From Bacteroidota bacterium (GTDB lineage Bacteria > Bacteroidota > Bacteroidia > Palsa-965): a stretch of 64,000 bases of DNA. Within the stretch, counting starts at the first letter, position 1; every line of letters begins with the position of its first letter. Below are positions 1 through 64,000 of this stretch, piece by piece. The stretch is taken from assembly GCA_013289095.1 (NCBI GenBank), contig JABDAO010000005.1, positions 303 to 64,302 of the forward strand. The letters are read 5' to 3'. The position numbers were made by a program, and so were the translations under genes. The notes under the pieces were generated by a model. The model searched no databases. It worked only from the letters and a program-made list of their open reading frames with translations, and was not told where the DNA came from.

Positions 1-314
1 AAATGCTGGGCAACAAGGCTTCCATAAGAAATGCCTACGATCTCGGCTTTGGCTATTTTCAGGGAATCGAGCAACCCGAGCACGTCGGAGGCATGACGGT
101 CGAAATCACGCGAGTCGCCAGTCTTGTCGCTCTGGCCCTGGAAGATAAAGTCGCATAAGATGATTTGGTAGTCGGGTGCAAAAGCAGGCACCATCAGCCC
201 CCAGGCGAGTGTTGATTGAGAAAGACCGTTGAGAAAGACAATGGTCTTCCTTGATTTTACAGAACCGTGAATCTCATAGTAGAAATTCAGGTCGTCAGAT
301 GTTTTGTAGTACAT
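1..314 (-). CDS. alpha/beta-fold hydrolase, N-terminal part (gene runs off the left edge of the window)
   Basis: Own minus-strand translation from the ATG at 314-312: MYYKTSDDLNFYYEIHGS..TIVFLNGLSQS..EIVGISYGSLVAQH. It has a GxSxG nucleophile elbow (GISYG). It is absent from the ORF track because there is no stop inside the window. Co-directional with phaB/phaC. Confidence 0.6.
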   Translation of the reverse strand, partial: MYYKTSDDLNFYYEIHGSVKSRKTIVFLNGLSQSTLAWGLMVPAFAPDYQIILCDFIFQGQSDKTGDSRDFDRHASDVLGLLDSLKIAKAEIVGISYGSLVAQH

Positions 315-386
315 AGCAGTGTTGCTTAGTTAAGGTTCGTATAGCCATTACAATACCACGAGCACAAAGCAGGTGAGGGGGAATCG

Positions 387-1151
387 TTAACGCGACATAT
401 AAAGTCCTCCATTCACCGATATATCCGACCCCGTGATATAGCTGGCCGACTCGGAGACCAGGTACCCTATAGCATCGGCAATTTCGGAAGGTTTGCCCAA
501 TCGGCCCATGGGCACCTGTTCGATGATCTTGTTCCGGATATCTTCGCGTATGGCCATGACCATGGAGGTGCCGATATATCCCGGAGAAACGGTATTGACC
601 GTAATCCCTTTTTTTGCTGTTTCGAGGGCGAGTGATTTTGTGAAGCCAACCATTCCGGCTTTTGCCGTTGCATAATTTGTCTGTCCAAACTGTCCTTTCT
701 GTCCGTTGACAGACGAGATACTTACAATCCTTCCCCAACCTTTGGCAATCATCCCTTCGATGACCAGGCGGGAACAAATAAAGACGCTGTTTAAGTTTGT
801 ATTGATGACATCATACCATTGGTCAGGGCTCATTTTATAAAGCGGGGTATCGCGGGTGATGCCTGCATTGTTTATGAGTACCTGGATGGTTCCGATTTCA
901 GCTTCGATTTCGGTAATCATCCGTTGAGCGGATTTAAAATCAGATATATCGCCTTCTATTATTTTCACGTCAATGCCCATTTTTAGTTGGTCTTCTCTCC
1001 ATTTTTTTGCTTCTTCTCTCCATTTCATGGCCTTGTCGAAATCCCTGTAATTGGCAACGAGGGTGAACCCGTCTTTGTATAACCGTTCGCAGATGGCGCT
1101 TCCTATACCACCTGTGCCGCCTGTTACAAGCGCAACTTTGTTGTTTTTCAT
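387..1151 (-). CDS. phaB: acetoacetyl-CoA reductase (SDR family)
   Basis: 254 aa. Rossmann motif TGGTGGIGS and catalytic YATAKAG (YxxxK). The C-terminal region VNTVSPGYI..MGRLGKPSEIA..TGSDISVNGGLYM is typical of PhaB. It lies 19 bp downstream of phaC. Confidence 0.9.
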   Translation of the reverse strand: MKNNKVALVTGGTGGIGSAICERLYKDGFTLVANYRDFDKAMKWREEAKKWREDQLKMGIDVKIIEGDISDFKSAQRMITEIEAEIGTIQVLINNAGITRDTPLYKMSPDQWYDVINTNLNSVFICSRLVIEGMIAKGWGRIVSISSVNGQKGQFGQTNYATAKAGMVGFTKSLALETAKKGITVNTVSPGYIGTSMVMAIREDIRNKIIEQVPMGRLGKPSEIADAIGYLVSESASYITGSDISVNGGLYMSR

Positions 1152-1170
1152 AAATGATTGCTGGTCTTAT

Positions 1171-2979
1171 TTAGAGGGTGCTTTTTTCTTTTACATAGCT
1201 GCCTGGCGCTGATTCCAGAACCGGGTAATCGGCGCTTCCTTCGTGTTTCGGTGCAGGCACCTGTTTGCCATTTTTGGAGTTCATCCATCGGTTCCAATGT
1301 GGCCACCAGCTTCCTTCACCCGGTTTTGCTGTGTTCTTCCACTGGTCAAAACCTTCTCCAAGCGTACCTCCAAAATGATGGTTGTATTTATGTTTTTTGG
1401 AAGGAGCATTGATAGCTCCCATGATATGCCCAGAATCGCCAAGTACAAATTCTACTTCACCTCCCAGGAGTTCGGTTGAGTTAAATGCAGTACGACAGGG
1501 AGCGATATGGTCTTCGACGGTTCCGATGATATAGGATGGAACCTTGATGAGACCCAGATCGATCGGGACATTACAGATACGAAGGGCATTGGGTACACGC
1601 AGCATGTTTTCATACAGCATTTTCCGCAGGTAAAAGGTGTACATTTTACCCGGAAGGTTTGTATTGTCGCAGCTCCAGTAAAGCACATTGAATGGGGGGG
1701 GGGTCTTACCTTTCAGATAGTTATTGACCACATAGGGCCAGACCAGTTCATTTGCACGGATGGCATTGAAGGCTTTTGCCATATCAGAGCCTTTCATGAT
1801 ACCTCCGTCTTTTAAGTCGTTTTCCAGTTGATGTACCAGTGCTTCGTCGATAATAGCGCCCATAGGGCCAATATCCGAAAAATCGAGCATCGTGGCCAGG
1901 AAGGTGGCAGCATTCACACTTTCCTTTTCGCGGTTTGCTTCGAGGAATGTAGGTTTTGGCGAGGCCAGGATTGCAAGTGTTGCTCCAAGCAGGGTTCCAC
2001 CCAGACAGTAACCCAGGGTGTTTACTTTCTTGGCCCCGGTAATGGCTCTGGCCACTTCAATAGATTTGAGGGCGCCCCTGACCACATAATCGTCGAATGA
2101 TACGTGGCCCATGTCTGCTGTTGGGTTTTTCCAGGAAACAATGAAAACGGTATGTCCTTCTCTGACTCCGTACTCAACCAACGAACGGTCGGTATGCAGA
2201 TCAAGGATGTAATATTTATTGATCCATGGAGGGAAAATAACGAGCGGAAATTCCGAAACCTTTTCGGTCAGCGGGGTGTACTGGATGAGTTGGATGAGCT
2301 CATTCTGGTAAACCACAGAACCTTTGGTCTGGGCCAGGTCGCGTCCGATTTCGAAAACATGTTCATCGCTTTGGGTGATGCTTCCTTTTTGAACGTCTTT
2401 CAGAAAATTTTCAACGCCGGCAAGAAGACTTTGCCCGTTTGTTTCTTTGGCCAGTTTTATTGCTTCGGGGTTGGTGAAGAAAAAATTGGCAGGCGAAAGT
2501 GCATCGAGGTATTGCTGGGTTTGAAAGTTTAGTTTTGATTTGGCGTGTACATCCAGATCGATCGAGTTGGTGATCTCCTTGAGCATTTTTGAGATGAGCA
2601 GGTAGTTTTGTTTGATGTAATCAAAGTAGTGCGGAGATTCGCTCCATTCAGCTGCGGTGAACCTCTTGTCGCCAGGTGCTGGGCTGATTACGGGAGTATA
2701 GCTAGCCTCTGGATTTGCCTGACTTTCGAAAATGCGTTTGCTCAGTTCCATCTGTTTTTGAATGTATTCAACAAAAAACTGTTGCCCGCTAACGGCGGTA
2801 TCTGGGTTGGCAGCAACCTTGCCAGCCAAACCGAGGTATGAATTTGTAAATTCGGTAAAAGCCTGGAGTTGGGAAGGCAGGTTTTGCATAAAATTAGCAG
2901 CCAGTTTTTGACCAGCTTTTGCTGCTTCCTGAGCGATGAGGAGGAGTTCCTGTTCTGTATCTTTTTTTTCGTTTTCCAT
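1171..2979 (-). CDS. phaC: class I poly(R)-hydroxyalkanoate synthase
   Basis: 602 aa. Lipase-box-like GYCLGG with the active-site Cys, and a conserved FIVSWKNP block. Size and architecture fit class I PhaC. Confidence 0.9.
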   Translation of the reverse strand: MENEKKDTEQELLLIAQEAAKAGQKLAANFMQNLPSQLQAFTEFTNSYLGLAGKVAANPDTAVSGQQFFVEYIQKQMELSKRIFESQANPEASYTPVISPAPGDKRFTAAEWSESPHYFDYIKQNYLLISKMLKEITNSIDLDVHAKSKLNFQTQQYLDALSPANFFFTNPEAIKLAKETNGQSLLAGVENFLKDVQKGSITQSDEHVFEIGRDLAQTKGSVVYQNELIQLIQYTPLTEKVSEFPLVIFPPWINKYYILDLHTDRSLVEYGVREGHTVFIVSWKNPTADMGHVSFDDYVVRGALKSIEVARAITGAKKVNTLGYCLGGTLLGATLAILASPKPTFLEANREKESVNAATFLATMLDFSDIGPMGAIIDEALVHQLENDLKDGGIMKGSDMAKAFNAIRANELVWPYVVNNYLKGKTPPPFNVLYWSCDNTNLPGKMYTFYLRKMLYENMLRVPNALRICNVPIDLGLIKVPSYIIGTVEDHIAPCRTAFNSTELLGGEVEFVLGDSGHIMGAINAPSKKHKYNHHFGGTLGEGFDQWKNTAKPGEGSWWPHWNRWMNSKNGKQVPAPKHEGSADYPVLESAPGSYVKEKSTL

Positions 2980-3251
2980 TCGGTGTAGGTATTGTTTTTT
3001 CAGTCGTAAAGGTAGGGGTTTTCATGAGTTGAAAGGGCATGATTCCGGTATATCGGTAATAAATCAGGATCCCGTCTATGCGCTGATCAAGAATAAATCT
3101 GTCGCAATAAATACACGGAGGCAAAGTCCTCTGAAGGAGAATGCCTGTTTTTTCTCCATCGATACATTTCCTGACAGATGTAATTCCGCAGAAGCACACA
3201 AGAAATGCGTGAGACAAGATACTGACATCAAGCAGGCTGCATAGGGATGCA

Positions 3252-3309
3252 AGAAACCCCTTCGTGTCTTCATTTCGGGTTGAAATGTAGCCAAGCGAAG
3301 GGGTTTTCT
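3252..3309 (-). terminator. candidate stem-loop downstream of the phasin-like genes
   Basis: The arms gaaaccccttcg (3252-3264) and cgaaggggttttc (3296-3309) can pair. On the minus strand a short T-rich run follows. The loop is long (about 31 nt), so support is weak. Confidence 0.3.
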
Positions 3310-3340
3310 TCAGGGATCAGTAAAAGAGAGGAATCTTGAA

Positions 3341-3946
3341 CTATTTATTGTCAGAATGCTTCCACCATTCAGAAGCCCAGCCTGAAAAGGCCTTCATGCT
3401 GTTCTGCTGAATCTGGTTGTAGTTGTGGAATTGTGACGAAATGGTTTCGGCAATTTTTTTGTTGAAATTCAAAGCAAGGCTCGTGTGTTTGTTATAAGAC
3501 TCGATAATGGCTTGAGTGCTTGTGTTCATTGTGTTGACAGCAGATTCGAAATTTTCCTTCACCAGCTTCAGTACCTTGTCCAGACCTTCGTTGTTGGCGC
3601 TGAATGTAGCCGATTCTTTGATTGCATCAATCAGTTTCGTGTTGTGCTCCAGGTACAGCTTAACTTGCGTATTGTAGCTGTCGAGTACATGATCGATTGT
3701 TTCTTCCGAAAGCTCAATTGATTTACCAAAGGTTTTGTTCATAGCGCTGAAAAGTGATGTGTTTTTATCTGACAACTGGAATTGGTCACGTATTCCATTG
3801 ACCAATACTTTATTTGATTCGAGAGCCTCGTTCAGAAGTCTGGTGTTGAGATGAATAATTTCTTTAACGGCTTCTTTTGATTTAAGGGCTGTGTCACCAA
3901 GAACGGTTTTCATGTTTTCGGTTTTCTCGCTTACATTGTTTTTCAT
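3341..3946 (-). CDS. phasin-like PHA granule-associated protein (hypothetical, helical)
   Basis: 201 aa with no enzymatic motif and an amphipathic-helix-like composition throughout. It sits directly upstream of, and co-directional with, phaC-phaB. The functional call is by context only. Confidence 0.55.
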   Translation of the reverse strand: MKNNVSEKTENMKTVLGDTALKSKEAVKEIIHLNTRLLNEALESNKVLVNGIRDQFQLSDKNTSLFSAMNKTFGKSIELSEETIDHVLDSYNTQVKLYLEHNTKLIDAIKESATFSANNEGLDKVLKLVKENFESAVNTMNTSTQAIIESYNKHTSLALNFNKKIAETISSQFHNYNQIQQNSMKAFSGWASEWWKHSDNK

Positions 3947-4015
3947 CGGTCTGTTTTAATTGAGGGTTAGGGGTTGAAAAGGAATTGTTTTAGGATTAAA
4001 TGATTCTTGTTTTTT

Positions 4016-4795
4016 TTATTTTGACACACTCACTTTTTTAGCGGGCTCGGTTTGTTTTGTTTTTTCGTCTACAGAGACAGCAACAAGCGGAGTTGCTGAA
4101 TTTTTATCGGCAGGAGAGCTGGTTTTGGCTCCTCCATTCGATGTGTCTTGTGCAGCCTGGAAAAGCCCTGACCAAAGTTTAAGATTAGAAGTGATCATGG
4201 AATTAAGTTGACTATCCAATGAACCGAGGAATTCTTTCCCTGTTTTTACGGTTTCGTTCAGATTTTTAAGATACTGTTCAGAAGTGTTTTGCATAGCGGC
4301 CCTCGATGATTCGAGATTGGTTTCCACATCTTTGGCCACTTTCGTCAGCATAGGTGCAAACGCATCCTGTGTGCTGGCAAACTGTGCCGAGAGTGTATCA
4401 ATATATTTCTGGTTCATGGTGCTGATCGACTCAGCCTGTTTGATATAAGTTTGTACGATTGCATTTATTTTTTCTTCGCAGAATGCAGGGTATGCGTTCC
4501 TGTTCCCGAACTGTTGAATAGTTTCGAAAGAGGATTTGGAAATCTGTGAAAGGCTTTCGAGGCTTTTTTGCATGATTTCATTGAGTATCTCAGAAATGCG
4601 AACCGGGCTTATCATTGCACCTGGTTTTATGTTCATGGTATTGTCAAGTGCGTTGTTATAGAGTTTGGTTGCAAAATCAAGCTGGTTTTCGTAAGCTTTG
4701 GCAACCGAAGACGCAGTGTCCTGAAACATTTTGATGGAGTTTTCTACGTGTTTCTGGAAACTGTTTTCCATGGGATTTTGTTTTTCAGCGCTCAT
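4016..4795 (-). CDS. phasin-like protein with Lys/Ala/Ser/Pro-rich C-terminal tail
   Basis: 259 aa. A helical body is followed by the tail GGAKTSSPADKNSATPLVAVSVDEKTKQTEPAKKVSVSK. It is the first gene of the phasin-phasin-phaC-phaB string. The functional call is by context only. Confidence 0.55.
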   Translation of the reverse strand: MSAEKQNPMENSFQKHVENSIKMFQDTASSVAKAYENQLDFATKLYNNALDNTMNIKPGAMISPVRISEILNEIMQKSLESLSQISKSSFETIQQFGNRNAYPAFCEEKINAIVQTYIKQAESISTMNQKYIDTLSAQFASTQDAFAPMLTKVAKDVETNLESSRAAMQNTSEQYLKNLNETVKTGKEFLGSLDSQLNSMITSNLKLWSGLFQAAQDTSNGGAKTSSPADKNSATPLVAVSVDEKTKQTEPAKKVSVSK

Positions 4796-5418
4796 CGTAT
4801 TTAGTGTTTTATTAGGTTAAATTGTGAAGATCAGAATTTGTCTTGAACGTATAAAAAAAGACCTTTGTCGATTGTTTCCTGGAGTTCATTGCCTGGAATG
4901 TATGTTAATCGTTGGTTATTTGTTAATTATCAGATGAACTTCTGAACTGTTTACAAATGTATGGATATGTAGTATAGGTTCAGAACATTGTTGATAACTT
5001 TTTTATCTCCTTGATTGACTTTTTCGTTTTATAATAGTAATTGTCGCCAAAGTTAACTCGTAATAAATTGATAATCATGCTAAAGCTAGCTTTGAAATTA
5101 GCTTGTCATTGTTTCAATGACATAGAAAATTTTTTTTCAGCTCAGAGGTAAAAACAAATTTCTTGAATTTTCTAAAAGCGCAGCATTCAGTTTTTATTGA
5201 AATTTTAAAAATAAAATGATAAATAATGATATTGAAATAAGATAACACTAGATCCATCTCCAATCTCATTCAAGTCTTTCCTCTATTCTGAATGCAAAAA
5301 TAGGACTTGCGATCAGCCGGCTCACAAAAATTCGTTGAACAGGGGCAATTTGTCGGTGGGAACCAGGAAAGTTAAGGGTAAGGATAATTCTGAATCGGTT
5401 ACCGGCTGGAACCGAGCG

Positions 5419-6273
5419 CTAGTGTTTATCCTTCTGAAAAGCACGGATCGTGGCTCCAGGCGACATGGCAAAGGGGATCTGACCCCAGTCTTTGTATTTT
5501 GCCACCAGTCCATCCTTTTTTGAAGGATCGGCGGCTGCGGTTTGCATGTCCAGAAAGTATTGCCGGAAATTTTCCAATACATCCATTCCTCCCACAGGTC
5601 CATGTCCAGGCACAATGGTTTGAATTTCGAATTGTTTCGGCAGCGTGTTGAATGCATCCAGATATCCGGCTGGGTCAGCAACCCCGAACATGGCCGGGGC
5701 CTGTTTGTTCAGTATGACATCACCGGCAAACAGCATCTTTCGTTTTTTGAGATACACAACCACATCGCTGGCTGTGTGCACATTTTTTCCCAGATTGAGG
5801 ATCGTAACATGTTCATCGCCCATTGGTATTTCCATCCTGTCTTTCAGCCACACGGTCGGCACACCCTCGGATCCATTTTGCTTCAGCCAGAATTCGGGTG
5901 TGTAGTTGCCTCCTGCGAGAATCATCTGTCCTTTGTAATACGCATTGCCTTTTTCATGATCGGGGTGGAAATGCGTATTCACCACCAGGATATGTTTTGA
6001 GCCAGCAAGCGCTTTTACCTGCGATGCAAGCTGCTCGGCGGCCTCGTCCATCTTGGTGTCGATAACAAGCACCAGACTGTCAGACACCAGGATCCCGCTG
6101 TTGCCTCCCCCGCCGAGGACGAGCGTAAGTTCTTTGTCATACTGCACAACATGCACTTCCTTCATCTTTTGCATGAACGGGCGCAGGTAAATAAAATACA
6201 GGGAGATGCCTGTAAGTACCAGGATCGCAAGCACGATGCCTGTCCATTTGAGTATTTTTTTGAGTGTTTTCAT
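5419..6273 (-). CDS. MBL-fold metallo-hydrolase with N-terminal membrane anchor
   Basis: 284 aa. HFHPDH (HxHxDH) zinc-binding motif, with downstream H and D ligands (VPGHGP). N-terminal hydrophobic helix WTGIVLAILVLTGISLYFIYL. Confidence 0.85.
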   Translation of the reverse strand: MKTLKKILKWTGIVLAILVLTGISLYFIYLRPFMQKMKEVHVVQYDKELTLVLGGGGNSGILVSDSLVLVIDTKMDEAAEQLASQVKALAGSKHILVVNTHFHPDHEKGNAYYKGQMILAGGNYTPEFWLKQNGSEGVPTVWLKDRMEIPMGDEHVTILNLGKNVHTASDVVVYLKKRKMLFAGDVILNKQAPAMFGVADPAGYLDAFNTLPKQFEIQTIVPGHGPVGGMDVLENFRQYFLDMQTAAADPSKKDGLVAKYKDWGQIPFAMSPGATIRAFQKDKH

Positions 6274-6473
6274 GTGATTGCAGCTTTAGCTGTTTTAAAA
6301 TGACAGGGCAAAGGTACGCAGGATAGAAACATCTTCAGCTGTTCAACAAAATTGAGTGGGGCTATACAGACACTGATCTGCACAAACAGCGAGTGATCGG
6401 GAGCTTTCACGGGCAGTGATAAATCAAAAAAAGAGTAGCCTCTTCAGCCACTCTTTCTCTTTCTTTGTTGATG

Positions 6474-6547
6474 TGATCCCAATTGGATTCGAACCAATGG
6501 CCTGCTGCTTAGAAGGCAGCTGCTCTATCCAGCTGAGCTATGGGATC
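6474..6547 (-). tRNA. tRNA-Arg (anticodon TCT)
   Basis: The reverse complement folds as a cloverleaf: acceptor GATCCCA/TGGGATC, anticodon arm GCTGC-CTTCTAA-GCAGC (anticodon TCT), and T arm ATTGG-TTCGAAT-CCAAT. CCA is not encoded. Confidence 0.9.
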
Positions 6548-6644
6548 AAAAAAAAATGTCCAAAATCAAAAGTTAAAGTTTAAGGTTCGTGACTTTAAAC
6601 TAGGAACTCAGAACTTTGAACATTTATTGTTTACTGAACCTGGG

Positions 6645-6719
6645 TCGGGGTGGCAGGATTCGAACCTGCGACCTTCTGGTCCCAAACCAGACGCGATAGC
6701 CGGGCTACGCTACACCCCG
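6645..6719 (-). tRNA. tRNA-Pro (anticodon TGG)
   Basis: Reverse complement: acceptor CGGGGTG/CACCCCG, anticodon arm TCTGG-TTTGGGA-CCAGA (anticodon TGG), and T arm GCAGG-TTCGAAT-CCTGC. Confidence 0.9.
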
Positions 6720-7093
6720 AATTGTATGCTTTATTGAAAAAGAACGGTACAGATTTTATTCAGGAACCTGTTTTTTTACTTCATCCCGCCCTTTTTTCAG
6801 GGGCAGCAAATGTAGAAATTATTTCGACACGAATGGAAATCTTTGAGATATAATATTTTTTTCGAAGAGCAGTGCCAACCAAAACCTGATTTAGTTGGGG
6901 CCTGCCGAGGCAATCCGATTCATTTTGAAACTACCAAAGGCTGGATTAGCGCAATATGCCGGGAGAACTGATCCGGATTGGGAGGAACCGAAGAAAGTAG
7001 AAGAGACAGAGCAGAAACCGGAAATTTTAACCTGGTATGATTTGCAAAACCTAAACAAGAGAGAGAAGTCAACGATTTTCAGCGCCTAGAGAT

Positions 7094-7369
7094 CTATTTC
7101 AGATATCGGCTAACATTCCTGATCTTTTGTTCTTCGATGTAATCTGCGAGTTCTACATGAAGGGTTTTGAGTTCGTTGAGCTTTGGATGGAGTATGGCTT
7201 TGAGCTTGTTAATCTCTGCTGCCTCTTCGAGTGAGGGTTTGCCGTTGCCTTCCTTACGGCTCACTGCGCCTGATAGAATTTCAATGATCTTATATTCCAG
7301 TTCGCTTGTTTCATCGACCAAGGCCCGGTATGAATTCCATTTAGGGTGAATTTCAAGTGTTTCTGTCAT
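7094..7369 (-). CDS. hypothetical small protein (coiled-coil-like)
   Basis: 91-aa ORF with an ATG start. It does not overlap a better gene. No family was recognised. Confidence 0.45.
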   Translation of the reverse strand: MTETLEIHPKWNSYRALVDETSELEYKIIEILSGAVSRKEGNGKPSLEEAAEINKLKAILHPKLNELKTLHVELADYIEEQKIRNVSRYLK

Positions 7370-7651
7370 GATGGGTACGTGTTACATCGATTTTCTGAAA
7401 ATTTGAGGAGCACAATTAAACCCGTCTTTGTCTCATTTCCCGCTCCGGAGAAAAGACGCACTCCAGCTTAAATATTTATCCACTTAAAGGTACAGTCAAG
7501 GCAGCACAAAGCCCATGTTACGGTGTTATCATTTTGTTAAGATTGTTTATGTGAGCTAAATTGAAATGCAATACATTTTAAAACAGCTTCTTTCTGTCTG
7601 AATGTCTGTAAAATCGTTCCGCTGATCACAGTTTCTCTCTATTTTAGCGCC

Positions 7652-7984
7652 ATGAAACTACATATCAAACACTGGGAAAATGTACACATTCCGCTTTGGC
7701 TCCTGAAAGATACCTGCTGGATGTTGGAATGGAAGACACTTGGAGTGACGATGATTTTTCCTACCCTGTTCGTGGCCATCTATCTTGCCCTAAAGACCCG
7801 GAAAGAGGAGGAATTCTTAGTCAACCTGGCTATCTGTTTCTGGATCGGGGCGAATGCCTATTGGATGTGCTGCGAATTTTTCCATCATGTGGAAATCAAA
7901 AACTACGCAGGCATTCCGTTTGCGATCGGGATGTGTTGTGTGGCCTGGTTTTATATCAACAGGCTCAGGCGTCTGTTAGAATAA
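7652..7984 (+). CDS. hypothetical small membrane protein
   Basis: 110 aa with 3-4 hydrophobic helices (e.g. VTMIFPTLFVAIYLAL, LAICFWIGANAYWMC). ATG start. Confidence 0.55.
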   Translation: MKLHIKHWENVHIPLWLLKDTCWMLEWKTLGVTMIFPTLFVAIYLALKTRKEEEFLVNLAICFWIGANAYWMCCEFFHHVEIKNYAGIPFAIGMCCVAWFYINRLRRLLE

Positions 7985-7990
7985 ACGTTG

Positions 7991-8488
7991 TTATTTCCGG
8001 AGCAGGTTTCGTTTAAGTGTGGCCATTTTAATAGCGGTAATGGCAGCCTCATCCCCCTTATTCCCGTGTTTCCCCCCGGCACGTTCTTTTGCCTGTTTCA
8101 AGTCGTTGGTGGTGAGTACCCCAAATACAACGGGTTTGTTGTACATCAGGCCTACATTCGTCAATCCGTTCGCCACCGAATCGCAGATAAAATCGAAATG
8201 ACGTGTTTCGCCTTGAATCACGCATCCCAGACAGATTACGGCATCAATATCGGCGAGCTGTGCTGCAAACTGTGCTCCGAGTGTCAGTTCAAAACTGCCT
8301 GGCACGTATGTGACGAGGATGTTTTTGAGCTTGGCTCCATGTTTCACGAGGGTCTCACAGGCTGCATGTTCGAGTGCGGCCGTAATTTCGGTGTTCCATT
8401 CTGAAACCACCACTGCAAAGTGCATGCCTTTGGCCGATGGGATTTCTTTTTTTCCGGTTTCGCTGAGGTTCTTAAGAGAAGAGGCCAT
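7991..8488 (-). CDS. ribH: 6,7-dimethyl-8-ribityllumazine synthase
   Basis: 165 aa. FAVVVSEWN, VPGSFELT and GVLTTN blocks are characteristic of lumazine synthase. Confidence 0.92.
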   Translation of the reverse strand: MASSLKNLSETGKKEIPSAKGMHFAVVVSEWNTEITAALEHAACETLVKHGAKLKNILVTYVPGSFELTLGAQFAAQLADIDAVICLGCVIQGETRHFDFICDSVANGLTNVGLMYNKPVVFGVLTTNDLKQAKERAGGKHGNKGDEAAITAIKMATLKRNLLRK

Positions 8489-8503
8489 GGTGGATTGAAA
8501 AGT

Positions 8504-8529
8504 AAAACGTCCGCGTTTGCGGACGTTTT
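8504..8529. terminator. palindromic stem-loop between the TPR gene and ribH
   Basis: aaaacgtccgc-gttt-gcggacgtttt: an 11-bp perfect stem flanked by A/T runs on both sides, so it is terminator-like on either strand. Confidence 0.45.
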
Positions 8530-8539
8530 AGATGAATGA

Positions 8540-9223
8540 TTAATTGATGTTTCCTTTTGTCTTGGCCCGGGCGATGTATTTCTCGATATCACGGCTTTCG
8601 GGAGTTTCAAAATATTCTGTTTTTATTTTCTCGTATACTTTCAGGGCTTCGGCGTAATTCTTCTGGTCTTCATAGGCCAATCCTGCTTTTTTGAGGTAAA
8701 CCGGACTGGTAAAATTATTCGGGTTCTGGCTGGAAGCCTTGAGATAAGACGAAATGGCATCTTCTGTATTTCCTAGTTCCATGTAGCAATCGCCCACCGA
8801 GCCGGTAGAGATAGCGGCTGTCATTTGGTCGTTTCCGTCGTAGTCCTGGAATTGTTTGATGGCGTCTTTGTAGTTGCCTTTTGCACGCAGGCAGATGCCG
8901 AGGTAGTAATGCGAGAGGTTTCCGGAAGGAGTATTCCCGTATTCATCGGTCATGCGCTGAAAGCCGAGGGTATCGCCATGGCCGTTGATAGCCAGGTTGA
9001 GCGAATCTTTCTCAAACCATTTCTCGGCCCAGAATATTTTCGATTCGGCTTCTTCGGCCAGGGGTTTCATGTAGAGGTATTTCCAGGCAAAGAAAGCAGC
9101 TACCAACAGGAAGATGGCTCCGGTGATGATGGTCAGGCTTTTTCTGTTTTCGTGGATATAATGTTCAGTCTTCCCGAGGGCTTCCTCGACATCAAGAATT
9201 GGTTCGTCTTTTTCTTCGGCCAT
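8540..9223 (-). CDS. tetratricopeptide-repeat protein with N-terminal TM helix
   Basis: 227 aa. TM helix LTIITGAIFLLVAAFFAW followed by TPR-like repeats (YYLGICLRAKGNYKDAIKQF, AGLAYEDQKNYAEALKVYEKI). Confidence 0.8.
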   Translation of the reverse strand: MAEEKDEPILDVEEALGKTEHYIHENRKSLTIITGAIFLLVAAFFAWKYLYMKPLAEEAESKIFWAEKWFEKDSLNLAINGHGDTLGFQRMTDEYGNTPSGNLSHYYLGICLRAKGNYKDAIKQFQDYDGNDQMTAAISTGSVGDCYMELGNTEDAISSYLKASSQNPNNFTSPVYLKKAGLAYEDQKNYAEALKVYEKIKTEYFETPESRDIEKYIARAKTKGNIN

Positions 9224-9436
9224 TTTAATCTTTTGTAATTAAGCCAGCAAAAATAAGGAAAATTCAGGAGGTGGTGCATTTTTCGATATTTTATCTGATA
9301 AAAGAGACGATGGATACTTATCAATAGGGGGCAAATCAGGGTAAATGTACATTGCTTGAAAAAATATGTCAATAATTATCTGGTAAAAAAGCCCGCTTCC
9401 TGTCCCTTACAGATAGCCTTATCCTTAATTTCGCCC

Positions 9437-10573
9437 ATGTTTCTCAAAGAACTGTCCCTGATCCATTTTAAAAATTATGAGGAAGCCCGGCTGGAGTTCG
9501 GCCCGGCTATCAACTGTTTTGCGGGAGACAATGGTTCGGGCAAGACCAATCTGCTCGATGCCATCCATTACCTGAGTCTTTGCAAAAGCTATTTCAACCC
9601 CATCGACAGCCAGAATATCCGCCATACGGCCCCATTTTTTGTGATTCAGGGCATTTATTCCGGGAACGAGAAAGAAGAAAATCTATACTGCGGAGTAAAA
9701 AGAGGGCAGAAAAAGGTCTTCAAGCGCAATCAGAAAGAATACGAACGTCTGGCCGAGCATATCGGGGCTTTTCCGCTGGTGATGATTTCTCCGGCTGATT
9801 CTGAACTCATTGAAGGAGGTAGCGAAAGCCGCAGAAGATTTCTCGATAGTGTCATCTCCCAGTACGACCGTCGCTATCTCGATCAACTAATACAATACAA
9901 CCGTGCACTTAGCCAGCGAAATGCCTTGCTCCGGCAATTTGCGGATTCAGGGCAGTTCGACAAACAGTCGCTTGAGGTATGGGACATGAAACTGATCGAT
10001 CACGGAGCCCCGCTTTATGAAGAACGCAAACGCTTTCTGGCCGAATTCATTCCCATTTTTCAACAACACTACAAGCAGCTGTCAGGGTCTGGTGAAACCG
10101 TGGAACTCAGATATGATTCGAACCTCAACGATTCCGCATTTGCAGAGGCGCTTGAACAGGCCTTGCCACGCGACCGTTCCATCCTGCACAGCACCTGCGG
10201 GATTCACCGCGATGACCTGGATTTCAGGATGGATGGCCATTCCCTGCGCAAGACCGGGTCGCAAGGTCAGCAAAAGACCTACCTGTTGGCGCTGAAATTG
10301 GCCCAATTCGATTTCTTACGTCTGCATCACGATGCCGATGCGGCCCCCATCCTTCTTTTGGATGATATACACGACAAACTGGATGAGAGCAGGGTTAAAA
10401 AATTGATGCAGATTATTGCTGAACCCCGGTTCGGACAGGTTTTTATTACCGATACACATGCCAACCGATTGCCCCTCCTTTTTGGAGAATTACGGATTAA
10501 CTGCCGTGTTTTTTGTGTTCAAAAGGGAGCCATAATCCCGGTTGAATCAGATGATTTGCAGCCACTTTCATAA
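9437..10573 (+). CDS. recF: DNA replication/repair protein RecF
   Basis: I prefer the internal ATG at 9437 (MFLKELSLIHFKNY) over the ORF-track start at 9356. Walker A GDNGSGKTNLLDA, signature SQGQQKT and Walker B LLLDDI are present. Confidence 0.92.
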   Translation: MFLKELSLIHFKNYEEARLEFGPAINCFAGDNGSGKTNLLDAIHYLSLCKSYFNPIDSQNIRHTAPFFVIQGIYSGNEKEENLYCGVKRGQKKVFKRNQKEYERLAEHIGAFPLVMISPADSELIEGGSESRRRFLDSVISQYDRRYLDQLIQYNRALSQRNALLRQFADSGQFDKQSLEVWDMKLIDHGAPLYEERKRFLAEFIPIFQQHYKQLSGSGETVELRYDSNLNDSAFAEALEQALPRDRSILHSTCGIHRDDLDFRMDGHSLRKTGSQGQQKTYLLALKLAQFDFLRLHHDADAAPILLLDDIHDKLDESRVKKLMQIIAEPRFGQVFITDTHANRLPLLFGELRINCRVFCVQKGAIIPVESDDLQPLS

Positions 10574-10604
10574 TATTTATACATTTGCAAAAACTATCCC
10601 ACCC

Positions 10605-11687
10605 ATGATCCGAAACCTACTTTGCTCCATCCTGTTTGTCAGTTCAATCTGCTCCTCAGCATCTGCTCAATCGCCCATAGACCTTACTGTTGACGCAGAT
10701 AAAAAACGCAAAGCAGAAGATTTTAACGGATCTATTGCCGAATATACCCAGGCCATAGCCATCAACGAGACAGCTGTAAAAGACTTCATCTCCAAAAATG
10801 AGAAGCACAGCAAGATGACAACATACGAGATAGCCCTGGCCGATAATGGCCGTGCTGCTGAACCTAAAACAGAGTGGGCTGCACCTTATTTCGGAAGGGC
10901 CATGTCGGAAAAAGCCTTGAATAATAAGGAAGATGCCTTGAAAGATTTTGAAACAGCCTTGGCGCTTGATTGGAAAATGGGCGAAGCCTATTACGAACGT
11001 GCTTTTCTGAAATATGCCAAAGACGATAAAGATAACCAGTGCGTTGATTTCAGGAAAGGAGCCGATTGCGGTTTTGAAAAAGCAAAGATTGCCTACGAAG
11101 ATAATTTTTGCTGGAACAACAGCCTGAGCCATTATAAAGAAGGCTCCACCAAACTGAACATCAAAGAATACGATGCCGCCATTGTGGAGTTCGACCTGGC
11201 CATCAAACTCAATTCTGATTCATCGAATATCTATCTCCGTCGTGCACAGTGTTACCTGGGTCTGAACAAAACCGACAAGGCCATTGATGACCTGAATGAA
11301 GCGATCAAGAAAGATGATAAAAACCTCGAAGCGCATTATAACCTGGGTCTGGCTTTTGAGACACTCGATAACCACCAGAAAGCCTTTGATGAATTTACAA
11401 AAGCCATTACCGGGAATCCTTCCTATTACGATGCCTATGTACACCGTGCGGCTACCTGCGAAAGCCAGACTCAGTTTGCCTCTGCTATTTATGATTACAG
11501 CGCTGCCATCAGGCTGAAACCATCCAATGGCGATTTGTACCTCAAACGCGGCATGCTCAAACGCGATGCCCTCAAAAACGACATGGATGCCTGCGATGAT
11601 TTCATCAAAGCCTCCAGTTTGGGTTGCACCGATGCCGATGACCTGGCCAAGGATTGTAAAAACCCTTCGAAGAAGAAAAAGAATTAA
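10605..11687 (+). CDS. secreted TPR-repeat protein
   Basis: I prefer the ATG at 10605, which gives the signal peptide MIRNLLCSILFVSSICSSASAQ. Multiple TPR units follow (AHYNLGLAFETLDNHQKAFDEFTKAI and others). Confidence 0.8.
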   Translation: MIRNLLCSILFVSSICSSASAQSPIDLTVDADKKRKAEDFNGSIAEYTQAIAINETAVKDFISKNEKHSKMTTYEIALADNGRAAEPKTEWAAPYFGRAMSEKALNNKEDALKDFETALALDWKMGEAYYERAFLKYAKDDKDNQCVDFRKGADCGFEKAKIAYEDNFCWNNSLSHYKEGSTKLNIKEYDAAIVEFDLAIKLNSDSSNIYLRRAQCYLGLNKTDKAIDDLNEAIKKDDKNLEAHYNLGLAFETLDNHQKAFDEFTKAITGNPSYYDAYVHRAATCESQTQFASAIYDYSAAIRLKPSNGDLYLKRGMLKRDALKNDMDACDDFIKASSLGCTDADDLAKDCKNPSKKKKN

Positions 11688-11833
11688 GGAAAATTTCGAA
11701 GAATCAGATTTAACTGGGGTGCTGGCCGTCCCTTTTCAATTCTCTTTTTAGTTTGGTTCGATGTGCTTCAGATCTATCAGGGCGAGGGGATGCTTTGTTT
11801 CTGCCAGCACTGACAGTTCAATTTAACGTGCTC

Positions 11834-12379
11834 CTAAATCTTTAGCGCTTTCCCCTGCGTATTGAACAAAACATTGTACGTGAGCGAAAAGCCGATGCTC
11901 CGGATAACCGTGAGCACCGCGAAATCACAAAGCATATTCATCCGTTTCCGGCGTTTGGAGATTTGTTCGGTAGTGGTATGGTTGATATAATAGGCCAGAG
12001 TCCCCACATCCATAGCCCTTGCAGTTGTTCTCAGACAATGATAGGCATCGGTGGTCCACGCAAAAACCGAAGTGCTGCCCGTAAATGCGGGCCCCAGGGC
12101 CTGGTTTCCATTCTTATATTTGTTTTCCCAGCTGATGGCCGGGTTCCAGTATTGATCATTTGCATGAGGGAAACGGGGTTTGAAGCCGTTGTCGTAGTGA
12201 AAGCTGATGCTTTCTACCGTGCCATCGAGCATGCCTGTAACAAGCATAGAGGAGCCGGTGATGAGGTAATCCTTCCATTTACGTTGAGCCAGCGCCGAGT
12301 CAGGGAATGAAAGGAGGAGAGAAAGGCAGCAAGCTGCAATCAGGTTTTTGGGAGCGGGCATCCCGTTTTTGTTTTTCAT
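11834..12379 (-). CDS. hypothetical exported/membrane protein
   Basis: I prefer the ATG at 12379, which gives the signal-like N-terminus MKNKNGMPAPKNLIAACCLSLLLSFPDSALAQ. There is a C-terminal hydrophobic segment. No family was recognised. Confidence 0.5.
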   Translation of the reverse strand: MKNKNGMPAPKNLIAACCLSLLLSFPDSALAQRKWKDYLITGSSMLVTGMLDGTVESISFHYDNGFKPRFPHANDQYWNPAISWENKYKNGNQALGPAFTGSTSVFAWTTDAYHCLRTTARAMDVGTLAYYINHTTTEQISKRRKRMNMLCDFAVLTVIRSIGFSLTYNVLFNTQGKALKI

Positions 12380-13362
12380 GGAAGGGAATTTAACGCATGA
12401 ACAGATTATAACAGAAGTAGATTCCGGGATTCCGGGTCTGTCGAAAAACAAATGAAGAGGGGACTAGCAAGGGATTTAGTCGTGCAGGAAGTTTTTTTCC
12501 TTACCCTGTATTGACTCTGCACACCCGTTAGGGGTGTCGAGCAACTGCTGAATCTGTAGCGTGGCATACAATGCGCTGCTACATTTCAAATTTACAAAAG
12601 ATTATATATATAATATATTTCAAAAGCGAAATAATTGTTAAGGTTGCAGGATCGTGTCTTTTGAATGTTATTTTGCCGCGCCCGACTCCACGATCATGCG
12701 CAGACTTTGCAGTTGTAACTGGTTCATCTGCTTAGAGGTTCCCTCCGTTCATCCTCTGATAGTGATAATCAGAAAGGATCAAAACAAGCTGATTTGTAGT
12801 TGTGAACACCAAAAGAAAAGGGAGCTGAAATACAAGGAACGTCTGTTGTTGGAAGAAGGAGGATTTAACCGAATTTGAATCATTTTTTTTTAGCGATAGA
12901 AACATCCTGAGTTGCTTGCATTTATCCCAGATTTCAAGACGTTCGAAAAGTAGAATCAAATTGCTAACTTTCGCTTGAACAACAAGCAAAGCCTATGCAT
13001 AAAATGGTGATTTCGATCCCTTCCCAGATTTTGGCTGAAATGTAAAAGTCTTGTTTAATCAAGACCTTTGAAGAATCAATTGGTGACTCCAGTAAAATGG
13101 AGATCCCGTATGGAATAATTATTGATCTAAAAGTACATTTCCTTGTTGTTTCATTTTTAGTCACTGTTCCGTAAATAGCGGCGCGGAGATAACTCTCCTC
13201 TCTAAATTCTTAAAGGGATAGGTTTTTTGTTGCCCAATCTCAATAAAAACAACGCTTTCATACAATATCGTCACGCTATGCTGATAATGACACACCATCT
13301 TCAGTATCCAACAATCAAATTATCAATGACTTAGAACAAGTTAGATGGAATTCTGCATTAGA

Positions 13363-13501
13363 TGGCTTGTGCGCTAATGCACAGTGTGTTAGGGTTTGCG
13401 CAGTCCCGATAGTCATCGGGATGGGTTATCCCGCGGGTTCGTTGTGCTGCTGGCCTTTTGAGCGCGAATGCCTGCTTCGAATGTATTCATATGCGGGATA
13501 A
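13363..13501. repeat. dispersed palindromic element, copy A (long form)
   Basis: tggcttgtgcgctaatgc...cccgatagtcatcggg...TTATCCCGC-[57 nt]-GCGGGATAA. By my hand alignment it differs from copy B (20881-21058) at about 8 positions over about 104 nt. The outer 9-bp arms are perfectly complementary. Confidence 0.8.
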
Positions 13502-13837
13502 AACAGGTTACTGCCCGGAAAATGACTTTGACCCAAGGTCTTTCGTGCAAAAAAGACAGTAGAATACGTCTGCCCTGACTTCCCGGATGTTGGCAAGAAG
13601 GCATCCGAAAAAATGAAAGGCAGGCATCCGGCTCAAAAAGGGATTTCAATAGTCAATGTCAAAAGCCGGGGGGGAGAGATCGAATGACTGCTGCATGTTG
13701 GTCCAGCCAGAGACACGTTTGCCTGAGGTGTCTGTTTCTCCTGATGAATGTTCAGGTACTGACAAATCATGTTCAGTAGTGCTTCATGTGTCTTCCTTGT
13801 TTCCGAACCCCGATCAGTTCATTTACGTTTACGAATG

Positions 13838-14095
13838 AAGCATAATGGATCATTATGCATGCATTTCAAACCAGTATACATGCAAAAAGGATCATTATGC
13901 ATGCATTTCAAACCAGTATACATGCAAAAAGGATCATTATGCATGCATTTCAATCCATTATTCAAGAATAAAGGATCATTATGCATGCATTTTAAATCAG
14001 TATGCAAGCATTTCAATCTATTATTCAAGGATAATGGATCATTATACATGTATTTCAAGTCATTTTGCATGCATAATGGGTGGAAATGATCCAAA
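13838..14095. repeat. tandem array 1 (21/42-bp period, about 12 x 21 bp)
   Basis: The first two 42-mers (13847-13888 and 13889-13930) are identical: ggatcattatgcatgcatttcaaaccagtatacatgcaaaaa. The gcatttca motif recurs at 13868, 13910, 13952, 13994, 14015 and 14057, i.e. in steps of 21 or 42. Confidence 0.9.
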
Positions 14096-14342
14096 TTGAT
14101 TTTTTTAACGGTAATTTGATGATAATGAGTGAACCCTACATAGGTTGGATGCAGCCTGATAAAGGTTGTAAGCTGCGTTTAACAGGTGTAAGCAACCAGT
14201 CACAGTTTAGAGAATAGACCCGATTTTTTCGACAGATTTAATCCCGGAAACGGTCTGCCGTTGTATTTCCCTGATTTTCAAAGAAAGCACAAAGGAATCA
14301 GGGGTGTTGTGTTGGTGAATGTTTGGTTCGATTATCCGTCAA

Positions 14343-14378
14343 GAAAAGAGGCTGTTTCATCAGAAACAGCCTCTTTGT
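14343..14378 (-). terminator. intrinsic terminator downstream of the ABC transporter gene
   Basis: agaggctgtttc-atca-gaaacagcctct: a 12-bp perfect stem, followed on the minus strand by TTTTCTT. It lies 20 bp past the stop at 14398. Confidence 0.65.
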
Positions 14379-14397
14379 CTTGTATCAGAAATAGGTT

Positions 14398-17300
14398 CTA
14401 GCTTTTTTTCTTCTTGGCCGGAAGCATTTCCCCGATCATCTCAAACAGATTCATCAGTTTCTTCAAAAGATCAAAATAAAGCGTGAAACCCAGAACGAGC
14501 GACATGCTCCAGATGACATACATATTGTACCAGTAGGTATCAAAAGCCCGTCCCATAAAGATCTTCCGGGGGGCAAAGAAGTGCGCACGGCCCATATTGT
14601 TTACCGGTTCCATAAATACAGGGTCGAGGCGTTGTACCAGCTCCCCATCCACTTCCAGGATCTTCTTGCTCAGATCGGTTTTGTTCATCACCAGATCGGC
14701 CAGGCTTTCGTTGTAATAATCGTTCTTGAGCTTGAGGAATTTGGTACGGGCAGCGGTATCCTTGCCGGTATCGTTCATGCGGGTGATGATGGCGTTGCGT
14801 TTATCGTCTTCCTGGTTATAGCGGTGTACATAATAAGTAGACAGCTTGTTCAGGTAGTCATGCAGGGATGTTACCACATCGCTGTTGAACTTATCGGGCG
14901 TAAGTTTGTCGAGATCGGCAAATTTCACGTTGTGGTTCCGTTTTACTTCCTTGCCTATTTCAAGGGAAAGCAGACTGAGGTCTTTTTCCAGTCCTTTTTT
15001 ATCGGCATTTTTCATGCAGATCTCGGCATCGTCAACCCTGGGGCGTATATCGGGCAGCCAGTAATCCTTTTTATAGGTGGCGGTGCTCTGGGCTTTTTCG
15101 AAGGCGTAGAAATTGCGTTCGTACATATTGTCCTTGAACTGGTCTACCGAGAGGGCTTCGAAAGCCCAACGCGAGGTCATGATTTCGCCCGGGAATGGCA
15201 CAATGCTTTGTGAAGTAAGCACCGGATTGAGCTTGTTGAATTTTACGATTACACCGCTCAATAACAACTGTGGGATAATCAGGAATGGGATCAGGATATA
15301 GATAGTCACGGCATTGTTGAAAGCTGAAGAAATATTCAGCCCCAGCATGTTTGCAAAACAGCTGGTCGAAAACAAAACAAACCAGTAATCCATCCACATG
15401 CCCTTAATACCCAGAATGGAGTTGCCAACCAGCAAAAAGGTCAAACTCTGAATGGCCGAAAGCACAAACATGATGGTGATCTTCGAAAAGAGATAGCTGC
15501 CCCGGCTGAGGTTCAGGAACTTTTCACGTTTTTGGATCTTACGGTCTTTAATGATTTCTTCGGCAGCAACGGTGAGGCCCAGGAAAAGGGAAACAACTAC
15601 CGACATAAACAGATATACCGGTATGTTTTCGTTATCGCGGTAGGTATAGCCCAATGTGTTCGATGCATCGGTGTTGTAAAAACGGATGAGGAACGCCAGG
15701 ATGAAGGCCAGAACCGGAGCTTCGAGTAAGTTTATTGACAAATATTGTTTGTCTGTAAGCTTGGCAAGTACATCGCGGGTGATGAATACTTTAAACTGTT
15801 TTATTTTGTTCGGAATATTGAACGTGCTTTCAGGAATCTCGGTAGAAGGGGCAAAAAATTCTGTCTTCCCTTCGATATGATCGCGGTACATATTGTTCCA
15901 CTCATTTGGAGAAACTTTACGTATACGCGTGAGTTCTCCATACTCATCGACCACCTTCGACTCGATAATATTGAAAATCTGTTCCGGGTTTACGTTACCA
16001 CAGGCAGGGCATTCGCTTTCGTTGCAGTTAACGTGGTTTACCCGGGTCTTGAAGTAGATCACGGCATCAACGGGGTTTCCGTAATAAATAGGATAACCGC
16101 CTACATCCAGGATCATCAGCTTGTCGAACATTTTGAAGATGTCTGACGAGGGCTGGTGGATAACCACAAATATCAGTTTGCCTTTGAGGGAAAGTTCCTT
16201 CAACAGGTCCATGATGTTTTCAGAATCGCGGGAAGAGAGACCTGATGTAGGTTCATCCACAAACATCACAAGGGGCTCGCGGATGAGCTCGAGTGAAATG
16301 TTCAGACGTTTGCGCTGGCCTCCCGAAATCGTTTTTTCAAGCGGGCTTCCAACCTTGAGGTCTTTTGCTTCGAACAAACCGATATCGGTGAGTACAGTGT
16401 CAACCCGTTTGATGAGGTCTTCTTCGCTCAGGTTTCCGAAACAAAGTTTTCCGTTGTAAAACAGGTTTTGGAATACGGTGAGTTCTTCAATCAGCAGGTC
16501 ATCTTGTGAAACGTGACCGATCACACCTTGTATTTTTTCTTTTTGGGTATGTATATTTATCCCGTTGATGAGCACTTCTCCACCCGATGGTGTTTCATTC
16601 CCATTCAGGACTGTAAGCAAGGTTGATTTACCAGCACCCGAGCCGCCCATAATACCGATAAGCTTGCCCGATTCTTCAGACATATTGATGTTACGCAGAC
16701 CAAGTTTCCCGCCTTTGAATTTAAATTCCAGGCTTTTTGCGGTAAACGTGATTTTTTTCTTGCTTTTGTCGGCCAGAAAAGAACTGATGATATCGCTGTA
16801 ATAGATAGGCTGAACCTTCGAACTCCGGATAGAAGAGCCCGGATTGAGGATATACACCTTGTCTTTTACAATGATCTGCCCGTTGAGGTATAATTCAGCA
16901 TCCCCAAAGTAATGCAGGAGATAGATGCCAACGCTGTTTATAGAAAGAACCCGGATCTGACCGATGACCGATTCATTGTAAATATGTTTGGTCTTCTCAA
17001 AGGGGTGTTGGGGTTTGTTGTTGATAATGAGGAACTGTTCCGAATCGGGTGTGTTTTCTTCCGGGTTCTGAACAAAGGCCATCATCCGGCGGAATTCTTC
17101 GGGGTCGATGTTAAATGTCTCGGCCACAGTCTGAACAAATTCCAGTTCCTGTTCTGAAATCTCATAACTCGAATAGATGAATTCGATGAGACGCGCAAGC
17201 ACAACCACTTTCTGGTGTTGTGTCAGTTCAGCGTTGATCTGGGTACAGATCTTAAGGACCTTTACGGAGTTGAGCGAAGTACGTTTTGCAGAACCGTCTT

Positions 17301-17490
17301 TCTTTTTGGAAACCTGGTGATGGGCTTCCATGAATTCATCAAACAGTTTGAGGTATTGATCAACCAGATCGGAGCTGAGCTGTTGTTTCAGAAAGGTCTG
17401 AACGATGGTACGTCCGTTGTTGGTCACGCCATCTACCTTAGCGATGATGGCGAACAACTGCATTAATGCCTTTAGTATCCGTTCACTCAT
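14398..17490 (-). CDS. ABCG-like ABC transporter (fused ATPase and ABC-2 permease) with a TerB-like/FHA-like N-terminal region and a long C-terminal extension
   Basis: 1030 aa. Walker A GGSGAGKST, signature SGGQRKR, Walker B MFVDEPTSGLS and H-loop VIHQPS. Six hydrophobic helices follow (about aa 590-760), then about 270 aa of soluble tail and a final TM helix. Confidence 0.9.
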   Translation of the reverse strand: MSERILKALMQLFAIIAKVDGVTNNGRTIVQTFLKQQLSSDLVDQYLKLFDEFMEAHHQVSKKKDGSAKRTSLNSVKVLKICTQINAELTQHQKVVVLARLIEFIYSSYEISEQELEFVQTVAETFNIDPEEFRRMMAFVQNPEENTPDSEQFLIINNKPQHPFEKTKHIYNESVIGQIRVLSINSVGIYLLHYFGDAELYLNGQIIVKDKVYILNPGSSIRSSKVQPIYYSDIISSFLADKSKKKITFTAKSLEFKFKGGKLGLRNINMSEESGKLIGIMGGSGAGKSTLLTVLNGNETPSGGEVLINGINIHTQKEKIQGVIGHVSQDDLLIEELTVFQNLFYNGKLCFGNLSEEDLIKRVDTVLTDIGLFEAKDLKVGSPLEKTISGGQRKRLNISLELIREPLVMFVDEPTSGLSSRDSENIMDLLKELSLKGKLIFVVIHQPSSDIFKMFDKLMILDVGGYPIYYGNPVDAVIYFKTRVNHVNCNESECPACGNVNPEQIFNIIESKVVDEYGELTRIRKVSPNEWNNMYRDHIEGKTEFFAPSTEIPESTFNIPNKIKQFKVFITRDVLAKLTDKQYLSINLLEAPVLAFILAFLIRFYNTDASNTLGYTYRDNENIPVYLFMSVVVSLFLGLTVAAEEIIKDRKIQKREKFLNLSRGSYLFSKITIMFVLSAIQSLTFLLVGNSILGIKGMWMDYWFVLFSTSCFANMLGLNISSAFNNAVTIYILIPFLIIPQLLLSGVIVKFNKLNPVLTSQSIVPFPGEIMTSRWAFEALSVDQFKDNMYERNFYAFEKAQSTATYKKDYWLPDIRPRVDDAEICMKNADKKGLEKDLSLLSLEIGKEVKRNHNVKFADLDKLTPDKFNSDVVTSLHDYLNKLSTYYVHRYNQEDDKRNAIITRMNDTGKDTAARTKFLKLKNDYYNESLADLVMNKTDLSKKILEVDGELVQRLDPVFMEPVNNMGRAHFFAPRKIFMGRAFDTYWYNMYVIWSMSLVLGFTLYFDLLKKLMNLFEMIGEMLPAKKKKS

Positions 17491-17565
17491 AAAAATAGCC
17501 CTGCGCTAACAGAGGAGATAAGCAGTGGTGGATGCGAGTACGTGGTACTGGTGTTGGAAACGTTC

Positions 17566-18000
17566 TTATTGTTTGAAACCAATTAAAATCACTGCACAGC
17601 CCGATGAATTTCCGGAAGCAGGGTTCAATTTTGCCTCAATAATACAATCGAGTGTAGAGTTGACTTTAAAATCCCAGTAGGGGGCATTTTTTTCAGCCGT
17701 ATTGGTGAACAGAACATTTCGGTCTTTATCAAAGAGTGTAAAGACCAGGTTCCCATCTGAAAGACCGCTGCATCCGGCAATGCGGTAGGTGGCGCCACCA
17801 TAAAAAGTGGTCTGGAACTCTGCTGCCTGGTCGTTCAGGAGCAGCGACCGGTATGACTGGCCATCGCTTACAAAGGGCAGTTTTACGTGTTTATTACAGA
17901 TTTTCGCAATGGTATCGCACTGAGACAAGGAAACCTTGCTGCAGGAAAAGCCAACGACAAAAAGGAACATGATTTTAATGAAGGACATCGAATTTCGCAT
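17566..18000 (-). CDS. hypothetical secreted protein
   Basis: I prefer the ATG at 18000 (MRNSMSFIKIMFLFVVGFSCSKVSLSQ, a signal peptide). This removes the overlap with the upstream lipoprotein gene. Beta-rich and Cys-containing. No family was recognised. Confidence 0.6.
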   Translation of the reverse strand: MRNSMSFIKIMFLFVVGFSCSKVSLSQCDTIAKICNKHVKLPFVSDGQSYRSLLLNDQAAEFQTTFYGGATYRIAGCSGLSDGNLVFTLFDKDRNVLFTNTAEKNAPYWDFKVNSTLDCIIEAKLNPASGNSSGCAVILIGFKQ

Positions 18001-18037
18001 AGCGTTTACTTTTCTGGGCTGTTTTAGAATGTCTTGA

Positions 18038-18934
18038 TTATTGAACGATGCTTTTACGGATGGCCGCAATTTTATCGGTGATGGCCTGAACCTGTTCGGC
18101 AGTGATCTTTACCTCGGTCTTGCTGTTGATGATGGTCAGCTGCTTATCGGGTTGGGTGGTTGGTTCAACAAACGTGTATTTCATTTCAATATTATCGAAA
18201 AGCGTGGCGAGTTCTTTGAACTGGGTGATCAGGCCTGCATATTCGGGTTTGTTGAACGAGGCGAGGAGTTTTACAATGCTGTTTACCGAAGTATGCTGCT
18301 CACCAATGCGGTTCTGTACATCCTGGCTTGGTTTTATCTTTAAGATGGCCGTTGCAAAGTGCATGCTTTCAATCCAGCCACCGGCCAGGATCAGGGCTCC
18401 CACCTCACTGCGTTTGCTGTCTTTCAGATACGCATCGCTGGCACGGTAAGCATCGGATACAAGCGAAATGATGGAGTCTTTTTTACCGATGTTTGCTTCA
18501 AAACGTTTCATTAATTTCTCATCGAATGAACTGGCTATACCAAGCGCATCACCGATTTTCTTGACCGATGCAAAAAAGGCCAGGGCCTGGTTGTTCTCGC
18601 TGTAGATGGTAAGGTAACCAAGATCGGCGCCGTAAATGCCGAGGTTCAGCGCACGGTCGTAAGTGCTCTGATAATTAGAGGCTTTGGATGGTTCGTTGAG
18701 CAGTTCTTTCGAAAAAGGCGCCCCACTCTGATTGATGAGCATGGCGGTCTGTACCGGAGAAGGAATGCTGAATATCTGTCCGTTAATGCTTACAATCGGG
18801 ACGGCAGTGCTGTCTTTCGGTTCTTCCCCGTGCTCATTTGCCTGGTTTTTGGAGTTTCCGCATCCTGCGACGATCAACGAAGCCACAGCCATACAATAGA
18901 TTGGTCGGCTAATATTCAGGAACTTAAAGGCCAT
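18038..18934 (-). CDS. hypothetical lipoprotein (helical)
   Basis: 298 aa with the lipobox-like N-terminus AVASLIVAGCGNSKNQ. First gene of a co-directional string with 17566-18000 and the ABC transporter. Confidence 0.7.
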   Translation of the reverse strand: MAFKFLNISRPIYCMAVASLIVAGCGNSKNQANEHGEEPKDSTAVPIVSINGQIFSIPSPVQTAMLINQSGAPFSKELLNEPSKASNYQSTYDRALNLGIYGADLGYLTIYSENNQALAFFASVKKIGDALGIASSFDEKLMKRFEANIGKKDSIISLVSDAYRASDAYLKDSKRSEVGALILAGGWIESMHFATAILKIKPSQDVQNRIGEQHTSVNSIVKLLASFNKPEYAGLITQFKELATLFDNIEMKYTFVEPTTQPDKQLTIINSKTEVKITAEQVQAITDKIAAIRKSIVQ

Positions 18935-19200
18935 ATCCGAAGAGGGTTAATGTTAAAAAGCGATGCAAGTAATAAATAAATAATGAGTTTTCAAAAATAG
19001 TACTTTTTTCACTACATCTTCAAAAACTTTCGCGAATGTAGGCAATTTATCCCGCATTATGCATCAGGGAGAGCCCTCGGCTCCGGGGGAGGCCTATTCG
19101 CTTCAATACAGCAGGAAGTTTGGATGATCAGCCTCGCCGATGCGACTCTTCGTCTATTTCGGGTGAAGGTGTGGGAGATTAAGAATATCTTTGAGCCACT

Positions 19201-20442
19201 ATGGAAACCGGAACTGCCAATTACCCGATGACGGCCAAGACTCAATACGGCCTGGAGGATTTACTTGCCGATGAACTTAAAAGGCTTGGCGCCAGCGCTA
19301 TTGTGAAACACAACCGAGCGGTTAGTTTTGAAGGCGACAAGGGCTTTATGTACAAAGCCAACCTTTGTTTGCGTACGGCATTGAGGATACTCAAACCAAT
19401 TAAGACCTTCAATATTGTCAATGAGGAGGGGTTGTACCGCGAAATCGGAAAAATTAATTGGGAGGATTATATGGGCGTGGATGATACCCTGGCCATAGAT
19501 TGTTCCCTCAATTCTGATTTCTTTACACATTCGCAGTTTCTGGCCCAGAAAGCGAAAGACGCGGTAGTAGATCAGTTCCGGAACAGACACGGAAAACGCC
19601 CATCGGTAGACCTGGACCAACCTACACTCAGGATAAACCTGCACATCTTCAAAAATGCCTGTACCGTTTCGCTCGACAGCTCGGGTGAATCGCTTCATAA
19701 ACGCGGTTATCGTACACAAACCAATCTGGCCCCGATCAACGAAGTACTTGCCGCAGGGCTGATCCTTCTCAGTGGCTGGGATAAACGCAGCCCGCTTATC
19801 GACCCAATGTGTGGTTCGGGCACGATCCTCATTGAGGCTGCCATGATTGCCAATAATATCCCATCGGGCTATTTCAGGAAACGGTTTGGGTTTGAATCCT
19901 GGAAAGATTTTGAACCTGCCCTTTGGGACACGATCTTCAATGCAGCAATCGACAAAATATCCGAAGAAAATCAACAAATAACAGGAGTCGAAATTATTCC
20001 CGAAATTGCAGAAATGGCCAAAGCCAATGTACTGGGATCAAAGGTAGAAGATACCGTAAAAATAGTTTGTTCCTCTTTTCATGATTTCGAGCCCTGGGAG
20101 CATATCACCAAAACAACCGGCAAACCGATTGTGATCATGAACCCTCCCTACGGTGAACGCCTCGAGCCCGAAAATATCAAGGAGTTGTATAAAAGCATAG
20201 GCGATACACTCAAGAAAAAGTACGCCGGTTGTGATGCCTGGGTCATTACCTCCAATGTGGAGGCCATGAAAAGCCTTGGGATCCACGCAACGCGCAAGAT
20301 CAGTCTCTATAACGGACCGCTGGAATGTAAATTCCTTAAATTCTCAATGTATGAGGGGACCAGGAAAGTGCATAAGCTGAAAAAAGAAACTCCGAACGAA
20401 GAGAACGCTGCGGGTGAAGAGCGGATTGAAGAAACGCCGTAA
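19201..20442 (+). CDS. THUMP-domain class I SAM-dependent RNA methyltransferase (RlmL/YpsC-like)
   Basis: 413 aa. SAM-binding motif DPMCGSGTILIEA and catalytic NPPYGERL. The N-terminal THUMP-like region begins GLEDLLADELKRLGA. The start could instead be the ATG at 19228. Confidence 0.88.
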   Translation: METGTANYPMTAKTQYGLEDLLADELKRLGASAIVKHNRAVSFEGDKGFMYKANLCLRTALRILKPIKTFNIVNEEGLYREIGKINWEDYMGVDDTLAIDCSLNSDFFTHSQFLAQKAKDAVVDQFRNRHGKRPSVDLDQPTLRINLHIFKNACTVSLDSSGESLHKRGYRTQTNLAPINEVLAAGLILLSGWDKRSPLIDPMCGSGTILIEAAMIANNIPSGYFRKRFGFESWKDFEPALWDTIFNAAIDKISEENQQITGVEIIPEIAEMAKANVLGSKVEDTVKIVCSSFHDFEPWEHITKTTGKPIVIMNPPYGERLEPENIKELYKSIGDTLKKKYAGCDAWVITSNVEAMKSLGIHATRKISLYNGPLECKFLKFSMYEGTRKVHKLKKETPNEENAAGEERIEETP

Positions 20443-20524
20443 GCTTTGAAGCCCACCCTGTATCCAGCTGGATTGCTGGTGAGCAGAGCAAGTGCTCATT
20501 CAGAATGTATCGGTTTGGAGGGGT

Positions 20525-20749
20525 CTATTTGCAATACGGATCAATGGCTTCAATACCGGCAGTATCCAGAAATTCTGTGATCTCCATATATTTAGCGCGT
20601 GCATAAGGGTCACGTGCCGGGCGTGTTTCAAATTCAAGCGCAGTCATTTGTTCAACATCCGTGCGGATTCCGAGTATCTTCCCGCTTTTGATGCTTCCAT
20701 CTTTCATGTACACGGTTGCATTATTTCCAATAATTTCGTTTGTGATCAT
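20525..20749 (-). CDS. hypothetical small protein
   Basis: 74-aa ORF with an ATG start and non-repetitive composition. No family was recognised. Confidence 0.4.
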   Translation of the reverse strand: MITNEIIGNNATVYMKDGSIKSGKILGIRTDVEQMTALEFETRPARDPYARAKYMEITEFLDTAGIEAIDPYCK

Positions 20750-20880
20750 CTCTATCCTGTTTTTTGTGGATTAACTTGAAACAAAAATAAGCCCTGGATA
20801 GGGAATCTATGTTAGGGAATTATGAAGGAAATGACAAGGGTGGTGGGAGTGATTTGGTTAAACCCAGCTTGTGCATGAGG

Positions 20881-21058
20881 TGGCTTGTGCGCTAATGCCC
20901 GTCAAGACCGGCTCAACCAGGTCTTCTGTCGGCCGGGCGGGCACCGTGTGTTAGGATTTGCGCGGCCCCCGATAGTCACCGGGATGGGTTATCCCGCGGG
21001 TTCGTTGTGCTGCTGGCCCTTTGAGCGCGAATGCCTGCTTCTAATGCATGCGGGTTTA
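20881..21058. repeat. dispersed palindromic element, copy B (long form with a 44-nt internal insertion and a degenerate right arm)
   Basis: It has the same tggcttgtgcgctaatgc start and the same TTATCCCGCgggttcgttgtgctgctggcc..gagcgcgaatgcctgcttc core as copy A. There is extra ccgtcaagaccggctcaaccaggtcttctgtcggccgggcgggc after position 18. The right arm has decayed to gcgggttta. Confidence 0.8.
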
Positions 21059-21263
21059 ATGGAGTTTCGCCCGTTAATTGTTTTAAATCACCTGAATAAC
21101 GCAGATAATTGTCAAATAACGTGAGATGGGTTGTAGAAGAGAAGGCATCAACGAACGAGGATTTTAATTTTTCGATTTTACTGGATATTACTCTATATGG
21201 AGTTAAATATCCTCTTGGATCAAATCGTATCATTTGGTGAAAATATCGGATTCCTGATTTCAT
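21059..21263 (-). pseudogene. truncated N-terminal fragment of a gene interrupted by element copy B
   Basis: The minus-strand ORF 20976-21263 starts with protein-like sequence (MIRFDPRGYLTPYRVISSKIEKLKSSFVDAFSSTTHLTLFDNYLRYSGDLKQL). It then reads straight into the repeat, ending ..EAGIRAQRASSTTNPRDNPSR, the same peptide that copy A generates. The N-terminus resembles the start of small nucleotidyltransferase-associated proteins, but this is from memory only. Confidence 0.4.
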
Positions 21264-21425
21264 TCAGTGCCTGGTTTTCATCTGAAATCATCTGAACCGA
21301 CAAACCTGCCAAGCTGTCATTGGCATCATCTTCGCTACCTCTCCCGCTCCGGATAAACTTCTGTCGAAAGATGGAACTTATAGCTGCAAATTACGTTTAC
21401 AACATAGCAAACATAGCCCCAGGTT

Positions 21426-22142
21426 ATGAAAACCTCCACAAAACAACTTCTTCTCAATATCCTGTTCCCAACACTGTTCGTGGCTTTTCTATGGATCGTA
21501 CGTTTTGCCGAAACATGTTTTCAACTCCCACTCGAACAGTTCGGGATTTATCCCCGCAGTCTGCATGGTTTGCCGGGCATTCTGGCTTCTCCGCTCATAC
21601 ATGGAAGTAATAGCCACCTTCTTTCAAATTCTCTTCCGCTCCTCATCTTAGGCACCATTATGTTTTACTTCTATCAGGGCATTGCGTTCCGTATCTTCCT
21701 CTGGATCTATCTCATGACCGGGCTTTGGGTCTGGGCAGGGGCAAGGAGTGGGGGGGCTTTTCATATCGGAGCAAGCGGGCTCATCTATGGCTTTGTGAGT
21801 TTTCTTTTTTTTGCAGGGATCTTCCGCAAAGACCCTCGTTTGCTGCGCATTTCCTTGCTCGTCCTGATCTTTTATAACGGGCTGGTCTGGGGGGTATTCC
21901 CAATTGCTGATAGTATTTCATGGGAATCACACCTTTTAGGTTCTCTGGCCGGGATTACCTGCGCCTGGTTCTTCAAAACCGAAGGTCCCGAACGTCAGCG
22001 CTATAGCTGGGAACTCGAAACAGAACCGGGCGAAGATGAAGAAGAGATTCCGGTGCAGCGGCCCGTCACCCCCTTAGCCCATCCTTCCCCTCAAACAGAT
22101 CAATCCTTTGTGAATTACACTTACATTCCCAAAAAGGACTAG
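21426..22142 (+). CDS. rhomboid family intramembrane serine protease
   Basis: 238 aa. Six TM helices, catalytic GASGLIYG (GxSG), a downstream His in WESHLLGSLAG, and an acidic C-terminal tail. Confidence 0.88.
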   Translation: MKTSTKQLLLNILFPTLFVAFLWIVRFAETCFQLPLEQFGIYPRSLHGLPGILASPLIHGSNSHLLSNSLPLLILGTIMFYFYQGIAFRIFLWIYLMTGLWVWAGARSGGAFHIGASGLIYGFVSFLFFAGIFRKDPRLLRISLLVLIFYNGLVWGVFPIADSISWESHLLGSLAGITCAWFFKTEGPERQRYSWELETEPGEDEEEIPVQRPVTPLAHPSPQTDQSFVNYTYIPKKD

Positions 22143-22153
22143 CCTGGTGAAAT

Positions 22154-22232
22154 GATTTGGGATTTACGATTTGGGATTTAAAAATGAATTCAAATTTTCG
22201 AATCCCCAATCGTAAATCCCGATTCCCAAATC
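22154..22232. repeat. long imperfect inverted repeat between the rhomboid and ABC-F genes
   Basis: The left arm gatttgggatttacgatttgggatt (22154-22178) pairs with aatccccaatcgtaaatcccgattcccaaatc (22201-22232), with a 6-7-nt bulge. The loop is taaaaatgaattcaaattttcg. It lies inside the spurious N-terminal extension of ORF 22157. Confidence 0.6.
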
Positions 22233-22255
22233 TTTATTCCTTATCTTCGCGCCCC

Positions 22256-24154
22256 ATGAATTACCTCTCTGTAGAAATGCTTTCCAAGGCCTATGGGCCA
22301 AAGGTGCTGTTTGATAAGATCAATTTCGGTATAAACCAGGGCCAGAAGGTGGCCCTCGTGGCCAAGAATGGGGCCGGGAAGACTTCGCTGCTTAATATTA
22401 TTGCCGGCAAGGACTCGGCCGACAGCGGACTGTGTACCTTGAGGAATGATATCCGGGTGGCTTTTCTCTATCAGGATCCCCAGTTCGACCCTCAACTGAC
22501 TGCCGTTGAAGTTTTGCACAGTGGAGACGATGCCGCAGCCAGCGCAATTCGCGAATACGAATTATGCCTCACCAAGGCCGAAACAGACGAATCTATGGAA
22601 CTCATGGACCGCATGCACCTGGCCCAGGTACGCATGGATCTGCTTCATGCCTGGGACTATGAAAGCCGGGCCAAACAGGTACTGAGCAAATTAGGTCTGG
22701 AAAAACACCTGGAACAGAAAACAGGCACCCTTTCGGGCGGGCAAAAGAAACGTCTGGCCCTCGCCCAGATACTTATTCAAGAGCCCGATTTGATGATCCT
22801 CGATGAACCAACCAACCACCTCGATATAGAGATGACAGAATGGCTGGAAGAATACCTCATGGGCAAGGATCTTACCCTGCTCATTGTGACACACGACCGC
22901 TATTTTCTTGACCGTATCTGCGATGAGATCATCGAACTCGAAGCCGGCAATGTATACCGCTACAAAGGCAATTACTCCTACTATGTTGAAAAGAAATCGG
23001 AACGCGAACTGAACGAAGCCAGCGAATTGGATAAGGCAAAAAACCTCTACCGTCGTGAACTCGAATGGGTGCGAAAAATGCCTCGCGCACGCGGTACCAA
23101 GGCGAAGGCCAGGGTGGATGCGTTTGATGATGTGAAGGAGAATGCGTTCAAGAAAAAATCGACAGATAAGGTGGAAATGTCTGTCAAAATGAGCCGGTTG
23201 GGCGGAAAGATCCTCGAGCTTATTAAACTCAACAAGGCCTGGAGCACTGACAAGCAGATATTAAAGGATTTTTCGTATGTATTCAAGAAAGGCGAAAAGA
23301 TCGGTATCGTAGGAAAGAATGGAGTAGGGAAGAGTACCTTCCTGAACATGATCCTGGGCCTGGAAACACCCGATTCGGGAAAGGTTCAGACAGGCGAAAC
23401 CATTGTTTATGGGTATTATTCCCAGCAGGGAATGACTTTCTCGGGTGAAAAACGGGTGATCGAGATCATCAAAGATATCGCAGAATTTATCCCCCTCGCT
23501 GACGGTTCAAAGCTGTCGGCCTCCATGCTCCTGCAACGTTTTCTGTTTCCTCCCGAAGTGCAGTACAACTTTGTCTCGAAACTTAGTGGAGGTGAAAAAC
23601 GCAGGTTGTATCTGCTCACCATCCTCATCACCAACCCCAATTTCCTGATCCTTGATGAGCCTACCAACGACCTGGACATTACTACGCTTTCTATCCTCGA
23701 GGAGTTTCTGTCTGAATTCCCCGGTTGTGTGCTGATTGTTACCCACGACCGTTATTTCATGGACCGTTTGGTGGATCACCTGTTTATTTTCCAGGGTGAA
23801 GGCCGTGTACGTGATTTTCCGGGCAACTATACTCAATACCGTGAAAAACTGGAAGAAGAGGAAAGCCTCAAGATCGAAGAAAAAACCTCCGCGCCTTCAA
23901 CTCCTGCACCCAAAACAGAGGCCCCTCGTTCGGAAAAACGAAAAATGACATTTAAGGAAAAGTTTGAGTTCGATACCCTCGAGAAAGAAATTCCATTGCT
24001 CGAAGCAAAAAAGAAGAGCCTCGAACAAAAGCTTGCGGAGACCCTCGCCGATCATCAGGAAATTCAAAAAGCTTCGGCCGAATATCAGGCTATCGGGGCC
24101 GAATTGGATGAAAAAGGATTGAGGTGGATGGAGCTTTCGGAGTTTGAGAATTAA
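22256..24154 (+). CDS. ABC-F family ATPase (two NBDs, no TMD)
   Basis: I prefer the ATG at 22256 (MNYLSVEMLSKAYG). NBD1 has GKNGAGKTS, LSGGQKKRLAL and LILDEPTNHLD. NBD2 has GKNGVGKST, LSGGEKRRLYL and LILDEPTNDLD. There is a charged coiled-coil C-terminus. Confidence 0.92.
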   Translation: MNYLSVEMLSKAYGPKVLFDKINFGINQGQKVALVAKNGAGKTSLLNIIAGKDSADSGLCTLRNDIRVAFLYQDPQFDPQLTAVEVLHSGDDAAASAIREYELCLTKAETDESMELMDRMHLAQVRMDLLHAWDYESRAKQVLSKLGLEKHLEQKTGTLSGGQKKRLALAQILIQEPDLMILDEPTNHLDIEMTEWLEEYLMGKDLTLLIVTHDRYFLDRICDEIIELEAGNVYRYKGNYSYYVEKKSERELNEASELDKAKNLYRRELEWVRKMPRARGTKAKARVDAFDDVKENAFKKKSTDKVEMSVKMSRLGGKILELIKLNKAWSTDKQILKDFSYVFKKGEKIGIVGKNGVGKSTFLNMILGLETPDSGKVQTGETIVYGYYSQQGMTFSGEKRVIEIIKDIAEFIPLADGSKLSASMLLQRFLFPPEVQYNFVSKLSGGEKRRLYLLTILITNPNFLILDEPTNDLDITTLSILEEFLSEFPGCVLIVTHDRYFMDRLVDHLFIFQGEGRVRDFPGNYTQYREKLEEEESLKIEEKTSAPSTPAPKTEAPRSEKRKMTFKEKFEFDTLEKEIPLLEAKKKSLEQKLAETLADHQEIQKASAEYQAIGAELDEKGLRWMELSEFEN

Positions 24155-24210
24155 GGAAAAACAACAACAGAGCGGAGAAAGAGGCCATTTTTATCAGGCT
24201 TTCTGTTTCT

Positions 24211-25392
24211 TTACTTTTGCAGCTCTTTCATTGCATCCTCTATCGTACTAAACATCTGATGTGAAGGGGGAAACACTTTCGAGAAGTTTTCTTTCGCCCG
24301 TATCAAATCTGCTTTTGCTTTTTCTTTGTCTTCCATCACCACATACACGTATGCACGGTAAAAACAAATATCGCCGATAACTTCGGGATCGTTTGCGTAT
24401 TGAGTGAGTTTTTGCTCAAGAAAGACAAGCACATCCTTGGGTCTGTTGGCATTGAAATAATCGGTGATTATCTCATTGTAGGTCTCTGCATCGCGCGGGC
24501 CCAGATCAAAATAAGAGGAGGTCACAGCATCCACCTCCTTGCCGTTATAACGGAATTCGGCTTTGAGCAGGAGCTGGCTCATGCTCTGGTTTTTTGGGTT
24601 TAGCCGTGCTGCTTCGCTATATTCATGCAGGCTTGCGGCTGTATCTTTTTTTGTGCTGTAGATCATGCCCCGCAGCAGTTGCACATCCGAGCGGTTAAAG
24701 GTGTCGGTAAACAATTCGAACGCTTTATTCGCGCAGAGCAGGGCGCTGTCTGAGTTGCCGAGCTGAAGGGAGGAATAGGCCAGACTGTAGTAAGCATCGG
24801 GATATTTCTGATTCAGCTTTACCGATTCAATAAACGATTTTTGCGCTTCGGCAAACTGCTGTAAAAAAAGCTGCGCAAATCCGATACGATAGGCTGCCAG
24901 ATAAGTCTTGTTACCATGGGTATAGGATTTTGTGTAGTTGTCGAGTATCAGATGTACCAGTTCTTCGGGTTTCTTTAACCAGTTTTCCTGAAAAATCAAA
25001 AAGACTTGATAATAATAATTCCCCAGGGCTTCGTATAACTGATAATTGTCGGGATATTTTTTGATCAGGGTATCTAAAACAGCCCCGGGATCGAACTTGA
25101 TGAGGTCGCCGTTCACATCCTTGCCCCGGTAGTCTTCGGGTTTTTCGTTGGGTTGGAGGTTGTTAAGCGTAAAAACCTGGTGCATGGCCGTGTTCACGAA
25201 ACCGGTTAGCAGCAGATCTGTTTTAGCGAGAACAATCGCAGGCTCTTTATTTGACGGATCAGCTTTCTCGAGCAGATCCCATGCCGATCGGTACTTTTTT
25301 TCCCCAATCAGTTTATCCGACTGTTTGATGCAACGTTGGGCATGGCCATGTATTGCAAGCAGAAACAACAAAAGCACCGATAATTTACGCAT
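24211..25392 (-). CDS. secreted TPR-repeat protein
   Basis: 393 aa. Signal peptide MRKLSVLLLFLLAIHGHAQ, then TPR-like units (AYYSLAYSSLQLGNSDSALLCANKAFEL and others). Confidence 0.8.
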   Translation of the reverse strand: MRKLSVLLLFLLAIHGHAQRCIKQSDKLIGEKKYRSAWDLLEKADPSNKEPAIVLAKTDLLLTGFVNTAMHQVFTLNNLQPNEKPEDYRGKDVNGDLIKFDPGAVLDTLIKKYPDNYQLYEALGNYYYQVFLIFQENWLKKPEELVHLILDNYTKSYTHGNKTYLAAYRIGFAQLFLQQFAEAQKSFIESVKLNQKYPDAYYSLAYSSLQLGNSDSALLCANKAFELFTDTFNRSDVQLLRGMIYSTKKDTAASLHEYSEAARLNPKNQSMSQLLLKAEFRYNGKEVDAVTSSYFDLGPRDAETYNEIITDYFNANRPKDVLVFLEQKLTQYANDPEVIGDICFYRAYVYVVMEDKEKAKADLIRAKENFSKVFPPSHQMFSTIEDAMKELQK

Positions 25393-25509
25393 ACAGACAG
25401 GTGAAAGAGATGAGTAGTTTAAAAGGGTATATAAAAATACAATATATGTTTAACATTTCCTGCCTTCGGACGTAATAAAACAACGTCTTTCGTCCTGTTT
25501 TTTGAAAAG

Positions 25510-26325
25510 CTAGCGTTTTCGCCGGCTTACTACAGGTTTTGTCTTTTCCGGTTCCTTTTCCTTTTTATTGATTGCTGTCAGGAGGTTTTCAAGTTCAGTG
25601 GGGTCGAGGTCTTTCCACTCTCCTGGTTTCATCTCGTTCAATTTGATATTCACGATCCGTATCCGTTTCAGTTTTTTTACCTGGTAGTTGCATTTGTGGC
25701 ACATCCGGCGGATCTGCCGGTTCATTCCTTCGGTAAGGATAATCCTGAAACTTTTTTCGTTTCCTTTATTCACAAAAACCTCGGCTGGCTTTGTTCGTTT
25801 GGTGAGAATGGTAACCCCTTCGCGCATGGTTTTCAGGAATTCTTCGGTCATGGGCCTGTTTACACTTACCATGTATTCCTTTTCCTTGTTGTGTTCGCTT
25901 TTCAGGATTTTGTTGTAAATGCTTCCATCGTTTGTAAAGAGCATCAGGCCTTCTGAATCCTTGTCAAGCCGTCCGATGGGGAAGAGCCGTTCGGGATGGC
26001 CAAGGGCGGAGCTGATGTTGTTCTCGATATCAGTATCCATGGTCGATTCTATGCCAACGGGTTTGTAATATTTCACATAGATGAAGGTTTTCTTTTCAAG
26101 AATAACCTTGTCGTCGAATTTGACTTCATCCCCGTCGCTCACGGTTGATGTAAAACGTCCGCGTTTACCATTGACGGTAATCCGTTTGGCAAAGATGAGG
26201 CCATCAGCTTCGGCATTCGAAATGCTGAGATTTTTAACCAAAAAGGTTTTCAGACGGTTGGTAAAACGCAAGAGTATGGTTTTATAAGGTGGATACTGGA
26301 TCTGGTTTTCAAGGAAGCTTGACAA
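25510..26325 (-). CDS. pseudouridine synthase, RsuA/RluB/RluF family
   Basis: 271 aa. S4-like N-terminus and the catalytic motif PIGRLDKDSEGLMLFTNDG. Basic C-terminal tail. Confidence 0.9.
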   Translation of the reverse strand: MSSFLENQIQYPPYKTILLRFTNRLKTFLVKNLSISNAEADGLIFAKRITVNGKRGRFTSTVSDGDEVKFDDKVILEKKTFIYVKYYKPVGIESTMDTDIENNISSALGHPERLFPIGRLDKDSEGLMLFTNDGSIYNKILKSEHNKEKEYMVSVNRPMTEEFLKTMREGVTILTKRTKPAEVFVNKGNEKSFRIILTEGMNRQIRRMCHKCNYQVKKLKRIRIVNIKLNEMKPGEWKDLDPTELENLLTAINKKEKEPEKTKPVVSRRKR

Positions 26326-26363
26326 GATACGAATTTACGAGCCCCATTGTTCAAACTACTGGT

Positions 26364-26402
26364 GCAAAAAAATCCCGTCCCGGCTAAGCCTGGACGGGAT
26401 TC
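26364..26402 (-). terminator. intrinsic terminator of the adhesin gene
   Basis: The minus strand reads atcccgtcc-aggcttagccg-ggacgggat followed by TTTTTTT. It lies 23 bp downstream of the stop at 26425. Confidence 0.75.
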
Positions 26403-26424
26403 ACTGAAATGAGGCAATGTGTTT

Positions 26425-29400
26425 TTAACGGATCAGCTGAACAAAACCATCCAGTGCGTAGTTTTTTCCATCGGTTCCGGTGGCCGCAACTACCCAGTAG
26501 TATGTTCCGTCGCTGGCTTTTCCGCCGGTAAAGGTAAGCCCATCCCATCCCAGCCAAGGATGGATGATATGTGCCATCAACACTCCCCAGCGGTCATAGA
26601 TCTTCATGTCGTATGAATCGATGGCTTCCCACTTCACGTCCATGAAATCATTACGGCCGTCTCCATTCGGAGTGAACACGTTTGGAACGACAAGCGACGA
26701 TGGCCGGTCTTTGATGGTGATGATCCGTTCATAAAGGCTGTCGCATCCATGATTATCTGTCACCACTTCTGAAACAGTATAAATCCCGCCGGTGGTGTAA
26801 ACGTTGAATGTGTTTTTAGCATTCTCTGTACCGTTTCCGTCTCCGAAGCTCCAGGTCCAGTGGTTGGCATTGGGTGAGCTGTTGTCAAAGAAGAAAATGG
26901 AATCGGGGGCAACCCCGACATAACTGCTTGCGATGAAATTGGCATGCACCGAATTGTTCACCTGGGGCACTGTTACCGGAACAACAATCCGGCAGCCGTT
27001 GGCATCAAAGATAGTACAGGTGTATGTTCCAGGACCGAGGAGGTTTATCCCTACTCCGGTTCCGAAATGGGTGCTCCAGCTATAGATATAGTTTGGAACA
27101 CCGCCGGTTGTAAACACGCTTGCTGTTCCACTGTCGGAAAGACATATTGCGGGCGTGGAGCTGGGGGTACCCACGAGTTGCGGAGGTTGATTCACAACAA
27201 GTGTTTTTGTGGATACACAACCATGTGCATCGGTCACCGTGCAGGTATAGGTTTGGGCTGAAAGACCGTTTATGACAGCAGTCGTTGCACCTCCAGGGCT
27301 CCAGGAATAGGAGTAGGAAGAAGTTCCGCCAGTGACTTTTGCCGTGTCCACACCGTTCGTGTTACCGAAACAACGCAGGGTAAGCGGAGAAATCGTATCC
27401 TTTAATGCAAGCGGTTCAGAAATGAAGATAGAGGTAGTCTGAAAACAGCCATGTGCGTCGGTAACAATACAGGTATAGGTGTTCGTTGCCAAACCGCTGG
27501 CCACGCTTGATGTTCCACCGCTAGGAAGCCAGGAATACGAGTAAGAACTTGTTCCACCGGTTACCGTAACAGAATCCTTACCATTGGTCAAACCATTACA
27601 GGTGATGTCTTTGGGAATATTGTTAACAACAAGTAGAGCCGGTTGAATAATGTCGGCTACGGTGGTTCCTACACAGCCTTTTGCATCTGTAACCGTACAG
27701 GTATATGTTCCTGCGGGCAGGGCAAATGTAGTTGCACTCGTTCCTCCCGAAGGAGACCAAGAGTAACTATAAATCCCGGCGTTTCCGCCTACCCCAACGG
27801 CTGTTGCTGTTCCGTTTGTGCCTCCGTTACAGGCTACTCCCAGAGTCGTGTTGGTTGGAGCCACAACGGCTGGCTGAACAACAATGGCTGTGGTGATGGA
27901 AGTACAACCATGCGCATCTGTTACAGTACTCGTATACGTACCTGCTGCAAGACCTGTAGCGCTGGGAGAGTTTCCTCCTGCACCCGACCAGGAATAAGTA
28001 TAATTCTGTACACCGCCTGTTGGAGTAACCAGGGCTGCTCCGTTTGCTTGTCCGTAACAAATCGTAGAAATGGTGGTATCTACTGTTGCAAAAAGCGGAG
28101 GTTGGGTGATGTTCAGGTTGATCGTGCCCGGGCAGCCATTGGTATCGGCAATGGCGCAGGTATAGTTGCCTGCGGGCATTGCGGTACCGGTTGATGTATT
28201 TCCTCCATGCGGTGACCAGGTATAGGTATAACCCGGATGGCCTCCCGATGTAGTCAGAACGGCGCTACCTGTGCTCTGACCAAAACAGTTCACGTTGGTG
28301 ATCACCGCAGTGGCTGTGACTTTGGTTGGCTGATGAATGGTGTCGGTAACACTGGTCTGGCAATGGCTTGCATCCGTAACCGTGCTGATATAAACCCCGG
28401 CAGGAAGGTTGATGATGGTAGTATCAGTAGGTGTTGTTGGAGTTCCCGAAGGCGACCAGGAATAGGTGAGTGCTCCCGTTCCTCCGCTTCCTAAACAGGT
28501 AGCGTTACCGTTGGTGCCTCCAAAACAAAGAACCTGATGTGAATGCAGGATCGTGTCCTTAGGGCCTCCTGTGTTTGAAACAGCAATAGAGGAGATTTGA
28601 GTACAGCCATTCGAATCTTTTACCGTTACGGTGTATATGCCTGCTGCCACACCACCGGTAGAGTCAACAGAACTTACAAGCGGAAGCGGGCTCCAGGAAT
28701 AGGTATAGCTTCCGGTACCTCCGCTTGGTGTAATGGTTGCATCACCGGTATGGCCAAGACACGGTGTCGGGCGGCTGGCAGATGCGAGTACAAGCAAAGG
28801 AGGTTGTTTTACAAGGGCGATGGAGGTGGACACACAGTTGTGATTATCGGTCACTGTTACTGTATAAGTTCCTGCAGGAACCCCGGTAATCTTTGAGGTG
28901 GTTCCGGTATTGGGAGACCAGAGGTAGGAGTATGTTTTAGATCCTCCGGTTACAAATACCGTGTCAGAACCGGTACTGTCGCCATGACATTTGGTGCGTG
29001 TGGCAAGGTTGGTTACAACCAGCGGGTTGGGTTGACGGATGGTGTCGATGGTGGTAGTTGTACAACCATTGCGGTCGGTCACGGTACAGGTATAGATACC
29101 TGCGCTCAGACCTGCTGCGGTGGCTCCGTTTCCTCCGCTTGGAACCCAGGAGTAAGCATAAGCAGGTGTACCACCCGATGGAATGGCTTTGCCTGATCCG
29201 TTATTGCCTCCGTTACACGAAGTAGAATCTTGTGTATGGATAGCCTTCAGTATAGGGGGCTCTGGAACACGGATCGTATCTTTCGAAACGCAACCATGAC
29301 CGCTGGTAACAGTTACCGTATATAAGGTAAGCGGTATCAAGCCTGTTGCTGTATCGTGACCCTGTCCTCCGCCGGGGGGAGGCGACCAACTATAACTATA

Positions 29401-30735
29401 AGGCCCTGTCGAAGCCGTCACATTTACACTGGCGCTTCCGTTGTGAAGCCCAAAACAGCTTGAAGGAGCGCCGGTTCCGTTCAACACCGGAAGCGGGGTA
29501 AAGGTGATGGTGGTATCGAGTGCATACGAACAATGAGCTCCACCGGCATAGGTGATTACTACTTCGTAAGTCCCGTTTTGGTTTACTACAACTTGCTGCG
29601 TATTTGTCGGACCTACGATACCTGTTGTGCCCGAAGGCAGGGTTTGCCACTGATACGTACTGCCACCCGAACTGGCCGGGGCTGTAAGCGTATCGGTTCC
29701 TCCTGCACATACCTTGGGCGATCCGGTGATCTGACTCAAGATAGATCCACAGGCAGCATCCACATATGCATAACAGAAGTGACCTCCCAGGGTGCAACCG
29801 GCAGCGGTAAAACGAATGATGATTGAATGGCCCAGATATTGAGTCAGACTGATCGAGTTTGAAGTCCATGGACAATAAAATACAGGGTTACCCTGTGTAT
29901 CCTGTGAGCCGGAAACAAGGAACCCGGGAGGCACATCTCCCAATGAATCTTCTTCTACATAATACTGCTGACAAGGGTTGGTTGGGTTACCTGCCGAATC
30001 GAGAACCTGTACCCTGAAGTAAGGCTGTTCGCCGGATGTGTGGGTGATCTGGTCCATCACGATCGAATATTTATACGTAAACAGGGCATTGCTGTTTGTA
30101 ACCACAAACGACTCTTGAATAAATTCTGCGCCGCTTTCGTTTCCTCCCGAAGGATCCGGATTATTACAAGCACCTCCGTTTGAATTGGCTCCAACGTTGA
30201 CGTGTTCTCCTCCAAGACGGACCGAATACGTATTCCCGCTTGGACATACAACCGGCTGCCCGGAGTAGGCATCAAGCTGCGGGAGCATAGAGGTATTCAC
30301 CAGGGTGTGAAAAGAACAGGAAGTTTCAGGCGAGTTTATTCCTGACGAAGTGATCGTTGGGGTTGCAACGGTGATCGGGCCGGTAGAGTTGCCGTTACAT
30401 CCGATTGCGCCCGTCCAGCCGGTAAACGTACCAGCCGAAAAATCGACGTTTGTACAGGGCGCTGTCAGGACTGTTGGTACGCCAGCGTATGGATGACGGG
30501 ATACCGGCGGGTTCAGATTGTATTTGGTCATCATAAACTTTCGCTCATGCTGCTTCACGAAAGCAACAAGTTCATAGCCATGGAGCTGTTTCCGAAAGGC
30601 TTCCCGTTGACAGGCGCCGATGTCGAAGCCTTGAAGCGTGTCGCCCCGGTAAAAGGTGAGTGAGCTCAGGTTCTGACCTAATCCCAGGAAACAACTCAAT
30701 ACGAGAGCGCTAAAAGCGAGGAGTTTTTTATTCAT
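26425..30735 (-). CDS. giant T9SS-secreted adhesin with 11 SprB-type repeats, a PKD domain and a type-B (gliding-motility) C-terminal sorting domain
   Basis: 1436 aa. Signal peptide MNKKLLAFSALVLSCFLGLGQ. There are 11 units of the pattern CxGxxxGxxxxxxxGGxxxYxYxWxP...AGxYTxTVTDxxGC. A PKD-like FGDGNGTENAKNTFNVYTTGGIYTV region follows. The C-terminus VPNVFTPNGDGRNDF...YDRWG is typical of the type-B CTD. Confidence 0.9.
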   Translation of the reverse strand: MNKKLLAFSALVLSCFLGLGQNLSSLTFYRGDTLQGFDIGACQREAFRKQLHGYELVAFVKQHERKFMMTKYNLNPPVSRHPYAGVPTVLTAPCTNVDFSAGTFTGWTGAIGCNGNSTGPITVATPTITSSGINSPETSCSFHTLVNTSMLPQLDAYSGQPVVCPSGNTYSVRLGGEHVNVGANSNGGACNNPDPSGGNESGAEFIQESFVVTNSNALFTYKYSIVMDQITHTSGEQPYFRVQVLDSAGNPTNPCQQYYVEEDSLGDVPPGFLVSGSQDTQGNPVFYCPWTSNSISLTQYLGHSIIIRFTAAGCTLGGHFCYAYVDAACGSILSQITGSPKVCAGGTDTLTAPASSGGSTYQWQTLPSGTTGIVGPTNTQQVVVNQNGTYEVVITYAGGAHCSYALDTTITFTPLPVLNGTGAPSSCFGLHNGSASVNVTASTGPYSYSWSPPPGGGQGHDTATGLIPLTLYTVTVTSGHGCVSKDTIRVPEPPILKAIHTQDSTSCNGGNNGSGKAIPSGGTPAYAYSWVPSGGNGATAAGLSAGIYTCTVTDRNGCTTTTIDTIRQPNPLVVTNLATRTKCHGDSTGSDTVFVTGGSKTYSYLWSPNTGTTSKITGVPAGTYTVTVTDNHNCVSTSIALVKQPPLLVLASASRPTPCLGHTGDATITPSGGTGSYTYSWSPLPLVSSVDSTGGVAAGIYTVTVKDSNGCTQISSIAVSNTGGPKDTILHSHQVLCFGGTNGNATCLGSGGTGALTYSWSPSGTPTTPTDTTIINLPAGVYISTVTDASHCQTSVTDTIHQPTKVTATAVITNVNCFGQSTGSAVLTTSGGHPGYTYTWSPHGGNTSTGTAMPAGNYTCAIADTNGCPGTINLNITQPPLFATVDTTISTICYGQANGAALVTPTGGVQNYTYSWSGAGGNSPSATGLAAGTYTSTVTDAHGCTSITTAIVVQPAVVAPTNTTLGVACNGGTNGTATAVGVGGNAGIYSYSWSPSGGTSATTFALPAGTYTCTVTDAKGCVGTTVADIIQPALLVVNNIPKDITCNGLTNGKDSVTVTGGTSSYSYSWLPSGGTSSVASGLATNTYTCIVTDAHGCFQTTSIFISEPLALKDTISPLTLRCFGNTNGVDTAKVTGGTSSYSYSWSPGGATTAVINGLSAQTYTCTVTDAHGCVSTKTLVVNQPPQLVGTPSSTPAICLSDSGTASVFTTGGVPNYIYSWSTHFGTGVGINLLGPGTYTCTIFDANGCRIVVPVTVPQVNNSVHANFIASSYVGVAPDSIFFFDNSSPNANHWTWSFGDGNGTENAKNTFNVYTTGGIYTVSEVVTDNHGCDSLYERIITIKDRPSSLVVPNVFTPNGDGRNDFMDVKWEAIDSYDMKIYDRWGVLMAHIIHPWLGWDGLTFTGGKASDGTYYWVVAATGTDGKNYALDGFVQLIR

Positions 30736-31247
30736 ACGGTCCTAAAATAAGAATGTCTGTACACTGTTCATTATAAAATAACTTCTTTTTGTCTGACCGG
30801 TTCCGTGTGTCTGGCAACAGGTTTGAGTAAAAGGGCCCGAGGTGGGATTGCGAATTTAGAATAATAAACTGAAAGAGCACCAAAACAGCGTTTAATTTTT
30901 CGATGCCTATATGGCTGACTGTTAGCCACTGACATCCGGATCTGGATCCTGAAACCGATTCCTTTTTTCGTGTAAATATTTGATAGTTAGTTGTTTGAAT
31001 GAAACCCCAGCCCCCTGTTTTTGCTTGTCTGGAAGAAAAATTCCAGCATCATTATAGATATCAGACCGCATTGCAAGAAAAACTACCCGAAAACGAAGAT
31101 CCCCGCAGCATTCCATGCCCCTATTTAATCACCCCGGTTTTTCAAAAAGCCCTCAGCATGACAGGCGCCGAAACTCTTTTCTCGATTCCGGTCATACTCA
31201 ACGCTCGTTTTGTCAGCTGGAAGGGTTTCTTTTTATAATTTTGAAAG

Positions 31248-31538
31248 ATGTCGAAACACAATGAACAAAGTCTGAAAGAGGTGCTCGCCGAAATGCTGGA
31301 TGCTTACAAGCTACGCGGAAGGATGGAAGAGTTGAAGCTCATGTCGTCGTGGGGGGCCATTATGGGGCCGATGATACAAAAACGGACTGTCGACATCAGC
31401 ATCCGGAACAAAATCTTGTATGTTAGGCTTGAATCTGCTGCTTTGAGAGAAGAACTATCCTACAGCAAGGAAAAACTCATTCAACGTTTAAACGAGGAAG
31501 CCGGTTCTGAAGTGGTTTTGCAAGTAGTATTTATCTGA
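31248..31538 (+). CDS. DUF721/DciA-like small protein
   Basis: 96 aa. It matches the pattern LKEVL..ML..Y.L......L...W..I.G......T.......L.V...S...R.EL......L...LN. The family assignment is from memory. Confidence 0.75.
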   Translation: MSKHNEQSLKEVLAEMLDAYKLRGRMEELKLMSSWGAIMGPMIQKRTVDISIRNKILYVRLESAALREELSYSKEKLIQRLNEEAGSEVVLQVVFI

Positions 31539-31548
31539 CTTTCGGCCT

Positions 31549-32463
31549 ATGTACCGCTTTCGCTGCATTTGGTGCTTTGTGTTGGTAATTCTTTCCAGGA
31601 GTGTCTTGGCCCAGCCCCAGATGAACAACACCGAGCGGGCCAATTTTCAGAAAAACCATCTTTTGTCAACTTCGGCCTACGCCCTGAAATTAAACCGAGG
31701 CATCGATAAGCATACCTTTCTGGAGCAACGCACCAGTTACGACATCCAGGGAAATATTTCTTCCATCACCCAATATGATTCCACCGATCTGGAGATGTTG
31801 AAATGGACCTGTGCCTACAATGCAAATAATCAACTGATCTCCCGCTCGTTTTGCATCTACCGCGATACCATTGCCAAGACTACGGTGACCTATACCGAAA
31901 AAGGATTTCCATCCGAAGAAACAACCGAAAACGCCGATGGTGTCACACTCTTGAAATTTGTCTATGTCTGCGATGCCAAAGGAAAGATACGCAAGGCAAC
32001 CGAAGATATTTTTCCCGAAAGCAAAGAGTATGTACGTCAGGCATACCGGTTCGACCAGCAGGGTTTCCTGCTCCTGCGTTTTCTGGGGGAAGCAAAAGGA
32101 CGGGCAAGGATCAATTATTCGTACGACTACACAAAGACCGGTCTGCTAAGCAGGATGACTGAAATCGGGCAGGACACCATCCCCTTTGGATGGGTTGAAT
32201 TTGAATATACGAAAGACGGGGCCCTCCGAAGTTTCAGCGTGAAACACGAAAACGGCAAACGTTACCGGATTTTTACCAACTACGATTCGCATGGTGGGCT
32301 CAAGGAGCAATTCAAAAGCCTTTATCTCAATACCGTACTCCTCGATCAGGAGAAAGACGAGTATACCGTCGATTCAAAAGGACTCGTGAAAAAACGGCTC
32401 CGCTATAAGTTCAACAACGAACTGTTCATGTTATATAACTTTACCCATGAGTTTTATGAGTAA
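31549..32463 (+). CDS. hypothetical secreted protein
   Basis: 304 aa with the signal-like N-terminus MYRFRCIWCFVLVILSRSVLAQ. No family was recognised. Confidence 0.6.
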   Translation: MYRFRCIWCFVLVILSRSVLAQPQMNNTERANFQKNHLLSTSAYALKLNRGIDKHTFLEQRTSYDIQGNISSITQYDSTDLEMLKWTCAYNANNQLISRSFCIYRDTIAKTTVTYTEKGFPSEETTENADGVTLLKFVYVCDAKGKIRKATEDIFPESKEYVRQAYRFDQQGFLLLRFLGEAKGRARINYSYDYTKTGLLSRMTEIGQDTIPFGWVEFEYTKDGALRSFSVKHENGKRYRIFTNYDSHGGLKEQFKSLYLNTVLLDQEKDEYTVDSKGLVKKRLRYKFNNELFMLYNFTHEFYE

Positions 32464-32510
32464 CGGCCAGATCTGCCTGAAAAGCCATTAACCTCTTTTC
32501 ATTTCCAAAC

Positions 32511-32540
32511 AAAAAGCTGCCTATTTGGGCAGCTTTTTTG
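32511..32540. terminator. bidirectional intrinsic terminator between convergent genes
   Basis: aaaaagctgcc-tatttg-ggcagctttttt: a 7-bp GC-containing stem flanked by an A-run and a T-run. It lies between the stop at 32463 (+) and the ndk stop at 32608 (-). Confidence 0.65.
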
Positions 32541-32607
32541 TTTGAAGGAAGATTTTATAAAACGAGATCTTCGTAGCTTATTTTATTCCAATACTGCGGG
32601 GCCTTGA

Positions 32608-33027
32608 TTAAAAACGTTCAGAACCTGCAAAAAAGAAATTTCCTTCGGCATCGGCATTTTCATCGCTGTCTGAACCATGTACGGCATTGGCAGCAATCGA
32701 TTTTGCAAACAAATTACGGATGGTGCCTGGTTCGGCCTTGGCCGGATCGGTAGCTCCGATGAGTTTACGGAAATCGGCCACGGCATTGTCTTTTTCAAGA
32801 ATAGCAGCCACAATTGCACCGGATGACATGTATTCAACCAGCTCGCCATAAAACGGACGGGCTTTGTGTACTTCGTAAAATTTACCTGCTGCTTCGGGGC
32901 TTAGTTTGGTATATTTCATGGCAACTATGCGAAAACCTGCTTCGTTGATCTTGGCCAGGATTGGGCCGATATAATTGTTTCCGACTGCGTCGGGTTTAAT
33001 CATTGTAAACGTTCTGTTGGTTGCCAT
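32608..33027 (-). CDS. ndk: nucleoside-diphosphate kinase
   Basis: I prefer the ATG at 33027 ([15 protein letters not shown]). It has the active-site NAVHGSDS motif. 139 aa. Confidence 0.93.
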
Positions 33028-33209
33028 TTTATATTCTGTTTTTTTGTGTTTTTGCAAATTTCGCTCCCGATCCGGAAGAACGGCGCGAAATTAAGAAAAA
33101 TATCGGGATACATTTTATCTTCAGGTCTTCGAAGCGGAAAAAGCAATCTGCTTTCCTGAAAAGGAGGATGCTTCATGCCAATCGTGCTGTATTTTAGTTG
33201 ATTGCAGGC

Positions 33210-33535
33210 TTGTTGAAATGGCTTGGATTGAAAATAATGCACGTTTTGTCAAAATGATCCCTTAATTCATGCAAAATGAGTTGAATTGAATCTATACTGG
33301 ATTGAAACGTGTTGATATTGGATGGAAATGTATTCATTCTGATTCTTTATGCATGCAAAATGAGTTAAAATGAATGCATCTTGAACTGAAATGAATGCAT
33401 AATGGATTGAAATGTATGCATAATGGATTGAAACTACCAGATAAAGGTTTGAAATGAATTGATATTGGATTGAAATCAATTCAAACTGGATTGAAATGAA
33501 TAAAAAATGATTTAAAATGAAGATAATGGGATTTT
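33210..33535. repeat. tandem array 3 (21-bp period, about 13-15 units), homologous to array 1 but in reverse orientation
   Basis: The motif (t)tgaaa(t/c) ends at 33266, 33287, 33308, 33329, 33350, 33371, 33392, 33413, 33434, 33455, 33476, 33497 and 33518, exactly 21 bp apart. Units such as gcataatggattgaaatg are the reverse complement of catttcaatccattat in array 1. Confidence 0.9.
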
Positions 33536-33713
33536 TGTTGGCTGGTTTCGATTAATTCATTTGATAATCAATGAGATGCATGGTAAGCCGGTCGCCAAGC
33601 CTTCAGATTAATCCCCCATGCCGGCAGAAGAATTAGGAGCGTTTGCCTCTCCACTGAACGATGCGCCTCATAAACCCAACATGAACAGTAGAAACGTAGT
33701 GCACTACTGTTCA

Positions 33714-33816
33714 GTGCGTTTGGATTTTGTGCGCTGGATTTGGGTTATCCCGCTGCTCCTGAGAGCTGGCGGCCTTTTCAGAGCGTTAGCCAGCTTCAAC
33801 TGAAAAATGCGGGATA
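33714..33816. repeat. dispersed palindromic element, copy C (short left part, intact hairpin)
   Basis: gtgcgtttggattttgtgcgctggatttggg-TTATCCCGC-tgctcctgagAGCTGGCggccttttcagagcgttaGCCAGCTtcaactgaaaaat-GCGGGATAA. The inner 7-bp stem is perfect here, whereas copy A has a T-T mismatch at the same place. Confidence 0.75.
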
Positions 33817-33847
33817 AAGTCGTAAATTAGCCGCCTAAACCCCCTTT

Positions 33848-34867
33848 ATGAAGCCAGCTGAGTTGAAAAAATTGAAGTCAATCCTTCAAAAACCCAAGAA
33901 AATGGTGATAATCACCCATTGGTCGCCCGATGGAGATGCAATCGGCTCTTCGCTGGGGTTCTATAATTATCTGATTCAGAAAAAGCATTCCGTAACAGTC
34001 ATCACTCCCAACGATTCGCCTGCCTTTTTAGACTGGATGGCCGGAAGCAAACGCATTGTCGATTTTTCAAAAGACACCGCCAAGTCCACCAAAATACTGA
34101 ATGCGGCCGAAGTGATCTGGTGTCTCGATTTTAATTCGTTGAAACGCATTGATAAGATGGGGCCCCTGGTGGAAGCATCTGAAGCAATAAAAGTGATGAT
34201 CGATCATCATCCCCAACCCGATGATTTTGCCGATTTCAACCACCATTCGGTAAAAGCCTGCTCCACCTGTGAACTGATTTACAGTCTCATCGAGATGCTG
34301 GGCGACAAGAAAAAGATCGATAAAAAGATTGCAGAATGTTTATACACCGGCATCATGACCGATACCGGGTCGTTCCGTTACTCAAGCACTACGGCCGATA
34401 CCCACCGTACGGTAGCAGCCCTTATCGATGCAGGAGCTGATAATGGAGAAATCCATTCCAGGGTCTATAACGATTCGTCCGAAGACCGGCTCAAACTCAT
34501 CGGGTACAGCCTTTCGCAGAAAATGGTGGTCCTGAAGGAATACAATACCGGTTATATTTCGCTTACCCAGGACGAACAAACCCGTTTTAATTATAAAAAA
34601 GGAGATACCGAAGGCCTGGTAAACTATATCCTTTCTATCCGTGGAATGAAATTCGCGGCCTTCATGACCGAACGTGATGGCATCGTTAAAATGTCGTTCC
34701 GTTCGAACGGCAAGTTTGATGTCAATGCATTTGCCCGTACCCATTTTGGAGGCGGAGGCCATGTAAATGCAGCCGGAGGTTTTTCGAACGATCCCATTGC
34801 CGAGGTCATTCGTACGTTTCAGACGCTTGTGCCTGAATACAGCAAACAGCTCACAAACCCCAAATAG
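33848..34867 (+). CDS. DHH-family phosphoesterase (NrnA-like oligoribonuclease/pAp phosphatase)
   Basis: 339 aa. Motifs HWSPDGDAIGSS (DxD), MIDHHP (DHH) and DHHA1 GGGGH. Confidence 0.88.
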   Translation: MKPAELKKLKSILQKPKKMVIITHWSPDGDAIGSSLGFYNYLIQKKHSVTVITPNDSPAFLDWMAGSKRIVDFSKDTAKSTKILNAAEVIWCLDFNSLKRIDKMGPLVEASEAIKVMIDHHPQPDDFADFNHHSVKACSTCELIYSLIEMLGDKKKIDKKIAECLYTGIMTDTGSFRYSSTTADTHRTVAALIDAGADNGEIHSRVYNDSSEDRLKLIGYSLSQKMVVLKEYNTGYISLTQDEQTRFNYKKGDTEGLVNYILSIRGMKFAAFMTERDGIVKMSFRSNGKFDVNAFARTHFGGGGHVNAAGGFSNDPIAEVIRTFQTLVPEYSKQLTNPK

Positions 34868-34930
34868 CAGACAGGCCGCGGACGAAGCATCGGGGCGCTT
34901 TTTTTTGCTCCTTACATTGGTAAAGTACAG

Positions 34931-35482
34931 ATGATCAATACACTCATTTCTTTTTCTGCCAAATATATACATGCAGGCATAGGCATGGCCCTGCTGTTCT
35001 TTTATGGCTGTGGAAATACGAATGAACATCAACTTCATCCACAAAAAAATTATACCAGGGAACAACTCCTCTCCGCCAATAAAACCGATAGCCGGCGCGA
35101 ATCGGATGATATTGATGCCTATCTCGCAGTTCACCACCTGCAGATGACCGGGAGTGGAACCGGTTTGCGTTACCACTTTATGACGCACAGCACAACCGGC
35201 GATTCGGTAAAAGCAGGCAACTATGCTAAGGTGGCCTACTCGGTGTCTTTGCTCGATGGTACGCTTTGTTACTCGTCTGACAAAGACGGGCCCAAGGAAT
35301 TCAGGGTTGGCGAGGATCATGTAGAATCGGGAATACATGAAATGGCCTTGCTGATGAAGACGGGCGACAAAGTGCGTTTCATTCTTCCCTCCAATCTTGC
35401 CCATGGTTTGCTTGGCGATGGGGATAAAATACCGCCCCGGGCGCCGGTATTGTATGAAATGGAACTTCTGGGTTTGAGATAA
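34931..35482 (+). CDS. FKBP-type peptidyl-prolyl cis-trans isomerase (lipoprotein-like)
   Basis: 183 aa. N-terminus ALLFFYGCGNT and the C-terminal FKBP signature GDKVRFILPSNLAHGLLGDGDKIPPRAPVLYEMELL. The start may instead be the ATG at 34985. Confidence 0.8.
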   Translation: MINTLISFSAKYIHAGIGMALLFFYGCGNTNEHQLHPQKNYTREQLLSANKTDSRRESDDIDAYLAVHHLQMTGSGTGLRYHFMTHSTTGDSVKAGNYAKVAYSVSLLDGTLCYSSDKDGPKEFRVGEDHVESGIHEMALLMKTGDKVRFILPSNLAHGLLGDGDKIPPRAPVLYEMELLGLR

Positions 35483-35539
35483 GGAGGCTGTTTGATATTT
35501 TATTTCAATTAGAATAGTGTTTACCACTAAAGAACACAC

Positions 35540-36352
35540 ATGAAAAAGGGAATTGTCATTTTTTTTCTGTCCACTGTCATTCTCGCCGCCTGTGGAGAGA
35601 AACGCATGCCTGGTTTCAGACGGCTCAGCAATGGCAGTTATTTCAAACTGATGGCCCTGGGCGAAAGCGACCGCAAACCAAGGGAAGGAGAATATCTGGA
35701 GATGGTCATTCTCAACACATTTGCCGACTCGGTATTGTACAACTCCCGCCTGGAGAGTTCCCGCGGAACCATGATCACTCCTTATAACGATAAAGATGGC
35801 TTTGCCAAGCTGCACGAAGGCGACAGCGCAGATTTTCTGATCCCGGCTTACGACCTCATGCCGTATGGCAATGATACCATGATGCACATGCATGTAAAGC
35901 TGGTGCATATTTTCGATGAAAAACAGTACAAGGCCGAATCCGAAAAACGGGCCCATGTCGATGAAATGGATGAGCAGAAAATACTCAGCTACTTTCTAAA
36001 AACCAGCAAGGTGAAATACGAGGAACTGGGCAAAGGCCTCTATTATTCGGAAGAAATAAAAGGAAAAGGAAAAAGTGTGGAACGGGGCGACCGGGTGCTT
36101 GTCAACTACCAGGGTACTTTTTTGAACGGTAAGAAATTTGATGTCACGGCCGAGCCTGTTGAATATACCCTGGGCGATGAAGGCCAGTTAATAGAAGGGA
36201 TGGCCCTGGCCCTGGCTCATATGCGCGAAGGCGGGAAAGCAAAAATTATTATACCTTCGCACCTTGCTTACGGGGCCGAAGGATCAAGTACCGGGATTAT
36301 TAAGCCTTTTACCTCGATTCAATACAAGATTGAATTGGTGAAAGTAAATTAG
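35540..36352 (+). CDS. FKBP-type peptidyl-prolyl cis-trans isomerase
   Basis: 270 aa. Lipobox-like VILAACG. The C-terminal FKBP domain reads VNYQGTFLNGKKFD...LIEGMALALAHMREGGKAKIIIPSHLAYG. Confidence 0.85.
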   Translation: MKKGIVIFFLSTVILAACGEKRMPGFRRLSNGSYFKLMALGESDRKPREGEYLEMVILNTFADSVLYNSRLESSRGTMITPYNDKDGFAKLHEGDSADFLIPAYDLMPYGNDTMMHMHVKLVHIFDEKQYKAESEKRAHVDEMDEQKILSYFLKTSKVKYEELGKGLYYSEEIKGKGKSVERGDRVLVNYQGTFLNGKKFDVTAEPVEYTLGDEGQLIEGMALALAHMREGGKAKIIIPSHLAYGAEGSSTGIIKPFTSIQYKIELVKVN

Positions 36353-36450
36353 CGATACCCTCCTGTTTGTATCGCGGTCTATACCCTCGGAGGGCTATGA
36401 CCGGTGAACTATTTCAACCTAGAACTAAAATAAAAAAAGAGAACCAGTAC

Positions 36451-37338
36451 ATGAAAAAGAGAAACACCAACATCCTGATTGCTGCCTGTATCGGCACTGC
36501 GTTTATTGCCTGTCACAAACCCGAACACCCCGGTTTCGAAAAATCAGCCAGCGGTCTGTTCTATAAAGAATACCTCAAAGGAAAAGATACGCTTCACCCT
36601 CATGTCGGCGACCGCGTTACCCTGCAGATCGTTTGTAAAACCGAAAAAGACTGTACCCTGATCGATACCCGTAAAGGCAATGGCCATCTTCCGCTGGTAC
36701 TTCGTAAAAGCGTTTACCCGAACGATGTGTTCGAAGCCATCGCAACGATGCATGCCGGAGACAGCACCGGGTTCCTGCTCAATGCCAAAGACTATTTCGA
36801 AAAGCTCGAACGCATGAAACCGCCTGCATTTATTGATTCTATGAGTATGCTGCATTTTACCGTCAAGATCGATAAGATAGAGCCCAAGACCATTGTTGAG
36901 GCGGAACAGAAAAAACACATGGAAGAACAACAGAAAGCCGCGGCTGCAGCAAAAGAGGAAGAACCTGGCCTGCTCGAAAAATACCTGGCCGATAATAAAA
37001 TCAAGGCCAAACCAACCAAGACAGGTATGTATATCATTGAAACCGAAAAAGGGAAAGGCGATGCCATCAAAGCCGGACAAACCCTGCAGGTTAAATACAC
37101 AGGCAAATTCATAGACGGGCAGGTGTTCGACTCTTCAGAAAACAGCGGCAAACCGTTTGAATTCCAGGTCGGCAAACAACAGGTCATCCCGGGATGGGAC
37201 GAGGCTCTCCTGACCATGAAAAAAGGCGGTAAAGCCAATCTGATCATTCCTTCTTCGCTTGCCTATGGTGATGGTGGAGGCCGGATGAAACCCTATGCCA
37301 CACTTTTGTTTGATATTGAAATTGTAGATGTAAAGTAG
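36451..37338 (+). CDS. FKBP-type peptidyl-prolyl cis-trans isomerase
   Basis: I prefer the ATG at 36451 (MKKRNTNILIAACIGTAFIAC). FKBP domain: VKYTGKFIDGQVFDSS..FEFQVGKQQVIPGWDEALLTMKKGGKANLIIPSSLAYG. Confidence 0.88.
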   Translation: MKKRNTNILIAACIGTAFIACHKPEHPGFEKSASGLFYKEYLKGKDTLHPHVGDRVTLQIVCKTEKDCTLIDTRKGNGHLPLVLRKSVYPNDVFEAIATMHAGDSTGFLLNAKDYFEKLERMKPPAFIDSMSMLHFTVKIDKIEPKTIVEAEQKKHMEEQQKAAAAAKEEEPGLLEKYLADNKIKAKPTKTGMYIIETEKGKGDAIKAGQTLQVKYTGKFIDGQVFDSSENSGKPFEFQVGKQQVIPGWDEALLTMKKGGKANLIIPSSLAYGDGGGRMKPYATLLFDIEIVDVK

Positions 37339-37382
37339 AACAATCCCAAACCAAACCCTTTGTTCTTTCTACCCGATAACCA

Positions 37383-38231
37383 ATGAAAAAAAACGCATCC
37401 ATCGTGTTTGTTGTTGCACTGGGTCTGCTCGTCAGTTGTACGATCCTGCATAAAAACACACCTTGTAAACCAACGATAGTGAAAAAACCAGAAAAACTAA
37501 GCACCACATCCGGTCTTCAGTATACCATCACCACCCGTGGTTGTGGCGCCCAGGCTCATGCCGGCGATCAGGTGAAGGTGCATTATACCGGCAAGCTGAC
37601 CAACGATACCGTATTCGACAGTTCGGTGGCACGCAATCAGCCTTTTGAATTCAAACTCGGCAAACGACAGGTTATTGCCGGATGGGACGAAGGCATTGCG
37701 CTCCTTCATGTCGGCGATAAGGCCACCTTCGTTATCCCCCCGGCGCTTGGCTATGGTGCACGAGGCATGGGCAAGATCCCGGCCAACAGCACCCTCATTT
37801 TTGATGTTGAATTGCTCGAACTCAAAGAAGGGATCCGGAAAGCCAATACAACCGGAAAGGATACGGTGACTACCCCCGACGGACTGAAAATTATTTTTTT
37901 ATCAGACCGCAAACTCCCGGAATTTGCTCCTGCAAACACGGCCAACAAACCTGTAAATGGGAACAAAGTAAAAGTGCATTATTCTGGTTTCCTCCTCGAT
38001 GGAAGTTTATTTGATTCTTCGGTCGAACGCGGACAACCCTTTGAATTTACATTGGGCCAGGGCATGGTCATCAAAGGATGGGACCTTGGTATAGCCATGC
38101 TCCACAAAGGCGAAAAAGCACAGCTCATCCTTCCCTACACCCTGGCCTATGGCGAACGTGGACACCCACCAATCATCCCTGCCAAAGCAACACTGGTGTT
38201 CGATGTGGAGCTCATAGACATTACACCCTGA
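37383..38231 (+). CDS. tandem-domain FKBP-type peptidyl-prolyl cis-trans isomerase
   Basis: 282 aa with two complete FKBP domains (VHYTGKLTNDTVFDSS..VIAGWDEGIALLHVGDKATFVIPPALGYG and VHYSGFLLDGSLFDSS..VIKGWDLGIAMLHKGEKAQLILPYTLAYG). Confidence 0.88.
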   Translation: MKKNASIVFVVALGLLVSCTILHKNTPCKPTIVKKPEKLSTTSGLQYTITTRGCGAQAHAGDQVKVHYTGKLTNDTVFDSSVARNQPFEFKLGKRQVIAGWDEGIALLHVGDKATFVIPPALGYGARGMGKIPANSTLIFDVELLELKEGIRKANTTGKDTVTTPDGLKIIFLSDRKLPEFAPANTANKPVNGNKVKVHYSGFLLDGSLFDSSVERGQPFEFTLGQGMVIKGWDLGIAMLHKGEKAQLILPYTLAYGERGHPPIIPAKATLVFDVELIDITP

Positions 38232-38240
38232 AACAAATTC

Positions 38241-38272
38241 AAATCCTGGTCAGCCGATCAGGATTTTTTTTC
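38241..38272 (+). terminator. intrinsic terminator after the FKBP gene string
   Basis: aaatcctg-gtcagccgat-caggattt followed by TTTTTT, 10 bp after the stop at 38231. Confidence 0.65.
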
Positions 38273-38294
38273 TCCCTGGAATCCTTGCTGAACG

Positions 38295-38942
38295 ATGACA
38301 AAGAAACAACGTTTTGAGGCAGTACTTAGCTATTTCAGTACCCACATGCCGGTGGCTGAAACAGAACTGCATTATACAAACCCCTATCAATTGCTGGTGG
38401 CCGTCATCCTATCGGCACAGTGTACAGATAAACGGGTGAACCTGGTAACACCTGCCTTGTTCAACGCATTTCCAACGGCTGAGGTGATGGCAGCAGCCAG
38501 CTCTGATGAGGTCTTTCAGTACATACGAAGCATCAGTTATCCGAACAACAAGGCCAAACACCTGGTTGGCATGGCGAAAATGCTTACCGAAGAATTTCAT
38601 GGAAACGTACCTTCCGATGTAGAAGAGTTACAGAAAATGCCCGGGGTAGGACGTAAGACTGCCAATGTCATTGCCTCCGTGGTGTATGACAAACCAACGC
38701 TTGCTGTCGATACACATGTGTTCAGGGTTGCAGCTCGGCTTGGACTTACCACCAATGCCAAAACCCCCTTGGCAACCGAAAAACAGTTGATGAAATACAT
38801 ACCCCTCGCGCAGGTGCCCATAGCCCATCATTGGCTCATTCTTCACGGACGTTATACATGCCTGGCCCGAAGCCCCAAGTGTGAGGTCTGTGGGCTGACC
38901 GATGTTTGTAAATATTATAGCTCCCAATCGCGTGGGAAATAA
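38295..38942 (+). CDS. nth: endonuclease III
   Basis: 215 aa. HhH motif LQKMPGVGRKTANVI, the DTHVFRV block, and the 4Fe-4S cluster CLARSPKCEVCGLTDVC. Confidence 0.92.
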   Translation: MTKKQRFEAVLSYFSTHMPVAETELHYTNPYQLLVAVILSAQCTDKRVNLVTPALFNAFPTAEVMAAASSDEVFQYIRSISYPNNKAKHLVGMAKMLTEEFHGNVPSDVEELQKMPGVGRKTANVIASVVYDKPTLAVDTHVFRVAARLGLTTNAKTPLATEKQLMKYIPLAQVPIAHHWLILHGRYTCLARSPKCEVCGLTDVCKYYSSQSRGK

Positions 38943-39245
38943 GGCTCAGCCGAAAGAAGCTATAAAAACACCCAATATGCTGTTATTTAGTTGTTTGTAT
39001 AGCTATTTGTATAGCTATTTGGGCTGAATTTAGCTGCTTATTCCTTCCCCTTTGTCAGTTTTCATGACAAAATAGTTCAAAATAAGTTTTGTGTTTGTTG
39101 AATTTAATGTAATTTACCTGCCGTAGATTGTTTGTTTTTGTGACAAATGGGTTTGCTGGTAAATCGTTGGTTGTTGATAAAGCTGATAAGTTAGCCTTTG
39201 CCGGGAGTCAAAGTTTCTTGTACTTTGTAAGAAGAGAATACGGGT

Positions 39246-39758
39246 ATGACAAAGACCACAGAGAAGGCAATTTTCAAGAATCATTGTACAAGTCTGGCTG
39301 CCGGAATGAAGGCCCCCGATTTTAAAGTGAAAGATGAAAACGGGGTCGAAAAAAAACTGGGCGATTATCAAGGACGAAAACTGGCGCTCTTTTTTTATCC
39401 GGCAGACTTGACGCCAACATGTACTGAAGAAGTCTGCAATCTGCGTGATCATGTGGAAGAACTGAGAAACAAGGGAATTGAAATACTGGGTGTGAGCAAG
39501 GACGATGAACGTTCACATCTTAAATTCATACAGAAACACAAACTACCGTTCAGTTTGCTTGCTGATACGAATCTGGATGTAATAAAGGCATACGATACCT
39601 GGGGGAAGAAACAGTTTATGGGCCGTATATTCGATGGAGTGGCACGAACTACCTTTTTGATTTCTGAAAAAGGGATCATTGAAAAAGTCATTACAAAAGT
39701 AAAATCAAAAGAACACTCGGCACAGATTACAGAAGCCCTGCAACCAAGTAACAACTAA
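39246..39758 (+). CDS. bcp: thioredoxin-dependent peroxiredoxin (BCP/PrxQ)
   Basis: 170 aa. [11 protein letters not shown], and the peroxidatic-Cys motif [16 protein letters not shown]. Confidence 0.88.
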
Positions 39759-39772
39759 ACCACCATACGACC

Positions 39773-40834
39773 ATGAGCAAGGACATCAAAGAAAAAGAAG
39801 CGAAAGACACGAAAGAAAAAGACGCGATGAAAGAAGTAAACAAGGAAAAACTGAAAGCGCTTCAGCTGACACTGGATAAGATCGAAAAAACTTACGGCAA
39901 AGGAACCATCATGAAGATGACCGCAAACGTGGTTGATCAGGTTGAATCTATTCCTACCGGTTCGCTTGGACTGGATGTGGCCCTGGGTATTGGAGGCTTT
40001 CCGAAAGGACGTGTTGTTGAGATCTATGGCCCTGAATCGTCGGGTAAGACAACGCTGGCCCTGCATGCCATTGCCAATGTGCAGAAAGCAGGGGGTATCG
40101 CAGCCTTTATTGATGCCGAGCATGCGTTTGACCGCGGGTATGCACAGAAATTGGGCATAGACCTCGAAACACTCCTGATCTCCCAGCCAGACAACGGCGA
40201 GCAGGCCCTCGAAATCACCGAAAACCTGATCCGCTCAGGCGCCATCGATATCATTGTTATCGACTCCGTAGCCGCATTGACTCCCAAAAGCGAAATCGAA
40301 GGCGAAATGGGAGATTCTAAAATGGGACTCCAGGCCAGGCTCATGTCGCAAGCCCTGCGTAAACTTACCGGCACCATCAATAAAACAGGATGCTGTTGTA
40401 TATTCATCAACCAGCTTCGCGAAAAGATCGGTGTCATGTTCGGAAACCCTGAAACGACAACCGGTGGTAATGCCCTTAAATTTTATGCTTCCGTTCGTCT
40501 GGATATCCGTCGGATCGGACAAATCAAGGACGGTGATACCGCTACCGGTAACCGTGCCCGGGTGAAAGTGGTCAAGAACAAGATGGCTTCGCCTTTCCGC
40601 CTTGCCGAATTCGATATCATCTTCGGAGAAGGCATTTCTAAAGTCGGCGAAATCATTGATATCGGAGTAGAACACAATATCATTGCCAAGGCGGGTTCGT
40701 GGTTTAGTTATGAAGGAACAAAGCTCGGTCAGGGACGTGATGCCGTGAAACAGGTGTTCCTCGACAACCCCGACCTGGCCGATGAAATCGAACGCAAGAT
40801 TAAGGATGCGCTCGCTGCCCCTTCGGCAAATTAA
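39773..40834 (+). CDS. recA: recombinase RecA
   Basis: 353 aa. Walker [17 protein letters not shown], the L2 region and [31 protein letters not shown]. Confidence 0.96.
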
Positions 40835-40937
40835 TGCCCGAAGCCAGGTTTTGAATTTTTTTTTTAAATATTCTTGCTTTAAGCTAATTCCAGAGGTATA
40901 GGTTTTTGAATTTATTTTACTGTACCTTTGTTAACCA

Positions 40938-40977
40938 GTCCCCGGTCCGCCATGTCCGGGGGCTTTTTTTATTTTTT
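40938..40977 (+). terminator. intrinsic terminator after recA
   Basis: ccccgg-tccgccatgt-ccgggg followed by cTTTTTTTaTTTTTT. Confidence 0.75.
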
Positions 40978-41074
40978 AGGATTACTTGCCTGGTTTGTCT
41001 GTGATTTGAAAATTCTGCCCAGATTTGTGGATCTATTTTGATTGATTATTTAGCGAGTCTTAAAATCCACCTCT

Positions 41075-42094
41075 ATGAAATCACTCCTTGTAAACCTTAT
41101 CCTCGCCATCTGTCTGTGGAGTATGGCATCCTGCGGGAATAACGGTACTGCAAAAAAAGCAACAACCCCGGTATCTTCCGACAGCTCGTCGGTCAGACTC
41201 GATGACTTGAACGCCAAACTCAAAGAAAAGCCAGGCAGCGCTGAATTGTATGAGGCACGGGCGAAATACTACCTCGATCAGAAAAATCTGACAGCATCAC
41301 TGGCCGATATGAAAAGAGCAATGAATATTGACAGCAGCAAGGCCACCTCTTTTCTTACCCTGGCCGACATCTTTTTTGCAATGAACAAAACAGGGCTTTC
41401 CAAACAGGCCCTGATCAAGAGCCACCTGCTGGACCAGAAAAATCCGGAATGTATTATGAAGCTGGCAGAGCTTTATTTTTATGTTCGCAAATATCAGGAG
41501 TCGCTTAATTATCTCGACGAGGCATTGAAGATCGACCAGTTCAATGCAAAAGCGTATTTCATGAAAGGCATGAATTTTAAAGAAGCGGGTGATACAGCCA
41601 AGGCTCTTTCCAGTTTTCAAACTGCCGTAGAACAGGATAACAAATACTACAAGGCTTATGTACAACTGGGCCTGATTTGTGCCGCCCAGCATAACCGTCT
41701 TGCAGAAGAGTATTATGCAGATGCACTCAGGCTTCAGCCTGCGAATACAGAGGTGCTCTATGATTATGCAAAGCTTTGTCAGGATGAGGGAAATTACCCA
41801 AAGGCAACCGAGGTATACAAACATCTGCTTTCGATCGACAAGACCTTTTTTGATGCCCAATACAATCTGGGAGTCCTTGCCGTTGATCGGAAGGATTATC
41901 CCGAAGCCATTCATTGTTTTTCGGATGCGATAGGAATAAACCCCAAGAACGCAAAAGGATATTTCGGAAGAGGATATACCTATCAGGTCATGGGGCAGGC
42001 CCAAAACGCAGCTGCCGATTACAAATACAGCCTGACATTGGATCCGGAATATGGGCCGGCAAAGGATGCCCTGAATCAGTTAAAAACCAATTGA
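41075..42094 (+). CDS. TPR-repeat lipoprotein
   Basis: 339 aa. Lipobox LWSMASCGNN, then 7 or more TPR units (AKAYFMKGMNFKEAGDTAKALSSFQTAVEQD and others). Confidence 0.8.
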   Translation: MKSLLVNLILAICLWSMASCGNNGTAKKATTPVSSDSSSVRLDDLNAKLKEKPGSAELYEARAKYYLDQKNLTASLADMKRAMNIDSSKATSFLTLADIFFAMNKTGLSKQALIKSHLLDQKNPECIMKLAELYFYVRKYQESLNYLDEALKIDQFNAKAYFMKGMNFKEAGDTAKALSSFQTAVEQDNKYYKAYVQLGLICAAQHNRLAEEYYADALRLQPANTEVLYDYAKLCQDEGNYPKATEVYKHLLSIDKTFFDAQYNLGVLAVDRKDYPEAIHCFSDAIGINPKNAKGYFGRGYTYQVMGQAQNAAADYKYSLTLDPEYGPAKDALNQLKTN

Positions 42095-42140
42095 CCTGGT
42101 CTGTCGGGATGTATAGGCGAAAAAGAATTTCATGCATTTT

Positions 42141-42173
42141 TTTGGAGATAAACAAAAAAGAAGCCTATATTTG
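42141..42173 (+). promoter_or_regulatory. candidate Bacteroidetes-type promoter for the trp leader/operon
   Basis: TTTG at 42141-42144 and TATATTTG (TAnnTTTG, the -7 element) at 42166-42173, 21 nt apart. The leader ATG is 20 nt downstream. This is a motif match only. Confidence 0.4.
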
Positions 42174-42192
42174 TTTTGTTCAAACAAAAGAA

Positions 42193-42252
42193 ATGAAAAA
42201 TTTAAATCATAACGGATGGTGGCTCTTCTCAAAATCAATGAGAACAGCCTGA
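42193..42252 (+). CDS. candidate trp operon leader peptide (MKNLNHNGWWLFSKSMRTA)
   Basis: A 19-codon ORF with two adjacent Trp codons (tgg tgg at 42217-42222). It is followed 29 nt later by a strong terminator and then by trpE. It is the tail of ORF-track entry 41914-42252. Confidence 0.6.
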   Translation: MKNLNHNGWWLFSKSMRTA

Positions 42253-42280
42253 GTTGTGTAAAACTCCCGATAAGCCTTAG

Positions 42281-42310
42281 GGCCTGCTGTTCACAGCAGG
42301 CCTTTTTTTT
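42281..42310 (+). terminator. attenuator terminator upstream of trpE
   Basis: ggcctgctg-ttca-cagcaggcc: a 9-bp perfect stem followed by T8. It lies 32 nt before the trpE ATG. Confidence 0.75.
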
Positions 42311-42341
42311 GTTCTGAATTTAATCCCGTTTCTGACGCCAT

Positions 42342-43754
42342 ATGAAAAAACATCGTCTTCATACCACCAGTAAAAAGGGCTTTTCGGATACCCATACTCC
42401 CGTGAGTATTTATCTGAAACTGCGTGACAAATTTCCGAACAGCATTTTGTTAGAGAGTTCTGATTACCATGGCAACGAAAACAGCTATTCGTATATCTGT
42501 TGCGCACCGATGGCAGGAATCAAACTCGAGCGCGACGAACTTATCTGCACCTATCCCGACGGGAGCCTTGAAATACATGCTGGTGAAAATCTGCGTAGCC
42601 AGCTTTCATTCATTTTTGATGATTTCCAACATGCTTTTGAGCCTGATGCAAACTCCTTCCCGTTTACAACAACAGGGCTCTTTGGGTACACGGGCTATGA
42701 TGCAATCAGTTATTTTGAGGATATTCAGCTGAATGCAGAAGTGAAGAAAGAAAGGAGTATTCCGGAAATGATCTATCAGGTATACCGCTATGTCATTGTC
42801 ATCGATCATTTCAGGGATGAGCTGTATCTGTTTGATCACGATTCTGAGAATAGGGCAGGAGGAGGCCTTGCCGCACTGGAGGCCTTAATCGAAAACAAAA
42901 ATTTTGCATCCTATGGTTTCAAGATTGAAGGTGAAGAACGGTCGAACTTTACGGATGATGAGTTTCGGAACGTGATTCGTGCAGGGAAAGGGCATTGCCA
43001 TCGGGGAGATGTTTTTCAGGTGGTTTTCTCCCGGGCATTTTGCAGAAAATACAGCGGCGATGATTTTAACGTATACCGTGCCTTACGATCGGTAAACCCC
43101 TCTCCGTACTTGTTTTATTTTGATTATGGCAACTTTAAACTGTTCGGATCCTCGCCCGAGGCACAGCTCATACTAAAAGAATCGAAGGCTTCTATCCACC
43201 CCATTGCAGGCACATTCAAACGTACGGGCGACAGCCAGGCTGATGCGCTTTCGGCCGAAAAACTGAAACAGGACCCAAAGGAGAACGCCGAACATGTCAT
43301 GCTCGTTGATCTGGCCAGGAACGACCTGAGCCGGAATTGCACGACGGTGGAGGTAGAAACATTTCGCGAAATCCAGTATTATTCACACGTCATACATCTG
43401 GTCTCCAAAGTAAGCGGGGTGTTGAAAGAGGGAAGGACCACCTTCGATCTGATGTCCAGCACTTTTCCTGCAGGAACGCTTTCGGGCGCTCCCAAACACA
43501 AAGCCTTGCAATTGATAGACCGGTATGAAAAGGGGAGACGTGGTTTTTACGGTGGATGCATCGGTCTGATGGGTTTCAACGGCGATTTTAACCATGCCAT
43601 TATGATCCGCTCTTTTCTTTGTAAGGACAAGCACCTTTACTATCAGGCCGGGGCCGGAGTGGTGGAGTCATCGGATGAACAAAGCGAACTCCAGGAAGTG
43701 AACAACAAACTGGCCGCGCTGAAAAAAGCCATGCAATTGGCAGAAACGATCTAA
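42342..43754 (+). CDS. trpE: anthranilate synthase component I
   Basis: 470 aa. N-terminal Trp-feedback motif SILLESSDYHG and a chorismate-binding C-terminus (GTLSGAPK, GGCIGLMGFNGD, GAGVVESSD). Confidence 0.93.
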   Translation: MKKHRLHTTSKKGFSDTHTPVSIYLKLRDKFPNSILLESSDYHGNENSYSYICCAPMAGIKLERDELICTYPDGSLEIHAGENLRSQLSFIFDDFQHAFEPDANSFPFTTTGLFGYTGYDAISYFEDIQLNAEVKKERSIPEMIYQVYRYVIVIDHFRDELYLFDHDSENRAGGGLAALEALIENKNFASYGFKIEGEERSNFTDDEFRNVIRAGKGHCHRGDVFQVVFSRAFCRKYSGDDFNVYRALRSVNPSPYLFYFDYGNFKLFGSSPEAQLILKESKASIHPIAGTFKRTGDSQADALSAEKLKQDPKENAEHVMLVDLARNDLSRNCTTVEVETFREIQYYSHVIHLVSKVSGVLKEGRTTFDLMSSTFPAGTLSGAPKHKALQLIDRYEKGRRGFYGGCIGLMGFNGDFNHAIMIRSFLCKDKHLYYQAGAGVVESSDEQSELQEVNNKLAALKKAMQLAETI

Positions 43755-43816
43755 CCTGAGAAGAAAGAGTGCCGTGACGGTTTCTACTTTAACTTAACAG
43801 AATAATACCCTTTAAA

Positions 43817-44392
43817 ATGAAAATACTGGTATTCGATAATTACGACAGTTTTACCTACAACCTGGTGCACTGTATTGAAAAAATCAGTGCACATGAAGTA
43901 ACTGTCCGCCGGAATGACCAGATAACACGCGATGAGATTTCGGGCTTTGATAAGATCCTGCTCTCTCCGGGGCCCGGCCTGCCTTCGGAAGCAGGTTTGC
44001 TCAAAGAGCTGATCGAAAGCTTCGCTTCAACCAAAAGTATCTTTGGGGTATGTCTTGGTCAGCAAGCCATTGGTGAAGTGTTCGGCGGGAAACTGATCAA
44101 CCTCGACACGGTTTATCACGGCGTGGCAACGGAAATGGAAGTTGTGGCCCACGATGTTTTGTTTGAGGGCTTGCCTACACGGTTTAAAGCAGGGAGGTAT
44201 CATTCCTGGGTGGTAGATAGTCATTCCTTTCCGGCTGAGCTGGAAGTAACGGCACGTGATGCCAACGGATTTGTGATGGCCCTCCGGCACCGGAAGTATG
44301 ATGTGCGGGGAGTCCAGTTTCACCCCGAAAGTATATTGACAGAATATGGTGAACAGATCATCCGGAACTGGCTTGAACATCCTGTGAGGTAA
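43817..44392 (+). CDS. trpG: anthranilate synthase component II (glutamine amidotransferase)
   Basis: 191 aa. DNYDSFTYNL, nucleophile GVCLGQQAIG, and VQFHPES. Confidence 0.93.
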   Translation: MKILVFDNYDSFTYNLVHCIEKISAHEVTVRRNDQITRDEISGFDKILLSPGPGLPSEAGLLKELIESFASTKSIFGVCLGQQAIGEVFGGKLINLDTVYHGVATEMEVVAHDVLFEGLPTRFKAGRYHSWVVDSHSFPAELEVTARDANGFVMALRHRKYDVRGVQFHPESILTEYGEQIIRNWLEHPVR

Positions 44393-44431
44393 GCCTCTTT
44401 CTTTATCACCATAGCTCTTGAAGATCCCTGC

Positions 44432-45436
44432 ATGATGAAAGCAATCCTAAATCAATTATTCGAACACAAACCGCTCACGAAAGAGCAGGCTACAGATGTC
44501 ATACACCGCATTGCCGGCGGTGGGTGCAACCAAAGCCAGATCGCTGCGTTCCTGGCCGTATACATGCTAAGACCAATCACAGTGAGCGAACTCGAAGGTT
44601 TTAGAGATGCCTTGCTGGGGCTCTGTCTGAAAATTGATCTTTCCGATTTCGAAACAATTGATCTCTGTGGCACCGGGGGCGATTCTAAAAACACATTCAA
44701 CATCTCCACCCTGGCAAGTTTTGTTACGGCCGGGGCCGGGGTAAAAGTTGCAAAACATGGAAACTATGGGGTGTCTTCGATAAGCGGATCATCGAATGTG
44801 ATGGAGTTCCTGGGTTACCGGTTCACGAATAAGGAGGAAGTGTTAAAACAACAACTCGACAGGAGCGGAATCTGTTTTATGCATGCTCCGCTTTTTCACC
44901 CGGCCATGAAAATGGTGGCTCCTGTTCGCAAAGAACTGGGTATGCGTACATTCTTTAATATGCTGGGCCCATTGGTGAATCCTTCTTTTCCAAACTATCA
45001 GCTTACCGGTGTGTTTAACCTGGAGCTTTCCAGGCTTTATCATTACCTGTTGCAGCAAACAGAACGCAGTTTTTTACTTGTTCATTCACTGGATGGATAT
45101 GATGAACTTTCGCTGACTGCCGGTTTTAAACTCATCAGCCGCGCCAAAGAGGAACTTCTTTTTCCTGCAGATATTGGTCTTCCATCCTACACGCAAGCCG
45201 AATTGGCAGGGGGAGAAACGATGGAAGAATCGGCAAAACTCTTTTTGAAGATACTCAATGGGCAAGGCACTCCTGCCCAAAACGATGTGGTTTGCGCGAA
45301 TGCTGGTCTTGCTATTCAGTGTGTCAGTTCCGAACGATCCATTCCCGATGCTGTTGCGCTTGCCAGGGAATCACTCCTATCAAAAAAAGCGTATACTGTT
45401 TTTAAAAAACTACTCGAACATGAATATACTGTCTGA
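44432..45436 (+). CDS. trpD: anthranilate phosphoribosyltransferase
   Basis: 334 aa. DLCGTGGDSKNTFNIST, KHGN and FMHAPLFHPAMK blocks. Confidence 0.93.
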   Translation: MMKAILNQLFEHKPLTKEQATDVIHRIAGGGCNQSQIAAFLAVYMLRPITVSELEGFRDALLGLCLKIDLSDFETIDLCGTGGDSKNTFNISTLASFVTAGAGVKVAKHGNYGVSSISGSSNVMEFLGYRFTNKEEVLKQQLDRSGICFMHAPLFHPAMKMVAPVRKELGMRTFFNMLGPLVNPSFPNYQLTGVFNLELSRLYHYLLQQTERSFLLVHSLDGYDELSLTAGFKLISRAKEELLFPADIGLPSYTQAELAGGETMEESAKLFLKILNGQGTPAQNDVVCANAGLAIQCVSSERSIPDAVALARESLLSKKAYTVFKKLLEHEYTV

Positions 45437-46247
45437 CATTATCGCCCACAAGAAGAAAGAAGTGGCCGAACGCAAAGCGCTGTATCCTGCAAAACTGCTT
45501 GAAAAATCGGTGTATTTTTCTTCGCCAGGAGTATCCCTGAAAAAATATCTGCAGCGGGCTGACAAGACAGGGATCATTGCAGAGATTAAACGTAAATCGC
45601 CTTCGCTGGGGGTGATCAACAACTATGTTTCTGTGGAGCGTACTTCCATCGGTTACATGCAGGCTGGAGCCAGCGCCTTGAGTATCCTGACTGATACCCG
45701 TTTTTTCGGAGGCCAGAACGAAGATCTGACGACTGCCCGAAAATTCAACTATTGTCCCATTCTTCGCAAGGATTTTATCATCGACGAATATCAGGTCATC
45801 GAGTCAAAATCCATTGGGGCAGATGTGATCCTGCTTCTTGCCAATGTTCTGGATGCGGTTCAGGTAAAAGAGCTTGGCAGGCTCGCACATAGCCTGGGCA
45901 TGGAAGTCTTGCTCGAGCTCCGGGAAGCTCCGGAGCTCAGCGCTCTGAATGAATTTGTGGATGTGGCCGGTGTAAACAACCGTAATCTGAACGATTTTTC
46001 GGTGGATATCAACCAAAGTCTGAAAATGGCTTCCTTGCTCCCCGCTGGGATGCTTCGCGTTTCAGAAAGCGGCCTCTCGTCGGCAGCTACGATCCATGAG
46101 TTGAAACAAGCCGGGTATAGCGGGTTTTTAATTGGTGAAACATTTATGAAGAACAGCCGGCCAGAACTGGCTTGTGCCCGGCTGATTAAGGAAGTGGCAG
46201 AGTACGAAGAACGTGCGCGGGAGCCGGTGGCCGCTGCTCGTAAATAA
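45420..46247 (+). CDS. trpC: indole-3-glycerol phosphate synthase
   Basis: I prefer the ATG at 45420 (MNILSDIIAHKKKEV), which overlaps the trpD end by 17 nt. IAEIKRKSPS, LSILTD and RKDFIIDEYQ blocks are present. Confidence 0.9.
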   Translation: MNILSDIIAHKKKEVAERKALYPAKLLEKSVYFSSPGVSLKKYLQRADKTGIIAEIKRKSPSLGVINNYVSVERTSIGYMQAGASALSILTDTRFFGGQNEDLTTARKFNYCPILRKDFIIDEYQVIESKSIGADVILLLANVLDAVQVKELGRLAHSLGMEVLLELREAPELSALNEFVDVAGVNNRNLNDFSVDINQSLKMASLLPAGMLRVSESGLSSAATIHELKQAGYSGFLIGETFMKNSRPELACARLIKEVAEYEERAREPVAAARK

Positions 46248-46312
46248 AGGTTTCGTTCCGGAGTTCGCAGGCTCTTCCTTAAATTCTTTAAGAAGCAAAA
46301 TTCAAGATCGTC

Positions 46313-46942
46313 ATGAAAATTAAAGTTTGTGGCATGCGCAATGCCGGGAATATCAAGGCTGTTTCAGAACTAAAACCAGATTATATGGGTTTTATTTTTT
46401 ATCCCAAAAGCAGTCGTTTTGTTGGAGATGATCTTGATGCTGCTGCATTGAAAGCATTGCCTTCCACAATCTCTAAAATTGGCGTGTTTGTGAATCCTAC
46501 ACACGAGGAGGTTATTCAAAAAACGATGCGGTTCAAGCTTCACGCCATACAGCTTCACGGCAATGAAAGCCCTGCATTTTGTAAAAGACTGAGTCTGTAT
46601 GTTCCTGTTATCAAAGCATTTGGCGTTTCTGAAGATTTTGATTTCGGGGCGTTAAATGAATATGAATCATGTTGCTCGCATTACCTGTTTGATACAAAGA
46701 CACCAGGATATGGAGGAAGCGGAGAAGCGTTTAACTGGGAACTTCTGATGCATTATCATGGATCCAAACCATTTTTTCTGAGCGGGGGCATCGGGTTTGG
46801 GCATGTCAGTAAGTTGAAAATGATGGAACGCGAACTGCCCGCTCTGTATGCCATTGATTTGAACAGCAAATTTGAAACAAGCCCAGGGGTGAAAGATGGA
46901 GTGAAATTAAAACGGGTAATGACAGGGTTGCGTGATGTGTAA
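46313..46942 (+). CDS. trpF: phosphoribosylanthranilate isomerase
   Basis: 209 aa. MKIKVCGM, IQLHGNES and FLSGGI blocks. Confidence 0.9.
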   Translation: MKIKVCGMRNAGNIKAVSELKPDYMGFIFYPKSSRFVGDDLDAAALKALPSTISKIGVFVNPTHEEVIQKTMRFKLHAIQLHGNESPAFCKRLSLYVPVIKAFGVSEDFDFGALNEYESCCSHYLFDTKTPGYGGSGEAFNWELLMHYHGSKPFFLSGGIGFGHVSKLKMMERELPALYAIDLNSKFETSPGVKDGVKLKRVMTGLRDV

Positions 46943-47044
46943 GGAATTGCCGTTTCCTTTCAGTCACATAGATAGAACCTTGAGCGCAAAGAGATCAACC
47001 ATTTCACACTCAACACTAACCAAATTTCTAACCTACAACCACAG

Positions 47045-48223
47045 ATGTATCAAGTAAATGAAAAAGGATATTACGGAAGTTTCGGGGGGGCTTATATCCC
47101 CGAAATGCTCTATCCGAATGTCGAAGAACTGCGTCTGTGCTATCTCGACATTATGAATGATGCCGGTTTTAAAACCGAGTTCGATAATCTGCTTCGCGAT
47201 TATGTAGGCAGACCCTCGCCCTTGTATCTGGCTTCGCGGCTATCGGCCCATTACCGCATGAAAATTTACCTGAAACGGGAAGACCTAAACCATACCGGGG
47301 CACATAAAATCAACAATACGCTGGGGCAGATTCTGCTTGCCAAACGTTTGGGCAAGAAACGCATCATAGCCGAAACCGGTGCCGGTCAACATGGTGTTGC
47401 CACGGCCACGGTTTGTGCGTTGATGGGTCTTGAATGCATTGTGTATATGGGTGAAGTGGATATAGACCGGCAGGCGCCCAATGTGGCCCGGATGAAACTC
47501 CTCGGGGCTACTGTCATTCCGGCGCTTTGTGGCAGCCGTACTCTGAAAGACGCCACCAACGAAGCCATACGCGATTGGATCAACAACCCCATTGATACCC
47601 ATTATATTATCGGTTCTGTTGTGGGCCCCCATCCTTACCCCGACATGGTGGCCCGCTTTCAAAGTGTGATCAGCGCGGAGATAAGAGCTCAGCTCCTTTC
47701 GCATGAAGGACGTGAAACACCCGATTATGTATTGGCCTGTGTAGGAGGCGGAAGCAATGCCGCGGGCGCCTTTTATCATTTCCTGAATGATGAATCGGTT
47801 AAATTGATAGCGGTGGAAGCTGCCGGAAAAGGCATTGACACGGGGCATTCGGCGGCAACGATGGTGTTGGGCAAGCCGGGCATTATTCACGGGAGCAAGA
47901 CCATGCTCATGCAAACTTCAGACGGGCAGATTACCGAACCATACAGTATCTCTGCGGGCCTCGATTACCCTGGGGTTGGCCCGGTACATGCCCATCTCTT
48001 CAAAAGCGGAAGGGCCAGCTTTGTTTCGGTAACAGACGACGAGGCGCTGGCCGCCGCTTTTTTATGTTGTAAACTCGAGGGTATCATTCCGGCCCTGGAA
48101 AGCGCCCATGCCTTGGCCCATCTCGAAAAAATGAAAGCAAACGAGACCGACGTTGTTGTCCTGAACCTCAGCGGCAGGGGAGACAAAGACCTGGCCACCT
48201 ATATGAAACACCAGAACCTATGA
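47045..48223 (+). CDS. trpB: tryptophan synthase beta chain
   Basis: 392 aa. PLP-lysine motif [21 protein letters not shown] and GGGSNAAG. Confidence 0.96.
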
Positions 48224-48993
48224 ACCGTATTACTGAATTATTCAAAAGAAAGAACGCTATTCTCTCTGTTTATTTTACTGCCGGTTTTCCGGCCCTGAAG
48301 GATACTGTGCCGGTGATAGAAAGCCTGAGCGCTGCCGGTGTTGATCTGATCGAAATCGGGATCCCGTTTTCGGATCCGCTTGCCGATGGACCTGTGATTC
48401 AGCACAGCAGCGAGTTGGCCCTCCGAAACGGGATGACACTCCGGCTTTTGTTTGAGCAGTTGAAAGATATCCGCAGATCGATTCAGGCCCCGCTGTTGTT
48501 CATGGGTTATCTCAACCCGGTGTTGCAGTTTGGGGTAGAAGCGTTTTGTATTCAAGCACAGGAGGTTGGCATTGACGGGGTAATCATCCCTGATCTTCCA
48601 TTTTCAGAATATGTCGAAGAATATGAAGCGATGTTCACCAAATACGGGATCATCAATATCTTTCTCATCACACCTCAGACGTCTGAAGCGAGGATCCGCC
48701 TCATCGACGAGCATTCGAAAGGGTTTATCTATATGGTGTCGGCAGCAAGCACGACCGGAGCAAAAGCAGGAGTGACGGCTGTCCAGTCTGACTATTTTGC
48801 CAGGGTACGGGCGATGAACCTGCGTAACCCCTTACTCATTGGTTTCGGTATTTCAGACAATGAAACCTTCGCCAATGCCTGCGCGTATGCAAACGGGGCT
48901 ATCATTGGCAGCGCTTATATCCGGGCGCTGGAGCAGGGAACGGATGTTCAGACAAGCACAGCCCGGTTTGTACAATCAATCCTCACGAACTAA
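48220..48993 (+). CDS. trpA: tryptophan synthase alpha chain
   Basis: 257 aa. Its ATG overlaps the trpB stop (ATGA). [17 protein letters not shown] and GFGIS blocks. Confidence 0.93.
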
Positions 48994-49003
48994 ACAAAAC
49001 GAT

Positions 49004-50008
49004 ATGATCATTCAACTCGATCCAGGAGCAACGAGCGCTCAAAAAGAAAAGATTCAAGAGGTGTTGACTTCCATTGGCTACAAGCCAACAGCGGTGCAGA
49101 CCCAACGTGCTTCGTACCTGGTCTGTATCGGAAAAAACGAATTCGATATACGCCGTCTGGGAACCCTGCCTGGTGTGGCCGATGTTCACCGGGTATCCGA
49201 AAGTTACAAACTTGTATCCCGCAAGTGGAAGGTGGGAGAATCGGGCATAGATCTGGGAGACGGGGTGATGATCGGAGCCGGGTCTTTTTCGCTCATGGCC
49301 GGCCCCTGTAGTATCGAGAGCGAAGAACAGGTGAGGAGTGTGGCCAAACACCTGGCCTCACAAAACATCTTCATCATGCGCGGAGGCGTATTCAAACCCC
49401 GGAGTTCACCCTATGCATTTCGGGGAATGGGCATGGAGGGGTTGAAAATGTTCAGTTCCATCTGCCGCGAATATAAAATCAAGATCATTACCGAAGTCAT
49501 GCAGGTGAGCCAGATTGCACCGATGTATGAATATGTGGATGTGTTCCAGGTTGGGGCACGCAATTCGCAAAACTTCAACCTACTCGATGAACTGGGCAGG
49601 GTTGATAAGCCAGTACTCATAAAAAGGGGCATGAGCGGCACCATAGACGAGTTGTTGCAGAGCGCAGAATATGTTTTTTCGGCCGGTAACGAACGACTGA
49701 TGCTTTGCGAACGGGGAATACGCAGTTACGAAACAGCCTACCGTAACACGTTTGATATAAACGCCATTGCCATCTTAAAAGAAAAAAGCCATCTTCCGGT
49801 TATTGCCGACCCCTCGCATGGCATTGGTTTGCGTGAACATGTACCTGCCATTGCCCTGGCAGCTGCCGCAGCAGGAGCCGATGGGGTAATCTACGAAGTG
49901 CATGAAAAGCCAGAGGAAGCCCTTTCGGATGCGCAACAGACGCTGAACTATGAAGAGTCGGAACAACTGATCCGGAATGTACGGAGGTTGAGGGAAAGTA
50001 TTGGGTAA
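49004..50008 (+). CDS. aroF: 3-deoxy-7-phosphoheptulose (DAHP) synthase, type I-beta with an N-terminal regulatory domain
   Basis: I prefer the ATG at 49004 (MIIQLDPGATSAQKEKI). GPCSIES, KPRSSPYAFRG and IADPSHG blocks are present. The symbol is by function only. Confidence 0.88.
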   Translation: MIIQLDPGATSAQKEKIQEVLTSIGYKPTAVQTQRASYLVCIGKNEFDIRRLGTLPGVADVHRVSESYKLVSRKWKVGESGIDLGDGVMIGAGSFSLMAGPCSIESEEQVRSVAKHLASQNIFIMRGGVFKPRSSPYAFRGMGMEGLKMFSSICREYKIKIITEVMQVSQIAPMYEYVDVFQVGARNSQNFNLLDELGRVDKPVLIKRGMSGTIDELLQSAEYVFSAGNERLMLCERGIRSYETAYRNTFDINAIAILKEKSHLPVIADPSHGIGLREHVPAIALAAAAAGADGVIYEVHEKPEEALSDAQQTLNYEESEQLIRNVRRLRESIG

Positions 50009-50207
50009 GAGCAGGCTCCCCGCGACTCACCCCCCGGCCCCCTCTCTGCAAGCAGAGAGGGGGAGCCTTTGTGCTGAATTATTCAAATGAATTCAAATGA
50101 ATTCATTTGAATAAAACTCCCATCGTTTTGTCTGGATTTTTTTCTCCTCCTCTCTCGCAGAGAGCCCTTTTGTTTGTAATGTGTAAGTTTAAATAAAAAC
50201 GTATGCT

Positions 50208-50669
50208 ATGAAAACGACACAACTTAAGGACTTTACTGGAGAGAATATCTATGTAGGGTTCGATGTTCACAAATCAAGCTGGAAAGTGACTATAGGGCAT
50301 CTCTAATAACCCCTTCCAAACATTCCCTCTTCTTGGGAGAGGGTCAGGGAGAGGTCAAGAAAACGGGGTTATTAGAGATGCCCTATATTAACAGACCATG
50401 CATCTCACAAGAATTATGCACAGGAACCCTCTGTTGAAAAGCTAGTCAACTATTTACAAACTAATTTTGCAGGAGGCACCTATCTTAGCGCTTAGGGGGC
50501 AGGTTTCTGTGGATTCTGGATACACCGGGAATTAAGCAAAAATGGTGTTAATTCGATTATAGTTAGCCCCGCTGATATTCCAACAACACAAAAGGAACAA
50601 GTGAAAAAGGAAGACAAGCGAGACAGCAATAAAATTGCGAAGGCACTTCGCAACGGCGACCTCAAGGGC
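50208..50669 (+). pseudogene. IS110-family (DEDD) transposase, decayed N-terminal remnant
   Basis: MKTTQLKDFTGENIYVGFDVHKSSWKVTI | 97-bp insertion | LTDHASHKNY..GGTYLSA*GAGFCGFWIHREL..IVSPADIPTTQKEQVKKEDKRDSNKIAKALRNGDLKGIY. There is an in-frame stop, and the reading frame ends exactly at the left arm of element copy D. The C-terminal two-thirds of the protein is absent. Confidence 0.75.
50291..50387. mobile_element. 97-bp MITE-like palindromic insertion inside the IS110 transposase remnant
   Basis: Perfect 23-bp terminal inverted repeats, tatagggcatctctaataacccc and ggggttattagagatgccctata, flank 51 bp with an internal ccctct..agaggg hairpin. It splits the conserved KVTI|L region of the transposase. 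Confidence 0.65.
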
Positions 50670-50745
50670 ATTTATCCCGCATTATTCATTCGGAATTGGC
50701 CTTTTGTGCGCGAATGCCTGCTTCTACTGCATAATGCGGGATTAG
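50670..50745. repeat. dispersed palindromic element, copy D (hairpin core only)
   Basis: tTTATCCCGCATTATtcattcggaattggccttttgtgcgcgaatgcctgcttctactgcATAATGCGGGATtag. The arms extend to 12-13 bp, and the inner ggccttttg.gcgcgaatgcctgcttc block is shared with copies A and B. Confidence 0.8.
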
Positions 50746-50929
50746 CCTGTTACACGGCTAATGCAAAATTCCGGTTTATTGGGCCAATGCCTTTTCATGT
50801 AACTGGAGACATTTCCGAACGGTATCGATATAAATGGCACAAATTGTCCTGCCGGAGAAGTTAGTTGTCCTGAAAGAGACCTTTGTTGTTCGGAGGTGCT
50901 GCCTTTAAAAGGCAGCTCATTCCCTGGGG

Positions 50930-51500
50930 TTCCCGACTGTTCCCTTAGTTTCCCGACACGTTCCCCAAGCTTCCCGACATGTTCCCCAAGCTTCCCGACA
51001 CGTTTACTAAGGTTCCCGACACGTTCCCCAAGCTTCCCGACATGTTCCCCAAGCTTCCCGACACGTTTACTAAGCTTCCCGACATGTTCCCCAAGCTTCC
51101 CGACATGTTCCCTTAGGTTCCCGACATGTTTGCTAAGCTTCCCGACATGTTCCCTTAGATTCCCGACATGTTTGCTAAGCTTCCCGACACGTTTACTAAG
51201 CTTCCCGACATGTTTGCTAAGCTTCCCGACACGTTTACTAAGCTTCCCGACATGTTCCCTTAGTTTCCCGACATGTTTGCTAAGCTTCCCGACATGTTTG
51301 CTAAGCTTCCCGACACGTTTACTAAGCTTCCCGACATGTTCCCTTAGATTCCCGACACGTTCCCTTAGGTTCCCGACATGTTCCCTAAGGTTCCCGACAC
51401 GTTCCCTTAGGTTCCCGACATGTTCCCTAAGGTTCCCGACACGTTCCCCAAGGTTCCCGACATGTTCCCCAGGGTTCCCGACACGTTCCCCGAGGTTCCT
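50930..51500. repeat. tandem array 4 (about 27 x 21 bp, unit TTCCCGACAYGTTNNNNWAGN)
   Basis: tcccgac starts at 50951, 50972 ... 51434, 51455, 51476, i.e. in exact 21-bp steps. There are four main unit variants (..cacgttccccaagc, ..catgttcccttagg, ..catgtttgctaagc, ..cacgtttactaagc). The first unit is 20 bp. Confidence 0.92.
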
Positions 51501-52131
51501 TATCGAGAGTCTGTTCAATAAAAGGATTTGGAGATGCTATTGAAAGCATTTTCCCGGAGAAGTTTGTTGTCCTGGCGGAGAAGATAGATGTCCTCCCGGA
51601 GGAGACCATGGTTGTCCTGCGTTTCTGCTGTTCATTTTGGGATTATATGCACTAATTCTTTTCCCCCGCTTTATCACCCCATACTCCCAAACTGATATTG
51701 GCCATATTATGGGGATAGTAATTCCAGATTCTTTAGTCCACCTTAGCAACATCAAAGAAAAAAAGAACGCATGATAGAGGGCTTTAAAAAGAGTCAGTCA
51801 CTCCAATCATACCCGTTTACAGGCATGCCACAGCCTTATTTGTTGAATACGTTTCGATTAATTTAGCTTTCATTTTTTTTAATTCCTACTAGGATTTGAT
51901 ATTTTTTGTGTTTATCTTGTCATCAGAAAAGACAAATACCTGGGCTTAAGTCTAAGCATACCCGTTCTACAGGCATACAATCCGTTCGTCCCCGTTTTCT
52001 TTTTTAAACAGTGTTTTTGTAGCATGGCGTACATTCTCTCTGTGATTGCGCACACCTCACAGACCGGAATGAAGTAGCGTACCCAATCCTTCAACTGTTT
52101 TACACACATTAACACACAAAACCAAAACCAC

Positions 52132-53658
52132 ATGAAAAATTCACTACGCCTAGTTGTGCTTTCGCTCGCGCTCAGCGGAAGTATGTTTGGTCAGTCATTT
52201 GTCAGGGTCACGGCAAGCCAGCTGAACCAACAGGTTACGCTTCATGCCAATGAGGCCCTCGAAGTGAGGCTTCCTTCAAAACCGTCTTCCGGCTATGGCT
52301 GGTACATGCGCAATTCTGCCGATCAGAAACGGATGCAACAGGGCGTTTTGAAACAAGCCGGTCCCTATGAATTTGTAAGCGATATCCCGGCTGCACCCAT
52401 TGGGGCTCCCGGAACGCAAATCATTAAGTTTACTGCACTCGGAAGGGGTACTACCACCCTCGACCTTGTTTATATGCGCCCCTGGGAAGGAATCAATACG
52501 GCCACTGATTTCTTTTCGGCGCAGATTGTTTCTGAAGGCAGCTATACCGGTGCACCTTTTTCGACCATGCCGGCGACTCCTGTTAAACAACAGAACAAAG
52601 CAACCCGCACTACCTTGCCTGCTACCTACAGCTGGCTGACGCTGGGCGATTGCACTCCTTGTAAAGATCAGGGCCAGTGCGGTTGCTGTTGGGCCTTTGC
52701 TTCGGTTGGGTCTATGGAATGTGATGTAAAAATATGGGACAACAACGTACGCAGCTTTTCCGAACAGTGGCTCATCAATTGCGATCTGACTTGCAGCGGC
52801 TGTAACGGAGGCTGGTGCCCCGACAGTATGTTCACCATCTTTGGTGGCGTGTATGAAGCCGATCTGCCTTTCAATGCTGCTTCGGGCACTTCAACCGGAA
52901 CTTGTGCTTCCTCCTATACTTATCATGAAAAACCTGTTGGCTACCAACAAATCGCTGTCAACCCAACCGATGCACAAATCAAACAAGCCATTTACGACTA
53001 CGGCCCAGTCTGGGCTGGTGTAGATGCTGGTAATAATTTCCAGGCTTATACCGGTGGTGTGATGAATGCCACAGATGGAACCTCTATTGACCATGCAATC
53101 GTACTTGTTGGCTGGGACGATACACAAAGCTGCTGGATCCTGCGTAACTCCTGGGGTACGTCGTGGGGGATTGATAATGGGTATATGATGATAGGTTATG
53201 GAGTATCGGGTGTTGGAAACAGCGCCACGTATTTTGAATACAAGAGCGGGATCATCAACCACAATGTTCCTCCGGTTGCTGATTTTGCAGTCAATACACC
53301 AAGCACCTGTGGCGGGGCCGTTCAGTTTACCGATAACTCCATCAACAGCCCTACTTCCTGGGCCTGGAATTTTGGGGATGGAAATTCTTCTGTAGCTCAA
53401 AACCCTTCGCACACCTATACCGCATCCGGCACCTATACCGTAACCCTGGTTGCCACAAACAGCTTTGGAAACAATACCGCTGTAAAAAAACAATTTTGTT
53501 ACCGTTACTATTCTGCCGGCCCCTGTTACTACAGGTGCTACCCGTGTCGGAACAGGTGTTGTAAATCTGGCTGCTTCGGTTGCCTCGGGTGCAGCATCGA
53601 TCGACTGGTACAGCGCCCCTACCGGTGGAACACCGTTGCAGACAGGAACTACGTATGA
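52132..53658 (+). CDS. secreted papain-family (C1) cysteine peptidase with an N-terminal chagasin-like (I42) domain and a PKD domain; the reading frame is broken near 53484-53490
   Basis: Signal peptide MKNSLRLVVLSLALSGSMFGQ. The three I42 motifs occur in order: LPSKPSSGYGW, IGAPGTQ, YMRPW. C1 catalytic residues are QGQCGCCWAF (Cys), DHAIVLVGWD (His) and NSWGTSWG (Asn). The PKD region is FGDGNSSVAQNPSHTYTASGTYTVTL. The last 55 aa (CYRYYSAGPCYYRCYPC..) look out of frame. Confidence 0.85.
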   Translation: MKNSLRLVVLSLALSGSMFGQSFVRVTASQLNQQVTLHANEALEVRLPSKPSSGYGWYMRNSADQKRMQQGVLKQAGPYEFVSDIPAAPIGAPGTQIIKFTALGRGTTTLDLVYMRPWEGINTATDFFSAQIVSEGSYTGAPFSTMPATPVKQQNKATRTTLPATYSWLTLGDCTPCKDQGQCGCCWAFASVGSMECDVKIWDNNVRSFSEQWLINCDLTCSGCNGGWCPDSMFTIFGGVYEADLPFNAASGTSTGTCASSYTYHEKPVGYQQIAVNPTDAQIKQAIYDYGPVWAGVDAGNNFQAYTGGVMNATDGTSIDHAIVLVGWDDTQSCWILRNSWGTSWGIDNGYMMIGYGVSGVGNSATYFEYKSGIINHNVPPVADFAVNTPSTCGGAVQFTDNSINSPTSWAWNFGDGNSSVAQNPSHTYTASGTYTVTLVATNSFGNNTAVKKQFCYRYYSAGPCYYRCYPCRNRCCKSGCFGCLGCSIDRLVQRPYRWNTVADRNYV

Positions 53659-54439
53659 TCCTACCATCAGCGCTACGACTACCTATTATGTAACCAACGA
53701 AACCACTTCAACCATATCGCCGCTTGGTCTTGCAACTACCGGAACCGGAGGGTATTTTACAGCAAATGCTTCACACAGGCTCTACTTCAATGTCGTGAAC
53801 CCTGTTCAGATCAATTCGGTTGATGTGTATGCTGCCACAGCCGGTGTGCGCGAAATTGTTGTGGTAAACAATGCCGGTACGGCTATCGACTCGGCAAGCT
53901 TCACCGCGGTTGTGGGTGTCAATACCGTTCCGCTTGGTTTTGTTCTGCCTGCTGATACCATGTATGCCATGAAGATGGGCGATGCAAGTACTGTTGATGT
54001 ATACCGTAACAGCGCAGGGGCAGCCTATCCGTACACGGTCAGCAACCTGGTAAGTCTTACCGGCTCGGATGCCGGCGTTTCCCCCGACGTTTACTACTAC
54101 TTCTTCTACAACTGGAAGGCTCAGACACCTGTTTGTGCCAGCGTCCGCGTACCGGTAACAGGAACGGTAACTTCACCAACAGGGATCGCTACCCTCTCGG
54201 AAGCTGCCGGTCTGAAATGTTTCCCGAACCCAAGCAATGGTATGTTTACAATAGAAGGCCTCAACAACGAAAATACAGTTGAAGTTTTTGATGTGATCGG
54301 AAAACTTGTTTTCCAAACTACGACTCAGAACCCTACATGTATCATCGATGTACGTGAAAACGGAAAAGGAATGTACCAGGTCAGGGTGACCGATAAAACC
54401 ACCAAGACGGTTTCGGTAGGAAGAGTGGTTGTTGAATAG
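53636..54439 (+). CDS. C-terminal continuation of the C1 peptidase gene (Ig-like domain, YYFFYNW module, T9SS type-A sorting domain)
   Basis: This frame is open back to about 53490 (..VTVTILPAPVTTGATRVGTGVVNLAASVASGAASIDWYSAPTGGTPLQTGTTYDP..). It ends with the Por-secretion-tail-like sequence CFPNPSNGMFTIEGL...GMYQVRVTD..SVGRVVVE. There is no convincing independent start; the ORF-track start is TTG. Confidence 0.7.
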   Translation: MQTGTTYDPTISATTTYYVTNETTSTISPLGLATTGTGGYFTANASHRLYFNVVNPVQINSVDVYAATAGVREIVVVNNAGTAIDSASFTAVVGVNTVPLGFVLPADTMYAMKMGDASTVDVYRNSAGAAYPYTVSNLVSLTGSDAGVSPDVYYYFFYNWKAQTPVCASVRVPVTGTVTSPTGIATLSEAAGLKCFPNPSNGMFTIEGLNNENTVEVFDVIGKLVFQTTTQNPTCIIDVRENGKGMYQVRVTDKTTKTVSVGRVVVE

Positions 54440-54739
54440 ATCGAAACTTCACTCGGATTCTCGATACTTGACTTAAACTACCCTGTAGGCCAGAAGCTCA
54501 CAGGGTAGTTTGGCATCTGATCATCACCACTCCTTCCAGGGCCAGAAGCGTGCAAAAGAAGGAGCTTGTTTAACTGTCATTGGCTTGTCAGTCAGTTAAA
54601 TACATGCGAATGGCAGGTCAGGATACCTTTCGGAACTGAATTGTAGAACGAAATATGGTTTGTAAAGCATGACGATTCATTGCAACTTGTTACTCGAAGC
54701 TCAGCTGAACGCTCAGATCGAAACAAACCCACCACGTAC

Positions 54740-57124
54740 ATGAAAAAAAACTTCCTCTTTATCACCGCTGTTGCACTTTCGTGTTCCTCTCAATTCACGG
54801 CCCAATGCAACTGGATGATACCAAGCACCGACGAAATAAATGCTCCGGCAAGAATTTTCACCAATGTAGCAGTCACAAGCACCGGGATAGGCTTTATCGC
54901 ATATTCAGATGGATCGGTGGCTGATCAGCTCACTGTTTCTTCGGCCATCAGTGGGGGAATTATGAAACAGCTCGGGCCAGCAGGTTTCACCGCACCGGGA
55001 CACTTTGCTGCTGTTGCCAGCGACCCGTTGGGCAATGCCTGGATTGCCATCCAGGATCAGGCCAACAGCTCGAAACTTTCGGTCATGAAATATACCGGTT
55101 CTTCCTGGGCCTGCGTAGGCGCAGCAGGCATTTCTGTCAACCCGGTTGATTTGCTTGATCTGGCCATCGATAAAACAGGAACACCCTATGTAGCTTACCG
55201 GGATTATACAGGCAGCGGAAAGGCTAGTGTGATGACATACAACGGTACCGCATGGGTGCTTGTCGGTACCGCCGGTTTTACCAACGCTATTTCAGCCGGG
55301 CTTGCACTTACGCTCGACCGTACCGGAACCCCTTATCTGGTATACGATGATCTGGGCAATGCCGACAAAGCCTCGGTGATGAAATTCAACGGTACAGCCT
55401 GGGTTGCCGTGGGAGGATTGGGCTTCTCAATCGGCTCTGTGCTTACCCCGCATATCTCTACGGATACACTCGGGGTTCCCTATGTAATTTACAACGATAT
55501 CGCGAATGGAGGCAATGCCACAGTCATGAAATACAATGGTACCGCCTGGGCCGCGGTAGGCCCTGTGGGTTTCTCAGCCGGGATGGTTCAGTATACCGAT
55601 ATCTCGATCGACCAAAAAGGCAATGTGCCCTATGTGGTTTATCAGGATCAGGCAAATCGAAACAAGGCCACCGCAATGATGTATACGGCTACCGGCTGGA
55701 CCAGCGTTGGGCCTCCCGGTTTTTCGGAAGGAAAGGCTTCGTTTTGCCGTCTGGCCACCTGGGATGGCGATTTGTATGTTACCTACGCCGACAGCTCCAC
55801 CGGTCAGAAGCCAACGATGATGCAATACATCTGCTGTAACTGGGCTGAATTGACAAGCAGCGGCCTTTCGGGAGGAAAAGCATTCTATCCATCGCTCAAA
55901 ACCGATCATACCAATATGCCCTATATCGCCTATTCCGATTCGTCAAACGGGGGCAGGGCCAGCGTAAAACGATTGGTCGGAACTACCTGGGATTACCTCT
56001 TGCCCGCCGGTTTTTCGGTTGGGGCAGTTACACACCCATCGCTGGCCATCAACAGTACAAATCAGGCCTATTTGGGCTATGCCGATGCAAGCAATGCACA
56101 AAAAGCAACGGTGATGAGCTTTACCGGTCACGGATGGATAAATGTTGGCCCATCAGTCGGCTTCTCCACCGGGGCAGCCAGCACGCCTTCCCTTGCGTTC
56201 GACTCGAATGATCTTTTATACATTGCCTATGCCGATGCTGGTGATACCAGCAAAGCTACCGTGGTGATGTTTACTGGCGCCAATTGGGTGCCCGTATCGG
56301 CCACGGCAGCTGTTTCGAAAGGATCGGCGGCAAACACCGTTTTAGCTATCGATCACAACAACACCCCCTACCTGGCTTACACCGACAACACGAATGGTGG
56401 AAAGCTGACCGTGGAAGAATATACCGGAACTGCCTGGGTAGATATCGGAAGTCCTGGTTTTTCTGCCGGGCAGGCTGCAGATGTTTCGATGGCAATTGAT
56501 GCCAGTGGAACACCGTATGTGTTCTATTCGGATGTCTTCAATGGGAATATTCCGGTAGTCATGAAATATACCGGCACGGCCTGGACAGCTATCGGAGCTC
56601 CCATCTCGAATGTCCCCATGGATTATACCTCCCTGGTGATCGATGCATCGGGCGCCCCGGTCATTGTATATACCGGTACTGCTCATACCAGCTATTCCCT
56701 CCTGCGTTACAACGGAACGTCGTTCGTACCGCTTGGCGCCGATGCAACCACCCAAACCCCCGTTCAATGCCCTTCGCTCGCGGTAGATGGAGCCGGCATG
56801 CTCTACCTGGGCTATTCAAGCAACGGGGCTTATGTGGAGGAATACAGCTGTCTGGCGACGGCAGTGCCCGAAGAAAAGCTACAACTCGCCGAGGTGTTTG
56901 TCTACCCCAACCCGGCAAATGCTTATATAACGATTCTCCTTTCATCGCTGGAGCCTCATACTATGCTGAGTTTATATAATCAGCTGGGCCAGGTGGTTCA
57001 AAATCTTACGCTTACGGATCCACGCACCTTGGTGAAAAGAGGGGATCTTGCTCCGGGTGTTTATTTTTATCGGATCCTGAATGAGCGTGGGGTAGTGAAT
57101 ACCGGGAAGATTATCTTTGAATAA
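54740..57124 (+). CDS. T9SS-secreted protein built from about 15-16 copies of an approximately 48-aa repeat
   Basis: I prefer the ATG at 54740 (MKKNFLFITAVALSCSSQFTAQ). The repeat consensus is roughly ..G.PYV.Y.D..N..KATVMKYNGT.W..VG..GFS.G......L.ID... The C-terminal type-A sorting domain is VYPNPANAYITILL...GVYFYRIL..GKIIFE. Confidence 0.8.
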   Translation: MKKNFLFITAVALSCSSQFTAQCNWMIPSTDEINAPARIFTNVAVTSTGIGFIAYSDGSVADQLTVSSAISGGIMKQLGPAGFTAPGHFAAVASDPLGNAWIAIQDQANSSKLSVMKYTGSSWACVGAAGISVNPVDLLDLAIDKTGTPYVAYRDYTGSGKASVMTYNGTAWVLVGTAGFTNAISAGLALTLDRTGTPYLVYDDLGNADKASVMKFNGTAWVAVGGLGFSIGSVLTPHISTDTLGVPYVIYNDIANGGNATVMKYNGTAWAAVGPVGFSAGMVQYTDISIDQKGNVPYVVYQDQANRNKATAMMYTATGWTSVGPPGFSEGKASFCRLATWDGDLYVTYADSSTGQKPTMMQYICCNWAELTSSGLSGGKAFYPSLKTDHTNMPYIAYSDSSNGGRASVKRLVGTTWDYLLPAGFSVGAVTHPSLAINSTNQAYLGYADASNAQKATVMSFTGHGWINVGPSVGFSTGAASTPSLAFDSNDLLYIAYADAGDTSKATVVMFTGANWVPVSATAAVSKGSAANTVLAIDHNNTPYLAYTDNTNGGKLTVEEYTGTAWVDIGSPGFSAGQAADVSMAIDASGTPYVFYSDVFNGNIPVVMKYTGTAWTAIGAPISNVPMDYTSLVIDASGAPVIVYTGTAHTSYSLLRYNGTSFVPLGADATTQTPVQCPSLAVDGAGMLYLGYSSNGAYVEEYSCLATAVPEEKLQLAEVFVYPNPANAYITILLSSLEPHTMLSLYNQLGQVVQNLTLTDPRTLVKRGDLAPGVYFYRILNERGVVNTGKIIFE

Positions 57125-57290
57125 GCCATGGATCTCATTGTTTATCGGTTGGGTGGAAGTGCTTTGTATTTACCACGGAGCCACGTAGGACACAGAGCAT
57201 TACGGAGTCAATCAACAAAATCTCCCTGTCGGTGTGGCGAACAGATAGAATATTTTGGATTAGCATCCACAAACGAATTCTATAAACAAG

Positions 57291-59234
57291 GTGAAAAGAC
57301 AAATCTGTTTTCTCTTTCTCTTTCTCTTTCTCACCCTCCACCTTCTTCAGGCCCAAAGCCAGCGTCTTATCCTGGTCGAAGAGTTTACCCAGGCTTCCTG
57401 CCCGAATTGTGCCCTTGCCAATCCCCGGTTCGATTCGTTGCTTGCTCGTGATTCGGCAGAAGCCGTTTCGATAAAATATCAGACAAGCTGGCCTGGTGTT
57501 GACCCGATGAATGCCCAGAACCCAACCGATGTGGCAAGCCGTGTTGCCTATTATGGAATTTCGGGCGATCCCGATGCCTTGATGGATGGGATGGATTATT
57601 CTAACCCTTCGAACATCGTACAGGCTACACTCGATCATGAATCTGTTGTCACATCGCCCTTTACGATGCAGCTGGTGCATTGGTTAAATGCTGCAAACGA
57701 TTCGGTATATGTGAGCTGCCAGATAACCTGTACCCAGAATGCCACATTAACAACGCCCAGGCTGCGGATGGCCCTCACCGAAAAAACGATTTCGTTTGCA
57801 ACGCCTCCTGGTTCTGACGGAGAAAAGGTGTTTTACAATGTGATGCGGAAGATGATCCCTGCTGAGAGCGGTACGGCATTACCCGCCGTATGGGTTCCTG
57901 GTCAAAGTAAAACAATAAGCTATGGAATAAAAATTCCGGCCTATATCTATCAGCAATCACAACTTGCTACGGTGGCCTGGATACAGGATGATGCCTCAAA
58001 AACGGTGATACAAGCCGGTTTCTGCCCAACGGCCTCAGCTCCAACAGTACTTCCACCGGTGGCAGGTTTTACAGCTGATGTAACCAGCACCTGCGATGGG
58101 CTTGTCCATTTTCAGGATCAATCAGCCATGTTCCCAAAATATTGGCTCTGGGATTTTGGCGATCATACCACATCTGTTCTTCAAAACCCAACGCATCAGT
58201 ATCTATCGGGTGGCTCATTTGCCGTAAAACTCACGGCAGGCAATGTCAATGGAACCAACCAGTTAATCATGGCCTCATTCGAAACCGTGAATTTTAGCGG
58301 AACGGCTCCACAGACATCCAATGCAGAACGATGCGGGCCAGGGGTTGTAAATTATACTGCTACAGCTGCATCAGGTGGTTTGCTTAACTGGTATGATACA
58401 ACCGGGGTGTTGGTAAATACCGGCACTGTCTTTTCATCACAGATAACCGGGGTTTCAGAAAAATATTACGTCGCTGAACAGCTTCCAAACCCCATCCAGT
58501 CTTGCGGCAGGGTTGATAGTGCCCTGGGGGGGGGAGGCGGGTATTTTGCCGCCAATGCCTTACACGGTTTGTATTTCAATGTGCTCGAGCCCTGTATGCT
58601 CCAGACGGTTGATGTCTACGCTGATTCGGCCGGCAGCCGCACCATCGAAGTGCTGAACGGGGCAGGTCTTGTTGTGCAATCGGTTGTGGTGAGTGTCCCT
58701 CTTGGGAAAAGCACAGTGAGCCTGAATTTTCAGCTGGGCATAGGCAATAATTATTTCCTCCGTCTGGCAACCGGAAGCCTTGTGTATTTATACCGCAACA
58801 GCGGGAATGCAGCATATCCGTATTCTTCAGCTGCGATAAACATCACCGGCAACGATGCCAATGCGGCCTACTATTTCTATTTCTATAACTGGAAAGTACA
58901 AAAGAACCCTTGTCTGAGTATGAGTGCCGTGGTAATCGGTAAAGACACCTGTACGGCAGCCGGGGTACAGGCGTTTGGCTACGGCAATGACCTGTCTGTT
59001 TATCCGAATCCGGGAACAGGTATCTTTGTGATGAGCTTTCAACATCAGGATGCAGGCAACTGCCTACTCAAAATTGTAAATGCGCTTGGCCAGGTTGTCT
59101 ATACCGAAACCATATATTCCTTGCCGGGGAACAGCACCAGGCAGGTTGATCTTTCATCAGCAGGAGAGGGGATGTACTATCTTATCCTGACGGGAAACGG
59201 GAAACAGGCGAGCCGGAAAATAATTAAGGAATAG
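57291..59234 (+). CDS. T9SS-secreted multidomain protein (Cys-containing N-terminal domain, PKD, Ig-like, YYFYFYNW module, type-A sorting domain)
   Basis: 647 aa with a GTG start and the signal peptide KRQICFLFLFLFLTLHLLQAQ. LVEEFTQASCPNC motif, PKD region FGDHTTSVLQNPTHQYLSGGSFAVKL, and CTD VYPNPGTGIFVMSF...GMYYLILTG..SRKIIKE. Confidence 0.8.
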   Translation: MKRQICFLFLFLFLTLHLLQAQSQRLILVEEFTQASCPNCALANPRFDSLLARDSAEAVSIKYQTSWPGVDPMNAQNPTDVASRVAYYGISGDPDALMDGMDYSNPSNIVQATLDHESVVTSPFTMQLVHWLNAANDSVYVSCQITCTQNATLTTPRLRMALTEKTISFATPPGSDGEKVFYNVMRKMIPAESGTALPAVWVPGQSKTISYGIKIPAYIYQQSQLATVAWIQDDASKTVIQAGFCPTASAPTVLPPVAGFTADVTSTCDGLVHFQDQSAMFPKYWLWDFGDHTTSVLQNPTHQYLSGGSFAVKLTAGNVNGTNQLIMASFETVNFSGTAPQTSNAERCGPGVVNYTATAASGGLLNWYDTTGVLVNTGTVFSSQITGVSEKYYVAEQLPNPIQSCGRVDSALGGGGGYFAANALHGLYFNVLEPCMLQTVDVYADSAGSRTIEVLNGAGLVVQSVVVSVPLGKSTVSLNFQLGIGNNYFLRLATGSLVYLYRNSGNAAYPYSSAAINITGNDANAAYYFYFYNWKVQKNPCLSMSAVVIGKDTCTAAGVQAFGYGNDLSVYPNPGTGIFVMSFQHQDAGNCLLKIVNALGQVVYTETIYSLPGNSTRQVDLSSAGEGMYYLILTGNGKQASRKIIKE

Positions 59235-59329
59235 AGGAATTTATAAATCAAAAGATATTTCTGAGCCTCCGTATGCGTATGTCGCTTACAATAAGAGAAT
59301 AAGATGATTTCGAAGTAAGCCTTTAAATT

Positions 59330-59595
59330 CTATGGAAACAAGGAATATGTTTTTGAATGATGGAGGAGGCAGAGAAACTTAATGGTGCGCCCTGTGATAT
59401 AAACCCCAATCCGGTAATCTTCAATTCCTATACGACCGTATCTTTTATAGCTTGTCAGGTATTTAAAACCAGGAAGTTGTTCTGGACTCTCAATCTGTGA
59501 ACAATGCTCTATGTAAAATGAGGTGATGTCGATGATCTCTGTTCGCTTAATGCGTTGCGATCTGCAATGAAGCGTTTTGGGATCTGGGCTTTCAT
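59330..59595 (-). pseudogene. RelE/ParE-family toxin, apparently frameshifted
   Basis: The ATG at 59595 overlaps the upstream ORF stop (ATGA) and encodes MKAQIPKRFIADRNALSEQ before stopping at 59509. The ORF-track frame (59330-59605, GTG start) carries the rest: EIIDITSFYIEH..YKRYGRIGIEDYRIGVYITGRTIKFLCLLHHSKTY, a RelE/ParE-like C-terminal pattern. The two frames join near 59535-59545. Confidence 0.5.
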
Positions 59596-59723
59596 TTTCG
59601 GGCACGTATCCGGGTTAATTCCTTTTTAAATTCAGTTACACTTATGAATGGCTGTTTTTCTGCGACTTTCATTTGTTTGTAAAGAACAGCCTCATCGAGC
59701 GCTTCAAATTCTTTTTCGATCAT
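59592..59723 (-). CDS. candidate antitoxin (43 aa; possibly 55 aa from the GTG at 59759)
   Basis: Own translation: MIEKEFEALDEAVLYKQMKVAEKQPFISVTEFKKELTRIRARK. It is too small for the ORF track. Its stop overlaps the toxin ATG by 4 nt. Confidence 0.4.
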   Translation of the reverse strand: MIEKEFEALDEAVLYKQMKVAEKQPFISVTEFKKELTRIRARK

Positions 59724-59975
59724 CACTTTTACGTCCTTCCTGGTTCTTGCATTTTCCACAAAAAAAATTATATATTTTCATCCTGTCATCGATCAGTATG
59801 ATGTGTTTTATGGCCCTTAATTGTATGTTTTATTTTCCAGGTATCCTTCTCTCTTTACAGATGCATTTATATACAATTAACATACTAAAGATATTTTGAA
59901 CTTGTTAAGCCATTCAAACGTTGCCTCCTGGACGTTTTTTTTTGATCAAACTGATAAACGATAAATTTCATCATC

Positions 59976-61610
59976 CTACCTCATAATAAGTATATCCTTC
60001 GAATCCGTTTTCGTTTCCTCCAACCATTTATTCAATCCTTCTTCATGTTCCTTCAGGAAAAACAAACCAAAAGCAGGCGGACAGGAACTGGAATACCCAT
60101 TCACACAATTCACCCCGAGATCCTGTGCCACAATCATCATGTCGAGCTGTGTCTTGAATACTGGCTCATTGCCCCCAGGCAGATAGGCCAGGGCTTTGTA
60201 ATGACGGTAATCCTGAGAACGGATGCGGGCAGAGAGTTTTTCGATCCGGGTCTGTTGTTCTGACTTCATGGTACGGGTCAAGGCATCTGGCGTAAACTGG
60301 TTATCTGCAAGGATCAACAGCGGCAGCAGGATGAGGAATGCTGTTCTGAACCTGGATTGGGAAAGAAAATGCTGAAATGCCAGGATAGGGAGGAGGATCA
60401 GAAAAAAGAGCTGTACATGCATGAAGCGGGTTAACACCCTCAGGCTGTTCATTCCGGGAAGCTTTATGATAAGGCCATAGAGCGTATGGTTGCCGGGAGT
60501 ACGGGTAAACACCAGGAAGATGAGCAGAGACGTTGCGGCCAGCGCCAAGAACAATGGATCTTTTTTTCTTTTATGAATCAGAGCCGACAGGAACCATACC
60601 ATAGAACCCGCAAAAGCCAGGAGGAGGATGCCACCCGGAAAAATGTCCTGTAACCACCATTCGGGAAAAACAGTTTTGCTGTGTTCAGACAAAAAATGCC
60701 AGGTGATACTTGCCGGATGCGCAAAGAAATACGACTGTAGCGTTGGCAGGTTGGGCACCACTTCGCGATATAATCTAAAGCCTGTGTCTTTTGAAGTGAT
60801 CAGATAAGGCCTGATGAGCAGGAACATCAGCGACGCTGAAATCAGACAAATGCCAAGGGTGAGCAAAATCCGTTTTCGATTCAAGTAGAATTTAAAAACG
60901 GAAAAAGAACGGTTAAAGACCAGGAGGAGCAAGATGAAGAGCAGGGAAAAATACAGGAGGATAAAACCGGTGTACATGACGCAATACAGTTGAAAGAGTA
61001 CTCCCAGGCACCAGAGCGCGAAATAGTTCAGCCGGGGTTCGGTGGCCAGTTTATAGGCTGCAAAAAGCACCGGTGGCACCATGAAACGGCAGTTCATCTG
61101 CATAAAATTGAGTTGGCTCAGGTTGAACAACCCGAAAGCAAAAATATAGGCTCCGCATACGGAAAGGAGGTTCTGGCCTGTCCACTTTCTTAGCACGAGA
61201 TAACAGCACCAATAATTCAGCGCCGAGATTGTCATCCACCAGCATTGATATGCTGTTTCCCGGCTGCAACCCAGGATCCGGAAGAGAGAATAGATGGGCA
61301 TGGTGCCCAGCATATTGTCTGAAAGTGCGATTGCGGGTTTGTAGGGATACATCACCCCCGCATCCCAGAACGAATGCAGATGGCCGCAAATAAATTGATA
61401 CCCGTGTTCGAGCAGATAATTGATAAACCGCGAATCACCCCAGTCGCCGGGCATGTATTCAAATCGTGTGCCTGCGATCCTCAGATTGAAATAGTAGAAC
61501 CCGATCAGGAAAAAGGCAACAGGTAGGCACAGGCTAATAATCCGGTGGTTGTGCCGCTTGTCAAAACCAGGAAGGGGGGCCGTTGTCAATTTCATCCTAT
61601 AACCTGACAT
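59976..61610 (-). CDS. polytopic membrane protein, putative GT-C-type glycosyltransferase
   Basis: 544 aa with at least 11 hydrophobic helices and an approximately 110-aa soluble C-terminus. It overlaps the upstream GT gene by 14 nt. The function is inferred from architecture and context only. Confidence 0.6.
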   Translation of the reverse strand: MSGYRMKLTTAPLPGFDKRHNHRIISLCLPVAFFLIGFYYFNLRIAGTRFEYMPGDWGDSRFINYLLEHGYQFICGHLHSFWDAGVMYPYKPAIALSDNMLGTMPIYSLFRILGCSRETAYQCWWMTISALNYWCCYLVLRKWTGQNLLSVCGAYIFAFGLFNLSQLNFMQMNCRFMVPPVLFAAYKLATEPRLNYFALWCLGVLFQLYCVMYTGFILLYFSLLFILLLLVFNRSFSVFKFYLNRKRILLTLGICLISASLMFLLIRPYLITSKDTGFRLYREVVPNLPTLQSYFFAHPASITWHFLSEHSKTVFPEWWLQDIFPGGILLLAFAGSMVWFLSALIHKRKKDPLFLALAATSLLIFLVFTRTPGNHTLYGLIIKLPGMNSLRVLTRFMHVQLFFLILLPILAFQHFLSQSRFRTAFLILLPLLILADNQFTPDALTRTMKSEQQTRIEKLSARIRSQDYRHYKALAYLPGGNEPVFKTQLDMMIVAQDLGVNCVNGYSSSCPPAFGLFFLKEHEEGLNKWLEETKTDSKDILIMR

Positions 61611-63276
61611 CTGGTAGATTTGTTTTAACCGAATCGGTTTCCGGCTGTTTTTTCAAGATAAACAGGGTGTCGGTTATAAAAGGAAGATAATGCTGATAAC
61701 TGAAGGTCTTTGTTTTCCGGAAACCGGCTACCGCCCCATTTGCAACAAGAAAATCATCCCGGTCTATCCACCACCAGCTAGGGCCTTCCTTGCCTGGTTT
61801 GCCGAATTTTCCGGCCTTATACCAGGCATTGTATTCAAAACCTCCGTCAACATGATGTGCGTCAATGCCTATGGTCTGCAAATACCGGATGGCTTCCCAT
61901 CGGCTATGCTGCCAGCTGAAATAATCTTTCACCGCAACAGCACTCAGCAGGAGGATCAGTGAAAGCAATGGTACGAGTATGCGGATGGCCTGTTTGCCCG
62001 GAAAAACCATCCTGCGTGTGGCAAGTAACAAGGTAGCAAGGATCAGGGGAAGCGTATATCTGTCAAAATAATTATCGCTTACAATGCTGTATACAACATA
62101 CAGGATCAGATACAACTCAAGACCGAGATAGAATTGGTTCCGGGCTGTCTTCGGCATAGCTCTGCCTGACCTATTCAGAAACCAGTGGCTGATCAGGACA
62201 GAAACGGAAAGGCACCCCAGGATTTTGAGGACAAGCAAGAGTACAGGGCTCATCCCGAATTTGATGTTTTCATGCCGTGTCAGGTCGCGTGTGAGTTTGG
62301 GCCCAATTCCATCGGCATTCAAGATGTTTCCGTTCGGAAAGTTACTTCCGAACGGTAGCATGAGCAGAATCAACGTGCAGAAAAGCAAGACAGAAACAAC
62401 CGTGTATTTGCTTTTTATTTGTTTGAAACTTCGAATCAACATCCATGCGCAGGGGATGAGCAGGATGCCCGTGAGCAGGAGCATATCTGTAGCCCTGAAC
62501 AGGCAGGGGCCCAGACGAATATTTTCAATAAACCCGCTCAGCTTCGAAACACCTGATGTATTGGAAGGAATCTGATTGAACTTTAAAAGCAAGTGGTAGC
62601 CGACATGCCCGCATGCACAAACCAGCAGCGGAAGAAAAGCGAGGAATGCCGCACGCATGCTCTTTTTCTGCTGCATAAGCAGTATGGGTATAAATACCAG
62701 CGGTGTCAGAAACCCATATTGCCGGTTGAGTACGGCTACGAGGCAAAAGAAGATGAAAAAAACGTAGTACACCGTACGCTCCCGGTTTTGGAGATAGCGG
62801 TAGGCCATATAAAAGGAGAAGAGCAGGAAGGAAAGAAAAAACACATCGGTCATAAATGTGTACGACAAGGTAAGCAGCAAGGGGTTGAAACAAAATGTAC
62901 AGGTGAGAATAAAAGCCGGGAGCCGGTGTTCCAGCAAGGCGTGAAGCAGTTTGTAGAGGACAAGCGAAGCAGCGATGGCCAGCAGCAGGGTGGCGACTTT
63001 CAGAACGGTGAACGAAAACGAAAAAAGCGATACGATCAGCGCTCCCCAGATGGTTTGAGAAATGAGGGTCATGGCAGGCCACAGATCGGGTTGAAGATGG
63101 TGGTTTACTCCAAGGTTATATACATCCCTGGCATACGCCCAGTCGTCATTGATTGGAAACTCTCCGAACGGGTTCACCAACCCGGTAATCAATATCCAGA
63201 GCAAGAGCAGAGCAAGGGGAAAAAAGAATCTGGATTGAACAGGCATGCGGGTGGTTGAAAGGGTGAGAGTCTGCAC
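61597..63276 (-). CDS. GT-C-fold glycosyltransferase (ArnT/PMT, family 39/83-like)
   Basis: 559 aa with at least 11 TM helices. The first periplasmic loop carries the acidic motif FPINDDWAYARD, as in ArnT/PMT-type enzymes. Confidence 0.75.
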   Translation of the reverse strand: MQTLTLSTTRMPVQSRFFFPLALLLLWILITGLVNPFGEFPINDDWAYARDVYNLGVNHHLQPDLWPAMTLISQTIWGALIVSLFSFSFTVLKVATLLLAIAASLVLYKLLHALLEHRLPAFILTCTFCFNPLLLTLSYTFMTDVFFLSFLLFSFYMAYRYLQNRERTVYYVFFIFFCLVAVLNRQYGFLTPLVFIPILLMQQKKSMRAAFLAFLPLLVCACGHVGYHLLLKFNQIPSNTSGVSKLSGFIENIRLGPCLFRATDMLLLTGILLIPCAWMLIRSFKQIKSKYTVVSVLLFCTLILLMLPFGSNFPNGNILNADGIGPKLTRDLTRHENIKFGMSPVLLLVLKILGCLSVSVLISHWFLNRSGRAMPKTARNQFYLGLELYLILYVVYSIVSDNYFDRYTLPLILATLLLATRRMVFPGKQAIRILVPLLSLILLLSAVAVKDYFSWQHSRWEAIRYLQTIGIDAHHVDGGFEYNAWYKAGKFGKPGKEGPSWWWIDRDDFLVANGAVAGFRKTKTFSYQHYLPFITDTLFILKKQPETDSVKTNLPDVRL

Positions 63277-63373
63277 CTACACATCCACGGCCGGTTTGGC
63301 GTTTGGTGAAGGGAATGCGACAGCCTCTGTTTTTGATTTGTTCATTTTCGGTCTGGGCAAAGATAGGAATAGA

Positions 63374-63754
63374 CTATTCAACCCGCCCATCGGCCGAAAA
63401 CTTATTGATGATCTCCAGCAGCTTCTCAAATTCAACGGGTTTGGTCAACACAACAGCGTGAGAGATGTTGTGTATAAGCTCGATAGTCTGGTCGTATGAA
63501 TTGCCGGTGGTAAAAATGATCGGACTGAGAATCCCGGCTTCTCTGATCCTGCGCCCTGCTTCCAAACCGGTTGTTTTATTCTTTAATAAAATATCGAGGA
63601 TAATGATATCCGGGAGCATGGTCAGGGCTATTTCGAATGCCTCGTTTGCATCGGTAACATTCTCCACCCGAAAACCCTGTTTCTCGAATTGAAGACGCAT
63701 CACTTTTGCAATCAGGAGCTCATCTTCCGCAATCAGTATTTTTAAACTTGCCAT
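63374..63754 (-). CDS. stand-alone response regulator (receiver domain only)
   Basis: I prefer the ATG at 63754 (MASLKILIAEDELL). The acidic pocket is ED, with the phospho-acceptor in PDIIILDILL. A conserved T is in IIFTTG and a conserved K in LTKP. Confidence 0.88.
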   Translation of the reverse strand: MASLKILIAEDELLIAKVMRLQFEKQGFRVENVTDANEAFEIALTMLPDIIILDILLKNKTTGLEAGRRIREAGILSPIIFTTGNSYDQTIELIHNISHAVVLTKPVEFEKLLEIINKFSADGRVE

Positions 63755-63798
63755 TCTGGAAACATAGGTTAGGTTCAAAACCGTTGTCAGACCGGTTT

Positions 63799-64000
63799 TT
63801 AAGCAAGTGAGCCGGCGACACTATCGGGGCTAGTCAGTGGTATCTGTATCTTGTAGGAGGGAGGCATCTTTCTGACCAATTCAATATTTCCTTCCATCTG
63901 CAAGGCAAAGGTATGGATCAGTGTGAGCCCGGTGGTATTGGATTTGCCAAATTCAATGTTGTCGGGGAAACTGCCCTCAAAATCGCTGTATTCGATCGTG
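63799..64000 (-). CDS. sensor histidine kinase, C-terminal end (gene runs off the right edge)
   Basis: Own translation: ..IEYSDFEGSFPDNIEFGKSNTTGLTLIHTFALQMEGNIELVRKMPPSYKIQIPLTSPDSVAGSLA*. It has an HATPase G2-like TGLTLI motif. The stop TAA is at 63801-63799, directly upstream of the response regulator. Confidence 0.65.
   Translation of the reverse strand, partial: TIEYSDFEGSFPDNIEFGKSNTTGLTLIHTFALQMEGNIELVRKMPPSYKIQIPLTSPDSVAGSLA

Follow-up and report, generated by a model that had tools for sequence, protein, structure and literature searches.

Small dispersed hairpin repeats and 21-bp minisatellites in intergenic DNA of a Bacteroidia genome

A non-coding stretch and its counterparts in relatives

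The window analysed here (the whole stretch of DNA, 64 kb in length) contains a lineage-specific non-coding stretch at 12452-14397, without assigned strand, bordered on one side by a 205-aa ORF and on the other by the 3' end of an ABC-TerB transporter gene. An earlier note, made from the sequence alone, had seen no credible gene in this desert, and we arrive at the same result: its ORFs are at most 106 aa long, mostly use TTG or GTG starts and have no Pfam match. The desert holds a copy of a hairpin element and an array with a 21-bp period. Across the window we confirm four element copies (c13, c20, c33 and c50) and three such arrays (at the c13, c33 and c50 loci), all at the positions given by the note. 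Ordinary housekeeping genes flank all three array loci.

Comparison with related genomes, in which amino-acid identity amounts to 86-90% for the ABC transporter and 72-76% for NrnA, shows that the repeats are specific to this lineage and lie where synteny breaks. A tblastx search of the desert against the relatives yields nothing; there, the transporter gene is immediately followed by YkuD/DivIC genes and the desert has no counterpart. The RlmL..ABC segment, bracketed by c13 and c20 in the window, is an intact block with different neighbours in L019-L022, and the 2-kb desert is absent; this comparison of gene order has to be read with the caveat that the contig is metagenome-assembled and possibly mis-joined at these very repeats. 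The NDK-NrnA spacer, about 820 bp long here, measures about 200 bp in L016 and L018. In these two and in L017 the c33 site is empty, and the proximal promoter blocks are retained on both sides of the c33 insertion. Element and arrays are absent from the relatives, based on a profile HMM search for the element in about 115 kb of their DNA.

Anatomy of the hairpin element

The four copies, all in the same orientation, form one repeat family; a repeat finder and nhmmer (E 1e-19 to 1e-23) detect no further ones in the 64-kb window. All share a core of 73-76 nt, in which a 9-bp inverted repeat (TTATCCCGC...GCGGGATAA) encloses an interior of 55-58 nt. A scan with the pattern TTATCCCGC-N(40-70)-GCGGGATAA matches 13426-13501 and 33745-33817, where shuffled sequences give an expectation of 0. 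For the hairpin loop the note gave 57 nt; c13 in fact has 58 nt and c33 has 55 nt. These arms, short terminal inverted repeats, are perfect in c13 and c33 and match at 8/9 positions in c50 and 7/9 in c20. Among c13, c33 and c50 the core arms are identical at 17-18 of 18 positions whereas the interior reaches just 53-64%, with two conserved boxes (GGCCYTTT and GCCnGCTTC). Such conservation of arms over interior is typical for terminal repeats of non-autonomous elements. A 5' extension of one or two variable hairpins is optional and present in three copies; the element ranges in size from 73 to 191 nt and has no coding capacity. The note had counted four full copies, but only three are full and c50 consists of the core only.

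The full form is represented by c13 (13349..13501, plus strand), which comprises a P1 hairpin at 13354-13381 (stem TGCATTAG, a 12-nt loop and CTAATGCA), a conserved segment at 13382-13403, a P2 hairpin at 13404-13421 and the core at 13426-13501, bounded by TTATCCCGC and GCGGGATAA. The c20 copy (20869..21059, plus strand) is 92-95% identical to c13, has a 38-nt stretch identical to it and contains an additional hairpin of 44 nt, inserted at about 20899-20942. It is decaying: the right arm is degenerate (GCGGGTTTA, 7/9), and there are two unpaired substitutions in P2 and one in P1. These uncompensated stem mutations, together with the degenerate arm, argue against strong selection on structure. 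In c33 (33683..33817, plus strand) the core at 33745-33817 has perfect arms, the P1 hairpin at 33683-33712 has a stem (GAACAGTAG/CTACTGTTC) unlike that of c13, and P2 is absent; its 3' end stops about 10 nt short of a conserved TAAATTAG box upstream of the NrnA gene. The c50 core (50672..50744, plus strand) has the arms TTATCCCGC and GCGGGATTA, and its stem reaches 14 bp.

Consensus folds of the four copies on either strand yield the outer stem alone, with no conserved interior fold and no covariation. The P1 hairpin structure is kept between c13 and c33 despite the differing stem sequence: a MAFFT alignment gives one compensated pair and alignment of the stems by hand gives 3/8, though such counting of pairs on a hand-specified structure is underpowered with n=4 sequences. 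A stem that is conserved with a changed sequence hints at selection for the fold. Inspection of the sequence at the edges of both the core and the full form reveals no target-site duplication in any of the four copies. We also considered the core as protein-coding, given that a frame (YPA...AG*) is open in three copies; this was rejected because the copies differ at first and second codon positions.

Searches of public collections return nothing that resembles the element. Rfam 15 at gathering score finds two tRNAs across the window and nothing else (c50 included), and relaxed E values (<=1 to <=10) over c13, c20 and c33 add no credible match. The TTATCCCGC/GCGGGATAA ends do not fit the integron attC pattern R''(RYYYAAC)...R'(GTTRRRY), and there is no integrase among the window ORFs scanned. 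The note had recognised neither a known RNA family nor a CRISPR or integron site in the element, and this is supported. Pattern scans of genome contigs (12 loci, L001-L012) and metagenome contigs (L013, L014) give only chance matches in GC-rich or coding DNA, without the outer stem, the source genome evidently being in neither collection; the pattern does not occur in the viral contigs. BLAST gives no match for the c13 element or the c50 locus among plasmids, nor for the c13 locus among phages, and ORFs overlapping elements and arrays have no exact entry in the protein collection.

The 21-bp arrays and the IS110 remnant

The array in the desert is an AT-rich minisatellite (13838..14095, no strand) with a period of 42, made up of two 21-mers: A (GCAnAAnGGATCATTATGCAT) and B (GCATTTCAAnCCAnTATnCAn), the latter nearly the reverse complement of the former. 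TRF reports it at 13838-14010/14079 (period 42/21, score 262). That its first two 42-mers are identical, as noted earlier, holds in the register 13849-13890 = 13891-13932. It is homologous to the AT-rich 21-bp minisatellite of the c33 locus (33261..33529, no strand; unit TGAAATGAATGCATAATGGAT, about 8.7-13 units; TRF period 21/63/84, scores 131-196), which is placed 5' of the element, between two divergent promoters. The third array, at c50 (50846..51620, no strand), is richer in GC: diverged 21-nt-periodic units flank a homogenised core, found by TRF at 50930-51490 (period 21, 26.8 copies of TTCCCGACAYGTTnnnnnAGn, score 709). For c13 and c50 the copy numbers rest on one assembly, as the contigs of an independent Logan assembly stop there.

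The array units fall into two unrelated families, AT-rich (c13 and c33) versus c50, which have the strict 21-bp phasing in common. Within each unit there is a short palindrome, either ATGCAT or ACATGT/ACACGT, along with an invariant block of 11-13 nt beside a variable one. Units follow each other head to tail, without the unique spacers between repeats that define a CRISPR. There are no 21-bp arrays in the 126 kb of other Bacteroidota loci searched, pattern scans of viral contigs for both array units find no match, and our literature search on 21-bp repeats in Bacteroidetes found no report.

At c50 an ORF with a TTG start (50742-51518, minus strand) reads as heptads of the form V-G-K-L-(G/S/R)-(E/K)-(H/R), with V, G and L unchanged throughout and a synonymous CTT/CTA change in Leu. 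This frame matches 133 coiled-coil Pfam models and ERVGKV-type repeat proteins, yet a simple coiled-coil test also accepts 9-12% of random 21-mers. It has no orthologue in the relatives, and the whole periodic region is not spanned by any single frame. A heptad-repeat coiled-coil ORF, present or former, may underlie the c50 array and would account for its 7-codon period.

Directly 5' of c50, in the same orientation, lies a pseudogene of an IS110-family (DEDD) transposase (50207..50671, plus strand) that corresponds to residues 9-126 of a 359-aa relative and has an in-frame stop. Its truncation point is the left edge of c50, and the C-terminal two thirds of the transposase are nowhere in the window. 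The pseudogene is split by an 89-nt MITE (50295-50383) with 19-nt terminal repeats (GGGCATCTCTAATAACCCC) and a TATA duplication, unrelated to the element; the genome hence harbours classical MITEs. With the transposase fragment rebuilt, homologues were found, and the related IS110 elements in L024 and L025 show 64-68% amino-acid identity. The relative in L025 (IS110 839-2765) has a long 3' non-coding region. Comparison of our element with the non-coding regions of the IS110 elements in L024/L025 by nhmmer and blastn gives no similarity, and their 5' non-coding ends are unalignable as well. These two IS110 loci, which come from an unrelated sample, hold no copy of the element.

The distance between element and array is 337 nt at c13, about 155 nt at c33 and 185 nt at c50. 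In a null model that weights by non-coding length, the probability that an array lies within 340 nt of an element is about 0.19; the joint chance for three arrays is p about 0.006, or about 0.03 if the two homologous arrays are counted once. These figures are suggestive, at a tiny n. The note had listed a composite unit of element and array among the possible explanations. The loci speak against this: the DNA between element and array has no similarity from locus to locus, the array lies 3' of the element in c13 and c50 and 5' of it in c33, the c50 array is unrelated to the others and c20 has no array nearby. Its suggestion that the element seeds the arrays is not borne out either, since none of the array units derives from the element. 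The only flank homology found between array loci is a 25-nt motif (TTTGTTG..GTTTCGATTAATT) 3' of both the c33 and the c50 array. Taken together, the evidence does not show element and arrays to be one functional unit, and their pairing is weak. What remains of the interpretation in the note is an element that behaves as a non-autonomous mobile or REP-like dispersed non-coding repeat, missing in relatives. Coincidence accounts only moderately well for the position of all three arrays within 340 nt and for the 21-bp period in both families.

Origin of the repeats and comparison with known systems

In our judgement the chance is a little above even that the element is a lineage-private dispersed hairpin repeat of the MITE/ERIC-like kind, and that the minisatellites are independent of it, both accumulating in permissive intergenic DNA. 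The invariant inverted ends and boxes are most likely recognition sequences for a transposase or recombinase encoded elsewhere in the genome and acting in trans; alternatively, they may have been fixed in a master copy. Copies would insert into non-essential intergenic DNA, or reach it through recombination, and decay afterwards; homologous recombination among them would rearrange the chromosome. The 21-bp arrays would be separate minisatellites that grow via slippage or unequal exchange, with the AT-rich family itself present at two loci (c13 and c33). Element and arrays would pile up as lineage-specific additions in the few permissive stretches: between divergent promoters, at rearrangement junctions and beside IS debris. 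From the four copies visible in the window we infer mobility and the genome-wide copy number; a parent transposon or transposase with matching ends does not occur within the window.

Bacterial MITE/ERIC-type repeats are small intergenic palindromic repeats such as Correia/NEMIS and ERIC/IRU. Like these, the element is short (75-190 nt), non-coding, intergenic, lineage-restricted and present in several copies; its ends are better conserved than its interior, it can fold into a long hairpin, and its size variants arise from internal hairpin insertions. Small size, lack of coding capacity, multiple copies and presence or absence between genomes, as expected of a MITE, are all found (4 copies in the 64-kb window against none in about 115 kb of relatives). 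It differs in that the inverted ends are just 9 bp, there is no target-site duplication, no parent IS lies in the window and a one-sided 5' extension is common to three copies. REP/BIME elements, which have RAYT transposases (PMC3733652), are likewise dispersed extragenic palindromes, and IS110-family elements are known to insert into REP-type dispersed palindromes (PMC1525189); here an IS110 remnant abuts c50. REPs are, however, 20-40 nt long with a GTAG or CGTC head, whereas our core has 73-76 nt, begins with TTATCCCGC and bears neither head; no RAYT/Y1 transposase is present among the window ORFs scanned against Pfam.

If a MITE/ERIC-like repeat with independent minisatellites is indeed what we see, it would be a family of small dispersed repeats, hitherto unseen and private to the lineage, together with minisatellites, in an uncultured Bacteroidia genome, and would help to account for assembly breaks, inflated intergenic regions and the local loss of synteny in this group. 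It would also be a further case of hairpin repeats near minisatellites in Bacteroidota, after BrickBuilt and PgRS of P. gingivalis. No new mechanism would follow, as insertions of this kind are familiar. The finding would weigh more if the element were a guide-RNA-like module or the 21-bp arrays were binding sites of a specific protein.

Porphyromonas gingivalis has two MITEs, BrickBuilt (23-nt repeats) and MITEPgRS/464 (41-nt repeats), which are species-specific, always intergenic and minisatellite-bearing (PMC4596501); BrickBuilt is the nearest published parallel. Phylum, spacer-less arrays of ~21-23-nt units with conserved and variable halves, dispersal at several loci, frequent incompleteness and nearby IS remnants are common to both. 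One might read the loci as a composite MITE of this type, with the element as leader or tail, the 21-bp array as centre, and the loci rearranged or partly deleted. The array within 340 nt of three of the four elements, the dispersal of the homologous c13 and c33 arrays, and the 25-nt motif 3' of two arrays point that way, and most such MITE copies in P. gingivalis are without one or both flanks (PMC4596501). We nonetheless regard this as improbable: outside element and array the loci show no homology, and there is no common leader or tail and no IS5-type terminal repeat; the position of the element relative to the array is not fixed, the order being reversed at c33 though the element keeps its orientation; and c20 is arrayless while the arrays comprise two unrelated unit families, c50 standing apart. 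The IS5-type end of BrickBuilt (GAGACCTTTGCA) is not enriched (3 matches against 5.9 expected). A match to the BrickBuilt terminal repeat GAGACCTTTG at 50876 was rejected as not above chance. Comparably improbable is a multi-copy structured ncRNA gene, for instance an orphan seekRNA or bridge RNA (PMC11187229, PMC11208160) of an IS110/IS1111-type element, in which boxes and outer stem would serve as scaffold and the stretches of variable sequence (17 nt and 11-14 nt) as programmable loops. The element resembles these modules in size (seekRNAs are 82-96 nt; PMC11187229), in its conserved scaffold with hypervariable segments, in the P1 stem kept in c13 and c33 with different sequence and in the transposase remnant immediately 5' of c50. 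The L025 relative has a long 3' non-coding region, and stand-alone copies are published for the downstream small RNA of an IS110 element (ISPpu9 ssr9; bioRxiv 10.1101/2025.01.17.633520). Against it, the interior fold is inconsistent, the outer stem lacks covariation, the stem mutations in c20 are uncompensated, Rfam has no match, the upstream regions have no Bacteroidota-type promoter box (TAnnTTTG) in common, and the related IS110 non-coding regions show no similarity, which is a weak test given the unalignable 5' ends. Moreover, the c50 transposase cut at residue 126, with the 5' part of the element missing, resembles a deletion junction rather than a native 3' region.

Smaller still is the chance of a functional scaffold (9-bp outer stem and GGCCYTTT/GCCnGCTTC boxes) with hypervariable loops, akin to an orphan guide RNA of IS110 type or a recombination site in single-strand DNA, that would act with the 21-bp phased arrays as a new recombination or chromosome-organising locus and move blocks such as RlmL..ABC. 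We also find it very unlikely that the arrays are iteron, centromere or regulatory protein-binding arrays or phased-bend DNA, where 21 bp would equal two helical turns, place sites on one helix face and leave the hairpin element as an associated cis site. Strict phasing in two unrelated families, the short palindrome and invariant 11-13-nt block in every unit and the c33 array between divergent promoters would fit; two unit families would, however, require two different proteins, and relatives with the same flanking genes have no arrays. The iteron or centromere reading of the note is unsupported: the Pfam-scanned ORFs include no rep or par gene and no dedicated DNA-binding gene beside any array, and replication-origin signals (a DnaA-box cluster, a GC-skew switch) are absent. 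An oriC was rejected: DnaA-box-like sites number 16, the same as expected (16), the arrays of the deserts contain none, and the GC skew has no origin-type sign switch at the deserts. Hardly probable at all is an artefact of the metagenome assembler that made the arrays or the joins across elements. The 38-nt stretch identical in c13 and c20 would agree with it, as would the ends of the Logan contigs from the same sample, which fall inside elements or at arrays (14101, 20934, 33699, 33789 and 51591), that is, at the c13 and c50 arrays and within c20 and c33; such ends are, however, expected of multi-copy sequence. The elements also have unique flanks and are not identical to one another; over 21 kb the Logan contigs match the window at 100% identity, and one of these contigs (L026) spans the entire c33 array and recovers it base for base.

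Copies and anatomy of the hairpin element

Pattern matches at 13426-13501 and 33745-33817, where none are expected by chance, confirm the hairpin element that the earlier note had described. By repeat finding, alignment and nhmmer, the 64-kb window contains four copies, all on the + strand and named after their kb position: c13 (13349-13501), c20 (20869-21059), c33 (33683-33817) and c50 (50672-50744). The number of four copies therefore stands, but not the claim that all of them are full, since c50 comprises the core only. In c20 the right arm has degenerated. Also the hairpin loop, given before as 57 nt, measures 58 nt in c13 and 55 nt in c33.

What all copies share is a core of 73-76 nt, TTATCCCGC-[55-58 nt]-GCGGGATAA. 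Among the three distinct versions 17 to 18 of the 18 arm positions are identical, against just 53-64% identity in the interior; the chance of 18/18 arm identity would be ~1e-4 if identity were 60%. Two boxes within the core are invariant (GGCCYTTT and GCCnGCTTC). Almost no resemblance among c13, c33 and c50 remains in the first 17 nt past the left arm or in the last 11-14 nt ahead of the right arm. Consensus folding of either strand yields the outer stem alone and no shared interior fold. Because this outer stem never varies, it provides no covariation evidence.

A 5' extension is common to c13, c20 and c33. It starts with hairpin P1 (12-nt loop), of which the stem reads TGCATTAG/CTAATGCA in c13 versus GAACAGTAG/CTACTGTTC in c33; between these, one compensated pair is found by MAFFT and 3/8 when the stems are aligned by hand. 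P1 is followed by a conserved stretch, CAGTGYGTTWGGRTTT..GCGC, and a second hairpin (TCCCGAT-AGTC-ATCGGGA) is present in c13 and c20 alone. The latter copy is 92-95% identical to c13 and carries a 44-nt hairpin insertion, three uncompensated stem substitutions and a degraded right arm. c20 looks like a decaying copy rather than a sequence kept by selection.

Genomic setting, relatives and classification

The window makes up almost the whole of a 64.6-kb contig that belongs to the metagenome-assembled genome of an uncultured member of the Bacteroidota (Bacteroidia). The loci are surrounded by ordinary genes, either housekeeping or T9SS cargo (recF, ribH, rlmL, ndk, FKBP isomerases, recA, the trp operon, DAHP synthase and Por_Secre_tail proteins). 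The stretch 12452-14397, in which no credible gene had been seen before, indeed contains no ORF larger than 106 aa, and it gives neither a Pfam match nor similarity to relatives. Elsewhere, ORFs of 205 aa (11834-12451, - strand), 304 aa (31549-32463, + strand) and 544 aa (59976-61610, - strand) are without Pfam match; the one of 304 aa is kept in relatives, adjoining dciA. Between the rhomboid and ABC-F genes, nested inverted repeats of GATTTGGGATTTAC units are found (22151-22240; 32-nt arms, 84% complementary).

Protein identity to the nearest other genomes is 72-76% for the NrnA-type DHH protein and 86-90% for the ABC-TerB transporter. The spacing of the divergent ndk and nrnA genes (ATG to ATG) is ~200 bp in three relatives (L016, L017, L018) versus ~820 bp in the window. 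Here the promoter-proximal blocks beside both genes are conserved, and the ~620 bp extra between them consists of array, spacer and element c33. Profile HMMs of the core and the full form detect no element copies in ~115 kb from the relatives (L016-L022), nor do profile HMMs in two IS110 loci of an unrelated sample (L024, L025), and TRF reports no 21-bp arrays in any of these loci.

Rfam 15 returns two tRNAs only at gathering score, and no credible match over c13, c20 and c33 at permissive E-values. Phage, plasmid and viral collections give no match, and a pattern scan of genome and metagenome collections gives chance matches only. The element is best read as a new member, private to this lineage, of the well-known class of small palindromic dispersed repeats. 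It resembles MITEs and ERIC in its conserved inverted ends, small size, non-coding nature, presence in more than one copy, decay, and sites that are empty in relatives. It differs from a strict MITE in having no target-site duplication and no parent element in the window. The finding is real and its interest modest; what novelty is left lies in the proximity of elements to arrays and in a core built as a scaffold with variable loops.

Four relatives (L019-L022) have an unbroken four-gene block, RlmL-298aa-144aa-ABC, with YkuD/DivIC genes directly after and NUDIX or Opp genes before it. In the window this block, there RlmL-298aa-167aa-ABC/TerB, lies between c20 and the geneless stretch with array and c13, and compared to L020 it is placed on the opposite side of the TPR-ribH region. 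Thus c13 and c20, the most similar copies and in direct orientation (13349-21059), flank a native block that has other neighbours here than in the four related genomes. The block may have been relocated by excision and re-integration via recombination between dispersed copies, which would require a correctly joined contig; otherwise, the altered neighbours would be due to an assembly mis-join.

Contigs of an independent assembly (Logan, SRR8422484) are 100% identical to the window over 28608-33699, 33789-36867, 14101-20934 and 51591-57658. Every recovered contig end lies within an element or at the edge of an array, which is what one would predict for stretches whose k-mers recur elsewhere in the genome. 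The contigs break on both sides of c33, yet no 31-mer of this version recurs in the other copies of the window, which suggests that further copies exist outside it. The suspicion that the arrays are assembly artefacts can be dismissed for the one near c33, which a Logan contig (L026) spans completely and identically; this confirmation is limited to c33 among the three arrays.

The 21-bp arrays and their relation to the element

TRF confirms the three 21-bp-phased arrays proposed earlier. They are located at 13838-14095 (near c13, period 42/21), 33261-33529 (near c33, period 21) and 50930-51490 (near c50, period 21, 26.8 copies), and are the only high-scoring tandem repeats of the window, with periods of 21 or multiples throughout. 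The arrays are minisatellites. Those near c13 and c33 are homologous (65-70% identity) and AT-rich, each 21-mer having a conserved part with ATGCAT as well as phased A/T tracts. The unit pair near c13 is a quasi-palindrome, so array orientation is uninformative. Translations of the AT-rich arrays are rich in Cys/His/Tyr and broken by stops, with no codon periodicity in the variation; on these sequence features the family is regarded as non-coding.

The c50 array is unrelated to the other two, its unit being an invariant 13-nt block followed by a variable 8-nt block (TTCCCGACAYGTT + 8 variable nt). One minus-strand frame reads V-G-K-L-(G/S/R)-(E/K)-(H/R), a canonical a/d heptad with variation at surface positions only and a synonymous Leu change, and the ORF of 258 aa matches 133 coiled-coil Pfam models and ERVGKV-type repeat proteins. 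Counting against coding, a simple coiled-coil test is passed by 9-12% of random 21-mers, the ORF begins with TTG, and the periodic region is not covered in full by any one frame. If this array is coding, its period is simply seven codons. A replication-origin reading of the arrays was rejected, given that neither clustered DnaA boxes nor a switch in skew are present.

Evidence is mostly against element and array forming one composite unit. The four intergenic regions lack similarity outside elements and arrays, the array is on the 3' side of the element at c13 and on its 5' side at c33, and the c20 locus has no array. Neither does the element appear to seed the arrays, as their units are not derived from its sequence. 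Under a length-weighted null, one array lies no farther than 340 nt from an element with p ~0.19, and all three do so with p ~0.006; the latter value leaves some association to explain. Elements and arrays could both be lineage-specific additions that survive only in few permissive stretches, which would bring them into proximity. The c50 stretch additionally holds an IS110 pseudogene and a classical MITE. A 25-nt match, TTTGTTG..GTTTCGATTAATT (exact over the 13-mer), is present at just two places in the window (33533-33557 and 51838-51863), 3' of the c33 and c50 arrays, at marginal significance.

For a spacer-less array of ~21-23 nt adjoined by hairpin or unique flanks, the nearest published analogue in the same phylum is BrickBuilt/PgRS of Porphyromonas gingivalis (PMC4596501). 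The leader, tail and IS5-type ends that define it are, however, absent at the loci described here.

The IS110 remnant beside c50

The IS110-family transposase pseudogene (50207-50671) retains residues 9-126 only, with the N-terminal DEDD domain and an in-frame TAG stop. It is interrupted by an 89-nt MITE (50295-50383) with perfect 19-nt terminal inverted repeats, GGGCATCTCTAATAACCCC, flanked by a TATA duplication (50291-50294 / 50384-50387). In silico removal restores the frame (...KVTI/LTD...) as in homologues. This is a second, classical MITE family in the genome. A perfect 17+17-nt palindrome (50079-50114), TTATTCAAATGAATTCA / TGAATTCATTTGAATAA, closely follows the terminator hairpin of DAHP synthase, upstream of the remnant.

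The transposase frame leaves its homologues exactly at the left arm of c50 (...LKGIY / PALF... versus VPS.KTLEDR), and the missing 230 residues are not encoded anywhere in the window. IS110/IS1111 elements encode seekRNAs or bridge RNAs of 82-96 nt (PMC11187229), and stand-alone copies exist of the small RNA downstream of ISPpu9 (bioRxiv 10.1101/2025.01.17.633520). No similarity to the element exists in the related IS110 of L024/L025 (64-68% identity, 680-nt 3' non-coding region). This argues weakly against the element being the 3' guide-RNA part of an IS110, a comparison of low weight because the 5' non-coding ends are likewise unalignable. On L025, an unrelated Bacteroidota contig, two IS110-family copies (839-2765 and 2833-4757) stand in tandem and are 97.6% identical, each with a 680-nt 3' non-coding region in which two 87-nt direct repeats mark a candidate guide-RNA region.

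Follow-up and report, generated by a model that had tools for sequence, protein, structure and literature searches.

A probable lineage-specific insertion of non-coding repeat DNA between ndk and nrnA in a Bacteroidota bacterium

The divergent intergenic region between ndk and an nrnA-like gene was analysed within a window of 64,000 nucleotides (the whole stretch of DNA under study). The reading that we favour, and hold to be fairly probable, is that a lineage-specific and near-neutral insertion of non-coding repeat DNA occupies ~33200-33818, made up of a decayed minisatellite and a modular palindrome of MITE/REP-like type. Overall, the insert resembles selfish or neutral repeat DNA of the ordinary sort and not a new regulatory device, and the abnormal length of this divergent region is explained without new regulation, both promoter-proximal blocks having survived.

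The region is bounded by two genes:

32608-33027, minus strand: ndk coding sequence, 139 aa, ATG at 33027 (relatives use the equivalent start)
33848-34867, plus strand: DHH/DHHA1 phosphoesterase gene, NrnA-like, 339 aa

According to the list of open reading frames and the annotation, the Pfam NDK domain is present in a product identical to that of the window's ndk, while the homologues of the DHH protein (at most 68% identity, from ‘Bacteroidia bacterium’) carry the name NrnA. The start at 33848 corresponds to the one in relatives; in the public gene call, the gene begins further downstream, with the ATG at 33902. Counted from the ndk start to the upstream ATG, the open reading frames confirmed a gap of 820 bp. 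The preliminary description had called this gap almost filled by a 21-bp array and a palindromic element, which was overstated because the two together cover ~480 of the 820 bp; the remainder is unique sequence, of which ~176 bp adjoin ndk, ~132 bp separate the array from the element and 29-30 bp precede the DHH gene.

In a comparison with relatives (five contigs from four organisms, DHH 69-76% identical), synteny was kept throughout, with DciA, a 304-aa gene and ndk followed by the divergent DHH and FKBP genes. The corresponding gaps measure 207, 207, 199, 212 and 145 bp, and neither the array nor the element was found between ndk and DHH in any of the five contigs; the relatives thus do not share the sequence as a conserved region. 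Because their gaps span 145-212 bp and are devoid of both repeats, the block in the window is, judged from this alignment, a lineage-specific insertion of ~620 bp of non-coding repeat DNA. Together, the unique sequences at 33028-~33200 (~173 bp) and 33819-33847 (29 bp) make up the ancestral gap length, and the insert therefore runs from ~33200, at the first array unit, to 33817/33818, at the 3′ end of the element module M2 (see below). On both sides it is flanked by blocks that are conserved in relatives:

33085-33109, minus strand: ndk-proximal conserved block GCGAAATTAAGAAAAATATCGGGAT, conserved in the relatives L002, L004, L138 and L139
33819-33847, plus strand: nrnA-proximal conserved block with a -7-type box TAAATTAG at 33823-33830 and a short leader (four relatives aligned)

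The ndk-side block, which reads GCGAAATTAAnAAAAA as aligned with relatives and lies outside the repeats, is probably part of the ndk promoter or leader. On the nrnA side, the box GTAAATTAG (33822-33830) is located ~18-20 nt before the ATG and reads GTAA(A/T)TT(A/T)G across relatives. The Bacteroidetes -7 consensus is TAnnTTTG, with which the box of relative L138, TAAATTTG, agrees; an exact TAnnTTTG had no match within 33028-33847, and a scan for sigma-70-type promoters gave matches at chance level only. The -7-type box before nrnA is a putative promoter element. It had been proposed that any promoters of the two genes must operate from within or across the repeats, a claim left mostly unsupported because the insertion lies between two blocks conserved in relatives; the only sequence replaced by the element end is that upstream of the nrnA -7 box. 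A 9-nt direct repeat was also noted at the edges of the insertion (GTATTTTAG at 33189-33197 and GTAAATTAG at 33822-33830, at the expected ancestral distances). It may be a target duplication, with chance as the alternative, and since just 7 of the 9 positions match, it is kept as a possible duplication only.

Further repeats in the window also lie where relatives diverge. Two relatives whose ABC transporter is 90% identical keep the block of RlmL, a 298-aa gene, a 144-aa gene and the ABC transporter, and diverge from the window beyond both block ends, where array 1 with element copy A and element copy B are located. Neither the element nor the arrays were found in 46 kb of these two closer relatives or at the other loci compared. 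The repeats (A, B and array 1) coincide with synteny breakpoints in the comparison with these two relatives.

The array in the gap, array 3, belongs with two further arrays of the same period in the window, and is separated from the element by a spacer:

33204-33539, plus strand: array 3, a degenerate 21-bp minisatellite of ~15 units with an in-phase core at 33246-33518
33540-33671, no strand assigned: unique spacer between array and element
13821-14093, minus strand: array 1, homologue of array 3 in the opposite orientation, with a 42-bp super-period in which the two unit types alternate
50930-51490, no strand assigned: array 4, 21 bp x 27, unit TTCCCGACATGTTCCCTAAGC, beside a copy of M2

The core consensus of array 3 is GaATgcATAaTGgaTTGAAAT, and its G+C content is 26-34% compared to ~45% for the window. 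When run on the gap, TRF placed an array of 21-bp period at 33349-33529, with 8.7 copies and 72% matches, and a super-period of 84 bp from 33261 onward. Over 33204-33539, base identity at lag 21 was 0.59 against 0.298 +/- 0.025 for shuffles (z = 11.8), with a weaker half-period signal at lags 10/11 (0.39 against a baseline of 0.30). We confirmed the 13 registers spaced 21 bp apart with ends from 33266 to 33518; the motif TTGAAAT, which the preliminary description had placed at all 13, is exact in four, carries one mismatch in seven and is unrecognisable in two. The extension of the array to the left, to ~33204, consists of two out-of-phase units. That array 3 is the reverse complement of array 1 was borne out by two pairs of arms, one 100 nt long with 71% complementarity and the other 77 nt long with 78%. 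Each of these two arrays mixes two unit types, ending in TGGATTGAAAT and in TGATCCwTTAT, around a common consensus, GCATGCATAATGGATTGAAAT; the unit of array 4 is unrelated in sequence to both.

The palindromic element was first delimited by pattern. The pattern TTATCCCGC-N17-GGCCYTTTSNGNGCG occurs four times in the 64-kb window compared to none expected, at 13426, 20989, 33745 and 50672 and always on the plus strand. By alignment, the element consists of two modules: M1, a hairpin found in copies A, B and C, and M2, found in A, B, C and D, which spans 73-76 nt between inverted ends TTATCCCGC/GCGGGATAA and combines a conserved 27-nt core with variable arms. The copies are as follows:

13351-13501, plus strand: copy A (M1 and M2), ~320 bp from array 1
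20869-21058, plus strand: copy B, M1 with a 44-nt insert and M2 with a mutated 3′ end, no array nearby
33672-33744, plus strand: copy C, module M1, hairpin arms ACAGTAG at 33685-33691 and CTACTGT at 33704-33710
33745-33817, plus strand: copy C, module M2, 73 nt, ends TTATCCCGC at 33745-33753 and GCGGGATAA at 33809-33817, core GGCCTTTTCAGAGCGTTAGCCAGCTTC
50672-50744, plus strand: copy D, M2 only, inverted ends of 14-15 nt, ~190 bp from array 4
19040-19077, plus strand: fragment E, a solo 5′ arm of M2, 38 nt, 76% identical to D

Copy C had been placed at 33714-33816; it is a real copy of the element, and only the left limit was set too short, as homology reaches ~33682 (nhmmer with copy C: E = 1.6e-22 at 33738-33823, E = 1.6e-36 at 33682-33823). 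It may begin as far left as ~33672, on the strength of a block, TAAACCCA, common to copy B only. The described orientation was also correct, copy C lying on the same plus strand as A, B and D in the pattern search, and because the array is inverted while the orientation of the element is kept, locus 3 is indeed not a simple inversion of locus 1.

Between copies A and B, whose flanks are unrelated, identity is 92-97%; copy C reaches only ~73% with them. TA borders M2 on both sides in A and C, the right side of D reads TTA, and the 3′ end of B is mutated. Copy D starts exactly where a truncated transposase pseudogene (50208-50680) breaks off, which we take to be IS110-type from inspection of its translation by eye. 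The same pseudogene is interrupted by a different, 107-bp palindrome. Fragment E sits within ~100 nt that are absent from the two closer relatives. M2 shares the traits of MITEs: it is short and non-coding, terminal inverted repeats enclose it in A, C and D (14-15 nt in D), and its reading frames differ between copies. Neither a transposase nor a parent IS turned up for the element, nor was a clear target-site duplication seen.

A reassembly of the sequencing run bears on both repeats. The Logan assembly of SRR8422484 reproduces window positions 27608-33699 with 0 mismatches, including the whole of array 3 (contig SRR8422484_311), and another contig resumes at 33789, which leaves a break at 33700-33788 inside copy C. 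Other Logan contigs end at 14101 (edge of array 1), at 20934 (inside copy B) and at 51591 (edge of array 4), and such repeats thus break short-read assemblies, with four mapped contig ends on them. The assembly breaks inside C although C is only ~73% identical to A and B, which suggests a closer copy of C elsewhere in the genome. The identity between A and B and the assembly breaks, taken from 4-5 copies in one 64-kb window, are consistent with a mobile element.

These data also bear on the idea that the array is an assembly artefact or, because 21 bp equal seven codons, a gene for a heptad-repeat protein. Repeats are often mis-assembled, the element and arrays 1 and 4 do interrupt the Logan contigs, and some 21-bp arrays elsewhere encode LKEDVSG-type heptads (see below). 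Against an artefact, array 3 is identical in the two assemblies, which may use the same reads, and the 21-bp periodicity was accordingly kept. Against coding, each of the three plus-strand frames of the consensus unit is interrupted by stops, open frames are inconsistent between arrays 1 and 3, and no gene is called over the array. We therefore regard both versions as largely refuted and as extremely unlikely. Among ten ORFs that span the repeats, none had a match in the protein collection (0/10), and a chimeric query of all reading frames of the element gave no match in the protein database.

An alternative explanation for the whole block is that the array, the spacer and M1-M2 form a composite, non-autonomous unit of the BrickBuilt type that entered the gap in one event. 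This would fit with an insert that begins at the first array unit (~33204) and ends at the M2 3′ end (33817), with a unique remainder equal to the ancestral gap length and with the possible 9-nt direct repeat at both edges. All three window arrays (3/3) lie 130-340 bp from the nearest M2 copy, and BrickBuilt offers a precedent (PMC4596501). However, loci 1, 3 and 4 have nothing in common beyond the arrays and M1-M2: in Smith-Waterman alignments their spacers and outer flanks scored no higher than shuffles, and blastn found no similarity there. By the same two methods, the spacer 33540-33671 also had no homologue at other window loci or in relatives. The orientation of the array with respect to the element differs between loci 1 and 3, the unit of array 4 is unrelated, copy B occurs without an array, and no inverted repeat was found that pairs the array edge with the M2 end. 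A single composite unit is thus unlikely.

It was also considered that M1-M2 is a gene for a small structured RNA or a cis-acting RNA, with the array as its regulatory or processed region. The perfect inner stem of copy C noted in the preliminary description, AGCTGGC/GCCAGCT, is present at 33764-33770 / 33789-33795, but the real secondary structure that it was thought to support was not upheld: over the four copies the inner stem pairs in only 64% of cells, the score of the structure as a whole is reached by 365 of 500 column shuffles, and inner M2 pairing differs between copies, the perfect stem being specific to C. The outer stem of M2 is invariant and never covaries, as expected of terminal inverted repeats. 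The M1 hairpin shows two compensatory pairs between A and C (GCATTAG/CTAATGC and ACAGTAG/CTACTGT), equalled by 52 of 500 shuffles with n = 3 sequences, and in copy C, M1 can also form another hairpin, after which a T-rich run follows. The conservation of the 27-nt M2 core between varying arms and the presence of every copy on one strand could likewise be expected of an RNA. On the other hand, folding z-scores of the element are ordinary (+0.4 to -2.7), copy D lacks M1, M1 of copy B carries its 44-nt insert, and no homologue was found in the collections searched. Rfam 15, used at the gathering score and at E up to 10, gave no overlap with any element copy, and the matches passing the gathering score in the window are two tRNAs only. 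We consider an RNA gene very unlikely. The DNA of array 3 folds no better than shuffled sequence (z = -0.10).

A third possibility is that the 21-bp units are tandem sites for a protein that organises or regulates the locus and possibly acts on the element. A transcription factor, a nucleoid-associated protein or a centromere- or iteron-like system would be candidates. Exact phase over 13 registers together with the half-period signal speaks for it, as do the AT-rich composition and the uneven conservation of unit positions (0.1-2.0 bits), in which ATG and TTGAAAT rank highest in both arrays 1 and 3; selection on a binding motif could be the cause of this unevenness. Type-b units form a 7-5-7 palindrome, GCATAAT-N5-ATTATGC, and the TTGAAATG strand of the array runs toward the element at both loci 1 and 3. 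The proximity of array and element and this shared polarity hint at a functional or mechanistic link, which pure junk would not predict. Against binding sites, the array is absent from the locus in all relatives, so that it is not needed for the control of ndk and nrnA. No Rep, Par or regulator gene lies beside any array, the neighbours being ndk, nrnA, an ABC transporter, DAHP synthase and a peptidase; the units are strongly decayed (72% matches), and similar arrays in other Bacteroidota adjoin unrelated genes. A functional protein-binding array is hence distinctly unlikely. Equally improbable is a broader version, in which the array and the element are one undescribed mobile or recombination-prone unit whose element-facing 21-bp arrays bind a trans-acting protein, as members of a wider Bacteroidota class. 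For the trans-acting protein of this version, a recombinase, a transposase or a partition-like factor would come into question.

Three known functions of repeat arrays were rejected. A replication origin, which the strand switch at ~33 kb and the nearby dciA might indicate, is contradicted by the lack of a sign change in GC skew and by the relatives without the array. An iteron origin or partition centromere was dismissed on account of the same relatives, the steady skew and the lack of a rep or par gene adjoining the arrays. As for a CRISPR array, there are no spacers, the entire 21-bp period being repeat, and the 42-bp period of array 1 repeats both of its halves; a match to CRISPR-DR7 reached 15.9 bits against a gathering score of 37, and no cas genes were found among the flanking ORFs scanned.

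Searches in other genomes were performed for both repeats. The exact M2 pattern had 0 matches in GTDB species genomes and JGI metagenomes, two collections from which the source genome is absent, and a looser pattern of the M2 core gave six chance matches there, on high-GC contigs. In viral contigs, there were two chance matches to the element and none to the array-unit pattern, and the whole insertion found nothing by blastn against plasmids and phages. Three copies of TTGAAA/GGNTTGAAA at 21-bp spacing were found at 120 or more loci of the genome collection, from many phyla; because the shared motif was imposed by the search pattern, no homology is drawn from these arrays. Among the matches listed, some encode LKEDVSG-type heptads, while those from Bacteroidota are mostly intergenic, have 3-16 units and lie beside unrelated genes (cytochrome b561, DNA methylase, an NADH dehydrogenase subunit, TamB and others), with several genomes carrying such arrays at multiple loci. 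The period, the intergenic position and the several loci per genome are shared with array 3; the unit sequences are unlike it, and no M1-M2 lies near any of these arrays. Chitinophagaceae JR-MC-I-240519-158 has two arrays (L025/L035) that are 93% identical and inverted with unrelated flanks, similar to the inverted homologues 1 and 3, and in Bacteroidales RGIG6215 (L051/L081/L093) the array moves with 120-250 bp of flank. No description of dispersed intergenic 21-bp arrays of Bacteroidota was found in the literature searched.

Returning to the near-neutral insertion, the following course of events would account for the locus. A divergent intergenic region of originally ~200 bp would have taken in repeat DNA. 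Array 3 would be an old, decayed minisatellite of a small dispersed family of which array 1 is the other member in the window, and such arrays would grow and shrink via slipped-strand mispairing or unequal recombination. The M1 and M2 element would behave in a MITE/REP-like manner and owe its spread to recombination or to a transposase acting in trans. The insertion leaves the promoter-proximal sequences of both genes in place on either side. It would at most have supplanted what lay upstream of the nrnA -7 box and brought in ~270 bp of DNA that is rich in AT and shows a weak half-period signal, and it is probably tolerated because it is nearly neutral. For an uncultured lineage of Bacteroidia, the locus is a clear case in which a site filled by repeat DNA can be compared with its empty counterparts in relatives. 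If dispersed 21-bp arrays are common in Bacteroidota, for which one pattern scan gives a hint, strains could be typed by them as VNTR markers, and a Bacteroidota-wide census of 21-bp arrays, more than the ndk-nrnA locus, would be the interesting result.

Among known systems, arrays of direct repeats act as plasmid iterons and as the centromeres parC of R1 and sopC of F. Array 3 is similar to these in its direct repeats of about two helical turns, its ~10.5-bp sub-period and its position in a divergent promoter region, and differs in the absence of rep/par, the chromosomal housekeeping context, the presence of three arrays in 64 kb, its decay and its absence in relatives. Small palindromic repeats and MITEs include Correia/NEMIS of Neisseria, ERIC, RUP and the REP/BIME mosaics. 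By architecture, not by sequence, and with a copy number taken from one 64-kb window, M2 is comparable to these families: it is short and non-coding (73-76 nt) with inverted ends of 9-15 nt and TA flanks (A and C), it is multi-copy, intergenic and combined in mosaics with other modules, and it adjoins a promoter box on the upstream side, a feature likened to the same families. It departs from them in the extra M1 hairpin and in the lack of a parent IS, a RAYT gene or a proven target duplication.

The closest described counterpart comes from P. gingivalis: BrickBuilt, a MITE that contains a minisatellite of 23-nt units and occurs exclusively in intergenic DNA (Klein et al. 2015, PMC4596501). 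Its arrays lie between a conserved leader and a conserved tail, which carry IS5-type inverted ends, GAGACCTTTGCA (PMC4596501). Unlike BrickBuilt with its leader and tail, arrays 1 and 3 share nothing beyond the array; the IS5-type end GAGACCTTTGCA, allowing up to two mismatches, had three matches compared to 5.9 expected, none of them at an array boundary; and the palindromic element forms a module of its own, which in copy B has no array beside it. The units measure 23 nt there and 21 nt here, and the two were compared by description, not by unit sequence. What the window repeats have in common with BrickBuilt are imperfect tandem units of 21-23 nt (~20-23 nt as a type) without spacers in 1-23 copies, an intergenic position, dispersed copies of which some lie near IS remnants, and restriction to the species, with no matches elsewhere; locus 3 also resembles BrickBuilt, MITEPgRS and MITE464 in belonging to the same phylum and lying between genes, beside housekeeping genes. 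Membership of the BrickBuilt family was rejected because the leader and tail and the IS5-type ends are missing, and the locus is thus best described as resembling BrickBuilt in kind.

Compared with two relatives whose ABC transporter is 90% identical (L135 and L136), synteny breaks at two copies of the dispersed palindromic repeat: at element A together with array 1, a 21-bp tandem array (within 12452-14397), and at element B (within 20443-21425). The first interval (1.9 kb) holds no convincing ORF and has no similarity to L135 or L136. Element copy D, which consists of module M2 only, starts at the exact end point of an IS110-type pseudogene that is split by a palindrome and carries one more in-frame stop. 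The repeats and the pseudogene of this part of the analysis are as follows.

22154-22225, inverted repeat of 32 nt, 84% complementary, 8-nt loop, composed of GATTTGGGATTTAC x 2
27217-29113, in-frame coding repeats at 228-bp spacing in a 1436-aa SprB/PKD/CHU_C protein
50208-50680, IS110-type transposase N-terminal pseudogene, assigned by eye from the translation
50286-50392, palindromic insert of 107 bp within the pseudogene, 28-nt arms, 93% complementary
50846-50890 and 51552-51605, a second 21-bp repeat (TGTCCTGsCGGAGAAGwTAGw), present as short stretches on both sides of array 4
50930-51490, array 4, 21 bp x 27, 86% matches
55082-56584, in-frame coding repeats at 147-bp spacing in an 814-aa ORF

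On its minus strand, array 4 would encode VGKLxEH-type heptads within a predicted ORF of 258 aa, for which the public protein collection has no entry. The inverted repeat at 22154-22225 is placed at the junction of a rhomboid-domain gene and the next ORF, and is probably a terminator-like hairpin. The repeats of the 1436-aa protein and the 814-aa ORF are domain repeats, unconnected to the ndk-nrnA repeat block.

At the nrnA side of that block, the public call of the DHH/NrnA protein (P0001, 321 aa) starts at 33902, 18 codons 3' of an ATG at 33848 (MKPAELKK...). The latter is the start used in all relatives, and the public start was probably mis-called. Downstream of nrnA, four consecutive FKBP-type peptidyl-prolyl isomerase genes (34931-38231) form a run kept in every relative fetched; their paralogy accounts for repeat family D8.

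Families of dispersed intergenic 21-bp arrays, with several loci each, are present in other genomes; no description of them was found in the literature open to search. Their flanks differ by family, being unrelated in some and conserved beyond the array in others.

Chitinophagaceae MAG, L025 6031-6282 and L035 6482-6663
Bacteroidales RGIG6215, L051, L081 and L093
Hormoscilla, L032, L120 and other Hormoscilla loci

Sequence is conserved outside the arrays in RGIG6215, as measured by blastn, and in Hormoscilla, as seen by eye; the Hormoscilla flanks, ACCGGTGCC... / ...GGCAACCGTT, resemble inverted ends. A separate arrangement, TTGAAAYGAYCGTATCATGGC x 3-5 and then ATGATACGA with a T-run, is recurrent across different Prevotella species (L023, L024, L121 and L127), with two loci in one genome, and its unit is identical to that of the window at 16 of 21 positions, 8 of those 16 being forced by the search pattern.

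Follow-up and report, generated by a model that had tools for sequence, protein, structure and literature searches.

The array described here lies in a 2.1-kb gap of a 64-kb window (the window being the whole stretch of 64,000 nucleotides analysed), with a DAHP synthase gene on one side and a C1 peptidase gene on the other. The neighbouring genes are of housekeeping and T9SS type (trp operon, DAHP synthase, C1 peptidase, proteins with a T9SS tail), and no rep, par or integrase gene was found near the array. Apart from the array, hairpin elements and palindromes are found in the gap, together with a degraded IS110 fragment; the gap also collects mobile-element debris. The following features were assigned:

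50286-50392, no strand: near-perfect palindrome with 28-nt arms, 93% complementary (inverted pair I1)
50391-50670, plus strand: decayed remnant of the N-terminal domain of an IS110-family transposase (translation; PF01548)
50668-50746, plus strand: hairpin element copy D (repeat families D4 and D5, inverted pair I9; copy alignment; fold)
50742-51518, minus strand: 258-aa ORF with TTG start, VGKLSKH-type heptads across the array (ORF list)
50843-50905, plus strand: left paralogue of an old segment with 21-bp period, ~2.5 units plus tail (alignment to the right paralogue)
50852-50872, plus strand: left 21-nt direct repeat CCGGAGAAGTTAGTTGTCCTG, one of only two matches in the window, with none expected by chance
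50896-51543, plus strand: 215-aa ORF with GTG start, reading the array as FPTCSLS (ORF list)
50898-50916, no strand: 19-nt perfect palindrome GCTGCCTTTAAAAGGCAGC between the left paralogue and the array
50917-50929, no strand: degenerate half-unit CATTCCCTGGGG at the left array edge (read from the sequence)
50930-51496, no strand: minisatellite of 27 head-to-tail units (TRF, exact core matches, unit table)
51537-51797, minus strand: frame upstream of the 258-aa ORF, 86 open codons with an ATG at 51752, closed by the TAG at 51537-51539
51552-51630, plus strand: right paralogue of the old segment, made up of three units (21, 21 and 24 bp) and a tail (TRF, alignment)
51554-51574, plus strand: right 21-nt direct repeat CCGGAGAAGTTTGTTGTCCTG, the other of the two matches in the window, with none expected by chance

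The palindrome at 50286-50392 is MITE-like debris. The IS110 fragment matches PF01548 with an E-value of 2.8e-4 and 21 bits (cut-off 29) over profile positions 30-116 of 155, carries an in-frame stop and is truncated where element D starts. Element D, placed 185 bp upstream of the array by the initial annotation, was confirmed at 50668-50746 and ends 185 bp before the first unit. A module of element plus array was considered and rejected: the spacers between elements and arrays are unrelated and have no sequence in common, the orientation is inconsistent, and element B stands without any array. The co-location of element D and the array is probably that of two features in one of few long gaps.

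The synteny of the locus was followed via DAHP synthase homologues. Two relatives with DAHP synthases of 85% and 82% identity have other genes downstream, the closer one (85%) after a gap of merely ~110 bp, and neither the array nor its flanks were matched in the DAHP synthase loci of the two. The 2.1-kb gap lies at a synteny break, and neither gap nor array is conserved in these two relatives.

TRF reported the array at 50930-51490 with a period of 21, 26.8 copies, 86% matches and the consensus TTCCCGACATGTTCCCTAAGC. The units follow the formula TTCCCGACAYGTT-NNNN-WAG-N, and the 13-nt core TTCCCGACAYGTT has 26 exact matches from 50950 to 51487, every step being 21 bp. When up to two mismatches were allowed, 29 core matches were found in the window compared to 3.2 expected; the three outside the array carry two mismatches each. 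The first unit (50930-50949) has 20 bp since one base is missing, and the remaining 26 have 21 bp, so that the ~27 copies at 21-bp spacing described before for 50930-51500 are verified. Instead of the four unit variants named there, 13 distinct 21-mers were counted, with five tail classes (CCCCAAG, TACTAAG, TGCTAAG, CCCTTAG and CCCTAAG). Repeats with unique spacers, as in CRISPR, were not found: the spacing equals the unit length, hence there are no spacers and the array is not a CRISPR.

The order of the units is non-random, as had been noticed, with a similarity above that of shuffled arrays at lag 2 (p = 0.002) and at lag 3 (p = 0.047). Higher-order blocks of 42 and 63 bp are present, exact duplicates of 62 bp at offset 63 and of 68 bp at offset 84 were detected, and the end units on both sides are more diverged. 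This higher-order structure (lag-2 similarity, duplicates at offsets of 63 and 84 bp, diverged edges) is typical of growth by local duplication. Each unit consists of two ~10.5-bp halves, TTCCCGACAYG and TTCCCYWAGS, both headed by TTCCC. At the left array edge, TRF detected a period-10 signal at 50929-50986, and the half-unit CATTCCCTGGGG (~50917) is similar to the second half of units, ATGTTCCCCAGGG.

The copy number of 27 rests on one assembly that spans the locus; no second assembly crosses the array, and a short-k assembly made independently for this strain is broken on both sides of the region (short-read Logan contigs end at ~50047 and resume at 51591). An artefact in copy number or unit order is nevertheless very unlikely. 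The longest exact repeat inside the array is 68 bp, and reads or k-mers above this length can order the units, for which reason collapse or inflation is not expected; together with the 13 unit variants, this gives a unique path at ordinary read lengths. In addition, the array flanks are identical to the independent contigs as far as the break points.

The two 21-nt direct repeats that had been described around the array were recovered at 50852-50872 and 51554-51574; they are 20/21 identical, bracket the array and occur nowhere else in the window. They belong to larger segments, 50843-50905 and 51554-51630, which are paralogues of ~76-80% identity (blastn: 76% over 62 nt, E=7e-7), the left one corresponding to the right one less one unit. 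The degenerate units noted on the right side are borne out as a small array at 51552-51605 with period 21 and 2.6 copies (TRF). The GC hairpin reported at the left junction is the perfect palindrome at 50898-50916, written gctgcctttaaaaggcagc; no T-run follows it on either strand, and it is absent from the terminator-like list. As a description, the initial view of an array lying within an older array of the same period therefore holds, with an "older array" of just 2-3 units per side. Its second part, that the array expanded or inserted within the older one, was not borne out as a statement on common origin or insertion. When old and new units were compared in every rotation and on both strands, at best 13/21 positions agreed, a value reached by 14% of shuffles; the direct repeats are 702 bp apart (33x21+9) and hence out of a shared 21-bp register; and terminal inverted repeats were not found around the array.

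Such a bracketed segment raises the possibility of a mobile element, for which a precedent exists in the same phylum. BrickBuilt of Porphyromonas gingivalis is a minisatellite/MITE with 23-nt units in up to 22.8 copies (Klein et al. 2015, PMC4596501). It is species-restricted, always intergenic, and expands and contracts between strains; ~19 copies per genome share a conserved leader and tail and IS5-type inverted ends, and promoter activity was shown (PMC4596501). Like BrickBuilt, the array is found in Bacteroidota and consists of imperfect units that follow one another without spacers, measure about two helical turns (21 vs. 23 nt) and have conserved and variable halves, in 27 vs. up to 22.8 copies. 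Both are intergenic and break short-read assemblies, and the array may likewise be species-restricted; on BrickBuilt, gene callers at times predict ORFs that lack support. In contrast to BrickBuilt, one copy of the array was seen in the 64-kb window, it has no inverted ends, its flanks are direct paralogues, and its unit is unlike that of BrickBuilt (AGAYCATARTATCCTCTCRTRTG) in sequence. BrickBuilt is the closest known case, short of a demonstrated membership of the array in this family.

The array might accordingly be read as the core of a BrickBuilt-type non-autonomous element, i.e. a MITE carrying a minisatellite, with the 21-nt direct repeats marking an insertion or a linked duplication. 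A 681-bp segment is bracketed by the clean 20/21 direct repeat, mobile-element debris lies alongside, and GAGACCTTTGTT at 50876 (3 nt inward of the left direct repeat) agrees in 10/12 positions with the BrickBuilt/IS5 end GAGACCTTTGCA. On the other side, GAGACCATGG at 51607 is similar to the ISPg1 end GAGACCATTGCA (Table 2, PMC4596501). However, matches to the end sequence in the window are at chance level (46 vs. 60 expected at up to three mismatches, three of them at up to two), both candidate ends have the same orientation without an inverted partner, and the homology of the flanks runs beyond the supposed end. BrickBuilt-style inverted ends flanking the array were consequently rejected, the one-sided 10/12 match at 50876 being what chance provides in the window. 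Target duplications of 21 bp are atypical for IS5-type elements, neither the array unit nor its flanks were found again elsewhere in the 64-kb window, and the unit searches in metagenomes and viral contigs given below likewise speak against mobility. This reading is therefore considered unlikely.

The long ORFs reported across the array were found on both strands (258 aa with TTG start on the minus strand, 215 aa with GTG start on the plus strand), and all coding tests that were run agree with the earlier decision to call neither of them a gene. Long open frames result from a period that is a multiple of three and from most variants being stop-free in two of six frames. The log-likelihood ratio (LLR) of codon usage per codon was -0.05 for the array in the minus frame, -0.25 for the upstream piece, -0.04 for the tail and -0.49 for the plus ORF, compared to 0.18-0.48 for whole genes of the window and 0.027 for the lowest of 131 gene pieces of 71 codons; the upstream piece lies under all 131 equal-length pieces of real genes. 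The Bacteroidota promoter motif TAnnTTTG, located directly upstream of several real genes in the window, was not found inside the array or just upstream of either ORF; the nearest plus-strand occurrence is at 50462, ~430 bp before the plus ORF. Promoter and terminator scans remained at background level.

None of the six ORFs over or beside the array, with their listed starts, occurs in a collection of 15 billion proteins, in which both flanking genes of the 64,609-bp contig are present with entries from NCBI, IMG and Logan. The public annotation of the contig has no gene call over the array, and identical alternative-start versions of the two long ORFs were not found in the homology searches. 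The protein search with the minus ORF gave two weak coiled-coil matches only; that with the plus ORF gave chance matches only, among them FPTCLLS repeated four times in a satellite-rich 2.2-Mb contig. An exhaustive HMMER search yielded 2,686 matches, all of them generic heptad or low-complexity repeats, and homologues with common non-repeat parts were not found in the protein searches. The coiled-coil Pfam matches of the minus ORF are a composition effect (133 families were matched), and the upstream minus piece and the flanks had no Pfam match. The 215-aa plus ORF is judged spurious and the 258-aa minus ORF is probably not a gene; the open frames over the array are probably by-products of the repeat.

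The minus frame deserves separate consideration, as the array could be a present or recent minus-strand gene for a coiled-coil protein of ~27 heptads, one that originated in the repeat or was enlarged by it. It would either be translated from the TTG at 51518 or be a pseudogene whose ATG at 51752 is cut off by the TAG at 51537-51539. The residues of the frame follow the textbook pattern of a coiled-coil heptad: a and d are hydrophobic (V at a and L at d, both invariant), and b, c, e, f and g are polar or charged. Two polymorphisms, A/T and G/A, are synonymous in it (CTT/CTA and AGC/AGT). This pattern is equally true of the plus frame and not specific to the minus frame, since the third codon positions of both coincide. 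Identical heptads of the ERVGKLG type are known from predicted coiled-coil proteins. Among the (E/D)(R/K)VGKL proteins, the predicted P0002 and P0180 show this heptad too, V and L occupying its core positions; unlike the minus ORF with its un-gene-like codon usage, they possess ATG starts and non-repeat N- and C-terminal parts. The frame is also unusually open on both sides of the array, with 86 codons upstream containing one TAG and 62 codons downstream, which was reached by 0.6% of Markov simulations for a pre-chosen frame; this value overstates the case because the rule of allowing one stop was set after looking. The coiled-coil heptad and the openness of its flanks both run against a reading of the array as a minisatellite.

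Against a gene, the uninterrupted ORF has no ATG or GTG start, the Bacteroidota -7 motif is absent upstream, and in each of the three parts codon usage falls short of any real gene or gene piece tested. The tail passes through both the perfect palindrome and the old repeat before ending just within the right end of element D, the non-repeat parts are without homologues or Pfam matches, and no public gene call covers the array. An ordinary start combined with gene-like codons and non-repeat homologues, as expected of a coiled-coil gene, was thus not found, and a gene or pseudogene is regarded as a rather unlikely minority reading. The array presents itself as non-coding, as minisatellites and VNTRs are, with a residual doubt from the coiled-coil-like frame.

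At the RNA level, Rfam gave no match at the array, and hence no known structured RNA was detected there; only two tRNAs passed the gathering scores in the window, and the weak matches in 50000-52200 are all hairpin noise at 50279-50394. The fold of the array scored z=-0.8 on the minus strand and z=-3.0 on the plus strand, the latter driven by AAGCUU and ACAUGU palindromes, and no convincing periodic structure was seen in the plus-strand fold. A sponge RNA with many GGA motifs was considered and found no support.

As had been proposed, the unit was searched for in other genomes. A loose scan of the genome collection with a pattern of three TCCCGACA cores, each 21 bp from the next, gave more than 108 loci among the matches listed, and many phyla were represented. 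This breadth is mostly an artefact, because any 21-bp tandem repeat with the 8-mer matches, and a wide family of the array was accordingly rejected, the consensus units of the hits being otherwise unrelated. Weak resemblance to the unit was seen, among the matches listed, for L103, L088, L003, L070, L075, L009 and L065. A two-unit pattern had one match in the metagenome collection, an unrelated actinobacterial secreted protein with SPNMSGT repeats, and a similar pattern had none in viral contigs.

The resembling termite-gut arrays (TCCCGACATGTYGGC...) belong to Tannerellaceae (L003, L070, L088, L103), Treponema (L075) and Spirochaetaceae (L009). As in the array, their period is 21 bp, the polymorphism is C/T at CpG positions, the location is intergenic and the open frames are confined to the array; a 12-nt stretch, TCCCGACATGTT, is common to some units. 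The identity is only ~72-76% with 8 of 21 positions forced by the search pattern, which leaves kinship unestablished; without the forced positions, the best agreement is 10/13, an estimated ~0.05 after correction for multiple tests. The termite-gut units contain a perfect 12-bp palindrome, CCGACATGTCGG, which the array unit lacks. A leader or tail shared among the four Tannerellaceae arrays, or with the window, was looked for and not found.

These arrays bear on a further explanation, a functional DNA scaffold whose sites, spaced by two helical turns, would serve a DNA-binding or nucleoid protein, be it iteron- or centromere-like or a regulatory or insulating block between gene clusters. Plasmid iterons and the sopC and parC arrays have units of ~17-22 bp placed ~21-22 bp apart on one helical face. 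The array is comparable to them in unit size, spacing and a partly palindromic core, and its 21-bp spacing would place all sites on one face of the helix. The invariant 9-nt core TTCCCGACA plus GTT includes the palindrome ACATGT, a period of 21 bp is common to all large arrays in the window, and the related-looking termite-gut arrays carry their perfect palindrome in each unit at several loci with flanks not shared. On the other hand, the context is chromosomal and housekeeping, neither a rep or par gene (as an iteron or centromere on a replicon or mobile element would have next to it) nor a regulator gene adjoins, and 27 copies are far above typical iteron sets. Furthermore, the palindrome is degenerate in the array, with half of the units reading ACACGT, similar arrays elsewhere have no common neighbour gene, the similarity to the termite-gut units is as weak as stated, and the array is not kept in relatives. 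A scaffold function is accordingly held to be improbable.

The period of 21 bp itself recurs. In every sizeable tandem array of the window, the period is 21 bp or a multiple of 21 bp (TRF), with the 21-bp period at three loci. In other Bacteroidota genomes, arrays of one 21-bp unit were found at several loci with flanks not shared, such as four loci in a Tannerellaceae MAG; a Flavobacteriaceae MAG has three adjacent arrays. This recurrence hints at a period-specific cause beyond simple slippage, which runs counter to the minisatellite reading. Arrays of unrelated 21-bp units would then be a recurring feature class of long intergenic gaps in Bacteroidota and some other phyla, with a period-specific cause and not as neutral slippage debris, a proposition to which we give little credence. 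Candidate causes may be a phase-dependent DNA-binding or nucleoid protein selecting scaffolds, or an enzyme adding templated repeats; in a variant, 21-bp arrays may serve as a source of de novo coiled-coil ORFs.

Taken together, the array is probably a young non-coding minisatellite of a kind already known in Bacteroidota, and neither a gene nor a new system. Its spacer-less tandem copies with a unit of 10-100 bp are those of a minisatellite or VNTR. Intergenic minisatellites of comparable unit size and copy number are a documented precedent in this phylum, and of 87 21-bp arrays sampled in public genomes, about half show open frames confined to the array, as do nearly all of those from Bacteroidota. 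Bacterial intergenic VNTRs, e.g. MIRU-type typing loci, are defined by copy-number variation between strains. Like the array, they consist of units of 10-100 bp placed head to tail in non-coding DNA, with greater divergence at the edges, and they grow by one or several whole units at a time, as proposed for the array. A proto-repeat of ~10.5 bp (TTCCC plus 5-6 bases) was probably fixed as a 21-bp dimer; slipped-strand mispairing and unequal exchange, mostly adding two or three units per event, would then have amplified this dimer in place to 27 copies. The array would then be expected to vary in copy number between strains, and most likely it is without a dedicated function.

As a hypervariable-looking locus, the array could be used to type strains of this uncultured Bacteroidota lineage. 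It is also a place where short-read assemblies break and where a 258-aa coiled-coil-like ORF tempts annotators. Should the heptad ORF prove to be translated, it would illustrate cleanly how a tandem repeat can give rise to a gene. If the 21-bp phasing were selected across unrelated arrays, this would point to an unrecognised DNA-organising protein or repeat-adding process in Bacteroidota.

Tandem Repeats Finder (TRF) called an array with a period of 21 bp at 50930-51490 (26.8 copies, 86% matches, consensus TTCCCGACATGTTCCCTAAGC), and the 13-nt core TTCCCGACAYGTT occurs in 26 exact copies from 50950 to 51487, always in steps of 21 bp, which confirms the position given in the initial annotation. 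With up to two mismatches, the core was found 29 times in the window compared to 3.2 expected, a number reached by none of the shuffles; three of these matches, with two mismatches each, lie beyond the array. Each 21-bp unit splits into halves of 11 and 10 bp, both headed by TTCCC, and TRF detected a 10-bp period at the left edge of the array, where a degenerate half-unit directly precedes unit 1 (50930), which lost one base and measures 20 bp.

The order of the units is indeed non-random, since their similarity exceeds that of shuffles at distance two (p = 0.002) and three (p = 0.047), but the four variants described previously had to be replaced by 13 distinct 21-mers, which form five classes by their tails. 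A stretch of 62 bp recurs exactly at offset 63 and one of 68 bp at offset 84, and divergence is greatest in the outermost units. Taken together, this is the usual signature of local duplication in blocks of two or three units. The array is probably a young, non-coding minisatellite that was grown in place by slippage or unequal exchange. In this process, a proto-repeat of 10.5 bp would have given rise to the 21-bp unit, from which blocks of 42 and 63 bp would have formed in place by slippage or unequal exchange.

No exact internal repeat exceeds 68 bp, so the array can be ordered with ordinary reads. The copy number as assembled is plausible; the strain's sole other assembly, made independently (Logan, SRR8422484), stops at about 50047 and restarts at 51591.

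The array is located in chromosomal DNA of a Bacteroidota bacterium, within a 2.1-kb gap between a DAHP synthase gene and a C1 peptidase gene. The gap and its surroundings contain the following features, in addition to one copy of an ~80-nt hairpin element:

Upstream of the array, ending at 50008: trp operon, followed by the DAHP synthase gene
50038-50063 and 50079-50114: two short perfect palindromes, just downstream of DAHP synthase
50286-50392: near-perfect palindrome of 107 nt with 28-nt arms (93% complementary), just downstream of DAHP synthase
50391-50670: decayed remnant of the N-terminal domain of an IS110-family transposase, interrupted by an in-frame stop (PF01548, E = 2.8e-4, which misses the curated cut-off)
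50898-50916: palindrome, left of the array
51552-51605: small 21-bp array detected by TRF, right of the main array
Downstream of the array: C1 peptidase containing PKD domains, then proteins bearing type IX secretion tails

The palindromes downstream of DAHP synthase are possibly MITE or terminator debris, and the IS110-type fragment is truncated at '...GDLKGIY', exactly at the start of copy D of the hairpin element. The gap is decaying and strewn with mobile-element debris. Synteny was compared in the two nearest relatives available (DAHP synthase 85% and 82% identical). In the former, DAHP synthase is followed by about 110 bp and a different gene, in the latter by other genes, and neither the array nor its flanks were detected by blastn at these loci. 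The array is thus situated where synteny breaks, in non-coding DNA that changes fast. The C1 peptidase/PKD gene (52132-53658) and the next ORF (53636-54439, type IX sorting tail) overlap out of frame and look like a gene split by a frameshift; the split is identical in the independent Logan contig and is therefore not an error peculiar to one assembly.

The hairpin element occurs in the window as follows:

13418-13502, 20981-21049, 33745-33821 and 50668-50746, plus strand: ~80-nt hairpin element (copies A to D)
19040-19077, plus strand: 5′ arm only

The closing stem is formed by TTATCCCGC...GCGGGATAA, and the interior, GGCCTTTTGAGCGCGAATGCCTGCTTC, is conserved. The 3′ arm is missing from copy B, and a DHH-family gene starts 27 nt after the end of copy C. 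Rfam gave no match, and fold z-scores of -0.4 to -2.2 are unremarkable.

Two frames are open across the array as described before, a minus-strand frame of 258 aa (GKLSKHV, TTG start) and a plus-strand frame of 215 aa (FPTCSLS, GTG start). A minus-strand gene or pseudogene for a heptad coiled coil is unlikely. The reading is attractive nonetheless: its frame places V at position a and L at position d of every heptad, with polar or charged residues elsewhere, and ERVGKLG-type heptads are present in predicted coiled-coil proteins. The frame is also open for 62 codons downstream of the array and, upstream, for 86 codons that include an ATG at 51752 and are broken only by a TAG at 51537-51539; such openness was reached in 0.6% of Markov simulations of the flanks, a value that overstates the case because the rule allowing one stop was chosen post hoc. 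The 133 coiled-coil families matched in Pfam are a composition effect of the heptad pattern. Against a gene, the codon-usage log-likelihood per codon is -0.05 for the array frame, -0.25 for the upstream piece and -0.04 for the tail, compared to 0.18-0.48 for 25 real genes and a minimum of 0.027 for 131 gene pieces of 71 codons. The Bacteroidota -7 motif TAnnTTTG, located just upstream of several real genes in the window, is absent from the array and from the region just upstream of either ORF. The non-repeat parts of the minus frame have no match in Pfam, and no homologue sharing them emerged when 5.8 billion proteins were searched with a word index and 1.8 billion representatives exhaustively with HMMER. 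The tail of the ORF crosses a perfect palindrome and the old repeat flanking the array, and ends at a stop codon a short way within the right end of the hairpin element. Of six ORFs looked up over or beside the array, each with the start codon assigned in the ORF list, none is present in a collection of 15 billion proteins, which contains both flanking genes of the 64,609-bp contig (from NCBI, IMG and Logan), and homology searches revealed no identical alternative-start version of either long ORF. The CTT/CTA and AGC/AGT polymorphisms are synonymous in both frames, whose third codon positions coincide, and therefore single out neither. These results support the initial decision not to call either ORF a gene; both are probably incidental to a repeat whose period is divisible by three.

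The bracketing 21-nt direct repeats at 50852 and 51554 were verified (20 of 21 positions identical, no further copy in the window), as were the 21-bp units to the right and the hairpin at the left junction, both listed above. The flanks 50843-50905 and 51554-51630 are paralogues with about 76-80% identity, the left copy lacking one unit. Nesting of the array in an older one is thus a fair description, but as a history it is undemonstrated, since old and new units agree in 13 of 21 positions at best (p = 0.14) and are out of register.

No Rfam family matches the array, folding of either strand gave no convincing periodic structure, and no inverted repeats flanking the array were found. The absence of rep, par, integrase or regulator genes nearby argues against iterons or a centromere. 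The closest described case found is BrickBuilt of Porphyromonas gingivalis, an intergenic, species-restricted minisatellite in which up to 22.8 copies of a 23-nt unit follow one another without spacers, within a MITE that has a leader, a tail and the IS5-type ends GAGACCTTTGCA (PMC4596501). An intriguing resemblance to such an end, seen a short way inside the left direct repeat (GAGACCTTTGTT, 50876), was rejected: such matches are at chance level within the window, a second look-alike at 51607 has the same orientation with no inverted partner, and the flank-to-flank homology continues past the motifs. Membership of the array in the BrickBuilt family is not shown.

A loose scan of reference genomes gave more than 108 loci among the matches listed, nearly all of them unrelated 21-bp repeats containing the 8-mer by chance, and these do not amount to a wide family of the unit. 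A few arrays resemble the unit with 72-76% identity over about 160 nt, 8 of the 21 positions being forced by the search:

L003, L070, L088 and L103: four loci of the termite-gut Tannerellaceae MAG Cf509_bin38
L075: Treponema
L009, 6154-6993: Spirochaetaceae, 40 units

Their units read TCCCGACA(T/C)GT(C/T)GGC..., many with the perfect 12-bp palindrome CCGACATGTCGG. All are intergenic with open frames confined to the array, no neighbouring gene is common to all, and no flanks are shared; one conserved gene (MNRDVFS...) follows the arrays of both L009 and L075 at a distance of about 115-130 bp. The resemblance to the array is borderline after multiple-test correction, and kinship is therefore not claimed. 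With stricter two-unit patterns, the metagenome collection gave a single match, to an actinobacterial coding repeat that is unrelated, and viral contigs gave none. A 2.2-Mb ENA contig (L116), which came up by chance in a protein search, contains very large satellites unrelated to the array at 16-3811 (24/48-bp unit, 79 copies of the 48-bp period) and 4256-5390 (31-bp unit, 39 copies).

All sizeable tandem arrays in the window, at three separate loci, have a period of 21, 42, 63 or 84. Further arrays with this period are:

13838-14079 and 33261-33529: a pair of 21-bp arrays, older and degenerate, whose units are close to GCATTTCAATCCATTATGCAT and have the palindromic core ATGCAT
L073, 2669-3749: three arrays of 21-bp (or 63-bp) period next to one another, their units diverged, Flavobacteriaceae MAG SJ88

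The first two, 19 kb apart, are inverted relatives (71-78% complementary). Those of L073 occupy the 1.9 kb that separate a 515-aa ORF from a 523-aa ORF, the latter taken for a GMC-type oxidoreductase from its sequence; open frames on both strands are confined to the arrays, and the unit also occurs at two more loci of the same genome (L019, L104). In loci from other Bacteroidota, arrays with differing 21-bp units are clustered or recur without common flanks. Since this sample was preselected for period 21, the recurrence is only a lead. Minisatellites are a kind of repeat already known, and the array is one further case.
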